In this document: positions 1 through 64,000 of the stretch, in pieces | How positions within the stretch are numbered: the stretch's first letter is position 1 | Layout of the letters: each line of letters opens with the position of its first letter | Source: Candidatus Binatia bacterium | Lineage (GTDB): Bacteria; Desulfobacterota; Binatia; UBA9968; CAXXLF01 | Reading direction: 5' to 3' | DNA: 64,000 nucleotides | Assembly (NCBI GenBank): GCA_963664015.2 | Contig: CAXXLF010000001.1 | Location: 768,001 to 832,000 of the forward strand | The notes under the pieces: model-generated | What the model saw: only the letters and a program-made list of their open reading frames with translations | Databases searched by the model: none | What the model was told of the DNA's origin: nothing | Made by a program: the position numbers and the translations under genes

Positions 1-583
1 GGGGATCCGCCCCCATGGCAATTGCGACGGGAAACGGTTCATCGGGCGCCTGGCGATGCTGCAACATGATATGGGTATAAGGCCCCGACAGCAGTCCAAG
101 GGTGTGATTATCATGCACCATGTTACGATAGACCCCTACATTGCGTTCGCCCGTGGTCGGGTCCTTGGTGATGTGGCACGAGAGGGTAAGGTAGGGACCA
201 CCGTCACGTTCGTTTAATATGGGAGCCACGAGTTTGGTCAGGTCAGCCTCGTCTCCGAGCCAAACCTGTTCCTGACAGATTCCACTTTCGACGAGCACTG
301 GAGGCAGTGGGTTGTTGGCACGACGGTTCCACACCTCATGGATCTCCTCTTGCTTGCACTCCATGGCCAGCGCGTAACGGCGCCGGGTCGCCAGCAGGTT
401 GAATACGGTCGAAATATCTTTCCCTCCCGGCTTTTCGAACAGTAACGCCGGTCCGTATGCCTTCAGGCTCTTAACGCAGATCGCGCCAAGCTCCTGATTG
501 AGATCGACAGGGATCTTCACACGAGCGAGTTCCCCCTCCTTTTCCAACAGGTCAATGAATTCGCGTAGTCCCTCAAAAGGCAT
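1..583 (-). CDS. UbiD-family (prFMN-dependent) decarboxylase, N-terminal part, runs off window edge
   Basis: Manual translation from ATG at 583 (RBS GGAGG upstream): MPFEGLREFIDLLEKEGEL...GPALLFEK...ERDGGPYLT...KDPTTGERNVGVYR. Confidence 0.9.
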   Translation of the reverse strand, partial: MPFEGLREFIDLLEKEGELARVKIPVDLNQELGAICVKSLKAYGPALLFEKPGGKDISTVFNLLATRRRYALAMECKQEEIHEVWNRRANNPLPPVLVESGICQEQVWLGDEADLTKLVAPILNERDGGPYLTLSCHITKDPTTGERNVGVYRNMVHDNHTLGLLSGPYTHIMLQHRQAPDEPFPVAIAMGADP

Positions 584-624
584 TTCTTACCTCCCATTAA
601 AACCGGCCATGGACCGACACTTGC

Positions 625-1746
625 TCAACGACGGCGCATTACACTACGCAAGAACCCAACGACCTCATTACGTCGCATCACGTATTTTTCGGTGGACAAT
701 TGGGGGTAGGTCATTCCCTCCGTCGGCACCAATTGTTCCAAAACGTGATCGTGGGGCACTCCACGCCGGAGACTAGCAAACCCTGAGCCCTTGCTCCACC
801 GGATTTGACCTTCTGGCGAGAGGAGATAGTCGAGATAAACCATAAGGGCATTGGGGTGTGGCGGGTTTTTCATGGTGACCAGGGCCCCGTTTCCCGCCGT
901 AATATAGGTCCCCTCTTTCATATCCTTGGGATTGAAATGCTTGAGCGGCAAACCCCTGCCGATCAGCTCGTTGGTCAAGACATCACTGGGGCCGATACCG
1001 ATGGGATTTTTACCCTTAGCGACAAAATCCAGGATCTGGCGGTCGTTCCCCGAGACCACCATGTTTTGACTGAACAGCTTCCGTATGAATTCCTTACCGA
1101 GGGAAGGGGTAATGTACCACAAGGTAGCGTTCCCCATCCCTCCCCCGGGCCTCGTGGGATCACGTAAGGCAATCTTATTCTTCCACTTGGGGTTCAAGAG
1201 GTCTTTCCATGACTTGATCCCGCTGGCGTCAACGACATCGGGGTTGTAGATGAACGGCGCCTTCACGTAGGCGCTCATGATGATAACGAATCTGCCAGCA
1301 CTATCCGCAAAGGTGTACTTTCCGCCGAGCCACGCTGACGCGTTTTTACTATTGGGACCGACGAGATGGGGCATGATGGGAGAAATGGCTTTGGCCGGCA
1401 TCAATCCCGTTATACCAGTAGTTGTACCCACCACCGCCAGGTCCGTCAGGAACTTCCGAGCTCCCTGCTCGTTGAGCACTCTTGCGGTGACCGTGGATCC
1501 CCGCATACCGCTGTGCTCCATCTTGATTTCGGGATACTTCTTCATGAATCCCCGGGTGAGTCCGTCTTTGGTCGCCGTGCCCTGCGGCCCAATTATTGAG
1601 ATTCGTCCTTCTTTCTTAGCCGCGGCCACGATCTTATCCCATTCCGCATCGGCCCACGCCGAAGCCGGTACGAGCAAAAGCCCGACCCCAAGAGCAAAAC
1701 TCAAGGCTGCAGCATAAAACATCGCAAATAAATTACCTCGCCTCAT
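625..1746 (-). CDS. ABC transporter extracellular solute-binding protein (FbpA/AfuA-like fold)
   Basis: Signal peptide, WDKIVAAAKKEG, SWKDLLNPKWKNKI, PHPNA..YLDYLLSPEGQ motifs. Confidence 0.9.
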   Translation of the reverse strand: MRRGNLFAMFYAAALSFALGVGLLLVPASAWADAEWDKIVAAAKKEGRISIIGPQGTATKDGLTRGFMKKYPEIKMEHSGMRGSTVTARVLNEQGARKFLTDLAVVGTTTGITGLMPAKAISPIMPHLVGPNSKNASAWLGGKYTFADSAGRFVIIMSAYVKAPFIYNPDVVDASGIKSWKDLLNPKWKNKIALRDPTRPGGGMGNATLWYITPSLGKEFIRKLFSQNMVVSGNDRQILDFVAKGKNPIGIGPSDVLTNELIGRGLPLKHFNPKDMKEGTYITAGNGALVTMKNPPHPNALMVYLDYLLSPEGQIRWSKGSGFASLRRGVPHDHVLEQLVPTEGMTYPQLSTEKYVMRRNEVVGFLRSVMRRR

Positions 1747-1798
1747 AGATGCACCCTCCTTAGTTAAATCGCTCCAAGTTTGGTTTCCAAGAAAATTC

Positions 1799-2903
1799 TT
1801 AGCGTCCCAGCGCTTTTCTTACAAAACTTACTATCTCAGGCTTCATGTCGATAGCGGCCTGGTCGTAGGTTTTGATCGATCCCGGGATTGGAACACGCCA
1901 GGGCGAATGGTCCGTAGGAACGTCCAGCCGGGCACTGATATACCCCGCCGCCTGAACGAAAGCGGTCTGGCCTTCCCTGGAGAGAAGCCAGTTCACATAG
2001 ACCTTGGCCGCGTTGGGATGGGGGGTCCGGGTAAAAACGGCGATGGACGCTGAGCCCGGGCTGATGTCCGAGCCTTCCTTGATCTTGCGCGGATCCACAA
2101 TGCGGATCGGTAGGCCCTGGGCAATCCTTGCCTCGGCCACAGAATCGGATGTCCCCGAGTAGGACCGGATACTTCTCCTGTCCAATGAGATCGATTTCTT
2201 GACGGTAATTCTTGATGATGAGTAGATTCTGGCGAGCCAGAGCACGAACAAATTCGGGGCCGAGAGCAGGGTGCATGTAAAAGAATCCGAAAGCCGCTTG
2301 ACCTGGGCCCGGTGTTCTGGGATCGTCGACAACGATCTTCCCCTTCCACTTTGGCTTCAACAGGTCTTTATACGACTTGATTTCCCCGGGCTTGACCAGT
2401 TTATTGCTCAGAAACAGTATGGCCCGTTGTGACGGCGCCATCACCAGCATTTGGCGGCCCGAATCGACGAATTCAATAGCACCGCCGCGCCAGTTCTTAG
2501 GATTTTTCACCTCGGCCGAGATGAGAAAGGGATCCATCGATTGAAACGCCCCCATGGGTATCAATGCCGTCAGGCCGGTCGTTGTCCCACCGATAAAGAC
2601 GTCCCACATGTAGTGACCAGCCCTCTGCTGGGCGCCGATCAGCGGTGAGGCACCGGAACCCCGTTCGCCCCGGTACTCGACTAAGATTCCGTATTTTTTC
2701 CGGAATGGCATAGTGAGGATATCCCGTCGATGAGACCCCGTCGGACCCATGACCGTGACCCGCCCCTCCTGTTGAGCGGCCTTCACGATGCCGTCCCAGT
2801 CCTGCTCTCCGGCAGCAATAGACACTCCCAAAACCGAAAGTCCTGTCACCAGGAATATCGTCCACAGGGTGACACTTAAAATAGAAAGGGTCTTCTTTTT
2901 CAT
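1799..2903 (-). pseudogene. ABC solute-binding protein split by a frameshift
   Basis: ORF 1836-2903 gives the N-terminal part to ..YPVLLG. The C-terminal part (TSDSVAEAR..PHPNAAKVYVNWLLSREGQ) is in ORF 1799-2332. The shift lies in the C4/G4 run at about 2153-2156. Confidence 0.8.
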
Positions 2904-2985
2904 GAGGTAAATCTCCTATTGGATCAGACTAATCACCAAACACTTTTTTTAGAACGGCAGGCCCACCCATCACCCTACCAGTTTT

Positions 2986-4632
2986 TCACCGGCCGATAGC
3001 GATATCCTTTTTTTCAATATCGGCGGTAACTGTCTTCTGGCGCTGGGCGGTCTTCTCCCCCACCTCGTGATACTTCCCTTCTACGATGAGCCGTGCGAAT
3101 TCGACCTGCTCCTCGCTCCAATTACCCAAACTGTACCCGTGCCATGGCTCCCGTAGTCTGGGCTGTGGCAGCTCTTTATGCTCCGCCCACATGGCCATGG
3201 CTCGCTCCATGTACTGCTTTTCCGGCAATCCCACAGGGGCGTACGCCCACTTTCTCGTCGCATTGAACAAGACCCGGCTGTGGTGGTGGTTCTGGAGCAA
3301 CGAGGAGCCATAAACCATTTGGCCATGACCCGAACCAGGGGGTGTACCAGAAGGGTCAAGAGCGGGGTTGCGGCCATGAATGATCTCAACGTCTAACTCG
3401 GGCCGGCATCGATAGGACATGGCCCAAAGGATCGCATCCTGGTCTCTAACATCGATATCACTGTCCACAATCACGATGTATTTGGAGCCTCCCATCAAAC
3501 CGGCTGCGGCATGGAGTACCGTCCAAGGGTCTACCCCCCTCTGGGGCTGCATTCGAATCAGGCACCATTCTCTGCCTCCGGTGCTGTCGGGAAAATGGAT
3601 GTCTTCTATAGGATAACCGGCACCGTAGCGGAGGTGATCGTACAACATGGCCGGATAGGTAAAGCTCAAAATCGTGTTGGAGTCGCTAGGATACATCCCA
3701 ACGGTGATCGGGGTAAAGATCGCGTTCTTCCGGTGGGTGATGGCCGTTACCTTGATGACGGGCAGGTAAGTTGATTCCGTCGACATGTAACCCGGGTATT
3801 CACCAAAGGGCGTGAGTTCCTCCGTGGTCTCAGTGGACATGAGGCCCTCGATGACGATCTCCGCAGTAGCCGGAACCTCCAGGGGAATCGTCTTGCACTT
3901 GACCAACTCCACCGGCTCACCCATGATCCCGCCAGCGACGGCCAGCTCATCGAATCTTCCGTAGGGGATGGGGGCTGAGGCCACGATCATGATGATCGGA
4001 GTCACTCCGATAACGATGGCCACCGGTAAAGGCTCCTTCCTTTGCCTCGCCTTGGGCCAGTGATAGGCCATGGCGTCATGAAAGACAGCCGAGCCCGACA
4101 CAATGCGGTCTCGTGCACGAAAGAAACCGTTATAGGCCCCCACATTGCGCATCCCCGTCTCAGGATCTTTGGTTATCATCGGGGTCCCTGTACGAATCAT
4201 GCAGCTGAAGCCGGGCTCCTCCACCGGAGCGGGCAACTCGTCAAGGCCCAACTCGGTAAGCTCTTTTCCCGTGTGCACTACTTCATGGACGGGACCGTCC
4301 TTGACCACGATGGGCTCGATGGGGTGAGCGATGCCTTCGTGCCACTTGTCCAGGGCCTCCCGCATGGACTCACAGCCCATGCCCCAGGCGACAAAATCCG
4401 GCGTGGCTCCGTAAACACCGGTGGCGACTCGCATAGGAAAGCGCTTCCCGTCGGCTCCTCTAACGTCATTGAACTGTAAAATTTTACGTTCTCCTTCGGG
4501 TAGACCACGCATCTGGACCCGAAACAGAGGCATCAGTTCCGTCTCTTTGTTGACTGGCTCAGTAAATATGTGCAGACGACCTCGCCGCTCAACTTCCGCC
4601 ATAAACTCCCTGAGGTCTTTATAGTATGGCAT
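2986..4632 (-). CDS. UbiD-family decarboxylase, divergent subfamily
   Basis: MPYYKDLREF start, KDPETGMRNVGAY, VPATAEIVIEG, PFGEYPGY, IVIVDSDIDV. Confidence 0.9.
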   Translation of the reverse strand: MPYYKDLREFMAEVERRGRLHIFTEPVNKETELMPLFRVQMRGLPEGERKILQFNDVRGADGKRFPMRVATGVYGATPDFVAWGMGCESMREALDKWHEGIAHPIEPIVVKDGPVHEVVHTGKELTELGLDELPAPVEEPGFSCMIRTGTPMITKDPETGMRNVGAYNGFFRARDRIVSGSAVFHDAMAYHWPKARQRKEPLPVAIVIGVTPIIMIVASAPIPYGRFDELAVAGGIMGEPVELVKCKTIPLEVPATAEIVIEGLMSTETTEELTPFGEYPGYMSTESTYLPVIKVTAITHRKNAIFTPITVGMYPSDSNTILSFTYPAMLYDHLRYGAGYPIEDIHFPDSTGGREWCLIRMQPQRGVDPWTVLHAAAGLMGGSKYIVIVDSDIDVRDQDAILWAMSYRCRPELDVEIIHGRNPALDPSGTPPGSGHGQMVYGSSLLQNHHHSRVLFNATRKWAYAPVGLPEKQYMERAMAMWAEHKELPQPRLREPWHGYSLGNWSEEQVEFARLIVEGKYHEVGEKTAQRQKTVTADIEKKDIAIGR

Positions 4633-4694
4633 CCCCTTCGTCTCCTTCCTCTTATCCTTTAACACAAGTCGTCATACAGAATTCACACTAATCC

Positions 4695-5786
4695 TTACCT
4701 CTTCATAATCTCTCTGAGCAGTCCCAACATAAGTGGCTTCGATTTCATTGCCTCTTCGGTATAGGTCCGGAGGCCCCCCTTCATCGGGTGGCGCCAGGAT
4801 TCTATGTGATCCTGAGGAATATCGTTCCGAAGGCTGGAAATGCCCGTGACTCTACTAAATTGTGTCTGCCCTTCCTTTGAGAGAATCCAGTTGATATAGA
4901 CCTTGGCTGCATTGGGATGGGGCGCTTTATTGACCAACATCAGACTGGCAGGACCCGGGCTTAAAGGTCCCCCTTCCTTCAACTGTTGGGGCGGAATCAT
5001 TGCGATGGGCACTCCCCGATTCATCAGATCCCTCGTCACCGTTTCAGCAGGCCCGAGCAGAATACTGAATTTCCCCTTACCCAGCATGTCGAGGGACTGA
5101 CGGTCATTGCGTAGAATCGTTAGGTTCTGCTTCATCAAAGCCCGGATGAAGTCGGGACCTAGCTGTGGATTCAGATAAAAGAACGTGAAAATGGATTGTC
5201 CGGGCCCCGGGCCCCGGGGGTCTCGGCCTACAATGATTTTCCCCTTCCACTTGGGATCCAAAAGATCCCTGAAGGCTTTAAACTCCTTGCCATTTACGAG
5301 TTTAGTGTTGATCACAAAGGCAGGTCTAGTCGTCAGTCCCAAGAGCAGATCGTAACGACGTGTCTTATCGGCGTACCAGAGGCCTCCATTCCGCCAATTT
5401 TTGGATTCCTTCACTTCAGGGAGAATCAACGCAGACGTAATCGGGTCCAAGGCGCCAGCGGGTATCATACCCGTAATGGCAGTAGTCGTCCCCTGAACAA
5501 AAACATCCCATAGGTATTTACCAGCGCGCCGCTCCCTCATTACACGGGGGATCATTTGCGACCCTCTCGCCGCCAGGTAGTTAACCCTCAAGCCATATTT
5601 TTTCTCGAACGGCAGAGTAAGGACCCGACGAAAATCGGCCCCAACCGTCGCACCCACAGAGACTGTGCCTTCTTTTTTCGCCGCCTGCAGGGTCTGTTCC
5701 CACTCTCCCGTCCAGCCATGGGTCGCGCTGACAAAGACCAAAATGGCGGCAAATGACATGAGAACAAAGCGATCTTTTCGAATCAT
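4695..5786 (-). CDS. ABC transporter extracellular solute-binding protein
   Basis: Signal peptide, WEQTLQAAKKEG, DLLDPKWKGKI, APHPNAAKVYINWILSKEGQ. Confidence 0.9.
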   Translation of the reverse strand: MIRKDRFVLMSFAAILVFVSATHGWTGEWEQTLQAAKKEGTVSVGATVGADFRRVLTLPFEKKYGLRVNYLAARGSQMIPRVMRERRAGKYLWDVFVQGTTTAITGMIPAGALDPITSALILPEVKESKNWRNGGLWYADKTRRYDLLLGLTTRPAFVINTKLVNGKEFKAFRDLLDPKWKGKIIVGRDPRGPGPGQSIFTFFYLNPQLGPDFIRALMKQNLTILRNDRQSLDMLGKGKFSILLGPAETVTRDLMNRGVPIAMIPPQQLKEGGPLSPGPASLMLVNKAPHPNAAKVYINWILSKEGQTQFSRVTGISSLRNDIPQDHIESWRHPMKGGLRTYTEEAMKSKPLMLGLLREIMKR

Positions 5787-5867
5787 GACTTTTCTCCTCT
5801 CCAAGCAGAAAAAGCAATGTTGGATTAGTATCTTAGGCCGTGTTTGGAACGAATTAGCTAGTTGCTC

Positions 5868-5949
5868 TAATAGTACGTTTCGGCTCGGTCTGTCAACCTA
5901 ACGATTTTGTCTCCAACTCTTGACAAGATGACCCCGCTCCACCTAGTTT
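5868..5949. promoter_or_regulatory. Back-to-back sigma70-type promoters between divergent operons
   Basis: TGTCAA at 5891-5896 (minus-strand TTGACA) and TTGACA at 5920-5925 with TAGTTT at 5944-5949. A similar arrangement occurs at about 21363-21394. Confidence 0.45.
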
Positions 5950-6072
5950 CGTAATTGTCTAGATCAATCTTCGGGGGGATTAACATCCTGCAAGTTAAGG
6001 GATAGAATTTAAAAAAAGGGCATTGTGAGAACCGAAGGCGAACGCCCGGCTAAGAGGACCAAAGAAGGAGAG

Positions 6073-7383
6073 ATGGCGACCGAGAATGACGACATACTGA
6101 CACGGACGGATCCAGGAACTCCATGCGGGGAGTTGATACGGCGCTACTGGCAGCCCGCGGCACTATCCGAGGAGCTGCCGACGGGTGGAGCTCCCCTGTC
6201 GGTTCGGTTGCTTGGTGAAGATCTGGTCCTTTTTCGTGATGAATCCGGAGACATCGGCCTCCTGGGGCTCCATTGCTGCCACCGTGGGGCGGACTTGAGT
6301 TACGGCCGCGTAGAGGACGGCGGCCTGAGGTGTATTTACCATGGCTGGCTCTACGATATTCACGGCCATTGCATTGATCAACCGGGAGAGCCCAATGGAA
6401 GGACACAACAACAAAAGATTCGCCATAAAGCCTACCCGTGCGTTGAGCGCAACGGTCTTATCTTTGCCTACTTGGGTCCAGGCGAACCGCCCCTGCTTCC
6501 CAACTATGAGTTCTTAGTCAATCCGGAAGAACACGTGTTCGTCACCAAGATCTTCAGCGAGTGCAATTACCTCCAGGCGAACGAGGGCAACATCGACCTG
6601 CTCCACGTATCGTTCCTCCATTACAGCAGCCGGGATCTGATGATCGAGAACAGCGCCAATCGCCAGGGAGTCGCCGGTTCTGTGGATGCACTGTGTCCCA
6701 GGGGATCGGCCCCGGAGATGGAGACGACAGAAGCCGAAATCGTCGACATCGGTTTACGCGTCTGCAAAATCCGGAACCTCGATCGGGACAACCTTTACAT
6801 TCGCGTGGGGACGCTGGTCCTCCCCAACCTATACGCTTTCCCCGCCGGCGGTTTGAACTGGCATGTCCCCATCGACGACACGCACCATTGGAAATACATC
6901 GTCTCGTTCGACCGGGACAAGCCCTACGACAAAGAGGCCATGCGTCGTAATCGCGACTCCTTTACCCCACCTCCGGACTACAGGCCGGTTTTGAACCGAT
7001 CCAACCGCTACCGCCAGGACCGCGCGTCCCTGAAGGCGGACAGTTATAGCGGAATCGATAAGATGAACTTTCCGGCCCAGGATCTATGCGTGACTGAAGG
7101 CGCAGGCCCTATCCAGGATCGTTCCAAAGAACACCTCATGGCCTCCGATGGACCCTTGGTGGCTGGCCGTAAGCTTCTCCATAGCGCCATTAGGGAGGTC
7201 TTGGACGGACACGATCCACCTGCCGTCGTGCATGACCCGGCAAAGAATAATTTCTCGACCATCGTCGCCACCAACGGCGTGATCCCTAAGTCTCAGGGCT
7301 GGAAGAACTACTGCCGGAAGTTGGTCACTGAGGGTCGTGGATGGGTCGGCAGGCCGAGCCTGACGGACCCGTTAGCTAAATAA
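6073..7383 (+). CDS. Rieske non-heme iron oxygenase alpha subunit (phthalate dioxygenase/LigXa-like)
   Basis: CCHRGADL..CIYHGW Rieske motif; EGNIDLLHVSFLH and AQD mononuclear Fe ligands; RBS AGGAG before ATG 6073. Confidence 0.92.
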   Translation: MATENDDILTRTDPGTPCGELIRRYWQPAALSEELPTGGAPLSVRLLGEDLVLFRDESGDIGLLGLHCCHRGADLSYGRVEDGGLRCIYHGWLYDIHGHCIDQPGEPNGRTQQQKIRHKAYPCVERNGLIFAYLGPGEPPLLPNYEFLVNPEEHVFVTKIFSECNYLQANEGNIDLLHVSFLHYSSRDLMIENSANRQGVAGSVDALCPRGSAPEMETTEAEIVDIGLRVCKIRNLDRDNLYIRVGTLVLPNLYAFPAGGLNWHVPIDDTHHWKYIVSFDRDKPYDKEAMRRNRDSFTPPPDYRPVLNRSNRYRQDRASLKADSYSGIDKMNFPAQDLCVTEGAGPIQDRSKEHLMASDGPLVAGRKLLHSAIREVLDGHDPPAVVHDPAKNNFSTIVATNGVIPKSQGWKNYCRKLVTEGRGWVGRPSLTDPLAK

Positions 7384-7415
7384 GACTTTATCAAACACAC
7401 CTTAAGGAAGAAACA

Positions 7416-8642
7416 ATGGCAGATATATTAAGACTGGGAATCGTAGGACTGGGCATGGGTGCCGGCAGGGTTATCCCCGAGATCGCCAACCTTCCCTATA
7501 TCCGGCTAACCGCCGGCGCCGACGTTCGCCCCCACGCGGCCAAGCAGTTTCGAGAAGACTTTGGCGCCGAGGCTTACGAGAGCGTGGAGGAGATGTGCCA
7601 AAGTCCCAACGTCGACGCGGTCTATGTCTGCACCCCCCATGAATACCACGCCGAACATACGATCATCGCGCTGAAAAACAAAAAACACGTCATCGTGGAA
7701 AAACCTATGGCCGTTTCCATCGAGGAATGTGAAGCCATGAACCAGGCGGCGGAAGCCAATGGGGTGAAGCTCCTGTGCGGGCATACCCACAGCTTCGACC
7801 CACCGGTTCAAAAGATGGCTCAGGTCATTCGAGGCGGCGCCCTGGGCAAGCCACTCATGATCAACAGCTCCTATTATAAAAACTTCATTTACCGCCCCTT
7901 CTCAGATCACGATGTGAGCATGAGCCGCGGTATCGTCTTGAATCAGGGCCCCCATCAGGTCGATATCGTACGTTTACTGGGGGGCGGCCGGGTACGCAGT
8001 GTTCGGGCCATGGCCGGTGTGGGAGATCCAAGCCGAGGGAAACCACGGCCTGCGGAAGGCCACTACGTCTGCTATCTGGAGTTCGAGGACGGACTGCCCG
8101 CCAGCCTTGTTTTTAGCGGCTACGCCTATCTGGATTCGGCTGAGCTGGTTTGGGGTATAGGTGAAGGAGGACAACAGGTCGATCCCGAAGCCTTTGTCGG
8201 GGCCCACCGCTTTTTTAAAGAGATCGGCACCGGACCAGACCGGCAAAAGAAGATGGAGGAGTTGCTCGAATCTTGGCGCTACGGGGGCGCTAATGTAGGG
8301 GAATGGTTCCACGCCGGCAGTTCGGGGGCAATGCCCGGCAAGCGGCACCAGCCTTTCTTCGGTCTGACTATCGTGACCGGCGAAAAAGGCGACTTGCGTC
8401 AGTCGCCCGACGGGCTTTACCTTTACACGGAAGAAGGGCGCAGTGAGATTCCTATAGAGGCGGGCGCCCATGGTCGCGAGGCTGAGATGCGAGAACTATA
8501 CGAAGGCGTGATGGAGGGCCGCCCTATCTTCCACGACGGCCGATGGGGGGAAGCGACCATGGAAGTCTGTCTTGCGATCCTTCAGTCCACGGAAGAAAAA
8601 CGTGAGATCCTGATGTCCCATCAGGTCCCGGTACCGGTTTAG
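7416..8642 (+). CDS. Gfo/Idh/MocA oxidoreductase (phthalate cis-dihydrodiol dehydrogenase-like)
   Basis: GIVGLGMG, VEKPMA, GHTHSFD, NQGPHQVDIVRLLGGG motifs; directly downstream of a Rieske oxygenase. Confidence 0.85.
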   Translation: MADILRLGIVGLGMGAGRVIPEIANLPYIRLTAGADVRPHAAKQFREDFGAEAYESVEEMCQSPNVDAVYVCTPHEYHAEHTIIALKNKKHVIVEKPMAVSIEECEAMNQAAEANGVKLLCGHTHSFDPPVQKMAQVIRGGALGKPLMINSSYYKNFIYRPFSDHDVSMSRGIVLNQGPHQVDIVRLLGGGRVRSVRAMAGVGDPSRGKPRPAEGHYVCYLEFEDGLPASLVFSGYAYLDSAELVWGIGEGGQQVDPEAFVGAHRFFKEIGTGPDRQKKMEELLESWRYGGANVGEWFHAGSSGAMPGKRHQPFFGLTIVTGEKGDLRQSPDGLYLYTEEGRSEIPIEAGAHGREAEMRELYEGVMEGRPIFHDGRWGEATMEVCLAILQSTEEKREILMSHQVPVPV

Positions 8643-8678
8643 ACCGGCGCAAGAGAAACTACAGCGAGGAGAACGAGT

Positions 8679-10136
8679 GTGATAGATGACCTGCGGACCT
8701 TTCTTGAAAATCTCGATCACTGCGGGGACCTCAAGCGGATCAGCGGCGCCGATCTCAATATTGAAATGGGGGCGATTTCCGAACTGTCCTTTCAACATCA
8801 CGGACCGGCCCTTCTCTTCGATCGAATCGATGGTTACCCCTCAAACTACCGCATCGCCTCCAACGTTTGCAGCACCAGGGAAAGGTCGCTGCGCGCCGTC
8901 GGCATGGATCCCCGACTATCCGAGGTCGACGCCATGCAGCAATTCAAAAGAAGATGGACCGCATACAAACCCATCGGCCCGATTTTTGTCAAAGACGGGC
9001 CATTGATGGAAAACACCCTGAGTGGCGAGGACGTCGATCTCTTAAAGATTCCCGTGCCCGTTTGGCATGAACTGGATGGGGGACCGTATATCGGCACGGG
9101 ACTGGCCGTCATCGTCAAGGACCCGGAAAGCGGTTGGGTCAATCTAGGGAGCTACCGTCTTCAGCGGCACGACCGTAACACCACGGGGATTTTCTCCGAA
9201 CCGGGCAATGACGGGACAAAGATTATGCGCAAGTACTGGGCCGCCGGTAAGGCGTGCCCTGTGGCGGTTTCCGTCGGCCCCGAACCCATCGTTTTTCTCA
9301 CTGCCTCCGGTTGTACGGGCTGCCCCAAGGGCTTCCCCGAGTACGACTATGCGGGATTCGTCATGGGAGAACCCATTTCTGTGATCGAAGGCCCGTTAAC
9401 GGGGCTACCCATTTCCGCCCATTCGGAAATTGCCTTCGAGGGGGAGATCCCCCCACCCCAGGAGGAGATGAGACCCGAAGGCCCCTTTGGCGAGTGGACG
9501 GGCTACTACATGGGCGGCTCTCTCCCCGAACCGGTTATCCGAGTCCAGGCCCTGTACCATAGAACGGATCCAATCCTCTTTGGAGCCTCACCCCTCAAGC
9601 CCCACGATGAAGCCTATTCATTCTCGCTGCCCATGTTGTTTGTCACAGGGTTATGGAGTCGCTTGGAGGGAATGGGTTTACCCATTCGCCGGGTGACGAA
9701 TCCGGTCAAGATGGGCGTGACCGTAATCAGCATTCACCAGCAGGGAAAAGACGATGTCGAGCTAACGATGAAGGCCTTAGAGCAGGTCGGTGGACCCCAC
9801 CGGCTTTTTATTCTGGTCGACGACGATGTTAATCCGGAGGATCCACGGGATGTGCTGTGGGCTGTCAGCACACGTTTCGACCCGAGTTCGGGGACCCGGG
9901 TCAGCACCACGGAAAGCGAATGGCTGCTGGATCCCTTACGCACCGTAGAGCAGCGAACCCAGCGTTCCCCCCAACCCTACAAGCGCCTGATCATCAACGG
10001 GTGTCGCCCCTATGAGCGCATCAAGGACTTCTCGAACGTTAACCTCCTCAGTGAAGGACGGTGCAACGAAACGTGGGAAAAATGGCAGATGCAGGATTGG
10101 ACGGATCGGCGAATCAAGGATCAATCAACGGATTAA
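8679..10136 (+). CDS. UbiD-family decarboxylase
   Basis: DLRTFL, GPALLFD, WHELDGGPYIGT, NLGSYR, EGPFGEWTGY, VDDDVNP. Confidence 0.92.
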   Translation: MIDDLRTFLENLDHCGDLKRISGADLNIEMGAISELSFQHHGPALLFDRIDGYPSNYRIASNVCSTRERSLRAVGMDPRLSEVDAMQQFKRRWTAYKPIGPIFVKDGPLMENTLSGEDVDLLKIPVPVWHELDGGPYIGTGLAVIVKDPESGWVNLGSYRLQRHDRNTTGIFSEPGNDGTKIMRKYWAAGKACPVAVSVGPEPIVFLTASGCTGCPKGFPEYDYAGFVMGEPISVIEGPLTGLPISAHSEIAFEGEIPPPQEEMRPEGPFGEWTGYYMGGSLPEPVIRVQALYHRTDPILFGASPLKPHDEAYSFSLPMLFVTGLWSRLEGMGLPIRRVTNPVKMGVTVISIHQQGKDDVELTMKALEQVGGPHRLFILVDDDVNPEDPRDVLWAVSTRFDPSSGTRVSTTESEWLLDPLRTVEQRTQRSPQPYKRLIINGCRPYERIKDFSNVNLLSEGRCNETWEKWQMQDWTDRRIKDQSTD

Positions 10137-10152
10137 AAAAAAGGAGTCACCC

Positions 10153-11601
10153 ATGGGCTATAAGTCCCTCGGCGAATTTATCGATGCCGCGCGAGCAATC
10201 GGCGAAGTCAAGGTCATTCACGGCGCCGATCTCGATACTGAGGTCGGCTGTCTCACCGAGCTGGCAGCCGAGCAGAACGGACCATTACTACTGTTCGACC
10301 AGTTCAAAGGGTTTCCGACGGATTTTCGCATTGCCAGTAACGTTGTCCGCAACAGCCGGCGTCGCTATGCCCTGGCCGTCGGCTTACCAGTGGACGCCCA
10401 TCCGATTGAATTGGTGCGAAAACTCAGGGAACAGCGGCACACTCAGAAACCCTTCCCCCCCGTAGAAGTCAACGACGGCCCCGTGCTCGAGCATCGGCTC
10501 ACTGGCGAAGACGTCGATGTCGAGAAGTTTCCGGCTCCCAAGTGGCATTCGGGTGATGGTGGGCGATATATCGGGACCGGTGATATTGTTATAATGCGGG
10601 ACCCCGAGTCCGGCTGGATCAATTTCGGGACCTATCGGGTCTCCGTACAGGGAAAAGACCGACTCAGCATCTGGATCATCAAGCACAAGCGCGGTCGTAT
10701 CATTGCCGAAAAGTACTGGGCCAATGGGCAGCCCTGCCCGGTTGCAGTTGTCGTTGGTTGCGACCCGCTGACCTTTATGTCGGGCACGAGCCGATTGAAA
10801 TACGATCACGCGGGGGCCCTGCACGGTGCCTCGGTAGAAGTCGTCAAGGCACCGCTAACAGGACTGCCAATCCCAGCGCATGGGGAACTCGTATTCGAGG
10901 GGGAAATCCCCTCGCCCGAGGAGGAAAGTGTCCAAGAGGGTCCCTTTGGCGAATGGCCAGGCTACTATGCCCATAGCGATCGGGAATGCGTGGTTCGGGT
11001 GAAACAAATCGTGCACCGGAACTCTCCCATCGTCAACGGGAGCCCCCCTCTGCGGCCCCTGCTTGGATTTCGTGATGACGCGCCAACTCTGCCAATAGCC
11101 ATATGGGACCATCTCGATCGATCGGGCATTTCTGATGTGGTTGGAGTCTGGGGGCATGCTAACTCGCTCATGATTGTCGTGGCCTTGAAGCAGCGCTACG
11201 CCGGCCATGCCCAGCAAGCACTCATTGCCACCGCGGGGCTACGCAGTTCGGCCAGTATGAACACCTACTTTGTCACCGTTGATGAGGATATCGATCCTTC
11301 TGATTTGAGGGACGTTCTATGGGCCATGTGCACGCGGGTCAACCCGTCTACTGCCGTGGACGTTATCAATAACGCCTGGACCAGCGACCTCGATCCAAGG
11401 CTGACACCGGAGCAAAAATCCTCCGGAGACTACACCATGGGACGATTGCTGATCAATGCGTGCAAGCCCTTTGCATGGAAGGATTCTTTTCCCAAGACCA
11501 ATATCTTCACCGCCGAAGAACGAAAGCACGTCCGGGAGAGATGGACCGGGGTGCTCCAGGAGATCGAGGAGCAAGCCAGGAAGAACACCCAGACCCGCTA
11601 A
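10153..11601 (+). CDS. UbiD-family decarboxylase
   Basis: RBS AGGAG + ATG 10153; WHSGDGGRYIGTG, NFGTYR, EGPFGEWPGY, VDEDIDP. Confidence 0.92.
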   Translation: MGYKSLGEFIDAARAIGEVKVIHGADLDTEVGCLTELAAEQNGPLLLFDQFKGFPTDFRIASNVVRNSRRRYALAVGLPVDAHPIELVRKLREQRHTQKPFPPVEVNDGPVLEHRLTGEDVDVEKFPAPKWHSGDGGRYIGTGDIVIMRDPESGWINFGTYRVSVQGKDRLSIWIIKHKRGRIIAEKYWANGQPCPVAVVVGCDPLTFMSGTSRLKYDHAGALHGASVEVVKAPLTGLPIPAHGELVFEGEIPSPEEESVQEGPFGEWPGYYAHSDRECVVRVKQIVHRNSPIVNGSPPLRPLLGFRDDAPTLPIAIWDHLDRSGISDVVGVWGHANSLMIVVALKQRYAGHAQQALIATAGLRSSASMNTYFVTVDEDIDPSDLRDVLWAMCTRVNPSTAVDVINNAWTSDLDPRLTPEQKSSGDYTMGRLLINACKPFAWKDSFPKTNIFTAEERKHVRERWTGVLQEIEEQARKNTQTR

Positions 11602-11685
11602 TGGCCTAAGGGGTTTCGCCTGGGAACCTATCTAGTCGCGTTGTGCTCAATCAGGCCGGACTTTTATTTGGGTCCGAGTTCAGCT

Positions 11686-13131
11686 TTACTCCAGCTCCTT
11701 TTTCCATTTCTCGGTTATTCGATCGCGCAACTCAGGGCTCAACTTATTGACCGGGGGAAACTGGTCAATCCAGGCGTAAGGTCGGCAAGCGTTGATGATG
11801 GCCCGACTATTAACATAGTCGTTTGCCTCCCTTTTGGCCGGTGGCAAGGTAGGATCCAGCGGTGTACTCCAACAACCGTCCACAACCGTCATGGCCGTTT
11901 TCGGGTCGCAACGGGTCGAGATAGCCCAGATCACCTCTCCCAGATCCGTCGGATCGATATCCTCATCAACCACCACTATGAATCGGCCATGGTAGTTTCC
12001 GGCACGAGAGGCCAGGGCGGCCAACGCCGCCTGTTGGGCGTGTCCGTGATACCGCTGTTTGAGCGAGACTACGAAAAATGGAGCACCGCCACCCGGAGCC
12101 GAACCGCCACAGAAGGCCCACACACCTTGAATATCCGGCACGTCGGCCTTCTCCAGGTAGTTCCAGATAGCCGCCGCTCCGATGGGGACTCCAAACGTCA
12201 GACTAGGCGGTCTCAAGGGCGGCGCCCCTGCGATAATGGGATTGTTCCGAAAATAGAGCGCCTTGACTCGTATGATGGGCTCCGTCTTCGCCCCATGGGC
12301 ATAGTAGCCCGGCCATTCGCCAAAGGGACCCTCGACGCGACTCTCTTCACTAGGTGGAGGAACCTCGCCTTCAATGGCGATTTCCGCGTGTGCTGGAATC
12401 GGTAGACCTGTGACCTTTCCACGTACAACCTCGACGGGTTCCTGACGTAACCCCCCGGCATAATCAAACTCGGATACCCCGAAGGGAACCGATAGCCCTG
12501 CAGCAAGCCACATGGTCGGGTCCTGGCCGAAGGTCACCGCCACCGGGCAGGCCTTTCCCCTGGCCCAGTACTTTTCCCGAATGATACGAGCGTGATGTCC
12601 CGGAGAGATATAGGTTCCCAGGATTTGTTTGTCGTGGACCTGGACACGGTAAATCCCTACGTTGACGTAGTCGTTGTCCGGGTCACGTGTGATGACACAG
12701 CATCCCGTTCCGATATATCGACCGCCGTCCTGTTCATGCCAACGGGGCGTAGGAAAGGAGGTCATATCTATATCCCCACCGGTACGCTCGTTTTCCAACA
12801 AGGGGCCGTCCGAGACGAATTTCGGCGGGATGGGTTTCAGATCGGCAAGGATCTCACGCCATCGCCACACAATATCTCGCTTGGATGCGTTTGGGGACAT
12901 CCCGACCATCAAGGCTGCCCGGCGCGGGTGCAGAACCAAATTGGACGCCACCCGAAATTGGGCTGGATAGTCGGGTATCTGATCGAACAAAAGCAGCGGG
13001 GACGGTTCCCGATAGGCAAAGATCTCGGTCAAGGCACCGATCTCCAGGTCCCAGTGGGCACCATGGATTTCTTTGACTTCCCCTATCTCCTTCGCCGCAT
13101 CGATGAATTCTCGCAAATCTTTAAACGCCAT
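11686..13131 (-). CDS. UbiD-family decarboxylase (canonical motifs)
   Basis: MAFKDLREF, NVGIYR, PGHH, SEFDYAG, EGPFGEWPGY, VDEDIDP. Confidence 0.93.
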   Translation of the reverse strand: MAFKDLREFIDAAKEIGEVKEIHGAHWDLEIGALTEIFAYREPSPLLLFDQIPDYPAQFRVASNLVLHPRRAALMVGMSPNASKRDIVWRWREILADLKPIPPKFVSDGPLLENERTGGDIDMTSFPTPRWHEQDGGRYIGTGCCVITRDPDNDYVNVGIYRVQVHDKQILGTYISPGHHARIIREKYWARGKACPVAVTFGQDPTMWLAAGLSVPFGVSEFDYAGGLRQEPVEVVRGKVTGLPIPAHAEIAIEGEVPPPSEESRVEGPFGEWPGYYAHGAKTEPIIRVKALYFRNNPIIAGAPPLRPPSLTFGVPIGAAAIWNYLEKADVPDIQGVWAFCGGSAPGGGAPFFVVSLKQRYHGHAQQAALAALASRAGNYHGRFIVVVDEDIDPTDLGEVIWAISTRCDPKTAMTVVDGCWSTPLDPTLPPAKREANDYVNSRAIINACRPYAWIDQFPPVNKLSPELRDRITEKWKKELE

Positions 13132-13343
13132 TATTTCCTCCTTAACTTTTCCGTCTGAGGATTGCCCTTAGTCAGTTCTATCGTTCCCTTCGCATCCTTT
13201 GTATTCAATTGGATGGGTCCCTTCCGACCGTTCAGCACAGCTCGGTCCCACAGGCAGCTTGGTGCACCTAGCATCGCGCGCCGCGTTTCCCGATTTTCCT
13301 TGGCCTCCTCTCCCAGTTGCCTCCCCTCTAATCCCGGATAGGC

Positions 13344-13532
13344 CTATTGCCCGATCCAGTTCAAAACGAGGTCCTGGGGTACGGATATCATTCCCGCCGG
13401 CCACGGGATATGCAATATATAATGAAAGATCCCGAGAAGGAACAACACCATGATCGCCGTGTACACGAGGGATAAACCAACCGTCTCCCGAGCTTGGACG
13501 ATAAGATAAGAAAAGACAAAGAGTGGCACCGT
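13344..13532 (-). pseudogene. 3' remnant of a membrane protein (TctB-like, tripartite tricarboxylate transporter)
   Basis: Hydrophobic TVPLFVFSYL..LGIFHYILHIPWPAG resembles TctB C-termini; begins abruptly at the stop of the upstream gene with no 5' part. Confidence 0.5.
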
Positions 13533-13533
13533 G

Positions 13534-14517
13534 TCATTTAATCTTGGGCAACACCTCTTTGGCCATCATCTCCATTGAGTCCAGCGCCTTCTGTTGATCC
13601 ATAGTGGCAAAGTTCATCATAAAGATGATGTAGTTGGTCCCCGTGGCTTTGATCTCCTCAATCTGCTCAATGCAGTGTTGAGGATCCCCGACCATGAGTA
13701 TCTGATCCCGAAGCATCTCATCATAATTGCGGGGCCTGATGTGAAGTCGGTGCCGATAAAACGAATCCATAGGTTCCCTGGCATTTTTATGGGCCTCATC
13801 ATTGGATTGGGCAACATGCGCATGGAAGCACTGGACGACATCGAAGGCATTCGGATCACGCCCTGAGGCTTCAAGAGTGTCCCGATAAAATTGGACGTTG
13901 CCCCGGATATCCGCGATGTTCTTGCACGTGGCATAGGGGATACCGAGGATCGGGTATCCCCTTTCGCCGGCGAATTTATACGATGCCTGGCTGAGACAGG
14001 CAACAAAGATGGGAGGACCCGGCCGTTGGAGAGGGATGACGTTTACAAAGGTCTCCTCAATCTTTTTGTGATTCCCCTGGTAGGCGACCTTGCCCTCACG
14101 CCAGGCCATTTCTACCACATCCAGGCATTCGATGAAGAGATCCCGGTTGTCCCCCTTGACTCTAAAGCCGACGAATTCGTCTGGGGTTCCCCGTCCCACA
14201 CCGAAATCAAGGCGTCCCCCGCTTATCACATCGACCATAGCGTAATCTTCCGCGACAAAGAGGGGATTCCGATAAGGAAGAAGACTGACCGCAACCCCGA
14301 GCCTGATCTTTTCAGTACTCTTGGCTGCAACGGACATGAGAACTGGGGGCGACGGGATGATTCCGAAAAAATCGAAATGGTGCTCACCGAACCAAAAGCA
14401 CTCATACCCGAGTTGTTCGGCCCACTGCACCTGTTCGATCATCTCATCGTAATAGTCCTTCAGTGGTTTCTTAAGCTCTGGATCGCTGTCGCCGATCAAA
14501 AAGATTCCGAATTTCAT
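13534..14517 (-). CDS. LLM class (luciferase-like) flavin-dependent oxidoreductase
   Basis: MKFGIF, WFGEHHF, PLFVAEDYAMVDVISGGRLDFGVGRG. Confidence 0.92.
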   Translation of the reverse strand: MKFGIFLIGDSDPELKKPLKDYYDEMIEQVQWAEQLGYECFWFGEHHFDFFGIIPSPPVLMSVAAKSTEKIRLGVAVSLLPYRNPLFVAEDYAMVDVISGGRLDFGVGRGTPDEFVGFRVKGDNRDLFIECLDVVEMAWREGKVAYQGNHKKIEETFVNVIPLQRPGPPIFVACLSQASYKFAGERGYPILGIPYATCKNIADIRGNVQFYRDTLEASGRDPNAFDVVQCFHAHVAQSNDEAHKNAREPMDSFYRHRLHIRPRNYDEMLRDQILMVGDPQHCIEQIEEIKATGTNYIIFMMNFATMDQQKALDSMEMMAKEVLPKIK

Positions 14518-14569
14518 CTTCCCCCGGTTTATTCCACAATTTTTGGGCTCTCTGCATCTATAAACCGAC

Positions 14570-15358
14570 TTTCCCGGAGTGGCAACCATGTTCCGCCGTC
14601 TCCTAGGCTCCCCCGCGTTCCCTGCGACGGACCTATCGAGTCTTCGCCTTGGCGTTTTCGGGGCCGCCCCCTGCCCTTGGGACTTGGCACGGGAATGGAA
14701 AGAACGAACCAGGACCAGAATTTTACGGGGATACGGGATGACCGAGCTCTTTCGCCCGATTTCTCACCTTGCCTCTGAATCGATGGAGCTTCCGGAGGCT
14801 GTGGGTCGACCGGTACCAGGCGTCGAGATCCGCATTGTGGATGATACCGGGGGATCGGTTCCGGTTGGACAGATCGGTGAGCTCTTGATCAAGAGCCCTG
14901 CGACAATGGCCGAATACCTGAACAACCGGTCAGATACACAAGCTGTTCTAGTCGACGGCTGGTTTAGCACTGGCGACCTTGCTTTGCTTTTACAGGACGG
15001 ATTCGTTCAAATTGCGGGGCGAAAGGAAGAGAGGATCCTCCGCGGGGGCTATTCCATCTTTCCCCAGGAAGTGGAGGCCGTCCTGCTCTCACATCCGGCA
15101 ATCGCCGAGGCCGGCGTGGTTGGCATCCCCAGTCCGGACATAGGAGAGGAGGTCGCGGCGTTTATTACCCTTAAACAAGGGGTAAGGGCCACCGTCGAAG
15201 AAATTGAGGCCCACTGCAAGGAACACCTTGCCGGGTACAAGTATCCGCGGCAGATTACGATTCTGGAAAGCCTCCCTAAAGGAACCACGGGAAAGATTAT
15301 CAAATCACGCCTAAGGAACCAGCCCCTTTCTGGACCAACCCAAAAGTCGTCGCCTTAA
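14570..15358 (+). pseudogene. C-terminal half of an AMP-dependent acyl-CoA synthetase (5' truncated)
   Basis: GYGMTE, GWFSTGDL, GRKEERILRGG, LPKGTTGKI motifs present; the P-loop-containing N-terminal half is absent. Confidence 0.8.
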
Positions 15359-15487
15359 TCTTAGCTCTGTAAACGTTCGGGATGAGAGCATAGAGGTCCC
15401 GACCCTTGAGTTCGAGGTCATTTGACATCACATCCCCTAATCGATAGGCTTTCACGAAACTCAGCTCCGGAACGGAAGCAACTAGCA

Positions 15488-16777
15488 ATGGCTCAGACCT
15501 CCCGAGAATTTCAAATATTTGCCAAACCCGTTGGCGCCATATGCAATCTGGACTGCCACTATTGCTACTACTTGAAAAACGAAGATTTCTACCCAAAAGG
15601 GTCCTTTCGGATGCCCGACGATGTATTGGAGAAATACATCGTCCAGACCATCGAAGCCACACCGACTCCGATCATTCGCTTTTCCTGGCACGGCGGCGAG
15701 CCCACTCTCCTGGGTTTGGACTTCTTTCGTAAGACCGTCGAATTACAAAAAAAGCATCAGCCGTTCGACCGAAAGATTCTCAACGGGATCCAGACCAATG
15801 GGGTCACCCTCAACGACGAATGGTGCCGCTTTTTTAAAAACGAAGGCTTTCATGTTGGCATCAGCATCGACGGCCCCAAGGAATTGCACGATCTGTATCG
15901 GGTAACCAAAGGCCAAAAACCAACCCACAAATCGGTCATGCAAGGATACCGCCTTTTACGCCAGCACCATGTCCCGGTGGACCATCTCTGCGTGATCAAC
16001 GACCAAAATGTCCGCCACCCCACGGCGGTGTACCGATTCTTCAAAGAGATCGGCGCCGAATACCTTACGTTTTTACCCCTGGTGGAGCGAAGCAAGGAAA
16101 CCGAAAGCGGGGTGAGCACACGCACGGTGCCGGCTGAAGCCTTCGGCACATTTCTTTGCACGGTCTTCGACGAGTGGGTCCGAAAGGATGTCGGCCGGAT
16201 CATGGTACAGATCTTCGATGAAGCGGCACGGTCGGCCTACGGCCTTGAACACGCGCTCTGCATTTTTCGGGAAACCTGCGGTGACGTACCTGTCCTAGAA
16301 CATAACGGGGACCTTTTCTCCTGCGATCACTTCGTCGACCATCCCTACCATTTGGGGAATATTCAGGAGGCCTCCCTGACCACAATGATCGAGAGCGAGC
16401 AACAAAAAAAGTTCGGCGAAGACAAGCGAGACACGCTGCCTCGCTACTGCAGGGAGTGTGAGGTACGCGCTCAGTGTAACGGCGGCTGCCCTAAGGACCG
16501 TTTCATTCGAACTCCCGACGGTGAAGAAGGGCTCAACTACCTCTGTGCGGGCTTCAAAAAGTTTTTCAACTATAGCCTTCCATTTTTGGAGAAGATGGTT
16601 TCCTTGGATGTCGCCGGCGAACCCCTAGAGAAGCTCATGACCGCCGTACGAGCCGAAGATGCCGCCAAGGCATCAAACAGCCCCCGCCGTAATGATCCCT
16701 GCCCCTGCGGTAGTGGTCAAAAGTACAAAAAATGCTGCGCCAGTAAGCAGTCTCCGTACACCCCTACTACACTCTAA
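15488..16777 (+). CDS. Anaerobic sulfatase maturase-like radical SAM/SPASM protein with C-terminal SEC-C motif
   Basis: CNLDCHYC, WHGGEP, SCDHFV, GGCPKDR, NYLCAG, RNDPCPCGSGQKYKKCC. Confidence 0.92.
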   Translation: MAQTSREFQIFAKPVGAICNLDCHYCYYLKNEDFYPKGSFRMPDDVLEKYIVQTIEATPTPIIRFSWHGGEPTLLGLDFFRKTVELQKKHQPFDRKILNGIQTNGVTLNDEWCRFFKNEGFHVGISIDGPKELHDLYRVTKGQKPTHKSVMQGYRLLRQHHVPVDHLCVINDQNVRHPTAVYRFFKEIGAEYLTFLPLVERSKETESGVSTRTVPAEAFGTFLCTVFDEWVRKDVGRIMVQIFDEAARSAYGLEHALCIFRETCGDVPVLEHNGDLFSCDHFVDHPYHLGNIQEASLTTMIESEQQKKFGEDKRDTLPRYCRECEVRAQCNGGCPKDRFIRTPDGEEGLNYLCAGFKKFFNYSLPFLEKMVSLDVAGEPLEKLMTAVRAEDAAKASNSPRRNDPCPCGSGQKYKKCCASKQSPYTPTTL

Positions 16778-16988
16778 ATAATATCGATATATCCATATAG
16801 CCCAGATCGGGTTGTCGCCGAGACAGCAACCGTCTGTAACGGGTGGTACATTTGGGGGATTTGATTGGTCAAATTGGACGTCCATTAGGGATAAAACCCC
16901 TCAAAGACAAGAGGCTTACTATCTGGCACTCCTTTTGCGTGAAGAAGCCTTAAGCAACCTGGAGACGGGACAGCCTGAGCACAGGGCA

Positions 16989-17395
16989 AAAAAATCCTTA
17001 TTGTCGAAGATAGTGTCGACATCATGGAGTTCGTAAAGGAACTCCTGCAATCACTTTCATACGAGACGGTGATTGCTACCGATGGCAAACAGGCCGTGGA
17101 CAGGGCTTCCGCGCACTTACCGGATCTGATCCTGATGGACGTCGTCCTACCCTAAATGAACGGACTCGATGCGGCCCGGCGGATCCGTCAAAACCAACAG
17201 TGCCAGTCGATCCCGATTATCGCGATGACCGCTCCGGTGCTTCCCGAGGCAAGGGAACAGTGCCTCCAGAGCGGCTGCAATGACTACATTTCCAAGCCGT
17301 TTTCACCCAAGCAACTTCTCTCCCGAATTCAAAAGCTGCTGCCAAAACATGAAGCCGCCAAAAGGAAAACTTCAAACCCTATTACCCAGCCCTGA
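16989..17395 (+). pseudogene. Single-domain response regulator with premature stop
   Basis: KKILIVEDS..PDLILMDVVLP*MNGLDAARRIR..IPIIAMTA..DYISKPF; TAA at 17153-17155. Confidence 0.8.
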
Positions 17396-17598
17396 CTACC
17401 GGCCATAGGTGTTTTCCTCCTCCCCCCGGCTTTTTAATTTTCAAACCCCAATTCCATACCAGCTCATTGCCACCGCTCTTCCATAGTTCGGGGCGCACAA
17501 CCTTCATATTAGGCAATGGGGTTGCTCCTCTATGCGCATTGCAATCGAGATCTCCCGGTTTCAGTTTATTCGTTAGCGATGGGCCCTGAGGAGGTATC

Positions 17599-19016
17599 AT
17601 GAACCGGGAAGTAGAAGTTGCCATTTTTGGAGCGGGGATCGCCGGCATTTCGGCCGTTCGTGAGGTCCGAAGGATCACTCAGGACTACGTGATCATTAAC
17701 GGCGGGCACTACGGCACCACCTGTGCGCGGGTGGGATGTATGCCTTCAATGGTTTTGATTCAGGTAGCTAACGATTTCCATCGTCGTCATATTTTTTCGA
17801 CTCTGGGAATCCACGGTGGGGAGAATCTTGCAGCCGATATTCCCGCAGTCCTGCGCCACTCCCGCCCCTCAGGGATCGCTTCGTCGGCAGTGTGATGAAA
17901 GACATGGAAGAGTTGGGATATCATAACATTCAAGGATACGCCGAGTTTGTCGAGCCCAATGTGCTAGAAGTGGACACTATGATCCTGTAGGCAGACAGAA
18001 TTGTCCTGGCGACCGGATCACGGCCCTTCATTCCCCCACCGTGGCAACCTTTTGCTTCACGTTTGATAACCAGCGACGATTTTTTCGAACGCGACGATCT
18101 ACCGCCGACTCTGGCCATGGTCGGTCTCGGAATCATAGGATTGGAACTGGATCAGGCGTTGCACCGTTTACGCATCAAGACAACCTGCGTGGGCCGAAAC
18201 AAATTCATCGGTGGCCTGACTGATCCGAATGTAAATAAATATGCGATCGCTGCGATGAGCCGGGAAATGGACTTTTACCCAGGCCAGGAGTCCGAGATAG
18301 AACCCAATGAAGACAAGTTTAGCGTCACTTTTGGAGACCGGAGTGTTGTCGTGGACGGTATCCTGGCAGCCCTGGGGCGAAGGCCTACCCTAGAGGGCCT
18401 TGGGATGGAAAAGCTCGGAGTCAAACTCGACGCCCATGGACTCCCTCCGTTCAATACCCAGACCATGCAAATAGGAAACTTCCCCATATTTCTGGCGGGT
18501 GACATGAAAGGAGAACGACCAACCTTGCATGAGGCTGCAGACGAGGGTCGTATCGCCGGATATAATAGTGTCCGCCAGGTTCCCTCTACGTTCAGCCGCC
18601 GGGCCCGTCTGAACATCACCTTCTCTCATCCGAACATAGCGGTAGTTAGCCGCTCCTATGCCAGCCTTAAAGACACGACTTACTCCATTGGCGAGGTAAA
18701 ATTCGATGGCCAGGGACGATCACTCGTAATGGCGGAGAACTCGGGCACCTTGAGGGTCTATGGGGACACTCAATCGGGTAAATTACTGGGCGCAGAGATG
18801 ATGGCCCCAGCCGGGGAACACCTCGCCCATCTCTTCTCTTGGGTCATCCAAAGAGACTTGACTGTTTTTGAGGTCGTGCAATTGCCCTATTATCACCCGG
18901 TGGTTGAGGAGGGCCTGCGTACTGCCTTACGAGACCTGGCAAGGAAGGTAGAATCGACCCGTCCCCAATTTGAGTTGGCCCTTTGCGGAGAGAGTGGAAT
19001 CGAATGTTTGAGCTGA
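17599..19016 (+). pseudogene. Dihydrolipoamide dehydrogenase-like pyridine nucleotide-disulfide oxidoreductase, disrupted
   Basis: GAGIAG and GTTCARVGCMPS in ORF 17599; frameshift near 17860; in-frame TAG at 17988-17990; C-terminal YHPVVEEG in ORF 18063. Confidence 0.85.
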
Positions 19017-19038
19017 GTTCGGAATTGGAAACCGACGC

Positions 19039-20397
19039 TCACAGGATCTTTGTCTTCCAACGACCTCGATAAAACCAATAGGCCATGGTACTTCCCCACG
19101 CCGTAAATCCGCATGAGATGGCCAGCCACAGGCCATTCTCCCGTAGGCCAAATAAATGAGGAAGAACAAGCGCTGCAACGATCTGTACGCCGGCCAAGGA
19201 AATGGCTGTGATCACCATAGGTGGAACCGTGTCACCGGAACCGCCAAGAGCCGAAGCGAGGACCATCGCCAAGGCCAAAAAGAAGTAAAAAGGGGATGTG
19301 AGCTGGAAGAACCTCGTTCCCTGACGGATTACCTCTGGATCACGATTGAAAAAACCCACGACATTTTCCCCAAAGAGTAAAAACACAACGGTGAACATCA
19401 ACAATATCCCGCCGTACAGCAAAACCGCTGCCCATGCGCTTTTTTCGGCTCGCTCGGGCTTACCAGCCCCCAGGTTCTGACCCACCAACGTTGAAGCGAC
19501 GCTGGACATACCCCAACCCGGGGAAAGGACCAAAATGAGAATACGCATAACGATTCCGTAGGCCGCCAGCGTGTGGGTACCGAATCCAGCAACGATCTTG
19601 ATCATCGCGATGGCTGTTAATGCGCGAAACGAACGCTGGCAGGAACGTGGGATTCCGATCCTGAGAATCTTCCATAGCATAGCCCGGTCCACGCTCATTG
19701 AGCGAAGCGATATCTGGACACCCCTGCATCCGCGAAATAGAACGGAAAGGAGATACCCGGTGGCGACCACATAGCATAAGACCAGACTGACCGCAGCTCC
19801 ATTCACACCGAGGGAAGGCACAGGACCCCATCCGAACACAAGGATGGGTTCAAATGTGAGGGTAAGGATGGTCACTAGCAACATCGCCCGGGCAGGAATC
19901 CTAGCCTCTCCCGCACCTTGAAGGATCGCTGTGATGGCATGGGCCAGTAAATACAAAGAAGCGCTTAGGATGATGATGCGGAAGTACCCAGTAGCCAATG
20001 GGACAACGGCGGGCTCGGCCCCGAGCCATATCGTAATGGGTCTTGCCAAGAGCCCCCCCACCAAGACAATTGGGAGGGAGACCAGTAGCGTAAGTAAGAT
20101 CCCCTGTTGGGCCACGTGAGTCGCCTCCGTATAATCTTTTGCCCCAACAGCGCGAGAGATCAGTGCGCGGAAGCCCATGCTCGTCCCCGAGATAAATGTC
20201 CAGAGAACATCGAGAACAACCCCCCCGATTGAGACCGCGGCAACGGCTTCTGGACCTAACTGACCTACAAAATAGATGTCCGCGACACTAGAAAAGTTCT
20301 GCAGGAGACTGCCGATCACCATCGGGACAGCAAGAAACCAAACCGCTCGGAAAATCGGTCCTTCAGTCAGATCGCGAGTTTCTTCCTTCACGTTCAT
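19039..20397 (-). CDS. MATE family efflux transporter
   Basis: DLTEGPI, VGQLGPEAVAA, VGQNLGAGKPERA, multiple TM segments. Confidence 0.92.
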   Translation of the reverse strand: MNVKEETRDLTEGPIFRAVWFLAVPMVIGSLLQNFSSVADIYFVGQLGPEAVAAVSIGGVVLDVLWTFISGTSMGFRALISRAVGAKDYTEATHVAQQGILLTLLVSLPIVLVGGLLARPITIWLGAEPAVVPLATGYFRIIILSASLYLLAHAITAILQGAGEARIPARAMLLVTILTLTFEPILVFGWGPVPSLGVNGAAVSLVLCYVVATGYLLSVLFRGCRGVQISLRSMSVDRAMLWKILRIGIPRSCQRSFRALTAIAMIKIVAGFGTHTLAAYGIVMRILILVLSPGWGMSSVASTLVGQNLGAGKPERAEKSAWAAVLLYGGILLMFTVVFLLFGENVVGFFNRDPEVIRQGTRFFQLTSPFYFFLALAMVLASALGGSGDTVPPMVITAISLAGVQIVAALVLPHLFGLRENGLWLAISCGFTAWGSTMAYWFYRGRWKTKIL

Positions 20398-20612
20398 ATT
20401 GAGTTTTCCATTGATCTCATGATGCAGGGGTTCGGGGAGGGACGTAAGCACCAAAGGACGGATACCACCACTATCCGTATTGTCCTATGGCCCTGGAGGA
20501 ACTGCTCTTACCGGAGTGGGATTGAGTGAACGGCTACGCCCATACTCGCCGTGGAGAATTACCCCGAGCCCTATCCTTCACCCTATGGCAAGGATGGGTC
20601 TCAATTGGGCGC

Positions 20613-21314
20613 TCATAACCAGGCCTTGCCGATTCCGGCATCAGTAATCCCATCGAGATAGACCTTCCATGCTATCATGGAGTCCTCTGCGGCTCGCAGA
20701 GCTACCTCTCTCTCTGATTCCGCAGAAAGATACTTTTCCAAGTACTCAACCGTACCCTCACTGTGGATTTGATCCACCGAATCGTGGAGGGTCCAGAACT
20801 CGACATCTTCTAGTGAGAGGCCAAGATGGCGCCTCCAGTTCTCTGTTTCCATGGCTGAGAAGTTACCGCATTCGGGTTTATTGGTCCGCTCTAGCATCAC
20901 CTTCGCCGCCACTCCTTCATACCAGGTCCGGTTCTTGGTCAAGGTTTCCCATGTGTGTAGCGCGACAATGGTTGTGGGCAAAGGTTGGGCTTGTTGGATT
21001 TGCTCCTCGGAAAGGCCAATGGATTTGCCCATACGAAGAAGCAGCTCGAAATGTGAGCGTCCCTCAATAGCCTCTTCCTCGTAAAGGTTTTCTGTAACGA
21101 TAAACTTGCGTAGGTCCACGTGGGGACAGTTACCGACCACGTAGGCCCAGCATCGGCGACTATGACGATTAAAGACACCCCATTGTTGCACTAAGACCCT
21201 CGCCCCGTCAACACCAAGACGGTCACGGGAGTAAGCAAACCATTTCGTGTTCGGATGATACTTAGCAACGATTCCGTCCAGGGCTTTTGCAAAAGCAGAT
21301 TGATTTGCACTCAT
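20613..21314 (-). CDS. Heme-oxygenase-like diiron protein (PqqC/TenA/CADD family)
   Basis: ENLYEEE..SH, LER, HDSVDQIH metal-ligand pattern. Confidence 0.8.
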   Translation of the reverse strand: MSANQSAFAKALDGIVAKYHPNTKWFAYSRDRLGVDGARVLVQQWGVFNRHSRRCWAYVVGNCPHVDLRKFIVTENLYEEEAIEGRSHFELLLRMGKSIGLSEEQIQQAQPLPTTIVALHTWETLTKNRTWYEGVAAKVMLERTNKPECGNFSAMETENWRRHLGLSLEDVEFWTLHDSVDQIHSEGTVEYLEKYLSAESEREVALRAAEDSMIAWKVYLDGITDAGIGKAWL

Positions 21315-21437
21315 CGAGATATTCCTAAAACTGAGCAAAATCCTACGTGACGTAACGTGGAGTGTCAACCTGAGAGAGGTAAACTCATTTGACACTGGGA
21401 ATGTTTCAATGTAGGTAGGCCGCAGGGGAACGACCAG

Positions 21438-22433
21438 ATGGCAGGAAATAGAATTTTGGTGACCGGTGGTTCAGGACTCGTAGGGGTCTATGTAGTCGCC
21501 ATGCTCCTGGACAGAGGAGAACAACCCATCGTCTATGATACGGGCGTCAACCGGAATCTACTTAGTGCAGTAGGCGTGGATATAAAAGCGATCCCCTTGA
21601 TTCAGGGCGACGTTTTGGATCTACCTGGACTCGTCTCGGTGATCCGAGAGCATCGCGTTGACCGGGTGATTCATATGGCAGGTCTTTCGGGTGAAGAGGT
21701 GCAAAGACACCCCTACAACGGGGTGACGCTCAATGTTATGGGGACGATGAACGTCCTTGAAGCCGCTCAACAGGAAGGGATATCCCGAGTGACCTACGCA
21801 AGCTCAGGGTCCGTCTATCTAGGTTCTCTGGAGCTTGGGTCTCTGGGTGAAGGAACCCAAGGGATCGATGAGACCATTGCCGTCAATCCTCCGTCAATCT
21901 ATGCCGCTACCAAAGCGAGCTCAGAGTTTCTCGGACAGGCCTATGGGCAACGCTTTGGCTTCGAGTTTGTATCTGTCCGTTACGTTGGAGGACTCTACGG
22001 GCCTTCTCCTGTGGCGATGAAGTCCACAAGGGAGCAGGCCATCAGGACCATGGTGCAAGTTGCACTCAAAGGTCAAGCTGCCACCATACAATGGCCTGAG
22101 GGCACCATGGAGCTTCTCTACGCCAAGGACGCGGCTAAGGGGACTGTCCTAGTATGCCTCAAGGATCGGTTAAAAGATCACCTCTTCCACATCGGGAGCG
22201 GGGAATTGCTCAACGGAGAAGACTTTCTCCGGGTACTGAAAAGTACCTTCACCAATGTAAAGATTACACTTCAGAATGTTAGGAGGCCCTTGCCTCACCC
22301 GGAAATCCAGCTCCTCAACGACAATACCCGATCCTGGGAGCAGCTCGGCTATGAACCCGATTATCCCTTGGAAAGGGCCCTGGAGGATTACGCGGCCACA
22401 CTCAGAAAGCTGGAAGCCCACTCAAGCCTCTAG
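21438..22433 (+). CDS. NAD-dependent epimerase/dehydratase (extended SDR)
   Basis: TGGSGLVG, ASSGSVY, YAATK. Confidence 0.9.
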   Translation: MAGNRILVTGGSGLVGVYVVAMLLDRGEQPIVYDTGVNRNLLSAVGVDIKAIPLIQGDVLDLPGLVSVIREHRVDRVIHMAGLSGEEVQRHPYNGVTLNVMGTMNVLEAAQQEGISRVTYASSGSVYLGSLELGSLGEGTQGIDETIAVNPPSIYAATKASSEFLGQAYGQRFGFEFVSVRYVGGLYGPSPVAMKSTREQAIRTMVQVALKGQAATIQWPEGTMELLYAKDAAKGTVLVCLKDRLKDHLFHIGSGELLNGEDFLRVLKSTFTNVKITLQNVRRPLPHPEIQLLNDNTRSWEQLGYEPDYPLERALEDYAATLRKLEAHSSL

Positions 22434-22655
22434 CAAGATAGCTAGTTGGGCGGGCTTCCAGACTTTGATAGCCGAATGGAAAGGCTTCTAAGAAGAAAAC
22501 AATCAACGACATCAACGGCCGCGAAACATCTTTCTCCACTCCTTATCACGCTTTACCAACATATAGGCTTCTGTGTTTTTTGATGACTTCCCAAGTGGCG
22601 ATGGTCTTTTCCATGCAACAAATCGGTCCCCTTGCTCTACTGCCTGGACCCTGGA

Positions 22656-23843
22656 TCAAGAATTTTGCAGATGGAAAAACTCAATCGTGTTGCCACAGAT
22701 CATCTTATACTTCTCATCCTCCGGAATACCCGCAAAGCTTTCCGCGATAACCTTGTCCGAGTTTGGCCAATCGGACTCGAGGTGGGGAAAGTCATTCGCC
22801 CACAGAACTTTATCCACGCCCATTTCCTGACGCGCGACACGGACCCCTGTAGGATTGCGATTGAATCCCCAATAGGCATGTTCCCGTGCGTATTCGCTCG
22901 GGAGCTTGGCAAGCGGCGGAAGGCCATAGACACGCTCGACCCAGAACCGCTGGCGGCAATACTCGTTATCCAGCTGGTCCAGCCAATTGGGAATCCATCC
23001 GATCTGGACTTCTGCGATATAGACGTTCAGCTTCGGGAAACGGTCGAATACTCCAGCCCAGATAAGCTGTGTAATCTGCATGGCCCCGCGAAAACCATAT
23101 TTATTGAACCGGTCAACCACGTCCGGTACCGCAGCCTCAGGGTCCGGGGTTTTAGCATACTTGAAAGAGGGTGCCGGCGGCGGCGGTGCTCCACGCTGGG
23201 GGAAGCCAAAGGCCACATGGACGGTTAATGGCATGGCCATCTCAACTGCTGCAGCCCAGAATTTGTCATCTTCAGGCAACGGGAATCTCTTACCAGAAGG
23301 AAAGGCATTCAAGGCAACAGCCTTCAATCCCAGCTCTTTGCAGTGCACCAGCTCGACCACGGCGTCATCCAAGTTGGTCATGGGAATCACGCCGACACCA
23401 ATGAGACGGTCAGAATTTACGGAGCAGTACTCCTCGGCCAGCCAGTCGTTATAGGCGCGGAACATTGCCCTGAAGGCATCGTCATTTTTAATGCCACGCC
23501 AATAGCTAGGACCCACATTACCCGGGAACAAGACCTCGGCATCAACACCGTCCATGTCCTGTTCTTTCATGCGCTGTTTGGGGTCTCCCGTTCCCGGTGA
23601 ATTATCATAGTTATCTCCTGGAAGCGGGTCAAAAGGACGTCTCTCCTCGTAAGGCTTGCCGGAGGAAATATTGCAGATCAGCCTCTCTATGGGCTTACCT
23701 TCTTGCAACACGCCGAGGGTACCGTCCTGCAGGGTGATGACCTGGGGCGCATGGTCGCGGTACTTCTGGGGCAGTCGCTTAGTGTAACGATCAGGTCTAA
23801 TCTCTAGGTGGGAATCGGCTGATATACATCGGTACTGCATCAT
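22656..23843 (-). CDS. Amidohydrolase family 2 protein
   Basis: ISADSH, YNDWLAEEYC, GVFDRFPKL, WANDFPH. Confidence 0.9.
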   Translation of the reverse strand: MMQYRCISADSHLEIRPDRYTKRLPQKYRDHAPQVITLQDGTLGVLQEGKPIERLICNISSGKPYEERRPFDPLPGDNYDNSPGTGDPKQRMKEQDMDGVDAEVLFPGNVGPSYWRGIKNDDAFRAMFRAYNDWLAEEYCSVNSDRLIGVGVIPMTNLDDAVVELVHCKELGLKAVALNAFPSGKRFPLPEDDKFWAAAVEMAMPLTVHVAFGFPQRGAPPPPAPSFKYAKTPDPEAAVPDVVDRFNKYGFRGAMQITQLIWAGVFDRFPKLNVYIAEVQIGWIPNWLDQLDNEYCRQRFWVERVYGLPPLAKLPSEYAREHAYWGFNRNPTGVRVARQEMGVDKVLWANDFPHLESDWPNSDKVIAESFAGIPEDEKYKMICGNTIEFFHLQNS

Positions 23844-23852
23844 CTCTCCTTA

Positions 23853-24569
23853 CTAAGGCCAACGGTTACGCAAATCCGGTCGTACTTTCCAGTAGTCTTC
23901 GAATGCCTTGGGGCCGGCACGCTCATAAACTCGGTGGTGGACCTTCTGCTCCGCATGATGCAACACAACCCGCTCCGAGTATTGGGTGTGCAGCGTTTCC
24001 CCTTCGGCCACCAGACGGTCTGCGAGGGTAAGGTCCTCCAAGTACTGTTTCAACTCGGTCGAGTTCATGATGTTGCAGCGGTAGATCAACCGCCCATCTT
24101 TGTGGATTACGAATACGGCGTTGGGCCAGATACAATAGCCACGATGGACCGTCCCTGCCAGGTCGTCGACCAAGATGGGCACGCGCACATCCTCCAACCG
24201 TTGAAGGTCCCGGGCATGGGAGGCCTTTTGCTCCCAGGAAGTGTGATGGGGGTATTTCTCACCGGGGTGGGATTCCCGTGTATAGAGAAGAAAGGAAAAG
24301 ACCCCCTGCTTCTCGAACTGATCATGGAGACGGTTGAACGCCGGAATTTCATAGGCACACATGGGACTGGTGATCGCGCCTGTCATAAAGACCACATGCC
24401 CCTTGGCGCGCAACTCACTGAGCCCAAGGGACTTCCCCTCCAGGTCCTTTACCTCAAATTCAGGGGCCGGGAAACCGACCTGGGCCGGCATCAATGCACC
24501 GGGGTTTTCCGGCGCCGCGGCGCCAAAGACAAAGTCAGGGGTATTGTACGGTTTTTCCTTTTCGCTCAT
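23853..24569 (-). CDS. Thioredoxin-fold, iodothyronine deiodinase-like redoxin
   Basis: APEFEV, GAITSPMC, LYTRESHPGE, ILVDDLAGTVHRGY..PN. Confidence 0.7.
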   Translation of the reverse strand: MSEKEKPYNTPDFVFGAAAPENPGALMPAQVGFPAPEFEVKDLEGKSLGLSELRAKGHVVFMTGAITSPMCAYEIPAFNRLHDQFEKQGVFSFLLYTRESHPGEKYPHHTSWEQKASHARDLQRLEDVRVPILVDDLAGTVHRGYCIWPNAVFVIHKDGRLIYRCNIMNSTELKQYLEDLTLADRLVAEGETLHTQYSERVVLHHAEQKVHHRVYERAGPKAFEDYWKVRPDLRNRWP

Positions 24570-24581
24570 TGAAATCGGCTC

Positions 24582-25604
24582 CTAATTCTGGCTTTCCTCT
24601 CGGTAAAGCCCCATCGCCTCCAACAGCGGCCGGTCGGTGTTTGAAAACAGGATGGCCGGCTCGCCCTTGGAACCATTGACATGGCGGTGCCAGCTCCAGT
24701 TGGGTATGACAAAGAAATCCCCCTGCTCCCACTCAATCTCTTTCCCCTCGGACTCCGTAACACCTGTCCCCTGGAAGACATGGTAAAGGTGGTTGGCCGT
24801 ATGTCGATGCGTTACGGTTTCTTCGCCGCCTTCGAGCATCTGGATCCAGCAGGAGAAGGTGGGGAAGGTGGGACCGCCATTGGGGTTGCGATATTCCAGA
24901 AGGCGTCCATCATAAGGAGTTTTATCTTCCGGCAGCATCCCTTCCAGCGCCGATAGAGTTTCCCCCCACTTGAAGACCAGCTTTTTGACGCTTTTTCCCG
25001 GAGGCGCGAGTGTGGTAGGGTTGCGCACTGCGTTATCTACCGGGCTGTTGAAGAGCTTGACGTCCTCGGCGGGATGGGGCTCTTGAAACATCGTACGCAA
25101 CATTCCCATCAAGCCAACGTCGAGACAATCGATCCAAACGGCGTCCTTATCGGTTTCATTGATGTGGTTATGCCAGCCCCAGTTGGGCTGAATCAGCATG
25201 TCACCCCGCTCCATTACGCATTTTTCCCCGTTTGTAATGGTGTAAACGTCCTTGCCTCCTTCGAGGACAAAGCGCATGGCGGCTGCCGTGTGCCGGTGAG
25301 AGTAGACCGCCTCCCCTGCCTTGACCAGCTGAACCGCCATCCCTATGGTATTGCTTGTACCATGGGCCATGTTGGGATGGACGAGTTGAAGAACCCGGCG
25401 CGCCCCTTTGTAATTGGTAGGAATCAATCTACCTGCTACGTCCAGCCCTTCCCTGATAGTGGGCCATTTCCAGAGCTGGGGGGGGCCGTACGGTTTCGGC
25501 GCGCGAAAGATCTCCTCACCGGAGGCCCACAGCCCGCGCATGGACTCACCCTCCAGCTTTTGATCCAACTCCTTGAGGTCTTTAATTTCTTGCCATGAAG
25601 CCAT
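24582..25604 (-). CDS. Gentisate 1,2-dioxygenase-like bicupin
   Basis: HRHTAAAMRF, WGWHNH, WIDCLD, second cupin HRHT..WSWHRH. Confidence 0.85.
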   Translation of the reverse strand: MASWQEIKDLKELDQKLEGESMRGLWASGEEIFRAPKPYGPPQLWKWPTIREGLDVAGRLIPTNYKGARRVLQLVHPNMAHGTSNTIGMAVQLVKAGEAVYSHRHTAAAMRFVLEGGKDVYTITNGEKCVMERGDMLIQPNWGWHNHINETDKDAVWIDCLDVGLMGMLRTMFQEPHPAEDVKLFNSPVDNAVRNPTTLAPPGKSVKKLVFKWGETLSALEGMLPEDKTPYDGRLLEYRNPNGGPTFPTFSCWIQMLEGGEETVTHRHTANHLYHVFQGTGVTESEGKEIEWEQGDFFVIPNWSWHRHVNGSKGEPAILFSNTDRPLLEAMGLYREESQN

Positions 25605-25813
25605 GGGCTACTCCTCCAACGATTCTAAATGGATCCCGCAGCGTGACCCACCATGCCTGGACTGGAAACAAGACGTTATCTTTTATATCGCGGGGAAAGC
25701 CCTTGTCAAGGTACGTTTTTTCGCCCTCTCACCGAGTCGAGGCCATTGACGGGGTCAGCCTATCCCGCTACTATTTCTATCTTTTCGAAACGAAAGTCTA
25801 GGCCCTGATCTAA

Positions 25814-27067
25814 GTGGAAAATTCTGACGATAAAGCCCCCCAGGAGTCACTCCCCAGCAAGATAAGGCCATGGTCCTCACTCCTGATCCGGGACTATGCC
25901 CTGATCTGGAGCGCCAGTTTTTTTGCGGCTACCGCATCTCAAATGCGCCAGGTGGCCAATCTTTATCAAGTCTATGACCTTTCAGGGTCATCCATCAAGT
26001 TAGGCCTTGCAGGTTTTTTCCAGTCTCTCCCTTTTATTTTCTTCGGGATCTTTGGCGGCGTTCTGGCCGACACCTTTGACCGAAAAAAGCTCATCGTCGC
26101 TTCCCAGTTCCTGAATTTGATACCCGCCTTCGCACTGGGCATCCTGACCCTATCCGGCACAATTCAGGTGTGGCACATCTATATTTGTAGTCTGATGACC
26201 TCTTTTGTTCAGGTCGTAAGCCAGCCTGCCCGTGCGGCTATTATTCCCAACCTGGTTCCCCGTTCCTATCTGATGAACGCGATCACCCTGAATATCATGA
26301 CTCACCAGGTCAGCTTGCTCATTGGGCCGGCTCTAGCCGGATTTCTCATCGACTTCATCGGCCTGGACCGGACCTACTTCCTCAGCGCCGCCCTTTTCGC
26401 TCCCGCCATCATCGGCGTCGCGGCCATCCGGAGCTCCGGCGTCCCCGCTGGGGTAAGACGCCAGGTAAGTTTCCGCAACGTCATCGAAGGGATCCAGTTT
26501 ATCTGGGTCCAGCGCATAATCCTCTCCCTTTTGTTTCTGGACTTCGGCACCATCCTGGTAGGTTTCTATCAACCTCTACTTCCCGTCTTTGCCAGCGATG
26601 TCTTTCGCGTAGGTGCCAGTGACCTGGGGCTTCTCTATACCGCACCGGCCATTGGTGCCATCGTGGGTTCAACCTCGCTCCTCATCGCCGGCGATATCGC
26701 GAGGAAAGGAGCCCTGGCCGTGGTTGCGGCCCTCCTATTTGCAGTCAGCCTCGGCCTCCTCGGACTCTCGCCCTGGTTTTGGTTAGGGTTAGTGGCCGTG
26801 GGCGGCCTGAGCCTGACCGACGCCATTAGCGTGTCAACGCGCCGCACGGTTATGAATCTACTGGTAGCGGATACCATGCGCGGGCGGGCCTCAAGCCTAA
26901 TTAGCGTGTTCGCACAAAGTGCCAACGCACTGGGGGCTTTGATAGCGGGAGTCGCAGCCGCCCTGTTGGGAGCCCCCAGGGCCTTGGCCATTGGAAGCAT
27001 TCTGTGCGTCACGGTTATCCTCGCCATCTGTCGAGCCATCCCACAGCTCTGGCGATATCGCACCTAG
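25814..27067 (+). CDS. MFS transporter
   Basis: GVLADTFDRKK motif, about 12 TM segments. Confidence 0.9.
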   Translation: MENSDDKAPQESLPSKIRPWSSLLIRDYALIWSASFFAATASQMRQVANLYQVYDLSGSSIKLGLAGFFQSLPFIFFGIFGGVLADTFDRKKLIVASQFLNLIPAFALGILTLSGTIQVWHIYICSLMTSFVQVVSQPARAAIIPNLVPRSYLMNAITLNIMTHQVSLLIGPALAGFLIDFIGLDRTYFLSAALFAPAIIGVAAIRSSGVPAGVRRQVSFRNVIEGIQFIWVQRIILSLLFLDFGTILVGFYQPLLPVFASDVFRVGASDLGLLYTAPAIGAIVGSTSLLIAGDIARKGALAVVAALLFAVSLGLLGLSPWFWLGLVAVGGLSLTDAISVSTRRTVMNLLVADTMRGRASSLISVFAQSANALGALIAGVAAALLGAPRALAIGSILCVTVILAICRAIPQLWRYRT

Positions 27068-27397
27068 CCGTGCCCCACCACCGACTCCCAGTGTAACCCC
27101 ACGATACCGGTCCCGGTGTGGCCAGTCGTAATCCCAATCGATCCCTCTCGCTCCTGATCCTCCTACGGGATATGTGTGATAAGGAATCAAAGTGGCCACA
27201 TCCGCGCCACCAGGATTCGAAAAGATCCAAGGGACTGATTCTAAATTTACACCCCAATAAATTTTAAATAAAATTAGACTATCAGGAGACGGATTCTCAA
27301 AAATAGAACACTCAACCCACCGATTGAGAGCCTAGGGGTAGACAGGCTATAGGGAGAAAAGTTGGCAACCGTTTTGCTTCTGCAGGTAAAGAGGCCC

Positions 27398-27709
27398 ATG
27401 AATATCATCGAGAACATCAGTATGATTTTAAACGCCATGGCGATAGAACCGTGGGAGATTTTCTCCTACACTTCTCTCGGCAGCGTTTATATATCCATGG
27501 GCCTCTACCAATCATTCCTCTTAGGCACTTTTGTTTTTACCCACTAATGGGGGTACAAGAATCTGCTCGAGGACCTAGCCCAGACTGGAGGGCATTCGGA
27601 GGCAGTCGTTTTTCTATACGTGATCTGCGGCTTGTTCATCGTAATCGTGGCTATATTGAGCTGCTTTGCCAAACAGTTGAGACGGGCGTTTATCATGCCT
27701 CCGATCTAA
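27398..27709 (+). pseudogene. Small membrane protein with in-frame stop
   Basis: MNIIENIS..TFVFTH*WGYKNLLEDL..VVFLYVICGLFIVIVAIL; the frame continues through TAA at 27545-27547. Confidence 0.4.
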
Positions 27710-29263
27710 TAGTATTTTCCCTTAGTCGCTTCATTGGCCTTTGATTCATCCTCGGCTGTCCACGACCCCAAGGAATACCCGTATCAGAGTGTTTTAAGCG
27801 TAAGGGGCGGTAATCCTTCCTCTTTCCAGATCTCCAATGCCTTTTCCATGAAGGGTCACTTGGGCAAACCGACGGCCGGGTATGCCCCCTTTCGGGTCGC
27901 GTCAATCAGCAATCCGGAGCATCCTTCGGGGGGCGAGAACGAACGATTCTCTGGCTTGGTCATCAACGACTCGGCCGATGGATCGAGCAGTGGCGAACGG
28001 GACATGATCACCCGCGTGTCACGATGCAGCTGCATGGTGAAGCTCATCGCCCACGTTACCATATCAGAATTTTTTGGATCAATATCTTCATCGACCACGA
28101 TGATGACCTTGTTGTAAAGCCCATGGAGGAGGCCGCCTGCAGCACCTGCCACGGCTTACTGGGATGAGTCTTTCGAATCCGAATAACCCACCAGTTCCAA
28201 CCCCCACCCATCTCCGGGCAGCACACCTCCAACACTTCCGTTATATTGCAGCCATGCCTAAGATATTCGTGAAGCATCATCTCACGGCATGTTCGTGAGA
28301 TTCCATTGGCTTCACTCGGCGGCAGCCCGACCAGGATGGCCGGTAACAGGGCATCCTTTCGATGGGTGATGGCCTTAACATGGATAACGGTCCTACTTTG
28401 CCGTTCCGCCATTACATATCCCGGATAATCACTGAAAGGGTCCATAGGCTCCATCGCTCCAGGTGGCATCTCTCCCTCGATGACGATCTCGGCCTCTGCC
28501 GGCACCTCAAGGGGGATGGTCTTGCAGGGACCATCTCTACCGGCCGCCCTCTAAGGCCTCCAGCAACGGCCAGTTCCTCCACACCATAGGGCAGATTAGC
28601 CGCCGCAACGTAGTTGATATCGGGGAGCGCCCCTAGGACAATGGCCACCGGTAGAGGCTCTCCACGACGAACAACCGTAGGATATTGGTAAAGCATGGCA
28701 TTGTGAATACGGGCAATACCGGCAAGAAGACGATCCGGACCATAGAAATGACCACTGTACATACCCACGTTACGGGTACCGCTCTCCAAGTCCCGCGTAA
28801 TAAAAGGCCCCGTGACACGAACTCCTCCGCTGAAACCAGCCTCCTCCACCGGGGCAGGAATTCGGTCCAAGCCGGACTTTTTCAACTCGGCACCGATGTG
28901 AACTACCTCTTGCACTGCCCCGCGGCTCACTGTTTGCGAGTTTATGGGTTGTGCCACCGCATGGTGCCATTTCTCGTGGATTTTCTGCGGGTCCTCGCAT
29001 CCCAATCCCAGGTCCATAATCTGACGAGATGAGCTGTAAGCTCCGGTAAGAACCTTCATATCATAACCGCCGCCTTTGGAATCAGTCACCTTCTCCTAGA
29101 GAAAGGCGCGGCGTGCTTCGTCGGGAAGCCCTCGATAATGGAGCCGCATTAAAGCCATAAGTTCGGTATCCTTGTTCACCTCGCGTTGCCATCGGTAAAG
29201 CTTGCCCCGACAATCCAAGTCCTCGATAAATTCACGAAGATCAGCATATTACGTACTGGTCAT
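27706..29263 (-). pseudogene. UbiD-family decarboxylase pseudogene (same subfamily as 2986-4632)
   Basis: MTST*YADLREF..AFL*EKV; pieces in ORFs 28412-29089, 28056-28505, 27856-28152; several stops and frameshifts. Confidence 0.88.
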
Positions 29264-29369
29264 TTCCTTTTACTCCTTTTTTGTTTCGTTCCTTTGCTAA
29301 ATTTTCACTTGAAACGTACGACCTCGATGAAATGGAGCTATCCCATGGGAATTCAACCGGTGGGCTAGC

Positions 29370-29546
29370 ACTGTGGATAGTTACGTCCGTTTGTTTCAAT
29401 CCAGTTTGATCTTCCATCTTGCCCAGGCTTTCGACTACGACTCTTATCTCATCTAAGCCCGCGAGACGAAGGATTTGACCTGCCGATTCTCCAGTGACTG
29501 CCGCGATAGAAAATAATAGCCCGATGATCGCGCCCAAACGGACCAT
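29370..29546 (-). pseudogene. N-terminal fragment of a secreted hypothetical protein
   Basis: RBS AGGAGG, signal-peptide-like MVRLGAIIGLLFSIAAV, then LAGLDEIRVVVE; protein-like sequence degrades after about 55 aa. Confidence 0.35.
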
Positions 29547-29803
29547 AAGCGAACTCCTCCTGTAGGGTGGTATCTTCATACACCGGATACAATGCTGTCA
29601 ACCCATAAACCCCTATTCGCGGTAACGGGATCGTAGCCGGAAAACATAACAACTAGGAGCTGAGGACTGACGGGTTACCTCCCATACCGGCAATGCCTTG
29701 CTTGACATCGATCATCGCCACGGCCTATGCTTTCCTACCCTCGGATACGAGGACAAACTCGACGTGATTTTAAATTTTGTCTGCGAGCGCAGGGGAGAAA
29801 ACA

Positions 29804-30571
29804 ATGTTGCTTGAAGGTCAGGTTGCCATGGTAACGGGGACGGGTCCTAACCTGGGGAGTGAAATCGCTCGGACGCTCTCTATCAACGGTGCCAAGGTGG
29901 CGTGCCTCGATGCCCGCGCCGACCAGGCGGAGAAGGTCGCCGATGAGATCCGTCAAAAGGGTGGAGAGGCACTGGCCGTGGTGGCAGACGTAACCAAGCC
30001 AGAGGACGTTCAGCGGGCCGTGGACAAAACAACCCATCAGTTCAGCGCCCTGCATATCCTGGTCAACAGCGCTGCCATATCGCCGCGAACTGCACTGTTT
30101 GACTTCAAATTAGAGGATTGGCGAAAAACGCTTGATATTATCCTGACGGGAGTCGTCCTGTGCACCCGTTACGCGGCTGAAAAGATGGTGGAGCAAAAGC
30201 AGGGGGGCTCTATTATCAATATCCGCTCGACATCGGGGTACCGGGGACGGACAGACGTCCTTGCCTATTCCACCGCGAAAGGAGGCCTGATGAACCTCAC
30301 CCGGAGTCTTGCCCTGACCCTGGCGCCTCACAAAATCCGGGTAAACTGCGTCACTCCTTCTTCTGTGGGCATTCCCCTCGCCAGTGACGGCCAAGGCCGT
30401 CCCCGCAAGGAGAGCGGCCCTCCCAACCACATTCCTCTCGGTCGATGGAGTGAGGTGGAGGATCCAGCTCAAGCGGTGCTATTTCTGGCCTCGCCCAATT
30501 CCAGCTTTATTACTGGTATCGACATTCCCGTCGATGGCGGCACACTAGCCAAGGGCGGCGGCGCCGGCTGA
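29804..30571 (+). CDS. Short-chain dehydrogenase/reductase
   Basis: VTGTGPNLG, LVNSA, YSTAK, IRVNCVTP, PVDGG. Confidence 0.92.
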   Translation: MLLEGQVAMVTGTGPNLGSEIARTLSINGAKVACLDARADQAEKVADEIRQKGGEALAVVADVTKPEDVQRAVDKTTHQFSALHILVNSAAISPRTALFDFKLEDWRKTLDIILTGVVLCTRYAAEKMVEQKQGGSIINIRSTSGYRGRTDVLAYSTAKGGLMNLTRSLALTLAPHKIRVNCVTPSSVGIPLASDGQGRPRKESGPPNHIPLGRWSEVEDPAQAVLFLASPNSSFITGIDIPVDGGTLAKGGGAG

Positions 30572-30702
30572 TAACTCCGGGACCCGCATTCGTGGGGAAA
30601 GGCGAAGGGAAATTCTGATCATTCGTGCCTTCCAACTTGCCCTAATCCTATGCATTTAATAGACTAAGGTTAGGGTGCCGTCCTACCAACCAATTTGGGC
30701 CG

Positions 30703-30764
30703 CTATCGGCAACTTGAGTCCTTTACCTTTGGCGTCCCGCCGGGGTATTTGCCATCGGGTCCGT
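30703..30764 (-). ncRNA. Possible degenerate c-di-GMP-I (GEMM)-like riboswitch remnant
   Basis: Minus strand reads GGCAAA-UACCCCGGC-GGGACGCCAAAG-GUAAAGGACUCAA-GUUGCCGA: three GEMM-I conserved blocks in order, but with shortened P2/P3. Confidence 0.3.
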
Positions 30765-30874
30765 ACGGGCAGAAACCGCTTATGAGAGATCTAAGCAGGG
30801 ATCGGCGGAGGCACTCGCGCTAGTTGACCTGACCGAAATTTGTTCAGTACTATCAGAACGAAACGAGGTTGAAC

Positions 30875-32221
30875 ATGAACTACAATGCATGGTTCCAGTG
30901 CATCAACGGCTGTAAAGGGCAATTTAGCCTGCTGGAAACCATCTATCGCTGCCCATCGTGCAACAATCTGCTCGAGGTGCAGCATGACATCAACGCACTG
31001 AAGACCAGGGCCCCCGCGGCCTGGATGCGACTCTTCGACGACCGGAGACATCAGAACACCTATCCCTATGGCTCGGGTGTCTGGGCGAAAAAGGAATGGG
31101 TCGTTCCATTCATCGAGGACCAAAACATCGTCTCCACTTACGAAGGCAACAGCAATCTCTTCTGGGCAGACCGGTACGGCAAGCAGCTCCATCTAGAGGA
31201 CCTGTGGGTCAAGCAGTGCGGCAACTCACATACTGGGTCGTTCAAAGACCTTGGGATGACAGTGCTGGTTTCCGTTGTCAAACAGATGATAGCCAATGGC
31301 GCTCCCATCGACGTGGTGGCCTGTGCCTCGACTGGCGACACCTCCGCGGCTCTGGCCGCTTACTGTGCAGCGGCCGGCATACCCTCCATCGTATTGTTGC
31401 CGCGCAACAAGGTGTCTCCCGCACAGCTCGTTCAACCCCTCGCCAACGGAGCGCTCGTGCTTTCCCTGGATACGGATTTCGATGGCTGCATGAGCATCGT
31501 GGAAAAGCTTACAGAGGATCGGCGCGTTTTCCTGGCCAATTCCATGAACAGCCTGCGAATTGAAGGGCAAAAAACCATAGCCATAGAAATCATACAACAG
31601 TTCGACTGGGAAGTACCGGACTGGATTATTATTCCCGGCGGCAATCTGGGCAACGTCAGCGCCGTAGGCACTGGCTTCCTTATGATGCATGAGCTGGGAA
31701 TAATATCCAAATTACCGCGCATCTGTGTTGCACAGGCTCAGAATGCCAATCCACTTTACCGGTCTTTCCAAAAAGGCTTTAAAAGCTTCACTCCCATCAT
31801 CGCGAAGCAGACCCTGGCCAGCGCCATTCAGATTGGTAATCCGGTCAGCCAACAGCGGGCCATTCGCACGTTGCAACGTTTCGACGGAGTGGTCGAACAA
31901 GCCTCCGAACAGGAGCTTGCAGACGAATCCGCCCGTGCCGACCGCACGGGCATGTTCAACTGCCCCCACACGGGTGTCGCCTTGGCGGCTCTGCGCAAGC
32001 TCGTCGACCGGAAAACAATTCGTTCCCATGAGCGGGTCGTTGTTATCTCAACGGCACATGGGCTGAAATTCGCGGACCAAAAAATCGCCTATCACCTCGA
32101 TAAACTGGAAGGCATACGCCCCGGACATCAGAACCAACCCGTCGAGATCAAGGCCAATATGCAACAAATTACCGATGCCATGAAGCGACACGTCGAGCGG
32201 ATGCGCCTTCTCGAAGGATAA
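30875..32221 (+). CDS. thrC: Threonine synthase (plant/cyanobacterial-like type)
   Basis: YGSGVWAKKEWV, GNSHTGSFKDLGM (PLP Lys), CASTGDTS, ANSMNSLRIEGQKT, PGGNLGN. Confidence 0.93.
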   Translation: MNYNAWFQCINGCKGQFSLLETIYRCPSCNNLLEVQHDINALKTRAPAAWMRLFDDRRHQNTYPYGSGVWAKKEWVVPFIEDQNIVSTYEGNSNLFWADRYGKQLHLEDLWVKQCGNSHTGSFKDLGMTVLVSVVKQMIANGAPIDVVACASTGDTSAALAAYCAAAGIPSIVLLPRNKVSPAQLVQPLANGALVLSLDTDFDGCMSIVEKLTEDRRVFLANSMNSLRIEGQKTIAIEIIQQFDWEVPDWIIIPGGNLGNVSAVGTGFLMMHELGIISKLPRICVAQAQNANPLYRSFQKGFKSFTPIIAKQTLASAIQIGNPVSQQRAIRTLQRFDGVVEQASEQELADESARADRTGMFNCPHTGVALAALRKLVDRKTIRSHERVVVISTAHGLKFADQKIAYHLDKLEGIRPGHQNQPVEIKANMQQITDAMKRHVERMRLLEG

Positions 32222-33486
32222 TGGACAACGAGAATAACCCTAAAGGTTCGGGCGAGGGTGCTTCACCCAAGCGCACCAAGACCGAGAATCCTCCAAGCGA
32301 AACAAACCCCAAAGAGAAACTGGGGATCAGCACCCTCGCCGTCCATGCGGGGGAGCCCCATCCCAAGCTCGGCAACGCACTTGCGACGCCGATCATTCAG
32401 ACGGCCACCTACACCTTTGCCGATACGGCGGAACTTCGCGACCACTTCGAGCGGCGCATCGAGCGTGAAGAGTACGGCCGTTACGGCAATCCAACCCAGC
32501 GCATCGCCGAGCAGAAACTAGCCGTTCTCGAAGGGGCTGAGGATTGTTTGCTCTTTTCCAGCGGTATGGCAGCCATCACCACGGCCCTGTTCGCCATGCT
32601 CTCACGAGGCGCCCATGTGGTGGTTACCGACGATTCGTATCGCCGCACACGCCAGTTTTTAACACAGGTATTGAACCGTTACGGAATCGAGGTGTCCATT
32701 GCGCCGGCGGGAGATTACGAGGCCATTGAAGACTCCCTCCGTCCCGCCACAAGAGTCCTGATCAGCGAGTCTCCGACCAATCCCTACAACTACGTCCTAG
32801 ATCTGGAACGCTTCGCGGATATCGGGAAACGACATCGGGTCACGACGATCATCGACGCCACCTTCGCAACGCCTTTCAACCAGCGACCGCTGGAGTTTGG
32901 CATAGACCTGGTATTACACTCGGCCACCAAGTATCTAGGCGGCCACAACGACCTGCTGGCGGGAGCCGTCCTGGGAACCGCCGCAATGATCGACGGGATT
33001 CGGGCCCTACAGGGTGTCACAGGGGCCGTCCTGGATCCCTTTGCGGCCTATCTGTTACTTCGCGGCTTGAAAACCTTTGCGCTTCGCATCGAGCGGCAAA
33101 ACGCCAACGCTCAGGCCCTCGCCGAATTCCTCGCCACCCACCCGCGAGTCACCACGGTTCATTATGCGGGTTTGCCTAGCCATCCTCACCACCAGGTCGC
33201 ACGGCGTCAGATGAAAGGCTTTGGCGGGGTAGTCTCCTTTGAGGTCAAAGGAAATCTGGAAGAGACGTCAAACATCGTGGACCGCTGTCGCATCCCGCAA
33301 ATCGCCCCCTCCCTGGGAGGCGTGGAAAGCCTGATCGAGCAGCCGGCGTTGATGAGTTTCTACGAACTCACGACAGAGGAAAGACTTTCCGTCGGAATCA
33401 AAGACAATCTGATCCGATACTCGGTTGGCATCGAGGATGCAAAAGACCTGATTGCCGATCTCGCAAATGCCCTCAAAAAGAGCTAG
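32221..33486 (+). CDS. metB: Cystathionine gamma-synthase (Cys/Met metabolism PLP enzyme)
   Basis: YGRYGNPT, SSGMAAI, ESPTNP, HSATKYLGGHND; TAATG overlap with thrC. Confidence 0.85.
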   Translation: MDNENNPKGSGEGASPKRTKTENPPSETNPKEKLGISTLAVHAGEPHPKLGNALATPIIQTATYTFADTAELRDHFERRIEREEYGRYGNPTQRIAEQKLAVLEGAEDCLLFSSGMAAITTALFAMLSRGAHVVVTDDSYRRTRQFLTQVLNRYGIEVSIAPAGDYEAIEDSLRPATRVLISESPTNPYNYVLDLERFADIGKRHRVTTIIDATFATPFNQRPLEFGIDLVLHSATKYLGGHNDLLAGAVLGTAAMIDGIRALQGVTGAVLDPFAAYLLLRGLKTFALRIERQNANAQALAEFLATHPRVTTVHYAGLPSHPHHQVARRQMKGFGGVVSFEVKGNLEETSNIVDRCRIPQIAPSLGGVESLIEQPALMSFYELTTEERLSVGIKDNLIRYSVGIEDAKDLIADLANALKKS

Positions 33487-33535
33487 CACCCCAATCCTTA
33501 AAGCACTGATCTAATCGCCTGTTGAATCAAGCATT

Positions 33536-33847
33536 CTAGCGGTCGATTTTCTTCTTAATGTATCGTTTGATTCGATGGTAAGAGTAATCCAATTGGGTCA
33601 GCAGACTCTTCTGTCGATCCGCAATCATCCGAAGCTCTATTTTCTTGACCTGATCGCTGAAGGCCTTTGTCTCTCCGTTTGGTTCGATGATTCGGGTCAC
33701 GCCCTCTTGGGATTTGGCGTCGAGAGCCCGACTTCCCACACCTTCAGAAGTAAAAAGGACCTCTTTTTTCCGCTCCTGATAATCCACCCAGACCAAGGCC
33801 CCTATTACAATGAGGACAAGAACAAATATAAAAGTCCGCCGACTCAT
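33536..33847 (-). CDS. Small hypothetical protein with N-terminal membrane anchor
   Basis: 103 aa ORF, basic N-terminus followed by a hydrophobic helix. Confidence 0.55.
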   Translation of the reverse strand: MSRRTFIFVLVLIVIGALVWVDYQERKKEVLFTSEGVGSRALDAKSQEGVTRIIEPNGETKAFSDQVKKIELRMIADRQKSLLTQLDYSYHRIKRYIKKKIDR

Positions 33848-34074
33848 GATGATTCAGGACAGCCTACGGCTGCTTCGAAGCTGTACCTATCCTCTGCACT
33901 TCTACACGGTGCTTAACCTGTCCGTCAATACGGGCCCGCCCCGAGAAGGCATTGTTCACCCACCTGGTTATCATTGACACGGGAAGTCTGTTTCGGCTAG
34001 TCTCAGCCGGTCGTCATCACCGGGGCTTGGACACCGAAGCAAAGGCAGGAAAACACTATCGCAGGAATGGTACC

Positions 34075-34905
34075 ATGTTGAATACCAAGATCAGACATGT
34101 CGCGACCATGAGCGAGAACTGTCCTCGGCTGGCAAAGTTTTACGAAGCTGTTTTTGGCATGAAACGGTTCAAGTCCGGACCGGAGCCCGATGACCTTTCG
34201 CTAAAATTAAAGCCTAAGGCCATAACCGTCAGTGACGGTTATGTGGGATTCAACTTCAATCCCAGGAAACCAGGTCGACCAGCGGCACTGGATCACTTCG
34301 GCTTTGAAGTAGACAATGCACAGGACGCCTGCGCTCGCCTCCGTGACAAATACCCTGAGGTCAAGGTCTTGAGCCGCCCTTCCAATCGACCCTTTGCCGG
34401 GCTCACCACCCATGACCCGGCGGGGAACATCTTCGACCTATCACAAAAGCAGATGATTAACCGACGGGACGTCTACGTTGCCGAAGGTTGGACGGCACAA
34501 CGCTCCCTGCACCATTTCGTACTGCGCGTGTTGGACCCGCCTTCAATCGCCAGGTTCTACAAGGAGATTTTTGAGCTCGAAGAGCAAGAAAAGGCCCTGG
34601 AGGACCCCAATATTTATTTATCCGACAGGAGGGTGACTATGGTCATTGCCCCCTGGGACATTACCAACTTCAAAGGAACCGGGGTCGAGCGGCCCAGCAT
34701 GGATCACCTAGGTTTCAAAGTCGAAAGCATCGCCGCGGTCAAAAGCGATCTAGAGGAACTCGCCAATTCCGATCCAACCAGCGCCGCCCGGCCGGTGGGG
34801 GTCGGTCCCGAAAGTGAGGCACGGCTCGCCCTTCTGTCGACCTGCCGTTACGGGAAATCACAACTTTCCGATCCCGATTGCGTTTTCATTGATATTCATG
34901 CATAG
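34075..34905 (+). CDS. VOC (glyoxalase/bleomycin resistance) family two-domain protein
   Basis: IRHVA..FYEAVFGM, LDHFGFEV, DPAGNIFDL, second repeat LHHFV..MDHLGFKV..DPD. Confidence 0.8.
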   Translation: MLNTKIRHVATMSENCPRLAKFYEAVFGMKRFKSGPEPDDLSLKLKPKAITVSDGYVGFNFNPRKPGRPAALDHFGFEVDNAQDACARLRDKYPEVKVLSRPSNRPFAGLTTHDPAGNIFDLSQKQMINRRDVYVAEGWTAQRSLHHFVLRVLDPPSIARFYKEIFELEEQEKALEDPNIYLSDRRVTMVIAPWDITNFKGTGVERPSMDHLGFKVESIAAVKSDLEELANSDPTSAARPVGVGPESEARLALLSTCRYGKSQLSDPDCVFIDIHA

Positions 34906-35045
34906 GGCGAATAGAGAAGAGATATCCATTGGACTTTTGAATTTGGAGACACGGGTCCCCTCAAGGTCTTTTTAATGAAGCCTCCACGGGCTTACGCCCA
35001 TAGTCTTCTGCGAAGGCGGATCGAAAGGTTGACCCGCTAGCGTTT

Positions 35046-36257
35046 ATGAAAGAAGCCGACCACAACCCACCTTTGTCTGGATACCGCGTGTTGGACCTGG
35101 CGGGGCCAATGGCCTTTCATTGCGTAAAGCTTCTCGCCGACATGGGCGCGGATGTGTTGAAGATAGAGCCACCGGGAGGCGACCCAGCCCGCAGGATCCC
35201 GCCCTTCAAGGACGACCAGCCCCATCCTGAAAAAAGCCTTTATTTCCTGCACTACAATTCCAACAAGCAAGGTATCACCCTGAATTTAAACTCAGCCGAC
35301 GGCCGGGCCATCTTTTTGGAACTTGCTCGCTCCGCCGACGTCGTCATCGAGACCTTTCGTCCCGGGCATATGGAAGGGCTGGGCCTGGGGTACAATGTGT
35401 TGAGTGACGTGAATCCGGGCCTGATCATGGCATCCGTAACTCCCTTTGGACAAACGGGTCCCTGGCGGGATTATGAGGCGATGGATATTGCCGGCCTGGC
35501 GCTCAGTAATCTGATGATCCTCACGGGAGAACCCGGAGAGCCCCCGGTTCAAGGCCCCGGTGAACTGGCATACGGAATGGCCTCGACCTACGGCGCCTTT
35601 GGGATCGCCACCGCCCTGTACCATCGGCTGGAAGTCGGCAAGGGCCAGCAGATCGATGTGTCGATGCACGAATGCGCGGCCCACATTGCCGGTTATTTCA
35701 TCCCCAATTACGCTTACAGTGGGGCCATGCCCGACCGCGCCTCGCGTACAGGAGAAGAGACGGATCTATACGACCCGTACCCGGCGAAGAACGGGTATGT
35801 ACGGCTGTTCATTATCCCGGTAGAGCAGTGGCGGCGGCTGGTAGACTGGATGGGCCGTCCAAAGCAGATCGCTGATCCGGCCTTTGAAAAGATGGAGTTT
35901 CGTCGGAAACACTCGGAAATCGTTCACACCATCATCAGTGATTTCTGCGCGCGGCATACCAAAGAGGAGCTCTACGAGGAGGGGCAGCGGCGCCGCATCA
36001 GCGTTACTCCTATCAATACGCCACGGGAATTCATGGAGAGCGCCCATACGAAGGCCCGGCAAATTTTTATTGAGATGGAGCATCCGGTCGTTGGCACGTA
36101 CCAGCACTATGGGGCAATCCCCAAATTCAGCGATTCACCGGGGCGGGTAACCAGAACTGCACCATTGATCGGAGAACACAATGAGGAGATCTACCGTGGC
36201 CGGCTTGGACTCTCCAAAGAAGACCTGTTCGCATTAACGGCCGCCGGCATCATCTAA
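35046..36257 (+). CDS. Class III CoA transferase (CaiB/BaiF), subunit 1
   Basis: RVLDLAG, LADMGADVLKIEPPGGD, NSNKQGITLNL, FGQTGP. Confidence 0.92.
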   Translation: MKEADHNPPLSGYRVLDLAGPMAFHCVKLLADMGADVLKIEPPGGDPARRIPPFKDDQPHPEKSLYFLHYNSNKQGITLNLNSADGRAIFLELARSADVVIETFRPGHMEGLGLGYNVLSDVNPGLIMASVTPFGQTGPWRDYEAMDIAGLALSNLMILTGEPGEPPVQGPGELAYGMASTYGAFGIATALYHRLEVGKGQQIDVSMHECAAHIAGYFIPNYAYSGAMPDRASRTGEETDLYDPYPAKNGYVRLFIIPVEQWRRLVDWMGRPKQIADPAFEKMEFRRKHSEIVHTIISDFCARHTKEELYEEGQRRRISVTPINTPREFMESAHTKARQIFIEMEHPVVGTYQHYGAIPKFSDSPGRVTRTAPLIGEHNEEIYRGRLGLSKEDLFALTAAGII

Positions 36258-36287
36258 TGGGTAATAAGTTGATAAAACTTTCTGTTT

Positions 36288-36473
36288 GCAGGCTGGTCAA
36301 AAAGAACTCAGAGGCGAGGCGCGTGAAGATTTGACGAGCGGAGGCGTACTTAGGCGGTACGTTGGAGCGAGGACCCTTGGAGCGAGAATGATTTCCGCAG
36401 CGATCGAGCGCAACAATCCTAAACGCCTGCTTGAAGCAGGCTGTTGGCATATGGGTCTTTTTCAGCAGTCTGC
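36288..36473. mobile_element. MITE/REP-like intergenic element with terminal inverted repeats
   Basis: GCAGGCTGGTCAAAAAGA at 36288 pairs imperfectly with TCTTTTTCAGCAGTCTGC ending at 36473; no coding capacity. Confidence 0.6.
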
Positions 36474-36485
36474 TGAGGAGAGGTT

Positions 36486-37694
36486 ATGGCAAAGCTAGCA
36501 TTGGAAGGGATCCGAGTCCTGGAGATCAGCACTGGCGCTGCGGGCCCCACCTTGGGCAGAGTACTGGGTGAATTCGGGGCGGAGGTCATCCGTATAGAGA
36601 CCCGTCTTCGGTCGGACGGGCATCGAGGCGAGAGCCCTGAGAAATGGAACAAGCGGCCCGACTTCGTCAAACTGCACAGGGGGAAAAAGTCGTTTACCGT
36701 GAACATGAAAACGGAAAAGGGCTGTAACCTGGTTAAGAATCTCGCTAAGAAGTGTGACGTTGTGGTGGAGAATTACGGCCTGGGGGTCGTGGAGAGATGG
36801 GGACTCGACTATCCGCAGGTGAAAGAGCTTAACCCCACATGCATTTTCGTTCGGGTCAAGGGTCTAGGCTGTACGGGCCCTCACGCGGCAGACCTGACGT
36901 GGGGTCCTAACGTGGCCAACCTCAACGGGAGTACTTACCTGTGGAATTACCCTGGAGCGTCGACTCCAACGGCGGAGCCCAGGAGCCAGCACCCGGATTT
37001 TATGGGTGGGGTCACCGGTGCCTTTGCGGTCGTGCTGGCGCTGATTCATCGGAAGAAGACCGGCCGCGGCCAATGGATCGACAGCGCGCAGCTTGAAATC
37101 GGGGCATCCGTTTTAGGCCCGAGGTACCTGGAATATTCCGTTAACGGTCGAGAGCCGCAACCCGAAGGCAACCGAAGCGTGGTGGCGGCACCCTACGGCG
37201 CCTATCGATGCAAGGGCGACGACCGGTGGTGCGTTATCGCCGTCGATACTCAAGACAAATGGGAACGTTTTTGCGACAAGCGGGGAGATTCCCAACTGGC
37301 CCGCAACGGGAAGTTCGCGACCCACCTTCAGAGGGTGCGTCACCGGGCGGAATTGGACCAGTGGGTTGACGCGTGGACCAGCGAACACGATCCCTACGAG
37401 GTGATGGACATTTTGCAGGGCATCGGTATTTGTGCCGCAGTCGTCCAGAACGTGGAAGATCAATTCAAGCATGATGTGCAGTACGCTACCACTGGCTTCC
37501 TCGTAAAGACGAAGGAGCCTGAGGCGGGAGAAGTGGTCACCGAAGGGATCCCTCTCCGTTTGTCAGACACACCGGGGACCATGGACCGGCCGGCACCACT
37601 TATGGGCGAGCATACCCATGAAATAGCTTCCCAGCTGCTTGGCCTCAGCGATGAAGAAATCAATACTCTGGAGAAAGAAAATGTCCTTGTTTAG
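36486..37694 (+). CDS. Class III CoA transferase (CaiB/BaiF), subunit 2
   Basis: LEGIRVLE, GEFGAEVIRIE, HRGKKS, HPDFMGG (catalytic Asp), APLMGEHT. Confidence 0.92.
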   Translation: MAKLALEGIRVLEISTGAAGPTLGRVLGEFGAEVIRIETRLRSDGHRGESPEKWNKRPDFVKLHRGKKSFTVNMKTEKGCNLVKNLAKKCDVVVENYGLGVVERWGLDYPQVKELNPTCIFVRVKGLGCTGPHAADLTWGPNVANLNGSTYLWNYPGASTPTAEPRSQHPDFMGGVTGAFAVVLALIHRKKTGRGQWIDSAQLEIGASVLGPRYLEYSVNGREPQPEGNRSVVAAPYGAYRCKGDDRWCVIAVDTQDKWERFCDKRGDSQLARNGKFATHLQRVRHRAELDQWVDAWTSEHDPYEVMDILQGIGICAAVVQNVEDQFKHDVQYATTGFLVKTKEPEAGEVVTEGIPLRLSDTPGTMDRPAPLMGEHTHEIASQLLGLSDEEINTLEKENVLV

Positions 37695-37728
37695 GGTAAA
37701 TGTATTCATTCAATAAGAGGGAGCAATC

Positions 37729-38547
37729 ATGGCAGAACCCATCGTAATTTACGAAAAACGAGAACCTCATACGGCTATCATTCAGATGAATCGACCGGAA
37801 AAGAAAAATGCGATCAGCAGCGATCTCTACTGGGCGATGGAGGAGGCTTGGAAAAATGCAAAGGAGGATGACGACGTATGGTCGATTATTCTTACCGGCT
37901 CCGGCGATTCCTTTTGTGCCGGCGGTGACTTGAAAGAAAACCTGGCCTCGGCGCGAGGCGAGCTCAAGAGACCGCGATTTGGGAATCGACCCTACCCGGA
38001 CCTCCATGCCCTGGAAATGAACAAGCCCATCATCGCTGCAATCAACGGATTTTCCGTGGGTGGCGGCTTTGGCCTCGCCCTGAACTGCGACATCCGCTAC
38101 TGTGTGCCGCAGGCAAAGTTCGGGTGTTCCGAGGTGCGCTGGTCACACCTGGCCGCGTGGCCTTCCTACGTGACCACCCTACCTCTGGGATGGGCCTTCT
38201 GGTTTGGCTTGACCGGCCAGACGGTAGACGCGGAGACGGCTTTCCGACTGGGGCTCGTGCAGAAGATCTGCGAACCGGACAAGCTTCTAGAGGATTGCCT
38301 GGAACTCTGCGCAACCATCAATCAAAACGGAAGGCTTATCGCGGCTCATACCAAGGAGTACATCCACAAGCTGATGTACGGCATCCAGGGCTGGGAGGAA
38401 GGTTTCAAGCTGCACCGTGAGTACTATGCCCGCCTACGCCAGAGCAAGGACTACGATGAGGGCTCTGCTGCCTTCTCTGAGCGGCGCGACCCGAAGTTTA
38501 CCGCCACCTATTATGACAAGGACAAGAAGCCGCCGGGAGTTTCCTAG
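37729..38547 (+). CDS. Enoyl-CoA hydratase/isomerase family protein
   Basis: MNRPEKKNAI, FCAGGDL, KPIIAAING..GGG. Confidence 0.9.
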   Translation: MAEPIVIYEKREPHTAIIQMNRPEKKNAISSDLYWAMEEAWKNAKEDDDVWSIILTGSGDSFCAGGDLKENLASARGELKRPRFGNRPYPDLHALEMNKPIIAAINGFSVGGGFGLALNCDIRYCVPQAKFGCSEVRWSHLAAWPSYVTTLPLGWAFWFGLTGQTVDAETAFRLGLVQKICEPDKLLEDCLELCATINQNGRLIAAHTKEYIHKLMYGIQGWEEGFKLHREYYARLRQSKDYDEGSAAFSERRDPKFTATYYDKDKKPPGVS

Positions 38548-38677
38548 GTCAGCTCTATTTTCTTAGACCATTGGCCACCCTTGCAAAGGTGGCCGATCCA
38601 AAGAGGCTCCATTCGCGGGGACCCTTTGGGCAACGGCAAACCCGCAGATCCGCTAGATGAGCTCATTAGATGAAACC

Positions 38678-39113
38678 ATGAAGTTCCTATTCATTTGTTT
38701 CGCAAACGCCGGACGCAGCCAGGTGGCGGAAGGGTTGTTCAAGAAGCTCTCCAGACACGATGCGGCAAGCGCAGGCACCAATGTCGCGGAACTGTTGGCT
38801 GGGAGGAACCCGCTCAGCAGCAGGGTCAAAGACGCCACCGGTGGACAGACGGTCACTCCTTTCCTATTTGATGGAACAGGGGATCAACCCCGCCGACAAC
38901 ATAAGACAACAGCTCACTCCTGCAATGGTCGACGCCGCCGACCGAGTGATTGTCATTGCATCCAAAGAAAGTTGGCCCCCATACCTCGGACAGAGCCCCA
39001 AGGTCGATTTCTGGGACATCCCCAATGCTGTAGGGATGACTTCCGAGGCTGCGCATCAGATTTATGACCAGGTCAAGCAGCGAGTTCTCGCACTGGTTGA
39101 GGAAATAGGCTAA
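38678..39113 (+). pseudogene. Low-molecular-weight phosphatase/arsenate reductase family, frameshifted
   Basis: FICFANAGRSQVAE P-loop in one frame; QQLTPAMVDAAD..FWDIPN..IYDQVKQRV in another; shift near 38840-38860. Confidence 0.8.
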
Positions 39114-39163
39114 CGCATCCCTGCGTATTGCGCCACACCATGTATAATCTAACCCAAGGGCGA

Positions 39164-39196
39164 TACGACACCGCAAAGGCCCAAGAGGCCGCCAAC
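39164..39196 (+). repeat. 33-bp exact direct repeat of transposase-internal sequence 40134-40166
   Basis: TACGACACCGCAAAGGCCCAAGAGGCCGCCAAC occurs at 39164-39196 and 40134-40166. Confidence 0.95.
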
Positions 39197-39198
39197 GT

Positions 39199-40605
39199 TG
39201 CTTAGCCATTTGTGATTCTAACCCTCCAAGGGCTCACATTAGAGCTCAAGGAGGGCAACAATGGAAGGGTTCACCATGGCACGACGATCCAAGCAGGAGT
39301 ATTTACGATCCATCTATGATCGTTATCAGCACGCACCACGGGCACAGAAGGGAACGATGCTAGAGGAATTCTGCAAGGTTTACGGCTACAACCGCAAATA
39401 TGCCATCTGGCTTTTAAACCGGCCCTTGCCCGAGGCAACTGTACGCAAACGGGGTGCACCTCGCTCTCCTACATACAATCGGGCAATGGTAAGGATTTTG
39501 GCAAAGGTGTGGGAGGCCTCGGGGTATCTGTGCTCCCAACGTCTGAAGGCCGCCCTTGTACACTGGTTGCCCTGGATAAGGCAACACTTCGAGCTGACCC
39601 AACCGTTAGAGGATCAGCTCCTGGCCATCAGCGCCCGTCAGATGGATCGGCGCCTGAGGGAAACCAAGCACATCGTGAAACGCCGACTCTATGGCACCAC
39701 TCGGCCCGGATCGCTACTAAAGCAGATGATCCCGATTAAGACCGATCACTGGGATGTGAACCGGCCGGGCTATCTGGAGATTGACCTGGTGTCACACTCA
39801 GGGGCCTCAGCGGTTGGGGAGTTTGTCCATAGTCTGGACTGTGTCGACATTGCTACCTGCTGGGTAGAGCGCAAGGCCGTCATGGGTAAGAGCGCTTTGG
39901 GTGTCTTGAATGCGGTCACCGAGATCGAACACCAGCTTCCTTTTCCCCTCAAGGGGATCGACTCCGACAACGGCAGTGAGTTTATCAACAACCGCCTTCT
40001 TGCCTTCTGTCAACAACGCCCAGCTGGCCACACCATTCAGTTCACCCGCTCGCGTCCCTACAAAAAAGATGACAACGCGCACATCGAGCAGAAAAACTGG
40101 ACCCATGTCAGAAAGCTTATGGGCTGGGATCGCTACGACACCGCAAAGGCCCAAGAGGCCGCCAACCAGCTCTATGATGAGCTTAGGATCTTCCAGAATC
40201 TGTTCCAGCCCTCCATGAAGCTGCGATGCAAGATCCGTATAGGCTCTCGACTTATTCGCCGCTATGACACGCCTCGTACCCCGTTCGAACGGGTCGTGGA
40301 GTCCCGAAAGGGAGACCCCAAAAAGCTGGCAGCCCTCAAGCACACGCTTAAGACAACTGATCCCTTCGAGCTCTCTACCCGAATCGATCAGCAACTGCAG
40401 CGGATCTACAAGCTGGCCAGCCATGCAGACAGAGCCCCACGAGAGAGACCACCGCTGAAACAAACGCCGTGGAGAAACTGGACCTTCAGCAAGAAACTAC
40501 AGCGCCAACAACAGGACATGAAACGACAGATGCGAGACGACTTCGGTTAGATTTTGTAATGACGCAACGAATCCCGCTAGGGTTAGATTTTTTGATGGCT
40601 TAACA
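39199..40605 (+). mobile_element. Insertion sequence (about 1.4 kb) with TG...CA ends and imperfect 27-bp IRs
   Basis: Left TGCTTAGCCATTTGTGATTCTAACCCT vs reverse complement of right end TGTTAAGCCATCAAAAAATCTAACCCT (19/27); extra subterminal copy at 40545-40569; no TSD evident. Confidence 0.8.
39261..40550 (+). CDS. DDE (rve integrase-core) transposase, ISNCY/IS481-like
   Basis: GYLEIDLVSH, GIDSDNGSEF, RSRPYKKDDNAHIEQKN; N-terminal HTH. Confidence 0.92.
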   Translation: MEGFTMARRSKQEYLRSIYDRYQHAPRAQKGTMLEEFCKVYGYNRKYAIWLLNRPLPEATVRKRGAPRSPTYNRAMVRILAKVWEASGYLCSQRLKAALVHWLPWIRQHFELTQPLEDQLLAISARQMDRRLRETKHIVKRRLYGTTRPGSLLKQMIPIKTDHWDVNRPGYLEIDLVSHSGASAVGEFVHSLDCVDIATCWVERKAVMGKSALGVLNAVTEIEHQLPFPLKGIDSDNGSEFINNRLLAFCQQRPAGHTIQFTRSRPYKKDDNAHIEQKNWTHVRKLMGWDRYDTAKAQEAANQLYDELRIFQNLFQPSMKLRCKIRIGSRLIRRYDTPRTPFERVVESRKGDPKKLAALKHTLKTTDPFELSTRIDQQLQRIYKLASHADRAPRERPPLKQTPWRNWTFSKKLQRQQQDMKRQMRDDFG

Positions 40606-40859
40606 CGCCTGGAATCCAAGACGATTCTAGGCCTTGAATAAGTTGAAGAGACTTTTCCCCGATACATTTCAGCGCATTTGGGAACAGAGTGGAATAAGGG
40701 GGCCTGGGGCGAGTTTCCCCCTCTTGCAGAGTCTATTCCCAGTGACTATAGTGACGCCGTCTTTGAACAGAAACTCTCATAAAACGGTTTACGACAACAA
40801 TCATTCTCTCGGTCTTGATATCAGCAGTTCCTATGGGTGTCACCGCCAGTGATAAGTGG

Positions 40860-41076
40860 CAGAAAGGCGGAAATCGACGCCGATATCTTCTTAGTAAGTG
40901 GATTCTATTACTATTACCACCGGCGATCCTGGTTTGTGGCGAAGCACTACAACGGTCCTTAGAGGGCCATTTAATTTCATAGAATACCCCCCGGTCTGAA
41001 GGGCAAATCTCCCAGGAGACTTAAAGCCAAGGCCTTAAAGGGAAGAAACGGCCGCAACAGTAAGAAGAGATCCTGA
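40860..41076 (+). pseudogene. Remnant of an aromatic-residue-rich secreted/lipoprotein-like gene
   Basis: ADIFLVSGFYYYYHRRSWFVAKHYNGP*..IPPGLKGK with internal stops. Confidence 0.3.
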
Positions 41077-41135
41077 GGTCTGAATATCTGCCTAGAAGTT
41101 TGAAGGTAAAGGCCAACAACCGTCTGGTTAGAAGG

Positions 41136-42308
41136 TTAAATTGACGAGGTATAATCTTTCGTCAGTTTATTCAATTCGGCTTCGCTTGTCTCTTGGTCTG
41201 ATATTTGGACTGCTCCCTCGGCGCCTCGTGCGCTTTCGCAGTACTTACGCCACGCAATGATGGACAGGTCCGGCCGGAAGAGTCTTTCGGGGGGCGCGTC
41301 CATGGAGCTGATCATCAACCCGTCCTGATTGGTAAACAATCGCTGATTAATCCACCGAATATAGGTCCAGTACCGGATTCTAAAAACGAATCTCTGCCAC
41401 GGCGAGCCAAATTTGACCGCTAACTGAAGATAGCGGTGGTGATCGGCGTCTGTCCCCATGAACCATGAGTAGATGGACCAATCCGGTTGCTCCACCCTCA
41501 AAAGCGAGGGAAGACGAATGGAAATCCTCATCGCCACACCTCGCCCCTTCTTCCACCACGACCGAATCGGCCATTCCCCAAGGTTCGGGAACATGGTTGT
41601 ACGATGGACCTTGTCAGCCACATAGGTCAGCCATTTGCCGTGCTCAATGGTCTCGACGTGGGAGCGAGTCCAGCCGGGAAGGTTATAAAACATCCGCCAA
41701 AGAGAATTCCGATGCAGGTATCGGGGATGGGCCTCGTCGAAACCGTTTTCCGCACCATAACGCCAGTTCCCCGCACGCTCGCGGACCTGTCCAAAGATGG
41801 CTGCGTTCTTGGCAAAGAGCTGCTCCGGAATGTCTTGCTCTACCGGTGGAGGGTCACCGTCACCGATGTATACCCAAACGAGACCTAACCTTTCCTCTAC
41901 CGGGTATGTTTTTACCCGAACCTTACCGCAGATTGGTGAATCCGGGCCATCGGTCAACGCGGCGACAAGATTCCCCGTCTTCAATTCATAGGTCCAACCA
42001 TGATATCCGCAGGTGATCGTCCCAGGAAATTCCTGTCGCGAGCCCGTGGATTCACCGAAATAACCGGACCCAAGGGAAAGGGGGACGCCACGATGAACAC
42101 AGCGGTTGTTCAGCGCAAAAACCCGCCCCCGGTCGCGAATAAACATGATCCGTTCGCCCGTGAGGGTTACCGGGACAGGTTTACTCCCCACATGACGCGA
42201 CCACATGACAGGATACCAGTAATCCCTGAAACCCGTGACCGCGGCATTATATCTCGGCCAAGTACTCCAGTCCTGTCTTCCCGGAGTTTCTTTTTCCGAA
42301 TCACCCAT
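41136..42308 (-). CDS. Rieske oxygenase alpha subunit, CarAa/OxoO (carbazole/quinolinone)-like
   Basis: GFRDYWYP, CVHRG..CGYHGW, KTYPVEE..YIGDGDPPP, ENGFDEAH..LH. Confidence 0.85.
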   Translation of the reverse strand: MGDSEKETPGRQDWSTWPRYNAAVTGFRDYWYPVMWSRHVGSKPVPVTLTGERIMFIRDRGRVFALNNRCVHRGVPLSLGSGYFGESTGSRQEFPGTITCGYHGWTYELKTGNLVAALTDGPDSPICGKVRVKTYPVEERLGLVWVYIGDGDPPPVEQDIPEQLFAKNAAIFGQVRERAGNWRYGAENGFDEAHPRYLHRNSLWRMFYNLPGWTRSHVETIEHGKWLTYVADKVHRTTMFPNLGEWPIRSWWKKGRGVAMRISIRLPSLLRVEQPDWSIYSWFMGTDADHHRYLQLAVKFGSPWQRFVFRIRYWTYIRWINQRLFTNQDGLMISSMDAPPERLFRPDLSIIAWRKYCESARGAEGAVQISDQETSEAELNKLTKDYTSSI

Positions 42309-42543
42309 TGGTTAATTTACCCCTTAATCTGCGTATAATCCCATCATGTCACTCTGTCAAACTAAAAACCTGAATTATATAGTCCAATATGAACAGAAAG
42401 GCGTCCCCATCTGGGATCCCCGTACTGTTAACTAGAAGGATGTACTCTGGCTGGATCAGTCCGTGAACGAGTAAAGCGAGCAATGATATATTGATTGCAT
42501 GGGTTTTTGTGAGTTACCCACCAGCAAGTCCTGTAACGGTTAT

Positions 42544-43002
42544 TTATCGAACGGAGCGTAGCCGACGCAACCGCTGCCCCTTAGTCTTGGCCTGCTGACC
42601 AGCGCTCCACTCAAGCAGCAGTTGCACCATCTTGAAGAGTTCCTCTTTCACCAGGGGTCTGTGAAGCATAAGATCGGCTCCTGACGAAATACCCTTCGAG
42701 CGTTCCAGAGAGAGATGGCCGCCTAAAAGTAAAAGGATGGGCACCTCCTGGTGGGTCAAGGAAGCTCTTATGGACTTACACAAATCAAACCCGTCCATCT
42801 TCCCTTTCAAATAGACATCGACAATCAGGAGATCGACTGGCTCGTTCTCCATTTGGGCCAAGCCCGCTTCCGCGTCCTGGGCGGAAATAACCGTGAGTGC
42901 CTCACCAAGGTCATCCAGATGGCTCAGGATCGACCTGGACTGGCTCAGGTAACCCTCAACTAAAAGAACCTTAGAGGTCTGAATTGTTTCCGTGGCACTC
43001 AT
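42544..43002 (-). CDS. Single-domain response regulator (atypical receiver)
   Basis: VLLVEG, DLLIVDVYL..MDGFDLCK, GADLMLHRP. Confidence 0.75.
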   Translation of the reverse strand: MSATETIQTSKVLLVEGYLSQSRSILSHLDDLGEALTVISAQDAEAGLAQMENEPVDLLIVDVYLKGKMDGFDLCKSIRASLTHQEVPILLLLGGHLSLERSKGISSGADLMLHRPLVKEELFKMVQLLLEWSAGQQAKTKGQRLRRLRSVR

Positions 43003-43192
43003 TATCCAAATCTTTCGAATCTCAAATATCACAACTCATAGGATAATGTACACGTTAAAATACCTTAATGGGTTCCAATTTATGCGCTGGTCATACCAAA
43101 AACCCGAGCGGGTCTCTGTCATTCAGTAACAATTTTAAGAGTTTAGTTCATTTAGGGTAAACGTCGGCCACCAGGTCAACTACTGGCCACGG

Positions 43193-44386
43193 CTAAACTC
43201 TTGTTTCGGGTCCATAGACCCAAGTGACTATCGCGCTCAAGGCAAGCAGGATTGAAACAATAGCAAACGTAGCTGCCATACCGACGGTCTCGGCGAGAAA
43301 ACCCAGAAGTAAGGGCGCAATAATTGCACTCGAATGGGTAAAAACGGACCAGACACCGAGAAAGGCTCCACGCCTCCGCTCCGGAGCCAGGTCCATGGAG
43401 TAGACCTGTGCCGTGCCCATCGTCATGCCCACACCCACGCCGTAAACTACTACCACCACGACGACCGCCCAGTATTCAAAGCTTTGCGCCAGAAGGTAGC
43501 TTGAGATCCCCAGTATGAAAAGTCCGGGGATGAGGGTCTTCTTACGGCCATACCAATCGACAAGAACCCCGTTAGGATACGAAATCAGCAACGTGGTAAT
43601 GCTGGCAATGGTGATCATGTAACCAATATCGGCAGCGCTAAAATTAGCGGCCTGTTGAACATAGAGGGGGAACAGGGCAGAAAAAACACCTTGTACCATC
43701 AAACCCATTCCAAACGTAGCCAATAATATCACCAGGACGCCCCGGGTGAGGAACAGGGAAAGATCTAACTTTTCATCGACTCCTCTAGGCTTTACGGACT
43801 TGGCGCTCTCAGACTCCGGACGGGTCTCTTTGATCAGGTAAAAAACAATGATCAGGACCATAAATTTGGTCACCGCATTGAAGAGAAATATGGACCGTAG
43901 GCCAAAGGCCCCCGTAAGAAGGGCGCCTATGAACGGACCGGCGATATTCCCCATGCGGACCGACATTGTTCTTACAGCAACCGCCCGGCCTCGGTTTGTC
44001 TTGTCGGTCACATCGGCGATTAGAACCGAAGATCCTGTGGTCCAGACTGAAATCCCCAAGCCCCCAATGAACTCCCAAATCAAAAATTCCAGATAGCTCG
44101 TCGCGAAATACTCGGCCAGGGCAGTCATTAATCTCAGTGCAACACCAGCGATAAGCAGCGGCCGCCGGCCCCATCGATCCATCAGGAAACCGGTAACCAC
44201 CCCGGAGATGAGTCGGGCAATTGCGTTGGAGGAAAAGATCACCGCAACAAGAAAGACCGGCACACCAAACGAAGCCGCAAAGAGCGGCCTTGCGATGTGC
44301 ATTCCGCCCATACCAACACTCCAGAAGAAGAAGGTTGCAAATAGGGCCAATCCTTGCGGCCCCAACACATTAATACGTAAATTCAA
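43193..44386 (-). CDS. MFS transporter
   Basis: GFLMDRWGRRP and GVLVDWYGRKK motif A copies. Confidence 0.9.
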   Translation of the reverse strand: MNLRINVLGPQGLALFATFFFWSVGMGGMHIARPLFAASFGVPVFLVAVIFSSNAIARLISGVVTGFLMDRWGRRPLLIAGVALRLMTALAEYFATSYLEFLIWEFIGGLGISVWTTGSSVLIADVTDKTNRGRAVAVRTMSVRMGNIAGPFIGALLTGAFGLRSIFLFNAVTKFMVLIIVFYLIKETRPESESAKSVKPRGVDEKLDLSLFLTRGVLVILLATFGMGLMVQGVFSALFPLYVQQAANFSAADIGYMITIASITTLLISYPNGVLVDWYGRKKTLIPGLFILGISSYLLAQSFEYWAVVVVVVVYGVGVGMTMGTAQVYSMDLAPERRRGAFLGVWSVFTHSSAIIAPLLLGFLAETVGMAATFAIVSILLALSAIVTWVYGPETRV

Positions 44387-44667
44387 TCCTCACCTCGATG
44401 CTCTGCTAGGACACTTGCGTCAGAATCCTTCCCGAACGCTGTCATCGCTGTGTTTCCTCTTCCCTTTAGACTCACCTGAGTCATGCCCATTGTTTCCCCT
44501 CAGCCTTAGTGGTCGTTCCGGACCGTTGTCAAGGAGCCGTGGACTTGATACTCGTACCGTATTACAATTCCGCGTACGCTATGGGGCGATGTGTTCACGT
44601 TTCGCTAGTCACAAAGCGTTGCACTCACCGTATCGAATAAACTGAATCGTCATCGTAAGATCAACCC

Positions 44668-45384
44668 ATGGACACGCATAAGAAACTCAACGTTCAAATG
44701 TCAAAATACCAGAGGGAAGCCAATCCCCGGTTGAGCGCACTGGTCGAGGAGATCGAGCGTAAGCACGATGCCATCAAGCAACCAAAGGCACTCTACATTC
44801 GAGGCCATCACCTGGTGGTCGATCCCGGGGTGTTCAACCCCGAATTTTCTATGACGGGGGAACTCTTTGCAGTCAACATTTAGATACCGGCCGGTGCCAG
44901 TGTCCTCGATCTTGGGGCAGGGACAGGCTTTCAGGCAATTATGGCCTCGGACCGGGCCGGGAGCGTCGTTGCCCTGGACAAGCAGGAGGAGGCGGTTGAA
45001 TGTGCACGTAAAAACGTGGCGTTAAATCACCTGGAAACAAAGGTCCAAGTCCGGCATGGAGACTTGTTTTCCGCCCTAGAGGTCAATGAACGATTCCATG
45101 TTATCCTATTCAACATCCCCTTTCCCCCATGGAAACCCAAGACCCCATGCCAGGAAGCCAACTTCGATGAAGGCCATCAATTGCTCACACGATTTATTAA
45201 AGAGGCGAAATCCTACCTGCATCCGGTCGGGCGTATCGGAATGACTTGGTCCGATATCGGCGATACGGATCGTTTTCACCAACTGCTCGCAACGAAAAAC
45301 TATTCGTATCGGGTCCTTGTGGAGCGAAAGATCGGTGAGGTCGGTCAGCACGTTTACGAGCTGACTCCCCACGCAACTGGGTAA
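44668..45384 (+). pseudogene. Class I SAM methyltransferase (HemK-like) with in-frame amber stop
   Basis: ..VDPGVFNP..AVNI*IPAGASVLDLGAGTG..GDLFS..FNIPF; TAG at 44881-44883. Confidence 0.8.
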
Positions 45385-45771
45385 GCAAGGGAGCCTAACC
45401 CAACCAGGCCTTCACAACCTAGCGAAACTTTGTCCTGGAATTGAAAAGTCGGATTTGGGTGGATAAGGGAAAAGTCATGCATGGCACTTCACCAAGACGA
45501 ATGCAGCGCATGGCCGATCCGGTCCTCGTCTCCATGGTCCGGGCCAAGGGGCTTGATAAAGTACCGTCGCAGAGTAACCGCCCGCCCAGAATCAACGAGC
45601 ATAATCAAACCTGGGTGAGAAAAAGGAACGCTTGGGATTTTTACAGCAGAAAAACTAAGCCCAGAGGTTCACACCTGGTCCGCTTATTCACACCTAGCCG
45701 CGAGCCGCAAATTAATTTGTAACAATATCCATTTAAAAGGACAATCAGCACTCGGATTGTGGATACTCTCG

Positions 45772-46569
45772 TTACTGATTTTGTCGCGTACGAACAGGTT
45801 TTCCAGCCCGAATGTCGTCGGCAAACTTCTTAGCCGCTTCAAAAAAAGCAACGCCGACGGGTCCATATTGGGCCCGGGGCCGGTCCAGTTCCTCCACATT
45901 GAAGCCTAATGTCCCATGGGTAACTCCGATGTTACCGCTACAGTCGTCACCGGATCCGAAACCGCTGACGGTAGGAATAGCCACCTCTTCCGTGATCCGT
46001 TTCGCCAGATCCGGAGGGACCCGGGTGAGAAGCAGGGAGAAGGCCCCCGCTGCAACCAAAGACCTGGCATCATTCCAGACCTTTTCTTCCGGCACCCCTG
46101 CTCCCTCGGAACGGTACCCACCGGACCCCATGGATGTCTGGGGCGTTAAACCCATATGGGCCATAACCGGAATGCCGGCCTTAACGACAGCCTCCACGGT
46201 GGACGCATACTCGGCTCCGACCTCCAGCTTCACCGCCTGAGCCTCTCCCTCCGCAATCAGACGACCCGCATTGCGTATGGCTTCTTCTTTGCTGATTTGG
46301 TAGGACATAAACGGCATGTCGCCTATCACCAAGGCACGCTTCGCCCCCCGACTGACAGACCGCGTCATCAGGACCATCTCATCCATTGTAACCGAGTTGT
46401 TGTCCTCATGGCCCAGGAGGTTTCTCCCACCGCTATCCCCGACAAGGATCATCTCCACTTCGGCACGATCGATAAGACGAGCCATTGAATAATCATAGGC
46501 TGTCATAACCACAATTTTTTTCTTCTCGCTTTTCATCCGGTTTAAATCCGGGATCGTTACTCTTGCCAT
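45772..46569 (-). CDS. panB: PanB-like (ketopantoate hydroxymethyltransferase fold) protein, atypical active site
   Basis: MTAYDY, ILVGDS, VTMDEM, GDMPFMSY, AVKLE, AHMGLTPQ. Confidence 0.8.
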   Translation of the reverse strand: MARVTIPDLNRMKSEKKKIVVMTAYDYSMARLIDRAEVEMILVGDSGGRNLLGHEDNNSVTMDEMVLMTRSVSRGAKRALVIGDMPFMSYQISKEEAIRNAGRLIAEGEAQAVKLEVGAEYASTVEAVVKAGIPVMAHMGLTPQTSMGSGGYRSEGAGVPEEKVWNDARSLVAAGAFSLLLTRVPPDLAKRITEEVAIPTVSGFGSGDDCSGNIGVTHGTLGFNVEELDRPRAQYGPVGVAFFEAAKKFADDIRAGKPVRTRQNQ

Positions 46570-46598
46570 AATCACCTCACTTATAAATTGACTGATTT

Positions 46599-47567
46599 TT
46601 ATCGGTCGCCGTTTTCCAGTTCCCAATAGCCGAGGCCCATTCCCATGACCCCGCTGTAAAAGGGCTCATAGGTGAGGACCTTCGCCGGCACGGTCCCCAT
46701 TGCTCCCATAAGGATGATCCAGCTTCTCATCTCGATATCACCGTGATCGAGCAGATCCTTTGACGTCAGCTGGGCAAGCTTCTCACCTTCGCCCTGAGCC
46801 ATATGGGAAATGGCCTTGCGGTCAAAGTCCTCACTAATGGATCCTAATCCATATGGTCCTTCATAATGGGACCAGGGATAACCGGCTGTAAAGTGGGAAA
46901 GCCCTCCCGACGCATAAATTGCGATTCGCTCGCCGGAAGGCCGGCTTTCGATAACCTCTCTAATGGCACGACCAAGCCGGTAGCAACGCCCCGGACTCGC
47001 TGCCGGCACATGAATCGCATTGACAAAGAGAAGGATTACAGGGATATCCGCCTCGGGCAGCATCATCCGCAAGATCGGGGCATGGGCGTGGGATATTAAC
47101 TCAGAATTGGGAAAAGATTTACAGTAGGACATATCGAACTCACGGTCGATAAAACCGTTGAGAAGGCTTCCCGCTAGGTCCGTGTTGCACCGATATCTGG
47201 ACCCTCGCGTCCTTACACCATCCAGCCCGCGTTCGGTAGAAAAGAACTCCTCTCCCGTATAAATCGCAAACTGCGGCACATTCTGTTCCGTGAAATGCTC
47301 GTCTTGATCGTCCCCAATAAGAATCAATGCATCCGGACGCTTCTCTTTTAGTTTTTGTTTCAACATCTCGAACCCTGAGCTGATCCGGCTGTACCGCGCC
47401 TGGGTTTCCTCCAGGCCTTCTTCTGCCACCTTGGGATGGAGGGTGGGTTCCGTCCCATAACGACGCTTATAGTTGGCTCGGGTCCGTTCACGCATTTTAT
47501 CCCAACCCGTCGGATTGACCAAGGCGTAGGCATGTGAAGAAGCCATACCGGCTATGATGTTTCCCAT
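46599..47567 (-). CDS. Class III (LigB-like) extradiol ring-cleavage dioxygenase
   Basis: ASSHA, IGDDQDEHF, SHAH, ASGGLSHF, EMRSWI. Confidence 0.88.
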   Translation of the reverse strand: MGNIIAGMASSHAYALVNPTGWDKMRERTRANYKRRYGTEPTLHPKVAEEGLEETQARYSRISSGFEMLKQKLKEKRPDALILIGDDQDEHFTEQNVPQFAIYTGEEFFSTERGLDGVRTRGSRYRCNTDLAGSLLNGFIDREFDMSYCKSFPNSELISHAHAPILRMMLPEADIPVILLFVNAIHVPAASPGRCYRLGRAIREVIESRPSGERIAIYASGGLSHFTAGYPWSHYEGPYGLGSISEDFDRKAISHMAQGEGEKLAQLTSKDLLDHGDIEMRSWIILMGAMGTVPAKVLTYEPFYSGVMGMGLGYWELENGDR

Positions 47568-47769
47568 ATGTTATCCTCTCTCTTTCTCATTCAATATCGG
47601 CAACCGGGACCTGGTGCGACATGTAGACTTCCCGCCGCTCCGCCGCAGACTGGAGAATTTCCTGGCACACCTTCATCTCGCATCCATTTCTCGTTGGGCG
47701 TAAACCGCTGCACCTTCTCGGCCATAACCTTCCCCTTCAGTCACAACATTGGAATTATTGGTGAGAACT

Positions 47770-48648
47770 CTACCAGAATCGCCTCCGATAGGTATCGATA
47801 AGGACCTCGTCCGGTTTCTCAGTGAAGAATTCAATCAATGTCCGATTGAATACGTCCGCTTGCTCGAACTGGGGCCAGTGTGCCGCCTTATTCACCATGA
47901 CAAACCGCGAACCAGGCACCGTCTGGTGAACCTTCTCGGCCACGTGCCAGGGGCAGGTCGGGTTGTGGGTCGTCCAGAAGAACAGGATGGGGGCCTTCAG
48001 TTTCGGGATCTTTTCGATCAGACCGTAGGATTTTCTTCCCGCCGCGGCGCTTCCTCCACTGGCCTCCTGCTTTGGCCGGGAGTAAATTTTCAGTCGCACT
48101 TCCACCAATTCGTCCGGTAAAGTTTTTGGATCGTAAAACAACCATTCCATCCGTTTGCGAATGGTTTCCATCGTAGGGTTACCGGTGGCCACTTTGCTCA
48201 GTTCTTGAAACTGCGTAATACCGGCGACGTAACCATGCTCCGCCGATGGGATTCCACCTACGATGAGACCGAGTTTTTCTACCCTTTCAGGATGCTCATG
48301 GGCCATCAGTACGGATATCTGCCCTCCCATGGATTCACCCACCAGATTGGCTTTTTCTATCCCCACCGTGTCTATGAAGCTGATTAAATGCTTACAAAAG
48401 TCGTCCAGATTACGATCCATCCCTTCCGGTAGGTCCGTGTATCCGTGGCCCAGGTAGTCTAGGGCATAAACGTGGAAATGTTCCGAGAGGGGGATGACGT
48501 TGCGCACCCAGGCTTCTGCATGCCCCCCGCCACCATGAAGGAATATCAGTGGGCTTCCACTCCCCTTCTCAAAGCAGCGTGTGCGAATCCCTCCGACGTC
48601 GTAGTATTTCTCCAACGCAGCGAAATCCTCTAATTCTTTAGAAAACAT
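47770..48648 (-). CDS. Alpha/beta hydrolase (meta-cleavage product hydrolase-like)
   Basis: LHGGGGH, GESMGG nucleophile elbow, AAHWPQFEQ. Confidence 0.85.
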   Translation of the reverse strand: MFSKELEDFAALEKYYDVGGIRTRCFEKGSGSPLIFLHGGGGHAEAWVRNVIPLSEHFHVYALDYLGHGYTDLPEGMDRNLDDFCKHLISFIDTVGIEKANLVGESMGGQISVLMAHEHPERVEKLGLIVGGIPSAEHGYVAGITQFQELSKVATGNPTMETIRKRMEWLFYDPKTLPDELVEVRLKIYSRPKQEASGGSAAAGRKSYGLIEKIPKLKAPILFFWTTHNPTCPWHVAEKVHQTVPGSRFVMVNKAAHWPQFEQADVFNRTLIEFFTEKPDEVLIDTYRRRFW

Positions 48649-48698
48649 GGTTCCTCCTAAATTCATAATTCCTAAGATTTAATCCCCAACCCGACTCG

Positions 48699-50132
48699 TC
48701 ATTTGTCCAACCATTCATCCATCTTCCACTTGTTCAAGGCTTCATTACGCCTTTCCTTGCTAAAAAGATTGACTGGAGGAAAATCCTTAAGGCGTTCGAA
48801 CGGACGGCATCCGTTTATTATGAGACGCTTGTACGGCATAGGCCCCCGATGGGCGCGATCCTCTATCCTGCGAAAGGGATCCAGCAGCCAATCGCTGTGG
48901 ATAACGCTCAGCCGAAGCCCAGTGGTCGGATCAAAACGCGAGCCGACGGCCCAAAGCACATCAAGGGGATCCTCCGGATTGATGTCGTCATCGACGAGAA
49001 TAAACAGACGGCCGGGACCATGAATTTTATCAATCGCCCTCATGATCCGGTCGATATCATCTTCCTTTTCCTGGTGAACAGCGATGACGGTAGCTCCCAT
49101 CTTAACGAGACTGGTCACACGGCGAACTGGAAGCCCCTGCTTATCCAACCGGCTCCATAAGCTGGTCACGGAAGTCATCGGTAACGAGAAAGAGTACGCG
49201 TCACCATGGGGCTTTAACGGAGAGGCACCGAAGAGAATAGGATTCGTCCTATGATACATGGCCTTGACCCGAATAACAGGCTCAGGGATGGAACCATCCA
49301 TATAATAACCGGTCCACTCTCCAAAGGGCCCCTCCGGCCTTTTCTCTATCTCCGGAGGAGGGATCTCCCCCTCGATAGCAACCTCCGAGTGCGCTGAAAT
49401 CGGCAGACCGGTCAGCGGTCCCTCGACGACAGGTATCGGTTCGTTAAGAATAAATCCCGCATAATCGTATTCGGGCACGCGCTTGGGACATCCCGTAGAG
49501 CCCGAGGCGGTAAGAAATATAATCGGCTCTGGTCCCAGGGAAACGGCTACAGGGCATGATTTTCCCGCCTTCCAGTACTTATTGATGATCCCCATCCCGT
49601 CATTACCAGGCTCACAGAAAATGCCCGTGGTGTACCGATCATGGAGTTGAAGACGATAGCTCCCAAGATTGACCCAACCACTCTCGGGATCTTTAACGAT
49701 AACCGCCAAACCCGTACCGATGAAGGGACCTCCATCCAGTTCATGCCAGATTGGAACCGGGATCTTTTTGAGATCGACTGCTGCGCCATTTAGGACGTTC
49801 TCCAACACGGGACCGCTTTCGACCGTCACGGGGGGAATGGGCTTAAAAGCGTCCCACCGTTTTTTGAACTGGTGCATCGCCTCGGCTTCAGGCAACTCGG
49901 GATCCATGCCTATGCCCAGAAGGGACCGTCTCCTCGTACTGCAAACATTTGAAGCCACACGGTAATTGGGAGGATAACCTGCAAACCGATCGAAAAGGAG
50001 AGCCGGCCCGCTTCGTTGAAAGGCCAGTTCTGAAATAACTCCGACTTCGTATTTAAGTTCGGCGCCGCTGATTTTTCGCAGGTCTCCCGTTGCCTCCAGT
50101 TTTTCGAGAAAGGTTCTGAGATCGAGTATCAT
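48699..50132 (-). CDS. UbiD-family decarboxylase (close paralog of 8679-10136)
   Basis: WHELDGGPFIGTGLAVIVKDPESGWVNLGSYRLQ, EGPFGEWTGY. Confidence 0.92.
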   Translation of the reverse strand: MILDLRTFLEKLEATGDLRKISGAELKYEVGVISELAFQRSGPALLFDRFAGYPPNYRVASNVCSTRRRSLLGIGMDPELPEAEAMHQFKKRWDAFKPIPPVTVESGPVLENVLNGAAVDLKKIPVPIWHELDGGPFIGTGLAVIVKDPESGWVNLGSYRLQLHDRYTTGIFCEPGNDGMGIINKYWKAGKSCPVAVSLGPEPIIFLTASGSTGCPKRVPEYDYAGFILNEPIPVVEGPLTGLPISAHSEVAIEGEIPPPEIEKRPEGPFGEWTGYYMDGSIPEPVIRVKAMYHRTNPILFGASPLKPHGDAYSFSLPMTSVTSLWSRLDKQGLPVRRVTSLVKMGATVIAVHQEKEDDIDRIMRAIDKIHGPGRLFILVDDDINPEDPLDVLWAVGSRFDPTTGLRLSVIHSDWLLDPFRRIEDRAHRGPMPYKRLIINGCRPFERLKDFPPVNLFSKERRNEALNKWKMDEWLDK

Positions 50133-50141
50133 TCCACCCCC

Positions 50142-51377
50142 CTATGCCTTCTGACGCCGATCATTCTCTAACGATTTGCAGTAGTCCTTCCAGTCCATGG
50201 TACCCGGGATATACCCCTCCGTTCCGATGACCTCCGGAAAACGATTTGCATCGGATTTTCTTATCACACCCGGCGGCTCACGGCCCTCTTGGACATCCTG
50301 AATCGCCTTCATAAGAATCTTTCGTGAAACCACGATGGGCGCATCTGTGGCTACGAGATGTTCTCCTGTCCTGTCCTGAATCGCCCCCATACCTTCCGTT
50401 GCGTACACATCGTGCATCTGAAAGTTAACACCCATGCCGCTGTAGCTTACCGATTTCATGGATTGCCGATCCTGCAGGTACCGGTTAGCCTTGTTCCGGC
50501 TTGGCCTATAGCCATCGATAATCTGAGAACTCCGTTCACGCACCGCTTCCATGTCTAGAGGCCCTTCTGGATTGATCGTGTAGGTGTATTTCCAGTGGTG
50601 AGTATCGTCGATAGGGACGTGCCAATTGGGGTAACCTCCCGGCACTACGGTAAAGTTAGGTAGGACAAATGTCGCCGCCCGAATATAGGTCTTCCCCGGC
50701 TCCACCTTCCGAATCCTGCAGAATCTAAGACCCACATCTATTAATTCGGCTTCGAAGGTCTCCATTTCCGGAAAGGCCCCTCGGTTACTTAATTCGGATT
50801 GCCCTTCCATGAGATCCCGCTCGCTATAATGCAGGAAGGGGACGTGAAGAAGGTCGATATTCCCTTCATTGCCCTGTAAGTAGCTGCACTCGTGCAGGAG
50901 CTTGTTTACGGCAAAGTGACCTTCCGCAAGTGTTAGAAAATCGTAGTTCGGCAGGAGAGGTGATTTGCCAGGCCCCATGTAGGCAAAGATCACTCCCGCC
51001 CGCTCCTGGCATGGATAGGCGGGATGCCGAATAGCGTCCTTGTGCTCCCCACCACCCGGTTCTCCCGGCTGATCCAGGCATCGGCCTTGAATATCGTAAA
51101 GCCAGCCATGGTAGATACATCGCAATCCGCCATCCTCTACCCGGCCAAAACTCAAATCCGCCCCTCGGTGAGAGCAGTGTATCCCTAGCAATCCGGGACG
51201 ACCCGCATCATCTCGAAACAGGACCAGATCCTCCCCCAGAAGACGGACAGGCAAAGGCGCTCCGCCGGCAGGCAACTCTTCGGAAAGCGCAGCCGGCTGC
51301 CAGTAGCGTCGCATCAGCTCTCCGCACGGAGTCCCCGGCCCAACTCGGGTCAATAAATCATTTTCTTCCTTTGTCAT
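50142..51377 (-). CDS. Rieske oxygenase alpha subunit (phthalate dioxygenase/LigXa-like)
   Basis: CSHRGADL..CIYHGW, EGNIDLLHVPFLH. Confidence 0.92.
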   Translation of the reverse strand: MTKEENDLLTRVGPGTPCGELMRRYWQPAALSEELPAGGAPLPVRLLGEDLVLFRDDAGRPGLLGIHCSHRGADLSFGRVEDGGLRCIYHGWLYDIQGRCLDQPGEPGGGEHKDAIRHPAYPCQERAGVIFAYMGPGKSPLLPNYDFLTLAEGHFAVNKLLHECSYLQGNEGNIDLLHVPFLHYSERDLMEGQSELSNRGAFPEMETFEAELIDVGLRFCRIRKVEPGKTYIRAATFVLPNFTVVPGGYPNWHVPIDDTHHWKYTYTINPEGPLDMEAVRERSSQIIDGYRPSRNKANRYLQDRQSMKSVSYSGMGVNFQMHDVYATEGMGAIQDRTGEHLVATDAPIVVSRKILMKAIQDVQEGREPPGVIRKSDANRFPEVIGTEGYIPGTMDWKDYCKSLENDRRQKA

Positions 51378-51453
51378 TGGCTCATGGATCTCCAGGGTTA
51401 AATAGGTTCAATGCCTACGGTGTGTCCCAACTACCTCCTCCTCCCGGGTTTTT

Positions 51454-52581
51454 TCAAGGTCTTTCTTTAAGGAGTTGCCGGATAGGCGTCAGGTCAATGT
51501 ACTCAGCCGGATTGGCCATCATATAATCGACACCTTTTTGACGCCGGTAGATGGGAAGTCCCTTATCCTTGGAAATATTCTCTCGCATGGAGTTGTTCCA
51601 CCCCCGATGGAGGTCCTGGAAAACAGTTTGACCTTGCCTTGAAAGGAGCCAGTTGACTGCGACCTTGGCCGCGTTGGGGTGCGGTGCCTGGTTCATATAA
51701 CTCACGAGTCCGCTTCTAGGTGATACAAAGGCTCCTTCCTTAAATAAGCCAGGTGGAATCATGGCTATGGGGAGTCCCTGATCGATAGCATCCTCAGTGC
51801 CCCTGGTAAAAAGGGCAAAGGAGTATTTACCGATAGCCAGCCAGTCGAGGACCTGGCGGTCATCCCTGCTGATGGGAATGTCCATCTCGCCGTAGAGCCG
51901 GCGGATAAAGTTGGGCCCTAGGGGGGGGTAATTATAGAAGAAACTGAGGTTTTGTTGCGACGATCCATCGACCAAGGGATCGATACTGATAATCTTACCC
52001 TTCCACTTGGGATTTAACAGGTCGAAGAAAGACTTGAGCTCTTTCGGGTCGACGAGCTTCGTGTTGTACACGATACCACCACCCTGAGGGGTTCCTTCGT
52101 ACATGAGCGTATACTTGCTTTGTTTATCAATATAGTAGTCTTTATGCTGGGACCAGTGATACCGATCGACCACCTCGGGAAGAGCCAGGAGCGGTTTCAG
52201 GGGCGGTACCGCCTTTGCCGTGATCAGGGTTTTAGTCACGTCCGTGGGACTACCGATATAAATGTCCACATTGTAAATCCTTGCACGACGCTCGGCCATT
52301 ATCCGTTGGATACGGACGCTGCCCCGGCCCGCACTTAACGTCGTAACCTTGATATCGGGGTAAGCCTTCTGGAACCCTTGACCAAACATAATACCGATAT
52401 CCGACGCTCCATGGACCACCAGTTTGCCTTATCTCTATGCCGCCTCAACCGTTTCATTCCACCCCGCTTGCTGCGCGAAGGACACTCCGGAGGCGCTGGC
52501 CAACAGGTGGCCAATAAGCCCCAGGGTCAGCAAACCTTTTTCAACGTAAGATCTTCTACCGCACGATCGTTCAGTGATCAT
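51454..52581 (-). pseudogene. ABC solute-binding protein with two nonsense codons near the N-terminus
   Basis: Signal peptide..WNETVEAA*R*GKLVVHG (TAG 52435-52437, TAA 52429-52431); the rest is intact to PHPNAAKVAVNWLLSRQGQ. Confidence 0.82.
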
Positions 52582-52601
52582 AGTTATTTCCTTTCACTTT
52601 G

Positions 52602-54059
52602 CTAATCGAACACGTCCTTCCATTTTTTCAGTATGTTCTCGCGGAACTCGGGACTGTTGGAACATACCGGAGGGAACTCCTTGATCCATTCGTAGGGACG
52701 GCAGGCATTGATGACCAGGTTATGAGCGGTATACGGCTTTCGCCCTTCATCCTTGTTAGGATCTGAGCGATCGTTCGGCGGAACCCGCGGGTCCAGCTGC
52801 CAGACCGCCGTTCCCGGGATCACTTGAACCCCCTGCTCGGGAATGCACCGGCTGGCCATCGCCCACATGACCTCATCGCTGTTGGAAACATCGATATCGT
52901 CATCCACTATGATCCACACCATGTGGCCATTGTACTGATCTCCTCCGGGAAGCAATTCTCGGATGACGTCGTTGACCTGACCAAGATAACTCTGACGTAG
53001 TGCCACCACATTCAAATGAGGCTTGGAAAGCCCGAACACTCGGGTCACTCCCGGTATCCCAGCCTTCTCAAGCCTTGCGATGGCGCGCATATTGTCACCG
53101 CCCAGACTGGCAAAGTACTCACAACCCACGGGCCGAACCGGGGGCGCCCCGAAAATGATCGGGTCGTTACGATGATAAACCGCCTTGACTTCGATGATAG
53201 TCTCCGGACGTCTCCCATGAGCATAGTAGCCAGTCCACTCCCCGAAGGGTCCTTCCGGGACGAGCGCCTCGTTAGGCGACGGGATGAAGCCCTCGATCGC
53301 GATCTCCCCTCCCGCCGGAATGGGAAGGCCGGTAAACTCACCGGTGACAACCGGATAAGGTGAATGGTGCAGATATCCAGCGACTTCGAACTCGGACACA
53401 CCTTCGCTTGCGTAGTGGACGCGGGAACCTGCAAGAGAGGTGAGGATGGGTTCCTGTCCCACCGATACGACGACCGGACACTTCACCCCCCGATCCCAGT
53501 ACTTTCTTCGAATGACGTCGCCGTGCTTGCCATGCTCAATAAAAATCGCGCAGGTGTTGCGATCATAAACCGACACCCGGTAGGCGCCGCAATTAATAAA
53601 AGCCGTGTCCGGGTCCTTTTGAATCACACAGACGCCGGTACCGATATAACGTCCGCCGTCGTTTTCGTGCCACTTGGGCGTAGGAAATTTAAAAAGATCA
53701 ATATCATCTCCCTTGAGTACGTTCTCCATCACGGGACCCGAAGCCACGGTTTGGGGCGGCACTGGCCGAAAATCGCGCATGATCGCCTCGCTTTTTTCAG
53801 CTAGGGCTTGGGGACCGAGCTCGGGAGGAAGCCCGAAGGCGATGGCGGTCCGTTTGGGGGTATTGTAGACGTTAGAAATGACCCGATACCCCTTGGGATA
53901 ATCTTTGATATCATCGAACAACAAGGCAGGACCGCGTCTCTCGGTCATGAGCTCGGTGATGCCTCCGATATCGTTCTCCCAATGGGCTCCAAGGACCTTT
54001 TTTAGCTCTCCGGCTTCTTCCAATTTCTCCAAAAATTCTCGTAAATTATTCCACAACAT
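52602..54059 (-). CDS. UbiD-family decarboxylase (canonical motifs)
   Basis: NCGAYR, HGKHG, SEFEVAG, EGPFGEWTGY, VDDDID. Confidence 0.92.
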   Translation of the reverse strand: MLWNNLREFLEKLEEAGELKKVLGAHWENDIGGITELMTERRGPALLFDDIKDYPKGYRVISNVYNTPKRTAIAFGLPPELGPQALAEKSEAIMRDFRPVPPQTVASGPVMENVLKGDDIDLFKFPTPKWHENDGGRYIGTGVCVIQKDPDTAFINCGAYRVSVYDRNTCAIFIEHGKHGDVIRRKYWDRGVKCPVVVSVGQEPILTSLAGSRVHYASEGVSEFEVAGYLHHSPYPVVTGEFTGLPIPAGGEIAIEGFIPSPNEALVPEGPFGEWTGYYAHGRRPETIIEVKAVYHRNDPIIFGAPPVRPVGCEYFASLGGDNMRAIARLEKAGIPGVTRVFGLSKPHLNVVALRQSYLGQVNDVIRELLPGGDQYNGHMVWIIVDDDIDVSNSDEVMWAMASRCIPEQGVQVIPGTAVWQLDPRVPPNDRSDPNKDEGRKPYTAHNLVINACRPYEWIKEFPPVCSNSPEFRENILKKWKDVFD

Positions 54060-54120
54060 ATAAGACCTTCCTTCAATTGGTTTTCCACCCCATTATTAGC
54101 AACTGATTCTGCCCCCTCCC

Positions 54121-55419
54121 TTATCGAGCCGACTTGGTATGCCACCCCTGCCCCTCGGCGGCCAGCTCTTCGCAGTACTTTTTCCATCCCGTGGACTCGG
54201 GCAGTACACCATAGGTGGCGACGATCTGCGGGAAACGGTTCAACTCGGGGTCGCGGACCACGTGAGGCGGGTCCTTGCCCTCTTGTACGGAATTCATAGC
54301 CTGTTGAAGAACCTTACGGCAGGCTACAATCGGCATGTCTGTCGTGACCAGATTCTCTTTGGTCCTGTCTTGAACAGCGCCAGCTCCTTCAATCACACAG
54401 GTATCCTGAGCTGCAAAAAACTTCGGGTATATACCGCTATAGATCGTGGTTTTCATGGCCTCCCGATCCTGCTGGTATCGGTTATCCTTATTCGCCACCG
54501 GAATGTAGGTAGGAGGCGGTGCCAGCACGTTTCTTTGGTTCTCTCCCCTTCCGATGGCCTTTTCCCTGCTGAAGGCGATAATGTACTTCCAGTGGTGGGT
54601 GTCATCAATGGGGACATGCCAATTCACCCCTCCCCCTGGGATAACGGTCAAATTGGGAAGGATAAAGGTCGCCACTCGGATGTAACTTCGTCCCTCGCCC
54701 ATGACACGAAGCTTACAGACCCTCACTCCAAGATCGAGAACCTGAGCGTCGGTCGATTCCATACCCGGGTCGGGCCCCCTCCCCGTCAACACCCCGGGAT
54801 TAGCAAAACGGTCCATGACCTGCTGGTACTCTTCCGGGTTCAACCGCTCTAGATCCTTTTTAACGAAATGGACAAAGTTGTTGTGGATCAGATCAATATT
54901 GCCCTCGTTGCCTTGCAGGAAGTTGCATTCCGAGTATAGCTTGTGCACCGTTCGATGATCGTCCGGGACGTTGAAAAATTCGTAGTTGGGGAGCAGCGGC
55001 GGCTCGCTCGGCCCCATATAGGCAAAGATTATACCTCCCTTTTCCTCGCAAGGGTAAGCGGGTTGCCGGATCGCGTCCTTATGCTCCCCGCCTCCTGGCT
55101 CACCGGGCTGATCCAGACATCGACCGTGGATGTCGTAAAGCCAACCGTGATAGATACACCTCAGTCCGCCATCCTCCACCCGGCCGTAACTCAAATCCGC
55201 GCCGCGGTGCGAACAGTGTATCCCTAGCAACCCGGGTCGTCCCTCATCGTCACGAAACAGGACCAGGTCCTCTCCGAGAAGCCGGACAGGCAAGGGAGCT
55301 CCTCCCACGGGCAACTCCTCCGAGAGCCCGGCCGGTTGCCAGTAGCGCCGCATCAACTCTCCACAAGGTGTCTCCCGTCCAATCTGAGTGAGCAGATCGT
55401 TTTCTTCTTTGGTTATCAC
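54121..55419 (-). CDS. Rieske oxygenase alpha subunit (phthalate dioxygenase/LigXa-like)
   Basis: CSHRGADL..CIYHGW, EGNIDLIHNNFVH, AQD. Confidence 0.92.
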   Translation of the reverse strand: MITKEENDLLTQIGRETPCGELMRRYWQPAGLSEELPVGGAPLPVRLLGEDLVLFRDDEGRPGLLGIHCSHRGADLSYGRVEDGGLRCIYHGWLYDIHGRCLDQPGEPGGGEHKDAIRQPAYPCEEKGGIIFAYMGPSEPPLLPNYEFFNVPDDHRTVHKLYSECNFLQGNEGNIDLIHNNFVHFVKKDLERLNPEEYQQVMDRFANPGVLTGRGPDPGMESTDAQVLDLGVRVCKLRVMGEGRSYIRVATFILPNLTVIPGGGVNWHVPIDDTHHWKYIIAFSREKAIGRGENQRNVLAPPPTYIPVANKDNRYQQDREAMKTTIYSGIYPKFFAAQDTCVIEGAGAVQDRTKENLVTTDMPIVACRKVLQQAMNSVQEGKDPPHVVRDPELNRFPQIVATYGVLPESTGWKKYCEELAAEGQGWHTKSAR

Positions 55420-55927
55420 TTCACGTCACCTCCTATGAATCCTCCACGGTCTCACGCCCGTGGTATCCTTCCTTATCTTTGGCGTCATCCGCCGAAGCAC
55501 CTACCTTTGCCAAGGCTACGGTCGGTTCGTCCATCGCATCGTCCATGGGCTTATCCCCAGGTTTTTCTGCGAAGGCGAAAAGATGCGGCCTGGACAGGGG
55601 GCCGTAACTGCGAACCAGTACCGGACCATACCAATCGGCGTTGCCCCGAGCCAGCAACGTACTGCGATCAATCGCAAAGATTGCTGGCCAACGATTTTAC
55701 GCTTTAAGGTCTCCTCCTACGAAGAACGTTCCCGTCCCCCTCACGACGCTCCGGCTTTACTGTCTAGGACCAGGAGGTAATCTGGAGGTCAACTCAGGTG
55801 TGGCCCTTTTAGTAAAAGGCTCAATAATTGTCAACTCAATCACAGCAGGCTGGTTGGGAAAAATCCGGTCAGAATCCCGCCCTTAAGCCCACTCAGCAAC
55901 TCGGGTCAATCGGCAGGAAACCCAGGA

Positions 55928-56641
55928 TCAAAGCGGCCGATAGGATTGGATCTTGCCCGCATCGATTTCTTGCAATCTTTCTTTTGACAGCGGTTGGCCG
56001 AATAGCTCATTACGCATAACCAGGTACTGTCGGGCCACTCTTTTGTTCGCCTGCTTGATCCTTTCAATTTGCTCAGAGTCGAGATTCGAAGCTTGCAGCT
56101 CCTTCCATCCCATCCGGTAATGCTTCAACTCGTCTGAATAGATGTGCTTGTAGGCCCCGGCTACTTTTTTCTCCAGTGGTCCGCCGGTTACATTCTTCAT
56201 GACCGAAGCAAAAACGGTTTCGTGGGCCACATTGAGGTGGGGGGCAAGATTGAGGTCGTCTCTCAGCGTCTTCCTCAGTTCTTCCAGATTCGATTGCTCC
56301 GGCGATGTGGGACACTTATCGGCAATGACTCGCTCCCCCGTCATCCCTTCCATGATATCTGCCAAAAGCCTGTAGTGTTTGACCTCATCGGCCAACTCGT
56401 AGGCCAACCCCTCGTAAATCCTTCGATCGACCTCCCGATCGATCTGCGGGAACTGATCCCCCAACAACCCCAGGATCTTCGGGATCGCCTTGATCTCTTT
56501 GTACTGCGTGACCTTAAGCCAAAACAAGTCCTGCTCGACGGGCCGAGGTTTAGAGAAATAGAGTCCTACCAGCTCCTTCAACCCGCCCCAAGAGTGCTCC
56601 ATGGGGGATTCGATGTCCTGTTTGATTTCTTTGTAGCGCAT
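55928..56641 (-). CDS. Ferritin-like diiron protein
   Basis: Two ExxH motifs (DEVKH, DELKH), each preceded by a Glu (YKE, AHE); helical composition. Confidence 0.75.
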   Translation of the reverse strand: MRYKEIKQDIESPMEHSWGGLKELVGLYFSKPRPVEQDLFWLKVTQYKEIKAIPKILGLLGDQFPQIDREVDRRIYEGLAYELADEVKHYRLLADIMEGMTGERVIADKCPTSPEQSNLEELRKTLRDDLNLAPHLNVAHETVFASVMKNVTGGPLEKKVAGAYKHIYSDELKHYRMGWKELQASNLDSEQIERIKQANKRVARQYLVMRNELFGQPLSKERLQEIDAGKIQSYRPL

Positions 56642-56903
56642 CTTGTTGAACCTTCTCCAATCTACGCTTTAGTTTCCGACTGTAACAATGCGACCAAGAC
56701 TACCCATATTCGTGGTCTCAATCAAGCATAGCCAAGGCTGTGAAGATGTTCCGATATTGCTTGGAGAGGGTCCCTCAGACAGGAATGGCCTACTTGCGAT
56801 ATTTCCTGTGCTACAGCGGAAAACGAGGCAGCGATACACGGAAGAAGAGCTATCAACAAAAGCTCAGCACCGTTTGCTATCGCCTGACAATTAAACATCT
56901 TTC

Positions 56904-57041
56904 TCACCTCTGCCCCAAATTCACCGTCTTAAACATCGGCTGATACGTCGCCCTCTCCACCTTCAACTTCTCCATAAACTCATCCTGAGTGATCAGCCCC
57001 TTCTCGATGAGGAGCTCCCAGAGTCCATCTGTCTGGGCCAT
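56904..57041 (-). pseudogene. Fragment of small hypothetical protein
   Basis: AQTDGLWELLIEKGLITQDEFMEKLK, protein-like but without a convincing 5' part. Confidence 0.3.
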
Positions 57042-57118
57042 GAATACACTTGTTAAATTGTACGGATTTATGTTAGATGACCACAGGCAAAAAAACTTGG
57101 GCAAATTTGGAGATTTCG

Positions 57119-58213
57119 ATGCGTTACAAAATATCACTATCATGGGTCTTGAGCGTCTTAATTATGGTATTTGCAATGATACCAGAGCTAGTCCTCGGAG
57201 CTGGCAAATGGGATCAAGTCAAGAAATTGGCTCGTCAAGAGGGTAAGGTCGTACTAGGGACAAACATAGGCTTACCTAAATTTCGCCAGGATCTAACCAA
57301 AGCCGTTAAGAAGCGATATGGCATTACAGTAGAGCTTCGCAATATGAAGTCAGGCGCACTCTCACAGATAGTAGACAGGGAAGGCGCTGCCGGCAAACCT
57401 AGCATGGATGTATTGATGGGCGGTAACAGCGAGGTCATGACCGTCTACCCCAAGGGCCGCCTTTCTCCGGTATTGCCGAAGTTGTTGATGCCTGAGGTAA
57501 TTGATACCAAGCTTTGGCGAGATGGAAGGCTTAAATTTACGGACCCCGAGGAAAAGTACCTGTTGCAGACGGGAGCCTATTTGTCACCCGCGGGTATCTA
57601 TAATACGGACCTTGTAAAGGCTGGGGATCTTAAGTCCGTTCAGGGCCTATTGAATCCCAAATTTAAGGGCAAGATCGCAAGCTTTGATCCACGTCGTGGG
57701 GGAGCGGGGCGCGGAGCAGCTGCCTATTTTTTGTTAAAACTAGGCCCTGATTTTATTACTACACTCTTCAAGGGGCAGAATGTCACCTACACCTCGAACC
57801 ATCGCCAACTGGCGGATTGGATTGCACGGGGAGTTTATGCCATCGGTATCGCTTCACCCTCTAGGGCCTATCTGCCTCTAAAACGTGAGGGCCTGCCTGT
57901 TACCGAGCTCGCCTTCGATGATTTGCTTGACAAAATGTCTGGTGGCAGCAGTGTGCTAAAGTTGGTCAAGGGGGCTCCCCACCCAAATGCTGCAGTCGTC
58001 CTGCTCAACTATATTGCTTCGAAGGAGGGACAGCTAATCTTTGAAAAGTACGTAATACAGAAAAGCCGACGACTAGACGTAATAAACCCTGAAATGCCGA
58101 AATCATTTATTCCAAAAGCAGGCATGAAATACCACGACACGTACTCGTTCCAGTACTACACTAGGGACCGTAAAGCGGGCCAAAGGCGGGTGAAAAAACT
58201 GCTAAAGAGGTAA
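57119..58213 (+). CDS. ABC transporter extracellular solute-binding protein
   Basis: Signal peptide, WDQVKKLARQEG, LLNPKFKGKI, APHPNAA..SKEGQ. Confidence 0.9.
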   Translation: MRYKISLSWVLSVLIMVFAMIPELVLGAGKWDQVKKLARQEGKVVLGTNIGLPKFRQDLTKAVKKRYGITVELRNMKSGALSQIVDREGAAGKPSMDVLMGGNSEVMTVYPKGRLSPVLPKLLMPEVIDTKLWRDGRLKFTDPEEKYLLQTGAYLSPAGIYNTDLVKAGDLKSVQGLLNPKFKGKIASFDPRRGGAGRGAAAYFLLKLGPDFITTLFKGQNVTYTSNHRQLADWIARGVYAIGIASPSRAYLPLKREGLPVTELAFDDLLDKMSGGSSVLKLVKGAPHPNAAVVLLNYIASKEGQLIFEKYVIQKSRRLDVINPEMPKSFIPKAGMKYHDTYSFQYYTRDRKAGQRRVKKLLKR

Positions 58214-58368
58214 TCTCAGCGCGCCAAGACGTTTGAGCCTACCAGCCACGCCCGTGGAGCAACAAATCTAGACTTTATGGTGTCGCTCCTTACTAGGATG
58301 GGCTCATGGAAATTTAATGGATTGATCAATCAATCTATATTTTAGGAAGGTTTTAATTAGAATCGTCG

Positions 58369-58402
58369 AGCAAAAGGGAGAGCCGGTCTTCTCCCTTTTG
58401 CT
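58369..58402. terminator. 13-bp perfect hairpin between SBP and ATPase genes (terminator/mRNA-stabilising)
   Basis: AGCAAAAGGGAGA-gccggtct-TCTCCCTTTTGCT. Confidence 0.65.
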
Positions 58403-58471
58403 AACTCTATGGGGTATGCGCCTACGGCAAGCCTGTGTGGGCCTAATAATCAATTCTAGGCAGGTGTCTAA

Positions 58472-59599
58472 ATGGATAAAACTTTTGCTAAATCCGAAAA
58501 CCCGCTTCTCAGCGTTAGAGGCCTGAACAAGTTCTATGATTCCGTTCAGGTGTTAAAGGACGTCAACTTTGACGTATATGAGAATGAAATTCTGGTCATC
58601 TTGGGTCCTAGCGGCTGCGGTAAAAGCACGACCCTGAGGGTAATATCCGGACTAGAACGACCGGAGGCGGCGAAAATTCAACTTAACGGAAGGATCATCT
58701 CGGATTCTGAAAAATGGATATTTTTACCGGCCGAAAAGCGGAACTTGGGAATGGTTTTTCAGGCCTATGCAGTATGGCCACATATGACGGTGGAAGAACA
58801 TGTCGCATTTCCCTTAATAGTCAGACGAAGCTCAAAGGCGGATATTGGGCCTAAAGTCAAACATATGTTGCAGTTTGTCGACCTTCAAGGATTTGAAAAA
58901 CGAAATGCCAGCAAGCTTAGTGGCGGACAGCAGCAGCGATTGGCCCTGGCGCGTGCACTGGTTTATGAGCCGGATTTACTTCTTTTGGATGAACCACTGA
59001 GCAATCTGGATGCCCAACTGCGGCAAATGATGCGAGTCGAGCTAAAAGATTTACAACAAAGATTGGGTACGAGCTTCATCTTTGTAACTCACGATCAAAC
59101 CGAGGCAATGACATTGGCTGATCGAATTATGCTGATGAAGGATGGACAGATCCAGCAACTCGGGACACCCGATGAGTTGTATCAAAATCCTGTGAACCAA
59201 TTCGTGCATTCATTCTTAGGTAAGACGATCTCTTTTGAAGGTCAGTGGGCAAAAGATGGAAGCCATGAATTCATCGAATTAGCGGGTGGCTATAAACTTC
59301 GAGCCGACAACGGGGGAGCAGCCCTTTCATCAAAGGCTTATCATCCAGAACAGGGAGCTCCAGTTCAGATAACCGTGAGGCCGCAACACCTCAAAATAAT
59401 TACTGAAGAGCGAAAACCACAGATGGACGAGATTGAAGCGGTAGTCGAAAACGTTATGAATTTGGGCGATCAATACGAAATTGCTTTAAAAGCCTGTGAT
59501 AAACAATTCGTGCTTACCGTCAGTGAACTGGTATCGAAGGCAGGCGATAAAATTTTATTAAGACTTGAAGCAGAGCAGGTCAAGGTATGGCTTTCATGA
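58472..59599 (+). CDS. ABC transporter ATP-binding protein (FbpC/PotA-like)
   Basis: GPSGCGKS, LSGGQQQR, LLLLDEP, VTHDQ. Confidence 0.95.
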   Translation: MDKTFAKSENPLLSVRGLNKFYDSVQVLKDVNFDVYENEILVILGPSGCGKSTTLRVISGLERPEAAKIQLNGRIISDSEKWIFLPAEKRNLGMVFQAYAVWPHMTVEEHVAFPLIVRRSSKADIGPKVKHMLQFVDLQGFEKRNASKLSGGQQQRLALARALVYEPDLLLLDEPLSNLDAQLRQMMRVELKDLQQRLGTSFIFVTHDQTEAMTLADRIMLMKDGQIQQLGTPDELYQNPVNQFVHSFLGKTISFEGQWAKDGSHEFIELAGGYKLRADNGGAALSSKAYHPEQGAPVQITVRPQHLKIITEERKPQMDEIEAVVENVMNLGDQYEIALKACDKQFVLTVSELVSKAGDKILLRLEAEQVKVWLS

Positions 59600-61311
59600 C
59601 GGAATCAGACCTGCAGGGCCAGTCCAAAGTCTTGCCGGAATCGCGATTGTCGCGACACCCATTTCTAGGAATAAGCTTGCTTGTTCTACTGGGAGCCGCC
59701 TCGGCTAGTGTGCCACCGGTGGCGTTTATTCTCTTAAACGCCTTTAACAGTGCTGATCCCGGGGAGGCCTTCAAGTTTGGGTTTAGTGGATGGGATAGAG
59801 CCTTTAACAATGAAAACACCATGAGCTCTATCGGCTATAGCTTCCTTCTCAACATTCGAACCTTTATCGGAATCGCCTTCGCCTTTTTATTTTCCTGGTT
59901 GCTTATCCGAGTTCGCATTCCCTGCAAGGGTTTTATTGAATTTTCGCTTTGGATCGCATATTTCTTGCCCTCTCTGCCGCTTGCCATAAGCTGGATCCTG
60001 CTCTTGGATCCTAATTACGGGATTTTGAATCAATGGTTTGGAGGTTGGGGTTTTAAACTAACCCCTTACTCAGTTTATGGAATTATATGGGTGCATTTGA
60101 CGGCGAGCACCATACCGGTCATGACCATCCTGCTAGCTCCAGCCTTTAGACAATTGGAGTCTTCATTGGAGGAAGCTGCTCGGGTCTGTGGCGCTGGAAC
60201 CTGGCAAACATTCAGACATGTGCTAATTCCCGTCCTAGGACCAGCTTTGTTCACCGTATGGTTGGCAGGGATGATTCGTGGGTTGGAGTCCTTCCAGGTG
60301 GAGCTTCTGCTGGGACAGCCAATAGGAGTTGATGTGTTTGCGACTCGAATTTATGATCTCATTTCCTGGGAGCCCCCCGAGTTCGCCCAGGCGATTACGC
60401 TGAGCACATTTTTCCTCGCGATCTTGTTCATTCTGGCCATGCTTTACCAGTCCTATACGAAGGACCGCCGTTACGTAACGGTGTCCGGTAAGGGCACTAA
60501 CTTCCGCCCCATGGATCTTGGCTTCATGAGATATGTCATTTCTGCCGCCATGATAGTTTTCATTGCGTTTGCCGTGTTCCTCCCAATGGGGGCTTTGGTT
60601 TTGGGTTCTAGTATGAGGATATTTGGATATTTTGAGATATCTAATCCCTATACATTGGCTCACTGGAAGGCTGTATTTGAGGATCCGGTCTTCATCACCT
60701 CGACATGGAATTCCATAATTTTAGGACTTTCTACCGGGGTCGTGGCCTTACTCGTGTACTGCCTCCTGGGCTATGCGCTGATTCGGTTGCCTTTGCAAGG
60801 AAAAACTTTGTCTAATATTTTTATATGGCTCCCATGGGCGGTTCCCGGAATTATAATGAGTCTGGGAATGTTATGGATGTTCCTATCGGTGCCTTTTCTG
60901 TCGCCCTTGTACGGTACAATCTTTAGCTTGATTTGGGTCTTGATTATCAAGGAGCTCCCAATTGGTGTCCATCTGATCAAGACGAGTTTCACGCAGCTTT
61001 CGGAAGACCTGGAGCAAGTTGCTAGGGTGTGCGGTTCCAGGTGGTGGTACGCTTTTCGCCGGATCACTCTACCACTGATTTCCCCCACGTTGGTCGCTAT
61101 TTTTGTTATTGTTTTTATGGCTTCGATTCGGGATGTGGACAATGTGCTTTTGCTGGCCACCTCGTCGACAAGACCCTTGGCACTCTTAATGATGGAGTAC
61201 GCACTAGGAGGCGAAATGGAATCGGCCTCTATCGTTAGCGTTATTTTAGCTTGTTTTTCCGTCGTTGTAGCTATTTTTGTTCGAAAATACGGATATCGTA
61301 TGCAGTCCTAA
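59596..61311 (+). CDS. ABC transporter permease, fused double domain (FbpB-like)
   Basis: Two EAA loops (LEEAARVCGA, LEQVARVCGS); ATGA overlap with the ATPase gene. Confidence 0.93.
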   Translation: MTESDLQGQSKVLPESRLSRHPFLGISLLVLLGAASASVPPVAFILLNAFNSADPGEAFKFGFSGWDRAFNNENTMSSIGYSFLLNIRTFIGIAFAFLFSWLLIRVRIPCKGFIEFSLWIAYFLPSLPLAISWILLLDPNYGILNQWFGGWGFKLTPYSVYGIIWVHLTASTIPVMTILLAPAFRQLESSLEEAARVCGAGTWQTFRHVLIPVLGPALFTVWLAGMIRGLESFQVELLLGQPIGVDVFATRIYDLISWEPPEFAQAITLSTFFLAILFILAMLYQSYTKDRRYVTVSGKGTNFRPMDLGFMRYVISAAMIVFIAFAVFLPMGALVLGSSMRIFGYFEISNPYTLAHWKAVFEDPVFITSTWNSIILGLSTGVVALLVYCLLGYALIRLPLQGKTLSNIFIWLPWAVPGIIMSLGMLWMFLSVPFLSPLYGTIFSLIWVLIIKELPIGVHLIKTSFTQLSEDLEQVARVCGSRWWYAFRRITLPLISPTLVAIFVIVFMASIRDVDNVLLLATSSTRPLALLMMEYALGGEMESASIVSVILACFSVVVAIFVRKYGYRMQS

Positions 61312-61509
61312 GACAGGGCTCCGAACCTTTTTAAAGTTTTGGCTGTGACCTTCAAACTTATACAGAGGCCCGGATACTATGGTTTAAATGCCGATCTGGC
61401 ACGAATCCATTGCCCGTGTTTTCTGCGAGTACTGAAGTAGACAAGCCCCAAAGGCTTAGCCCGACCGCCGAAGCGGTCCACTGAAGGCTCATCCCCATCA
61501 TGAGGGAGA

Positions 61510-61830
61510 TCAAGGTCAGCAGACACCGTCAGGGGAAAGGCCCAAGCAGCCAGCGCCTTTGAGTCTGCCCTGTCGCGTTTACTGGTGCTGCGCGAGGCCT
61601 ATCCTCAACTCAAATCGAACGAGTCCTTTATCAAGCTCCAGGACCAGCTTGCGGGTACTGAGAACCGACTAGCCGTTCAATGCAAGCGTTACGATGATGC
61701 CGTCAGAGAACTCAACACCTTCAGACGAAAGCTGCTTGGACGAATCTATGCGGGCCTCGCTGGCGTGGAGCAGGCCTAATGCTTTAAAATGACAGAGGCA
61801 GTGCGGATTGTCCCAAGGGTAAAGTTCTGA
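61510..61830 (+). pseudogene. lemA: LemA family C-terminal remnant with premature stop
   Basis: SALSRLLVLREAYPQLKSNESFIKLQDQLAGTENRLAV..; TAA 61777-61779, then in-frame ..VPRVKF*. Confidence 0.8.
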
Positions 61831-61860
61831 ACCGTTCCAACGAGAGTAAGCCGATTCATA

Positions 61861-62085
61861 CTAGTTCAGTCCCATACCAATCACTAGACCGATCGCAATA
61901 CCCAGCGCAATAAATATAGACCCCACTACAATTCCCACAGCTATATTCTGTTCCGCTAACTGCTTCGACGTATCGAATGGAGTCATCTTGTCAAAGATCT
62001 TATAACCCATGAACATGAACCCCAGCGTTATCAAGGCGCCAACTATGGCGTACGCTAGGTTCAACAATGTGATGAAAATTTCCAT
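61861..62085 (-). CDS. DUF350-like small membrane protein
   Basis: IFDKMTPFD...NIAVGIVVG, two TM helices. Confidence 0.75.
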   Translation of the reverse strand: MEIFITLLNLAYAIVGALITLGFMFMGYKIFDKMTPFDTSKQLAEQNIAVGIVVGSIFIALGIAIGLVIGMGLN

Positions 62086-62660
62086 TACCTCAACACCCCT
62101 TTGATCGTATGGATTTTTGCAACATAGCCAATGGTCTCTTTACTGTGTCGGCCTGTGACGTGAGGCAAAGTCTGCTCTATAGACCTCCACAAGTTGCGGC
62201 TCAGCCCCTTCTTCTTTGCAACCCTTTGTGCCTTAATAATATTGCCTTTGCCAGCGTTGAAAGACGCGAACATGAAATTAATGCGGTCTTGCCACGGGCG
62301 TTTGCCCTTCCACGCCTTCCACAGCGTCCTGTCATAATAAATCCCTGCAGCGATATTCCAACGTGGTTGTTCTCTCGTGCCTTTAATACTTGGGTTCTTC
62401 CTCCGAATTTCTTCAAAAGTCTTGGGCATAATTTGCATAACACCTAGTGCACCCACGCGTGATCTGGCTTTTGCTCGCAATCTCGATTCTGCAACAGCTT
62501 GAGCCTTGAAGTACTTCCAATCAAAACCTGGGCCAAAAAATCTCTTTGAATATTTTGAGAAATATTTATCATAGGTGACTACCCTGTTATATCGCTGAAA
62601 AGCGTGAGCGTAGTAGGGTATGAGCAGCAGTACAACTATGAGAACGAATCTTTTCATCAT
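62085..62660 (-). CDS. Lytic transglycosylase (SLT/MltF-like domain), secreted
   Basis: AQAVAES, GALGVMQIMP, ASFNAG, ETIGYV. Confidence 0.9.
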   Translation of the reverse strand: MMKRFVLIVVLLLIPYYAHAFQRYNRVVTYDKYFSKYSKRFFGPGFDWKYFKAQAVAESRLRAKARSRVGALGVMQIMPKTFEEIRRKNPSIKGTREQPRWNIAAGIYYDRTLWKAWKGKRPWQDRINFMFASFNAGKGNIIKAQRVAKKKGLSRNLWRSIEQTLPHVTGRHSKETIGYVAKIHTIKGVLR

Positions 62661-62893
62661 TGTTTTTTCTTCAGACGTTGTTCGCCTTCTGCCACCGAGC
62701 CGGTAGGGTCATACCCGTGCTCATCTCGTGTCTCCTCAAGATGGCTTCCTTCGTTCCCCCCTCCGTTGGCCTCACATTACGCTAGAAGCCACTCAATGAT
62801 AGGGGAGGCTCATGCTTATTAGTCTGTGACTAAGAGACCAATATCACAGGGGGAAGGGTTGTCAACCATTCCAGCATGCAATTAAACGACGCT

Positions 62894-63145
62894 TTAATTG
62901 CGTTTGGCGCCATTTGGCCGGCTAAATTTGCTGGGTTTGGGTTGTCGTGGCTAACCACTACTCCTCTAAGAGAAAAGCATTGGTCCGAGATAGAGGCCGA
63001 TCATAAAGCAGAGCCAGCCAAGGATAGGCCTTTCTGCCCACTTAAGCCCGATCAGAACCAAACTCATTTAGTGTCACTTCTAGGTGGGCTAGGACCCGTT
63101 CTGGGCATGGATTTGCTCTGCATCAGGCCGCCAGGACGCAATTAA
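62894..63145. mobile_element. MITE-like element bounded by inverted repeats
   Basis: TTAATTGCGTTTGGCGCC at 62894 and GGCCGCCAGGACGCAATTAA ending at 63145. Confidence 0.4.
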
Positions 63146-63220
63146 TGAGCGAATGAATTGCGTCTTATACGGTTTTGGAGAAGAAAACGGCGGCATGGTC
63201 TGGACCGCCGCCAGTATAGT

Positions 63221-63394
63221 CATAGTAGTATCCAGATCACAGTGGACACCTACGGTCACCTAGTCCCCGGAGGCAACAGACAGGCCGTTGATAAGCTAGA
63301 TGACGTGGAACAAGGGACAGAACTGGTAGAGACTGAACAGGGTGGGCACAAAATGGTCACAGAGCAGCTTGATAGAATGGCAGATGATGCGTAA
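63221..63394 (+). pseudogene. Tyrosine integrase C-terminal remnant
   Basis: HSSIQITVDTYGHL (box II with catalytic Tyr), converging on the tRNA 3' end. Confidence 0.75.
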
Positions 63395-63408
63395 GCCATT
63401 GAAAGATA

Positions 63409-63485
63409 TGGTGCGCCCGGAGGGATTCGAACCCCCGACCTACAGATTCGAAGTCTGCCGCTCTATCCAACTGAGCTACGGGCGC
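63409..63485 (-). tRNA. tRNA-Arg(TCG)
   Basis: GCGCCCGTAGCTCAGTTGGATAGAGCGGCAGACTTCGAATCTGTAGGTCGGGGGTTCGAATCCCTCCGGGCGCACCA; 77 nt with encoded CCA. Confidence 0.97.
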
Positions 63486-63489
63486 GTGG

Positions 63490-64000
63490 TGAGAATTAGA
63501 GGGTTTCTTCCTTGTATATAAGGTCCCAGTTTTTCTTTCCTGGATTCAACCGTTTGACCTGATCAAACGCCCGGAAGACTTCCTTCACCCCCCGCAGCCC
63601 GCGCTGTTCCCGGAGGATCTTGAAGAGGTATTCTCCCCTCTTCACACGATACACCTGACCACCCTGCGGCTCATTGTCGATTCGATGCTGAGGATCTCAT
63701 CGGGTTGAATGGGGATAAAGAGCAGGTCTCCAACTCTGAGAATATTGGGATCCTTGATCTGAGGATTCAGGGAACCGACCAGGACCACGTAACGCCGGAA
63801 GTCCTGTCCCGAAAGCCCCTGCTCATTTACGAGGATCCGCCACAGGGTATCCCCTGGAACGATTTGTCGTTCCTTTCCCTGAATCGACCGGCCCTCGTGC
63901 TCACGCTCCTTGACGGTCTTACGCAAGTGGATGGTCGCTCGACCCTGGGAAATATAGTTGTCCGGTGTCTCCTGGCCCAAACCGGGGTCCATCCAGACCA
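63490..64000 (-). pseudogene. LysM-repeat protein, partial and frameshifted
   Basis: IVPGDTLWRIL..LNPQIKDPNILRVGD; second LysM YRVKRGEYLFKIL..LNP in another frame, running into the tRNA. Confidence 0.6.

Follow-up and report, generated by a model that had tools for sequence, protein, structure and literature searches.

Genes at the locus and their conservation

The window (the whole 64,000-nucleotide stretch of DNA that was analysed) comes from the genome of an uncultured member of the Binatia. According to the list of its open reading frames, positions 45772-55419 are filled by eight minus-strand ORFs. The original prediction had placed eight co-oriented genes of named families here, and Pfam searches find all of them. 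In gene order, followed by the neighbouring features assigned by Pfam, they are:

54121..55419, minus strand: RieskeA, 432 aa, phthalate-dioxygenase-family Rieske oxygenase alpha subunit (Pfam Rieske and LigXa_C)
52602..54059, minus strand: UbiDA, 485 aa, PhdA-like UbiD-family (prFMN) decarboxylase with UbiD N, core and C domains
51454..52581, minus strand: solute-binding protein (SBP) pseudogene, weak SBP_bac_1 match (33.6 bits) on 51454-52419
50142..51377, minus strand: RieskeB, 411 aa, second phthalate-dioxygenase-family Rieske oxygenase (Pfam Rieske and LigXa_C)
48699..50132, minus strand: UbiDB, 477 aa, second PhdA-like UbiD decarboxylase (Pfam UbiD domains)
47770..48666, minus strand: Hyd, 298 aa, hydrolase of meta-cleavage-product (C-C) type, alpha/beta fold (Abhydrolase_1)
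46599..47567, minus strand: LigB-family protein, 322 aa, fold of the class III extradiol dioxygenases, variant metal site (Pfam LigB)
45772..46569, minus strand: PanB-like protein, 265 aa from ATG 46569, longest ORF from TTG 46626 (Pantoate_transf)
57077-58213, plus strand: SBP2 of a divergent ABC importer
58472-59599, plus strand: ATPase of the importer
59587-61311, plus strand: fused permease of the importer
6025-7383, plus strand: Rieske gene of a paralogous module
7416-8642, plus strand: Gfo/Idh/MocA dehydrogenase gene of the module
8679-10136, plus strand: UbiD gene of the module

The gaps between the eight genes are, in the same order, 61, 20, 76, 9, 32, 202 and 29 nt, where the 20-nt gap runs to the ATG at which the SBP gene originally began and the 29-nt gap to ATG 46569 of the PanB-like gene, the start used by its orthologues. 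Uptake for the cluster probably runs through the importer at 57077..61311. RieskeA and UbiDB have their closest paralogues (593 and 821 bits, respectively) in the module at 6025..10136. Across the host genome, matches number 52 for UbiD, about 64 for Rieske and about 63 for binding proteins, and three Rieske-MocA-UbiD triads lie elsewhere in it.

In two further families of the order to which the host belongs, orthologues of all seven intact genes lie clustered (62-84% identity), so that the arrangement exceeds chance, although many of the related loci belong to kin and are non-independent. Genome G004 has the order RieskeA-UbiDA-SBP-RieskeB-UbiDB-Rieske-SBP-LigB-PanB-like at 72-84% identity (RieskeA 83%, UbiDA 82%, RieskeB 78%, UbiDB 80%); its cluster contains no hydrolase gene and, like the present one, no dehydrogenase gene. 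In family f3 (genomes G030 and G034) all seven intact genes have their orthologues in one co-oriented cluster, which an SBP2 orthologue (54-55% identity) closes. Here UbiDA orthologues are 68-69% and UbiDB orthologues 62% identical, and the RieskeB orthologue (64%) adjoins that of the LigB-family gene. The f3 clusters also have a Gfo/Idh/MocA dehydrogenase gene after each orthologous Rieske gene, in contrast to the layout shared by the present cluster and G004, and the dehydrogenase behind the RieskeB orthologue is 52-53% identical to that of the paralogous module (7416-8642). A Chloroflexota MAG contains a partial set, in which UbiD (63% identical to UbiDA) and SBP genes diverge from Rieske-PanB-like-LigB-hydrolase-hydrolase-MocA. 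A gene order conserved nowhere else would have refuted the original prediction, and the clustering in these genomes answers that objection. A test for co-duplication of the Rieske-UbiD pairs was not significant (Mantel r 0.256, a value reached by 486 of 5000 permutations).

The SBP gene of the cluster is a pseudogene. Read from ATG 52581, it encodes a signal peptide followed by 'AA*R*GKLVVHG', the in-frame stops TAG (52435-52437) and TAA (52429-52431) separating the signal peptide from the mature part, and a 321-aa ORF from GTG 52419 follows them. In G004 the orthologous gene is unbroken, encodes 381 aa at 77% identity and reads 'AAKKEGKLVVHG' where the stops sit here. This loss raises the question of whether the whole cluster is a decaying remnant, functional in its ancestors and no longer a pathway in the present host. 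Compared with the f3 cluster, the present one lacks the two dehydrogenases, the two bicupins and further genes; several other genes of the window are truncated or split, many SBP paralogues are fragmented and one reductase gene is broken. The seven remaining genes are nonetheless full length against their orthologues (coverage 0.98-1.0), and comparison with near-identical seawater contigs separates them from the SBP ORF: 13 synonymous and 3 non-synonymous changes are listed for the enzyme genes and orf237, as against 2 and 10 among the 12 listed for the SBP ORF, these counts being partial and drawn from 40 of the 93 rows of the difference table. The enzyme genes are thus under purifying selection. 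Moreover, G004 combines the dehydrogenase-free layout with an intact SBP, and the neighbourhood contains further SBP copies and an importer, so decay of the pathway as a whole is an unlikely explanation.

Oxygenases and decarboxylases

Both Rieske proteins match Pfam Rieske (65.1 and 63.2 bits) and LigXa_C (85.9 and 93 bits against a cut-off of 27), a model that may include phthalate dioxygenases. Among solved structures, the three nearest to them are those of phthalate dioxygenase, isophthalate dioxygenase and the homologue ROCH34, and RieskeA aligns end to end with the first two (7fjl, 213.8 bits; 9ina, 206 bits). The motif 'CSHRG...CIYHGW' is present in both, against 'CPHRR...CLYHGW' of 7fjl. 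The mononuclear iron of phthalate dioxygenase is bound by His181, His186 and a carboxylate, with Asp178 as the bridging residue (PMC8649396). RieskeA retains this site and the bridging Asp ('IDLIHNNFVH' for 'IDSAHSSSLH' and 'AQD' for 'NQD' of 7fjl). With pocket roles taken from the same source, the alignment to 7fjl shows that RieskeA keeps Arg231, Phe339 and Arg244, the last being the carboxylate anchor common to phthalate and isophthalate dioxygenases, and that Arg207 is changed to Asn, Ser179 to Leu, Ser182 to Asn, Phe278 to Lys and Phe280 to Ile (PMC8649396). Because the phthalate-specific pocket is only partly kept, RieskeA is, judged from its sequence, a member of the phthalate dioxygenase family and not a phthalate 4,5-dioxygenase.

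Among the closest known systems are the aerobic phthalate and isophthalate pathways of Comamonas, Burkholderia and Pseudomonas, in which phthalate 4,5-dioxygenase is followed by a cis-dihydrodiol dehydrogenase, 4,5-dihydroxyphthalate decarboxylase and 4,5-cleavage of protocatechuate. The kinship of the Rieske proteins and the conserved Arg244 ally the cluster with phthalate and isophthalate pathways, and its relatives reproduce the sequence of a Rieske enzyme, then a Gfo/Idh/MocA dehydrogenase, then a decarboxylase and a LigB-family enzyme. The cluster differs in the altered RieskeA pocket and in its decarboxylases, which are prFMN UbiD enzymes and not of the phthalate-pathway type; in addition, the oxygenase-decarboxylase unit is doubled, a PanB-like enzyme is added, and dehydrogenase and reductase are absent. 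Indeed, Pfam finds no oxygenase reductase, ferredoxin or dihydrodiol dehydrogenase gene in the cluster. A search of the genome for reductases of the Fer2-FAD-NAD type gave a single clear match, which is a broken gene, and searches of G002 and G030 found no PF00175 match.

The original prediction looked instead to the degradation of the biphenyl lignin dimer DDVA, which in Sphingobium sp. SYK-6 involves LigXa, LigZ, LigY and LigW. At the level of enzyme families, the cluster resembles it in four kinds of step: a Rieske oxygenase of LigXa_C type, ring cleavage by a LigB-family enzyme, C-C hydrolysis and non-oxidative decarboxylation. The hydrolase of the cluster has an alpha/beta fold and its decarboxylases are UbiDs, not amidohydrolases. 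Extended to methoxylated lignin-type compounds, this analogy would have LigXa- or VanA-like Rieske enzymes remove methyl groups, with the formaldehyde C1 unit captured by the PanB-like protein ahead of decarboxylation. The PanB fold performs C1 transfer to a 2-oxoacid, both Rieske proteins exceed the LigXa_C cut-off by far, and neither this cluster nor that of G004 has a dehydrogenase. Against this, the nearest solved structures are of the phthalate type with the carboxylate-binding Arg244 retained, and Gfo/Idh/MocA genes stand beside the Rieske genes in family f3 and at the Chloroflexota locus. The PanB-like gene, moreover, keeps company with LigB-family genes more often than with Rieske genes (within 7 kb at 14 and 11 of 19 loci, respectively), an Eremiobacterota locus (L075) pairs PanB-like and LigB without any Rieske gene, and the PanB-like protein has lost Glu181. 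Because each Rieske gene of the f3 relatives is followed by a Gfo/Idh/MocA gene, a logic of dihydroxylation, dehydrogenation and decarboxylation is favoured over O-demethylation, which needs no dihydrodiol dehydrogenase; the LigXa analogy is the weaker of the two, and the funnel for methoxylated compounds as a whole is improbable.

UbiDA and UbiDB exceed the Pfam cut-offs for UbiD_N, UbiD and UbiD_C. Their best solved relative is PhdA from Mycobacterium fortuitum (7PDA), matched over the full length at 355 bits by UbiDA and at 315.9 bits by UbiDB, whereas the next best solved UbiD scores 159 and 143 bits, respectively; scores of 316-355 bits denote a relative and not an orthologue. UbiDA contains 'GAYR' and UbiDB 'GSYR', sharing the 'GxYR' pattern with PhdA, and both contain 'EGPFGEWTGY', a letter-for-letter match to PhdA; in UbiDB, 'GSYR' also aligns with identical letters. 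These letters correspond to the catalytic Arg and the Glu-x4-Glu motif, with roles as in Fdc1. A single UbiX gene (NF004685, 268.6 bits against a cut-off of 188) lies outside the cluster at L102:551-1183.

The substrates given for PhdA are phenazine-1-carboxylate and a quinoxaline carboxylate (PMC10850782). By extension, the cluster might serve carboxylated N-heteroaromatics or polycyclics (phenazine-, quinoline- or naphthoate-type acids) in place of benzene polycarboxylates, with the UbiDs acting first as in PhdA. RidA-like genes recur in related islands and, like the kinship to PhdA, would fit such substrates. The cluster itself, however, has no RidA-like or deaminase gene, its Rieske proteins resemble benzene-dicarboxylate dioxygenases, and one characterised member cannot define a family present in 52 copies, which makes these substrates unlikely.

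Candidate ring-cleavage enzymes and the PanB-like protein

The LigB-family protein reaches 96 bits with Pfam LigB (cut-off 26.3), and its scores against LigB beta and DesB are 56 and 50 bits. In LigB the iron ligands are His12, His61 and Glu242, and the catalytic residue is His195. His12 is present, and His225 and Glu279 are equivalent to His195 and Glu242; Gln88 replaces the iron ligand His61 of LigB (His59 of DesB). All 34 of 34 orthologues aligned have this Gln, and paralogues have His, Gln or Thr at the position. The LigB orthologues bear generic names only. Since the second iron ligand is replaced by Gln, the protein's activity as a dioxygenase is uncertain.

Hyd (Abhydrolase_1, 104.5 bits) contains 'GESMGG' and 'AAHWPQ', which correspond to the GxSxG nucleophile and the His-Trp after the catalytic His. 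All 18 of its 18 best solved relatives are meta-cleavage-product hydrolases, led by CumD, HsaD, BphD and MhpC at 85-103 bits, and it falls below every NCBIfam equivalog cut-off (110.4 against 400 bits for HsaD and 93.8 against 462 for BphD). Orthologues of 64-77% identity occur near LigB-family genes in 10 of 40 relatives.

The PanB-like protein matches Pantoate_transf (285.4 bits, Pfam) and passes both the panB equivalog TIGR00222 (233.4 against 207.55) and the subfamily NF001452 (283.4 against 272). Fold and family are shared with PanB of E. coli (1M3U), M. tuberculosis (1OY0) and N. meningitidis (1O66) at 150-178 bits, and D45, S46, D84, K112, E114 and H136 (E. coli numbering) are kept. On these grounds it could be a second ketopantoate hydroxymethyltransferase, with its Mg and oxoacid residues in place, that lies downstream by chance and outside aromatic catabolism. 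The genome, however, has three PanB-family members, of which a canonical copy scoring 400 bits sits in panB-panC-panD elsewhere. In alignments to the three structures, Thr stands at Glu181, the presumed catalytic residue of PanB; this Thr is found at 17 of 17 loci of the clade, as against Glu at 14 of 14 ordinary panB loci, and is rare in the family (7 of the 150 best library representatives). Gly at Leu47 and loss of the Asp of 'HD' are further marks of the clade, and 'GIGAG' reads 'SGFGSG'. Unlike panB in its pan operon, the gene stands beside LigB-family genes: these occur at 15 of 18 clade loci and 0 of 14 ordinary panB loci, loci that are partly kin, and adjoin orthologues 57-86% identical in MAGs titled Binatia, Chloroflexota and Eremiobacterota. 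By sequence and gene context, the PanB-like protein is a paralogue from a rare clade and not the housekeeping PanB, and a second role in making ketopantoate is very improbable.

A proposed route for carboxylated aromatics

Collectively, this is a real cluster conserved in evolution, whose uncharacterised enzymes most likely oxidise and decarboxylate carboxylated aromatic rings before opening them; one of these enzymes would be a vitamin-B5 enzyme copy turned to a new use. A catabolic cluster joining Rieske, prFMN-type UbiD, LigB-family, meta-cleavage-type hydrolase and diverged PanB-fold genes had been proposed, and the gene families and their clustering in other genomes support it. The proposal had gone further, to a complete and undescribed pathway. 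The second term stands, in that a full-text literature search found no published pathway with such a gene set, and the enzyme subfamilies of the cluster have no characterised member. The first does not: reductase or ferredoxin and dihydrodiol dehydrogenase are absent, Pfam finds no hydratase or recognised aldolase gene in the cluster, and the SBP is broken.

From the gene families and their order in relatives, we infer the following substrate class and sequence of steps. Uptake of an aromatic di- or polycarboxylate would fall to a periplasmic binding protein together with the ABC importer next to the cluster, whose own SBP copy is dead. The two phthalate-dioxygenase-family Rieske oxygenases would hydroxylate the ring, and in the relatives the Gfo/Idh/MocA dehydrogenase after each Rieske gene would re-aromatise the cis-dihydrodiol; in the present host, either dehydrogenation would be supplied from elsewhere or the Rieske enzymes may be monooxygenases. 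The two PhdA-like, prFMN-dependent UbiDs would then strip carboxyl groups from the ring, the role that 4,5-dihydroxyphthalate decarboxylase has in the phthalate pathway, after which the LigB-family enzyme may open the resulting catechol-type compound and the meta-cleavage-type hydrolase may cut the ring-fission product.

The 2-oxo or enol acid so formed would be handled by the PanB-derived, Mg-dependent enzyme, which has lost Glu181 and would make no ketopantoate; its reaction may be that of an aldolase, a hydratase/tautomerase or a decarboxylase. Meta-cleavage pathways include class II, metal-dependent 4-hydroxy-2-oxoacid aldolases such as HpaI and BphI, and a functional analogy with them is possible, since the PanB-like protein would likewise use a divalent metal and bind a 2-oxoacid after ring cleavage and C-C hydrolysis. 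The resemblance would be in working alone, as Pfam and NCBIfam give no sequence match to these aldolases in the cluster. On this preferred reading, to which we assign a probability of roughly 0.6, the cluster would be one of many paralogous clusters with which bacteria of this Binatia order take up and degrade carboxylated aromatics.

Gene order of the cluster and its conservation

Eight co-oriented open reading frames occupy positions 45772-55419 of the window, with intergenic gaps of 9 to 202 nt in the ORF listing, and their Pfam families are those named in the original prediction.

Genes of the cluster and the adjoining reading frame (window coordinates; families of the eight cluster genes from Pfam)
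54121-55419, minus strand: RieskeA, Rieske and LigXa_C domains
52602-54059, minus strand: UbiDA, UbiD with all three domains
51454-52419, minus strand: SBP, weak SBP_bac_1 match
50142-51377, minus strand: RieskeB, Rieske and LigXa_C domains
48699-50132, minus strand: UbiDB, UbiD
47770-48666, minus strand: Hyd, Abhydrolase_1
46599-47567, minus strand: LigB-family, LigB
45772-46626, minus strand: PanB-like, Pantoate_transf
55928-56641, minus strand: orf237, 237 aa, upstream of RieskeA

That layout stands, while the first description needs correcting on three points: the SBP gene is broken, the LigB-family protein has a variant metal site and the PanB-like protein is a paralogue. The accompanying claim of a complete pathway does not hold, since the cluster contains no reductase, ferredoxin, dehydrogenase, or recognised hydratase or aldolase. 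Neither promoter-like sites (7 versus 9.4 +/- 2.6 expected) nor terminator-like sites (13 versus 12.6 +/- 3.8 expected) stood out in a scan of 45300-57100. No RNA data set was listed as carrying the 9.6-kb stretch, a result neutral as to expression. The upstream frame orf237 matches nothing in Pfam or NCBIfam; its Atlas matches are clusters of hypothetical proteins together with a weak, sub-0.9 ferritin/DUF455 lead, and it carries two 'ExxH'-type motifs ('EVKHY' and 'ELKHY'). It was set aside as a cluster member because it is absent from the corresponding cluster of G004, a relative of the same family.

The original prediction was to fall if its gene order recurred nowhere else. This is not the case: orthologues are clustered in G004, in another family (f3) of the same order and, for part of the set, outside the class. 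The G004 cluster reads RieskeA (83% identity), UbiDA (82%), SBP (77%), RieskeB (78%), UbiDB (80%), a further Rieske gene, a further SBP, LigB (72%) and PanB-like (84%), and has no hydrolase gene. The co-oriented f3 cluster, checked in full in G030 and G034 and in part in G024, G036 and G040, comprises in turn UbiDA (68-69%), RieskeA (66-68%), a Gfo/Idh/MocA dehydrogenase gene, PanB-like (62-67%), a bicupin, a hydrolase, a UbiD, a Peripla_BP_6 protein, LigB (63-64%), RieskeB (64%), a second Gfo/Idh/MocA, a second bicupin, UbiDB (62%), Hyd (64-66%) and SBP2 (54-55%), the binding protein of the divergent ABC importer beside the window's cluster. All seven intact cluster genes, together with SBP2, therefore have clustered orthologues in another family. 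Beyond Binatia, a Chloroflexota metagenome-assembled genome (L073) carries a UbiD (63% to UbiDA) and an SBP, divergent from Rieske (54%), PanB-like (58%), LigB (46%), two hydrolases and a Gfo/Idh/MocA. Across 40 relatives, orthologues of LigB (58-73% identity) and of the hydrolase (64-77%) were each found in 10. G004 also holds a 48-kb island of repeated modules (L056-L058; G004:C4:255000-303000), with three copies of a Rieske - RidA-like - Gfo/Idh/MocA unit, four LigB and two PanB-like genes, two class II aldolase-fold genes, an Amidohydro_2, one UbiD, SBPs and ABC permeases; one of its Rieske genes is interrupted by a Mutator-family transposase.

Predicted chemistry of the encoded enzymes

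RieskeA aligns end to end with phthalate dioxygenase PDO-KF1 (7fjl, 213.8 bits), isophthalate dioxygenase (9ina, 206 bits) and ROCH34 (7fhr, 202 bits). By the residue roles given in PMC8649396, its iron ligands and the bridging Asp178 are retained, as are Arg231, Phe339 and Arg244, the last being the carboxylate anchor common to phthalate and isophthalate dioxygenases, whereas the protein is changed at Arg207, Ser179, Ser182, Phe278 and Phe280. Judged from its sequence, RieskeA is an aromatic-carboxylate oxygenase of the phthalate-dioxygenase family, not phthalate dioxygenase itself. The nearest solved relative of UbiDA and UbiDB is PhdA, the phenazine-1-carboxylate decarboxylase (7pda; 355 and 316 bits), by a wide margin over the second-best solved UbiDs (159 and 143 bits), and the three proteins have the 'GxYR' and 'EGPFGEWTGY' motifs in common.

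The best solved relatives of Hyd are CumD, HsaD, BphD and MhpC, and it falls under every NCBIfam equivalog cut-off. The LigB-family protein is only distantly related to LigB beta (56 bits) and DesB (50 bits); counterparts of His12, His195 and Glu242 are retained, but it has Gln88 at the second iron-ligand position, where LigB beta and DesB have an iron ligand. All 34 aligned orthologues have Gln88, Asp87 and Glu90; paralogues have His, Gln or Thr at the ligand position. Among the paralogues of the window's genome (G000) and the loci L056-L075, most LigB-family proteins read 'D-Q-x-E' as opposed to the canonical 'D-H', and a few have His or Thr. Metagenomic orthologue clusters of this protein number more than 120, every one generically named.

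The best-supported reading of these assignments is the logic of the phthalate pathway carried out with UbiD decarboxylases. A phthalate-family Rieske enzyme would oxygenate the ring, a dehydrogenase would follow (relatives encode one, as do three Rieske-MocA-UbiD triads at other places in G000), and a prFMN-dependent enzyme would then decarboxylate the product. A second round of oxygenation, dehydrogenation and decarboxylation may precede ring opening by the LigB-family enzyme, C-C hydrolysis and a putative PanB-derived step on a 2-oxo or enol acid. The original prediction had also allowed for O-demethylation by the Rieske enzymes, a version of the pathway that is the weaker of the two because dehydrogenases accompany the orthologous Rieske genes. 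As a described counterpart, the riboflavin/lumichrome (lum) pathway was rejected: it has Rieske and extradiol steps, but the text describing it does not contain the word UbiD (PMC12746152). A PDR/BenC-type reductase was likewise discarded as electron donor of the approximately 64 Rieske proteins, since the sole clear Fer2-FAD-NAD (BenC-type) reductase gene of G000 (C2:482933-484007) is interrupted by an in-frame TAA as well as a frameshift, and PF00175 (NAD_binding_1) was not found in G002, a same-family relative, or in G030.

A PanB-like clade beside ring-cleavage genes

The PanB-like protein scores above the NCBI panB equivalog cut-off, yet G000 encodes three members of the family, of which the 400-bit copy lies in a panB-panC-panD operon. 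A housekeeping role is rejected on account of this canonical copy and of the distinct clade to which the window protein belongs. Aligned to PanB of E. coli, M. tuberculosis and N. meningitidis, it retains D45, S46, D84, K112, E114 and H136, but differs from them in having Thr in place of Glu181 and Gly in place of Leu47, an altered 'GIGAG' and an 'HD' motif lacking its Asp. We take Glu181 to be the catalytic residue of PanB.

When PanB-family loci were gathered with an alignment of the clade, Thr occupied the Glu181 position in 17 of 17 clade members (57-86% identical; an 18th locus, cut short, lies outside this count), as against Glu in all 14 ordinary PanBs (54% identical or less). A LigB-family gene is present at 15 of the 18 clade loci versus none of the 14 ordinary ones. 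Within 7 kb of the PanB-like gene, at 19 loci including the window, LigB and SBP genes each occur at 14, UbiD and Rieske genes each at 11, and MocA genes at 8. In a library of 1.84 billion representatives, the best 150 matches have Glu at this residue in 129 cases and Thr in 7. The family is itself expanded in G002 (seven copies) and G004 (six), several of them adjoining LigB paralogues. Loss of a general base would fit a substrate that is an enol on arrival, as ring-fission products are. Literature searches found no paper on Glu181 in KPHMT and nothing relevant on PanB-like or PanB-homologue proteins.

The fold of 4,5-dihydroxyphthalate decarboxylase is NMT1/THI5-like. An NMT1/THI5-like protein is encoded near PanB-like genes at 7 of the 19 loci, and in the Eremiobacterota locus L075 such a protein of approximately 323 aa (31.6 bits; 4978-5949 and 16593-17567) is encoded directly 3' of LigB-family genes.

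Decay, expansion and significance

Translation of the SBP gene from the ATG at 52581, 20 nt past the stop of UbiDA, gives a signal peptide and then meets an in-frame TAG and TAA ('AA*R*GKLVVHG'), where the intact 381-aa orthologue of G004 reads 'AAKKEGKLVVHG'. An 11.3-kb stretch around the cluster (window 45500-56800) has exact copies in contigs from two studies, either possibly the source, and is approximately 99% identical in two seawater metagenomes. One such seawater contig spans the stop site with 20 differences, and as none of the 19 listed falls at the stop codons, at least one SBP stop is shared. Among the differences listed (40 table rows, with 53 others outside the counts), those in the SBP frame are 2 synonymous and 10 non-synonymous, and those in the enzyme genes and orf237 are 13 and 3. 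Such counts would be expected if the SBP gene is dead and purifying selection still acts on the enzyme genes next to it. Loss of the SBP, absence of the dehydrogenases and damage to other genes lend modest weight to the view that the whole cluster is a decaying remnant, against which stands the mostly synonymous variation of the enzyme genes among the differences listed.

Split or truncated genes are also seen at window 28056-29089, 14579-15358, 18063-19016 and 44941-45384 (a two-piece UbiD, an AMP-binding enzyme without its first two thirds, a Pyr_redox_2 from profile position 130 and a methyltransferase fragment), and many SBP paralogues elsewhere in G000 are in two or three pieces. A second island, at window 625-13131, has on one strand SBP, an unknown protein of 355 aa, UbiD and SBP, and on the opposite strand Rieske, Gfo/Idh/MocA and two UbiDs, followed by a convergent UbiD.

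In the 3.51-Mb genome (two contigs; the window is C1:768001-832000) the UbiD core domain is matched 52 times, and two split genes account for four of these matches. A phmmer survey of its reading frames gave 64 Rieske, 63 SBP, 52 UbiD, 14 LigB, 12 hydrolase and 3 PanB matches; within 2.5 kb, a Rieske gene accompanies 12 of the UbiD matches, an SBP gene 10 and either of them 18. All eight sampled genomes of the order have from 26 to at least 41 UbiD matches, whereas at E <= 1e-20 no match turned up in 52 of the 53 genomes taken from other orders of the class, and a single one in the remaining genome; the expansion is order-specific. Searches of the literature found no paper linking Binatia or Binatota with UbiD, and those on Binatota aromatic dioxygenases and SAR202 UbiD nothing relevant to the cluster. 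Co-duplication of Rieske and UbiD genes was not significant across 11 pairs (Mantel r 0.256, a value attained in 486 of 5000 permutations), their association appearing at subfamily level only, in 5 pairs.

UbiX is encoded once in G000 (268.6 bits against a cut-off of 188), between genes for a CTP-dependent-riboflavin-kinase-like protein and a type 2 isopentenyl-diphosphate isomerase (L102:2-1626; G000:C2:1279800-1281600), in what looks like a prFMN-supply operon for about 50 UbiD genes. The approximately 63 SBP matches far outnumber the 13-17 fused permeases of matching type (from 21 hits overall), which leaves many SBPs lacking a dedicated permease. The bicupin family has 43 matches.

The component families and the overall logic are known; new are the combination of PhdA-like UbiDs with phthalate-type oxygenases, occurring twice within one cluster, the Gln88 LigB subfamily and a Thr181 clade of PanB-like proteins linked to ring cleavage. 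We put at roughly one in four the chance of a broader claim, namely that this clade is the first with another function among proteins of the ketopantoate-hydroxymethyltransferase fold and that the order has a modular system for mineralising carboxyl-rich aromatics. The former would be an Mg-dependent enzyme working with variant-site LigB-family enzymes on aromatic ring-fission products. The latter, acting in seawater and soils on, for example, benzene polycarboxylic acids, would draw on a UbiD complement of some 26 to over 41 matches in each genome (G000 has about 50), here apparently with a single UbiX, together with about 60 phthalate-type Rieske oxygenases and about 60 binding proteins, many of which lack a dedicated permease.

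UbiD enzymes are in demand as catalysts of reversible (de)carboxylation and, to our knowledge, few of their substrates have been established; the UbiDs of this order are a large, untapped and probably substrate-diverse set. The intact SBP orthologues offer a direct experimental way to the substrate. The automatic panB label is wrong for a gene set tied to ring cleavage, and the PanB-like clade points to an unrecognised enzyme activity. UbiDs repeatedly occur together with phthalate-type oxygenases, dehydrogenases and binding proteins, which suggests a way in which uncultured bacteria attack carboxyl-rich aromatic organic matter.
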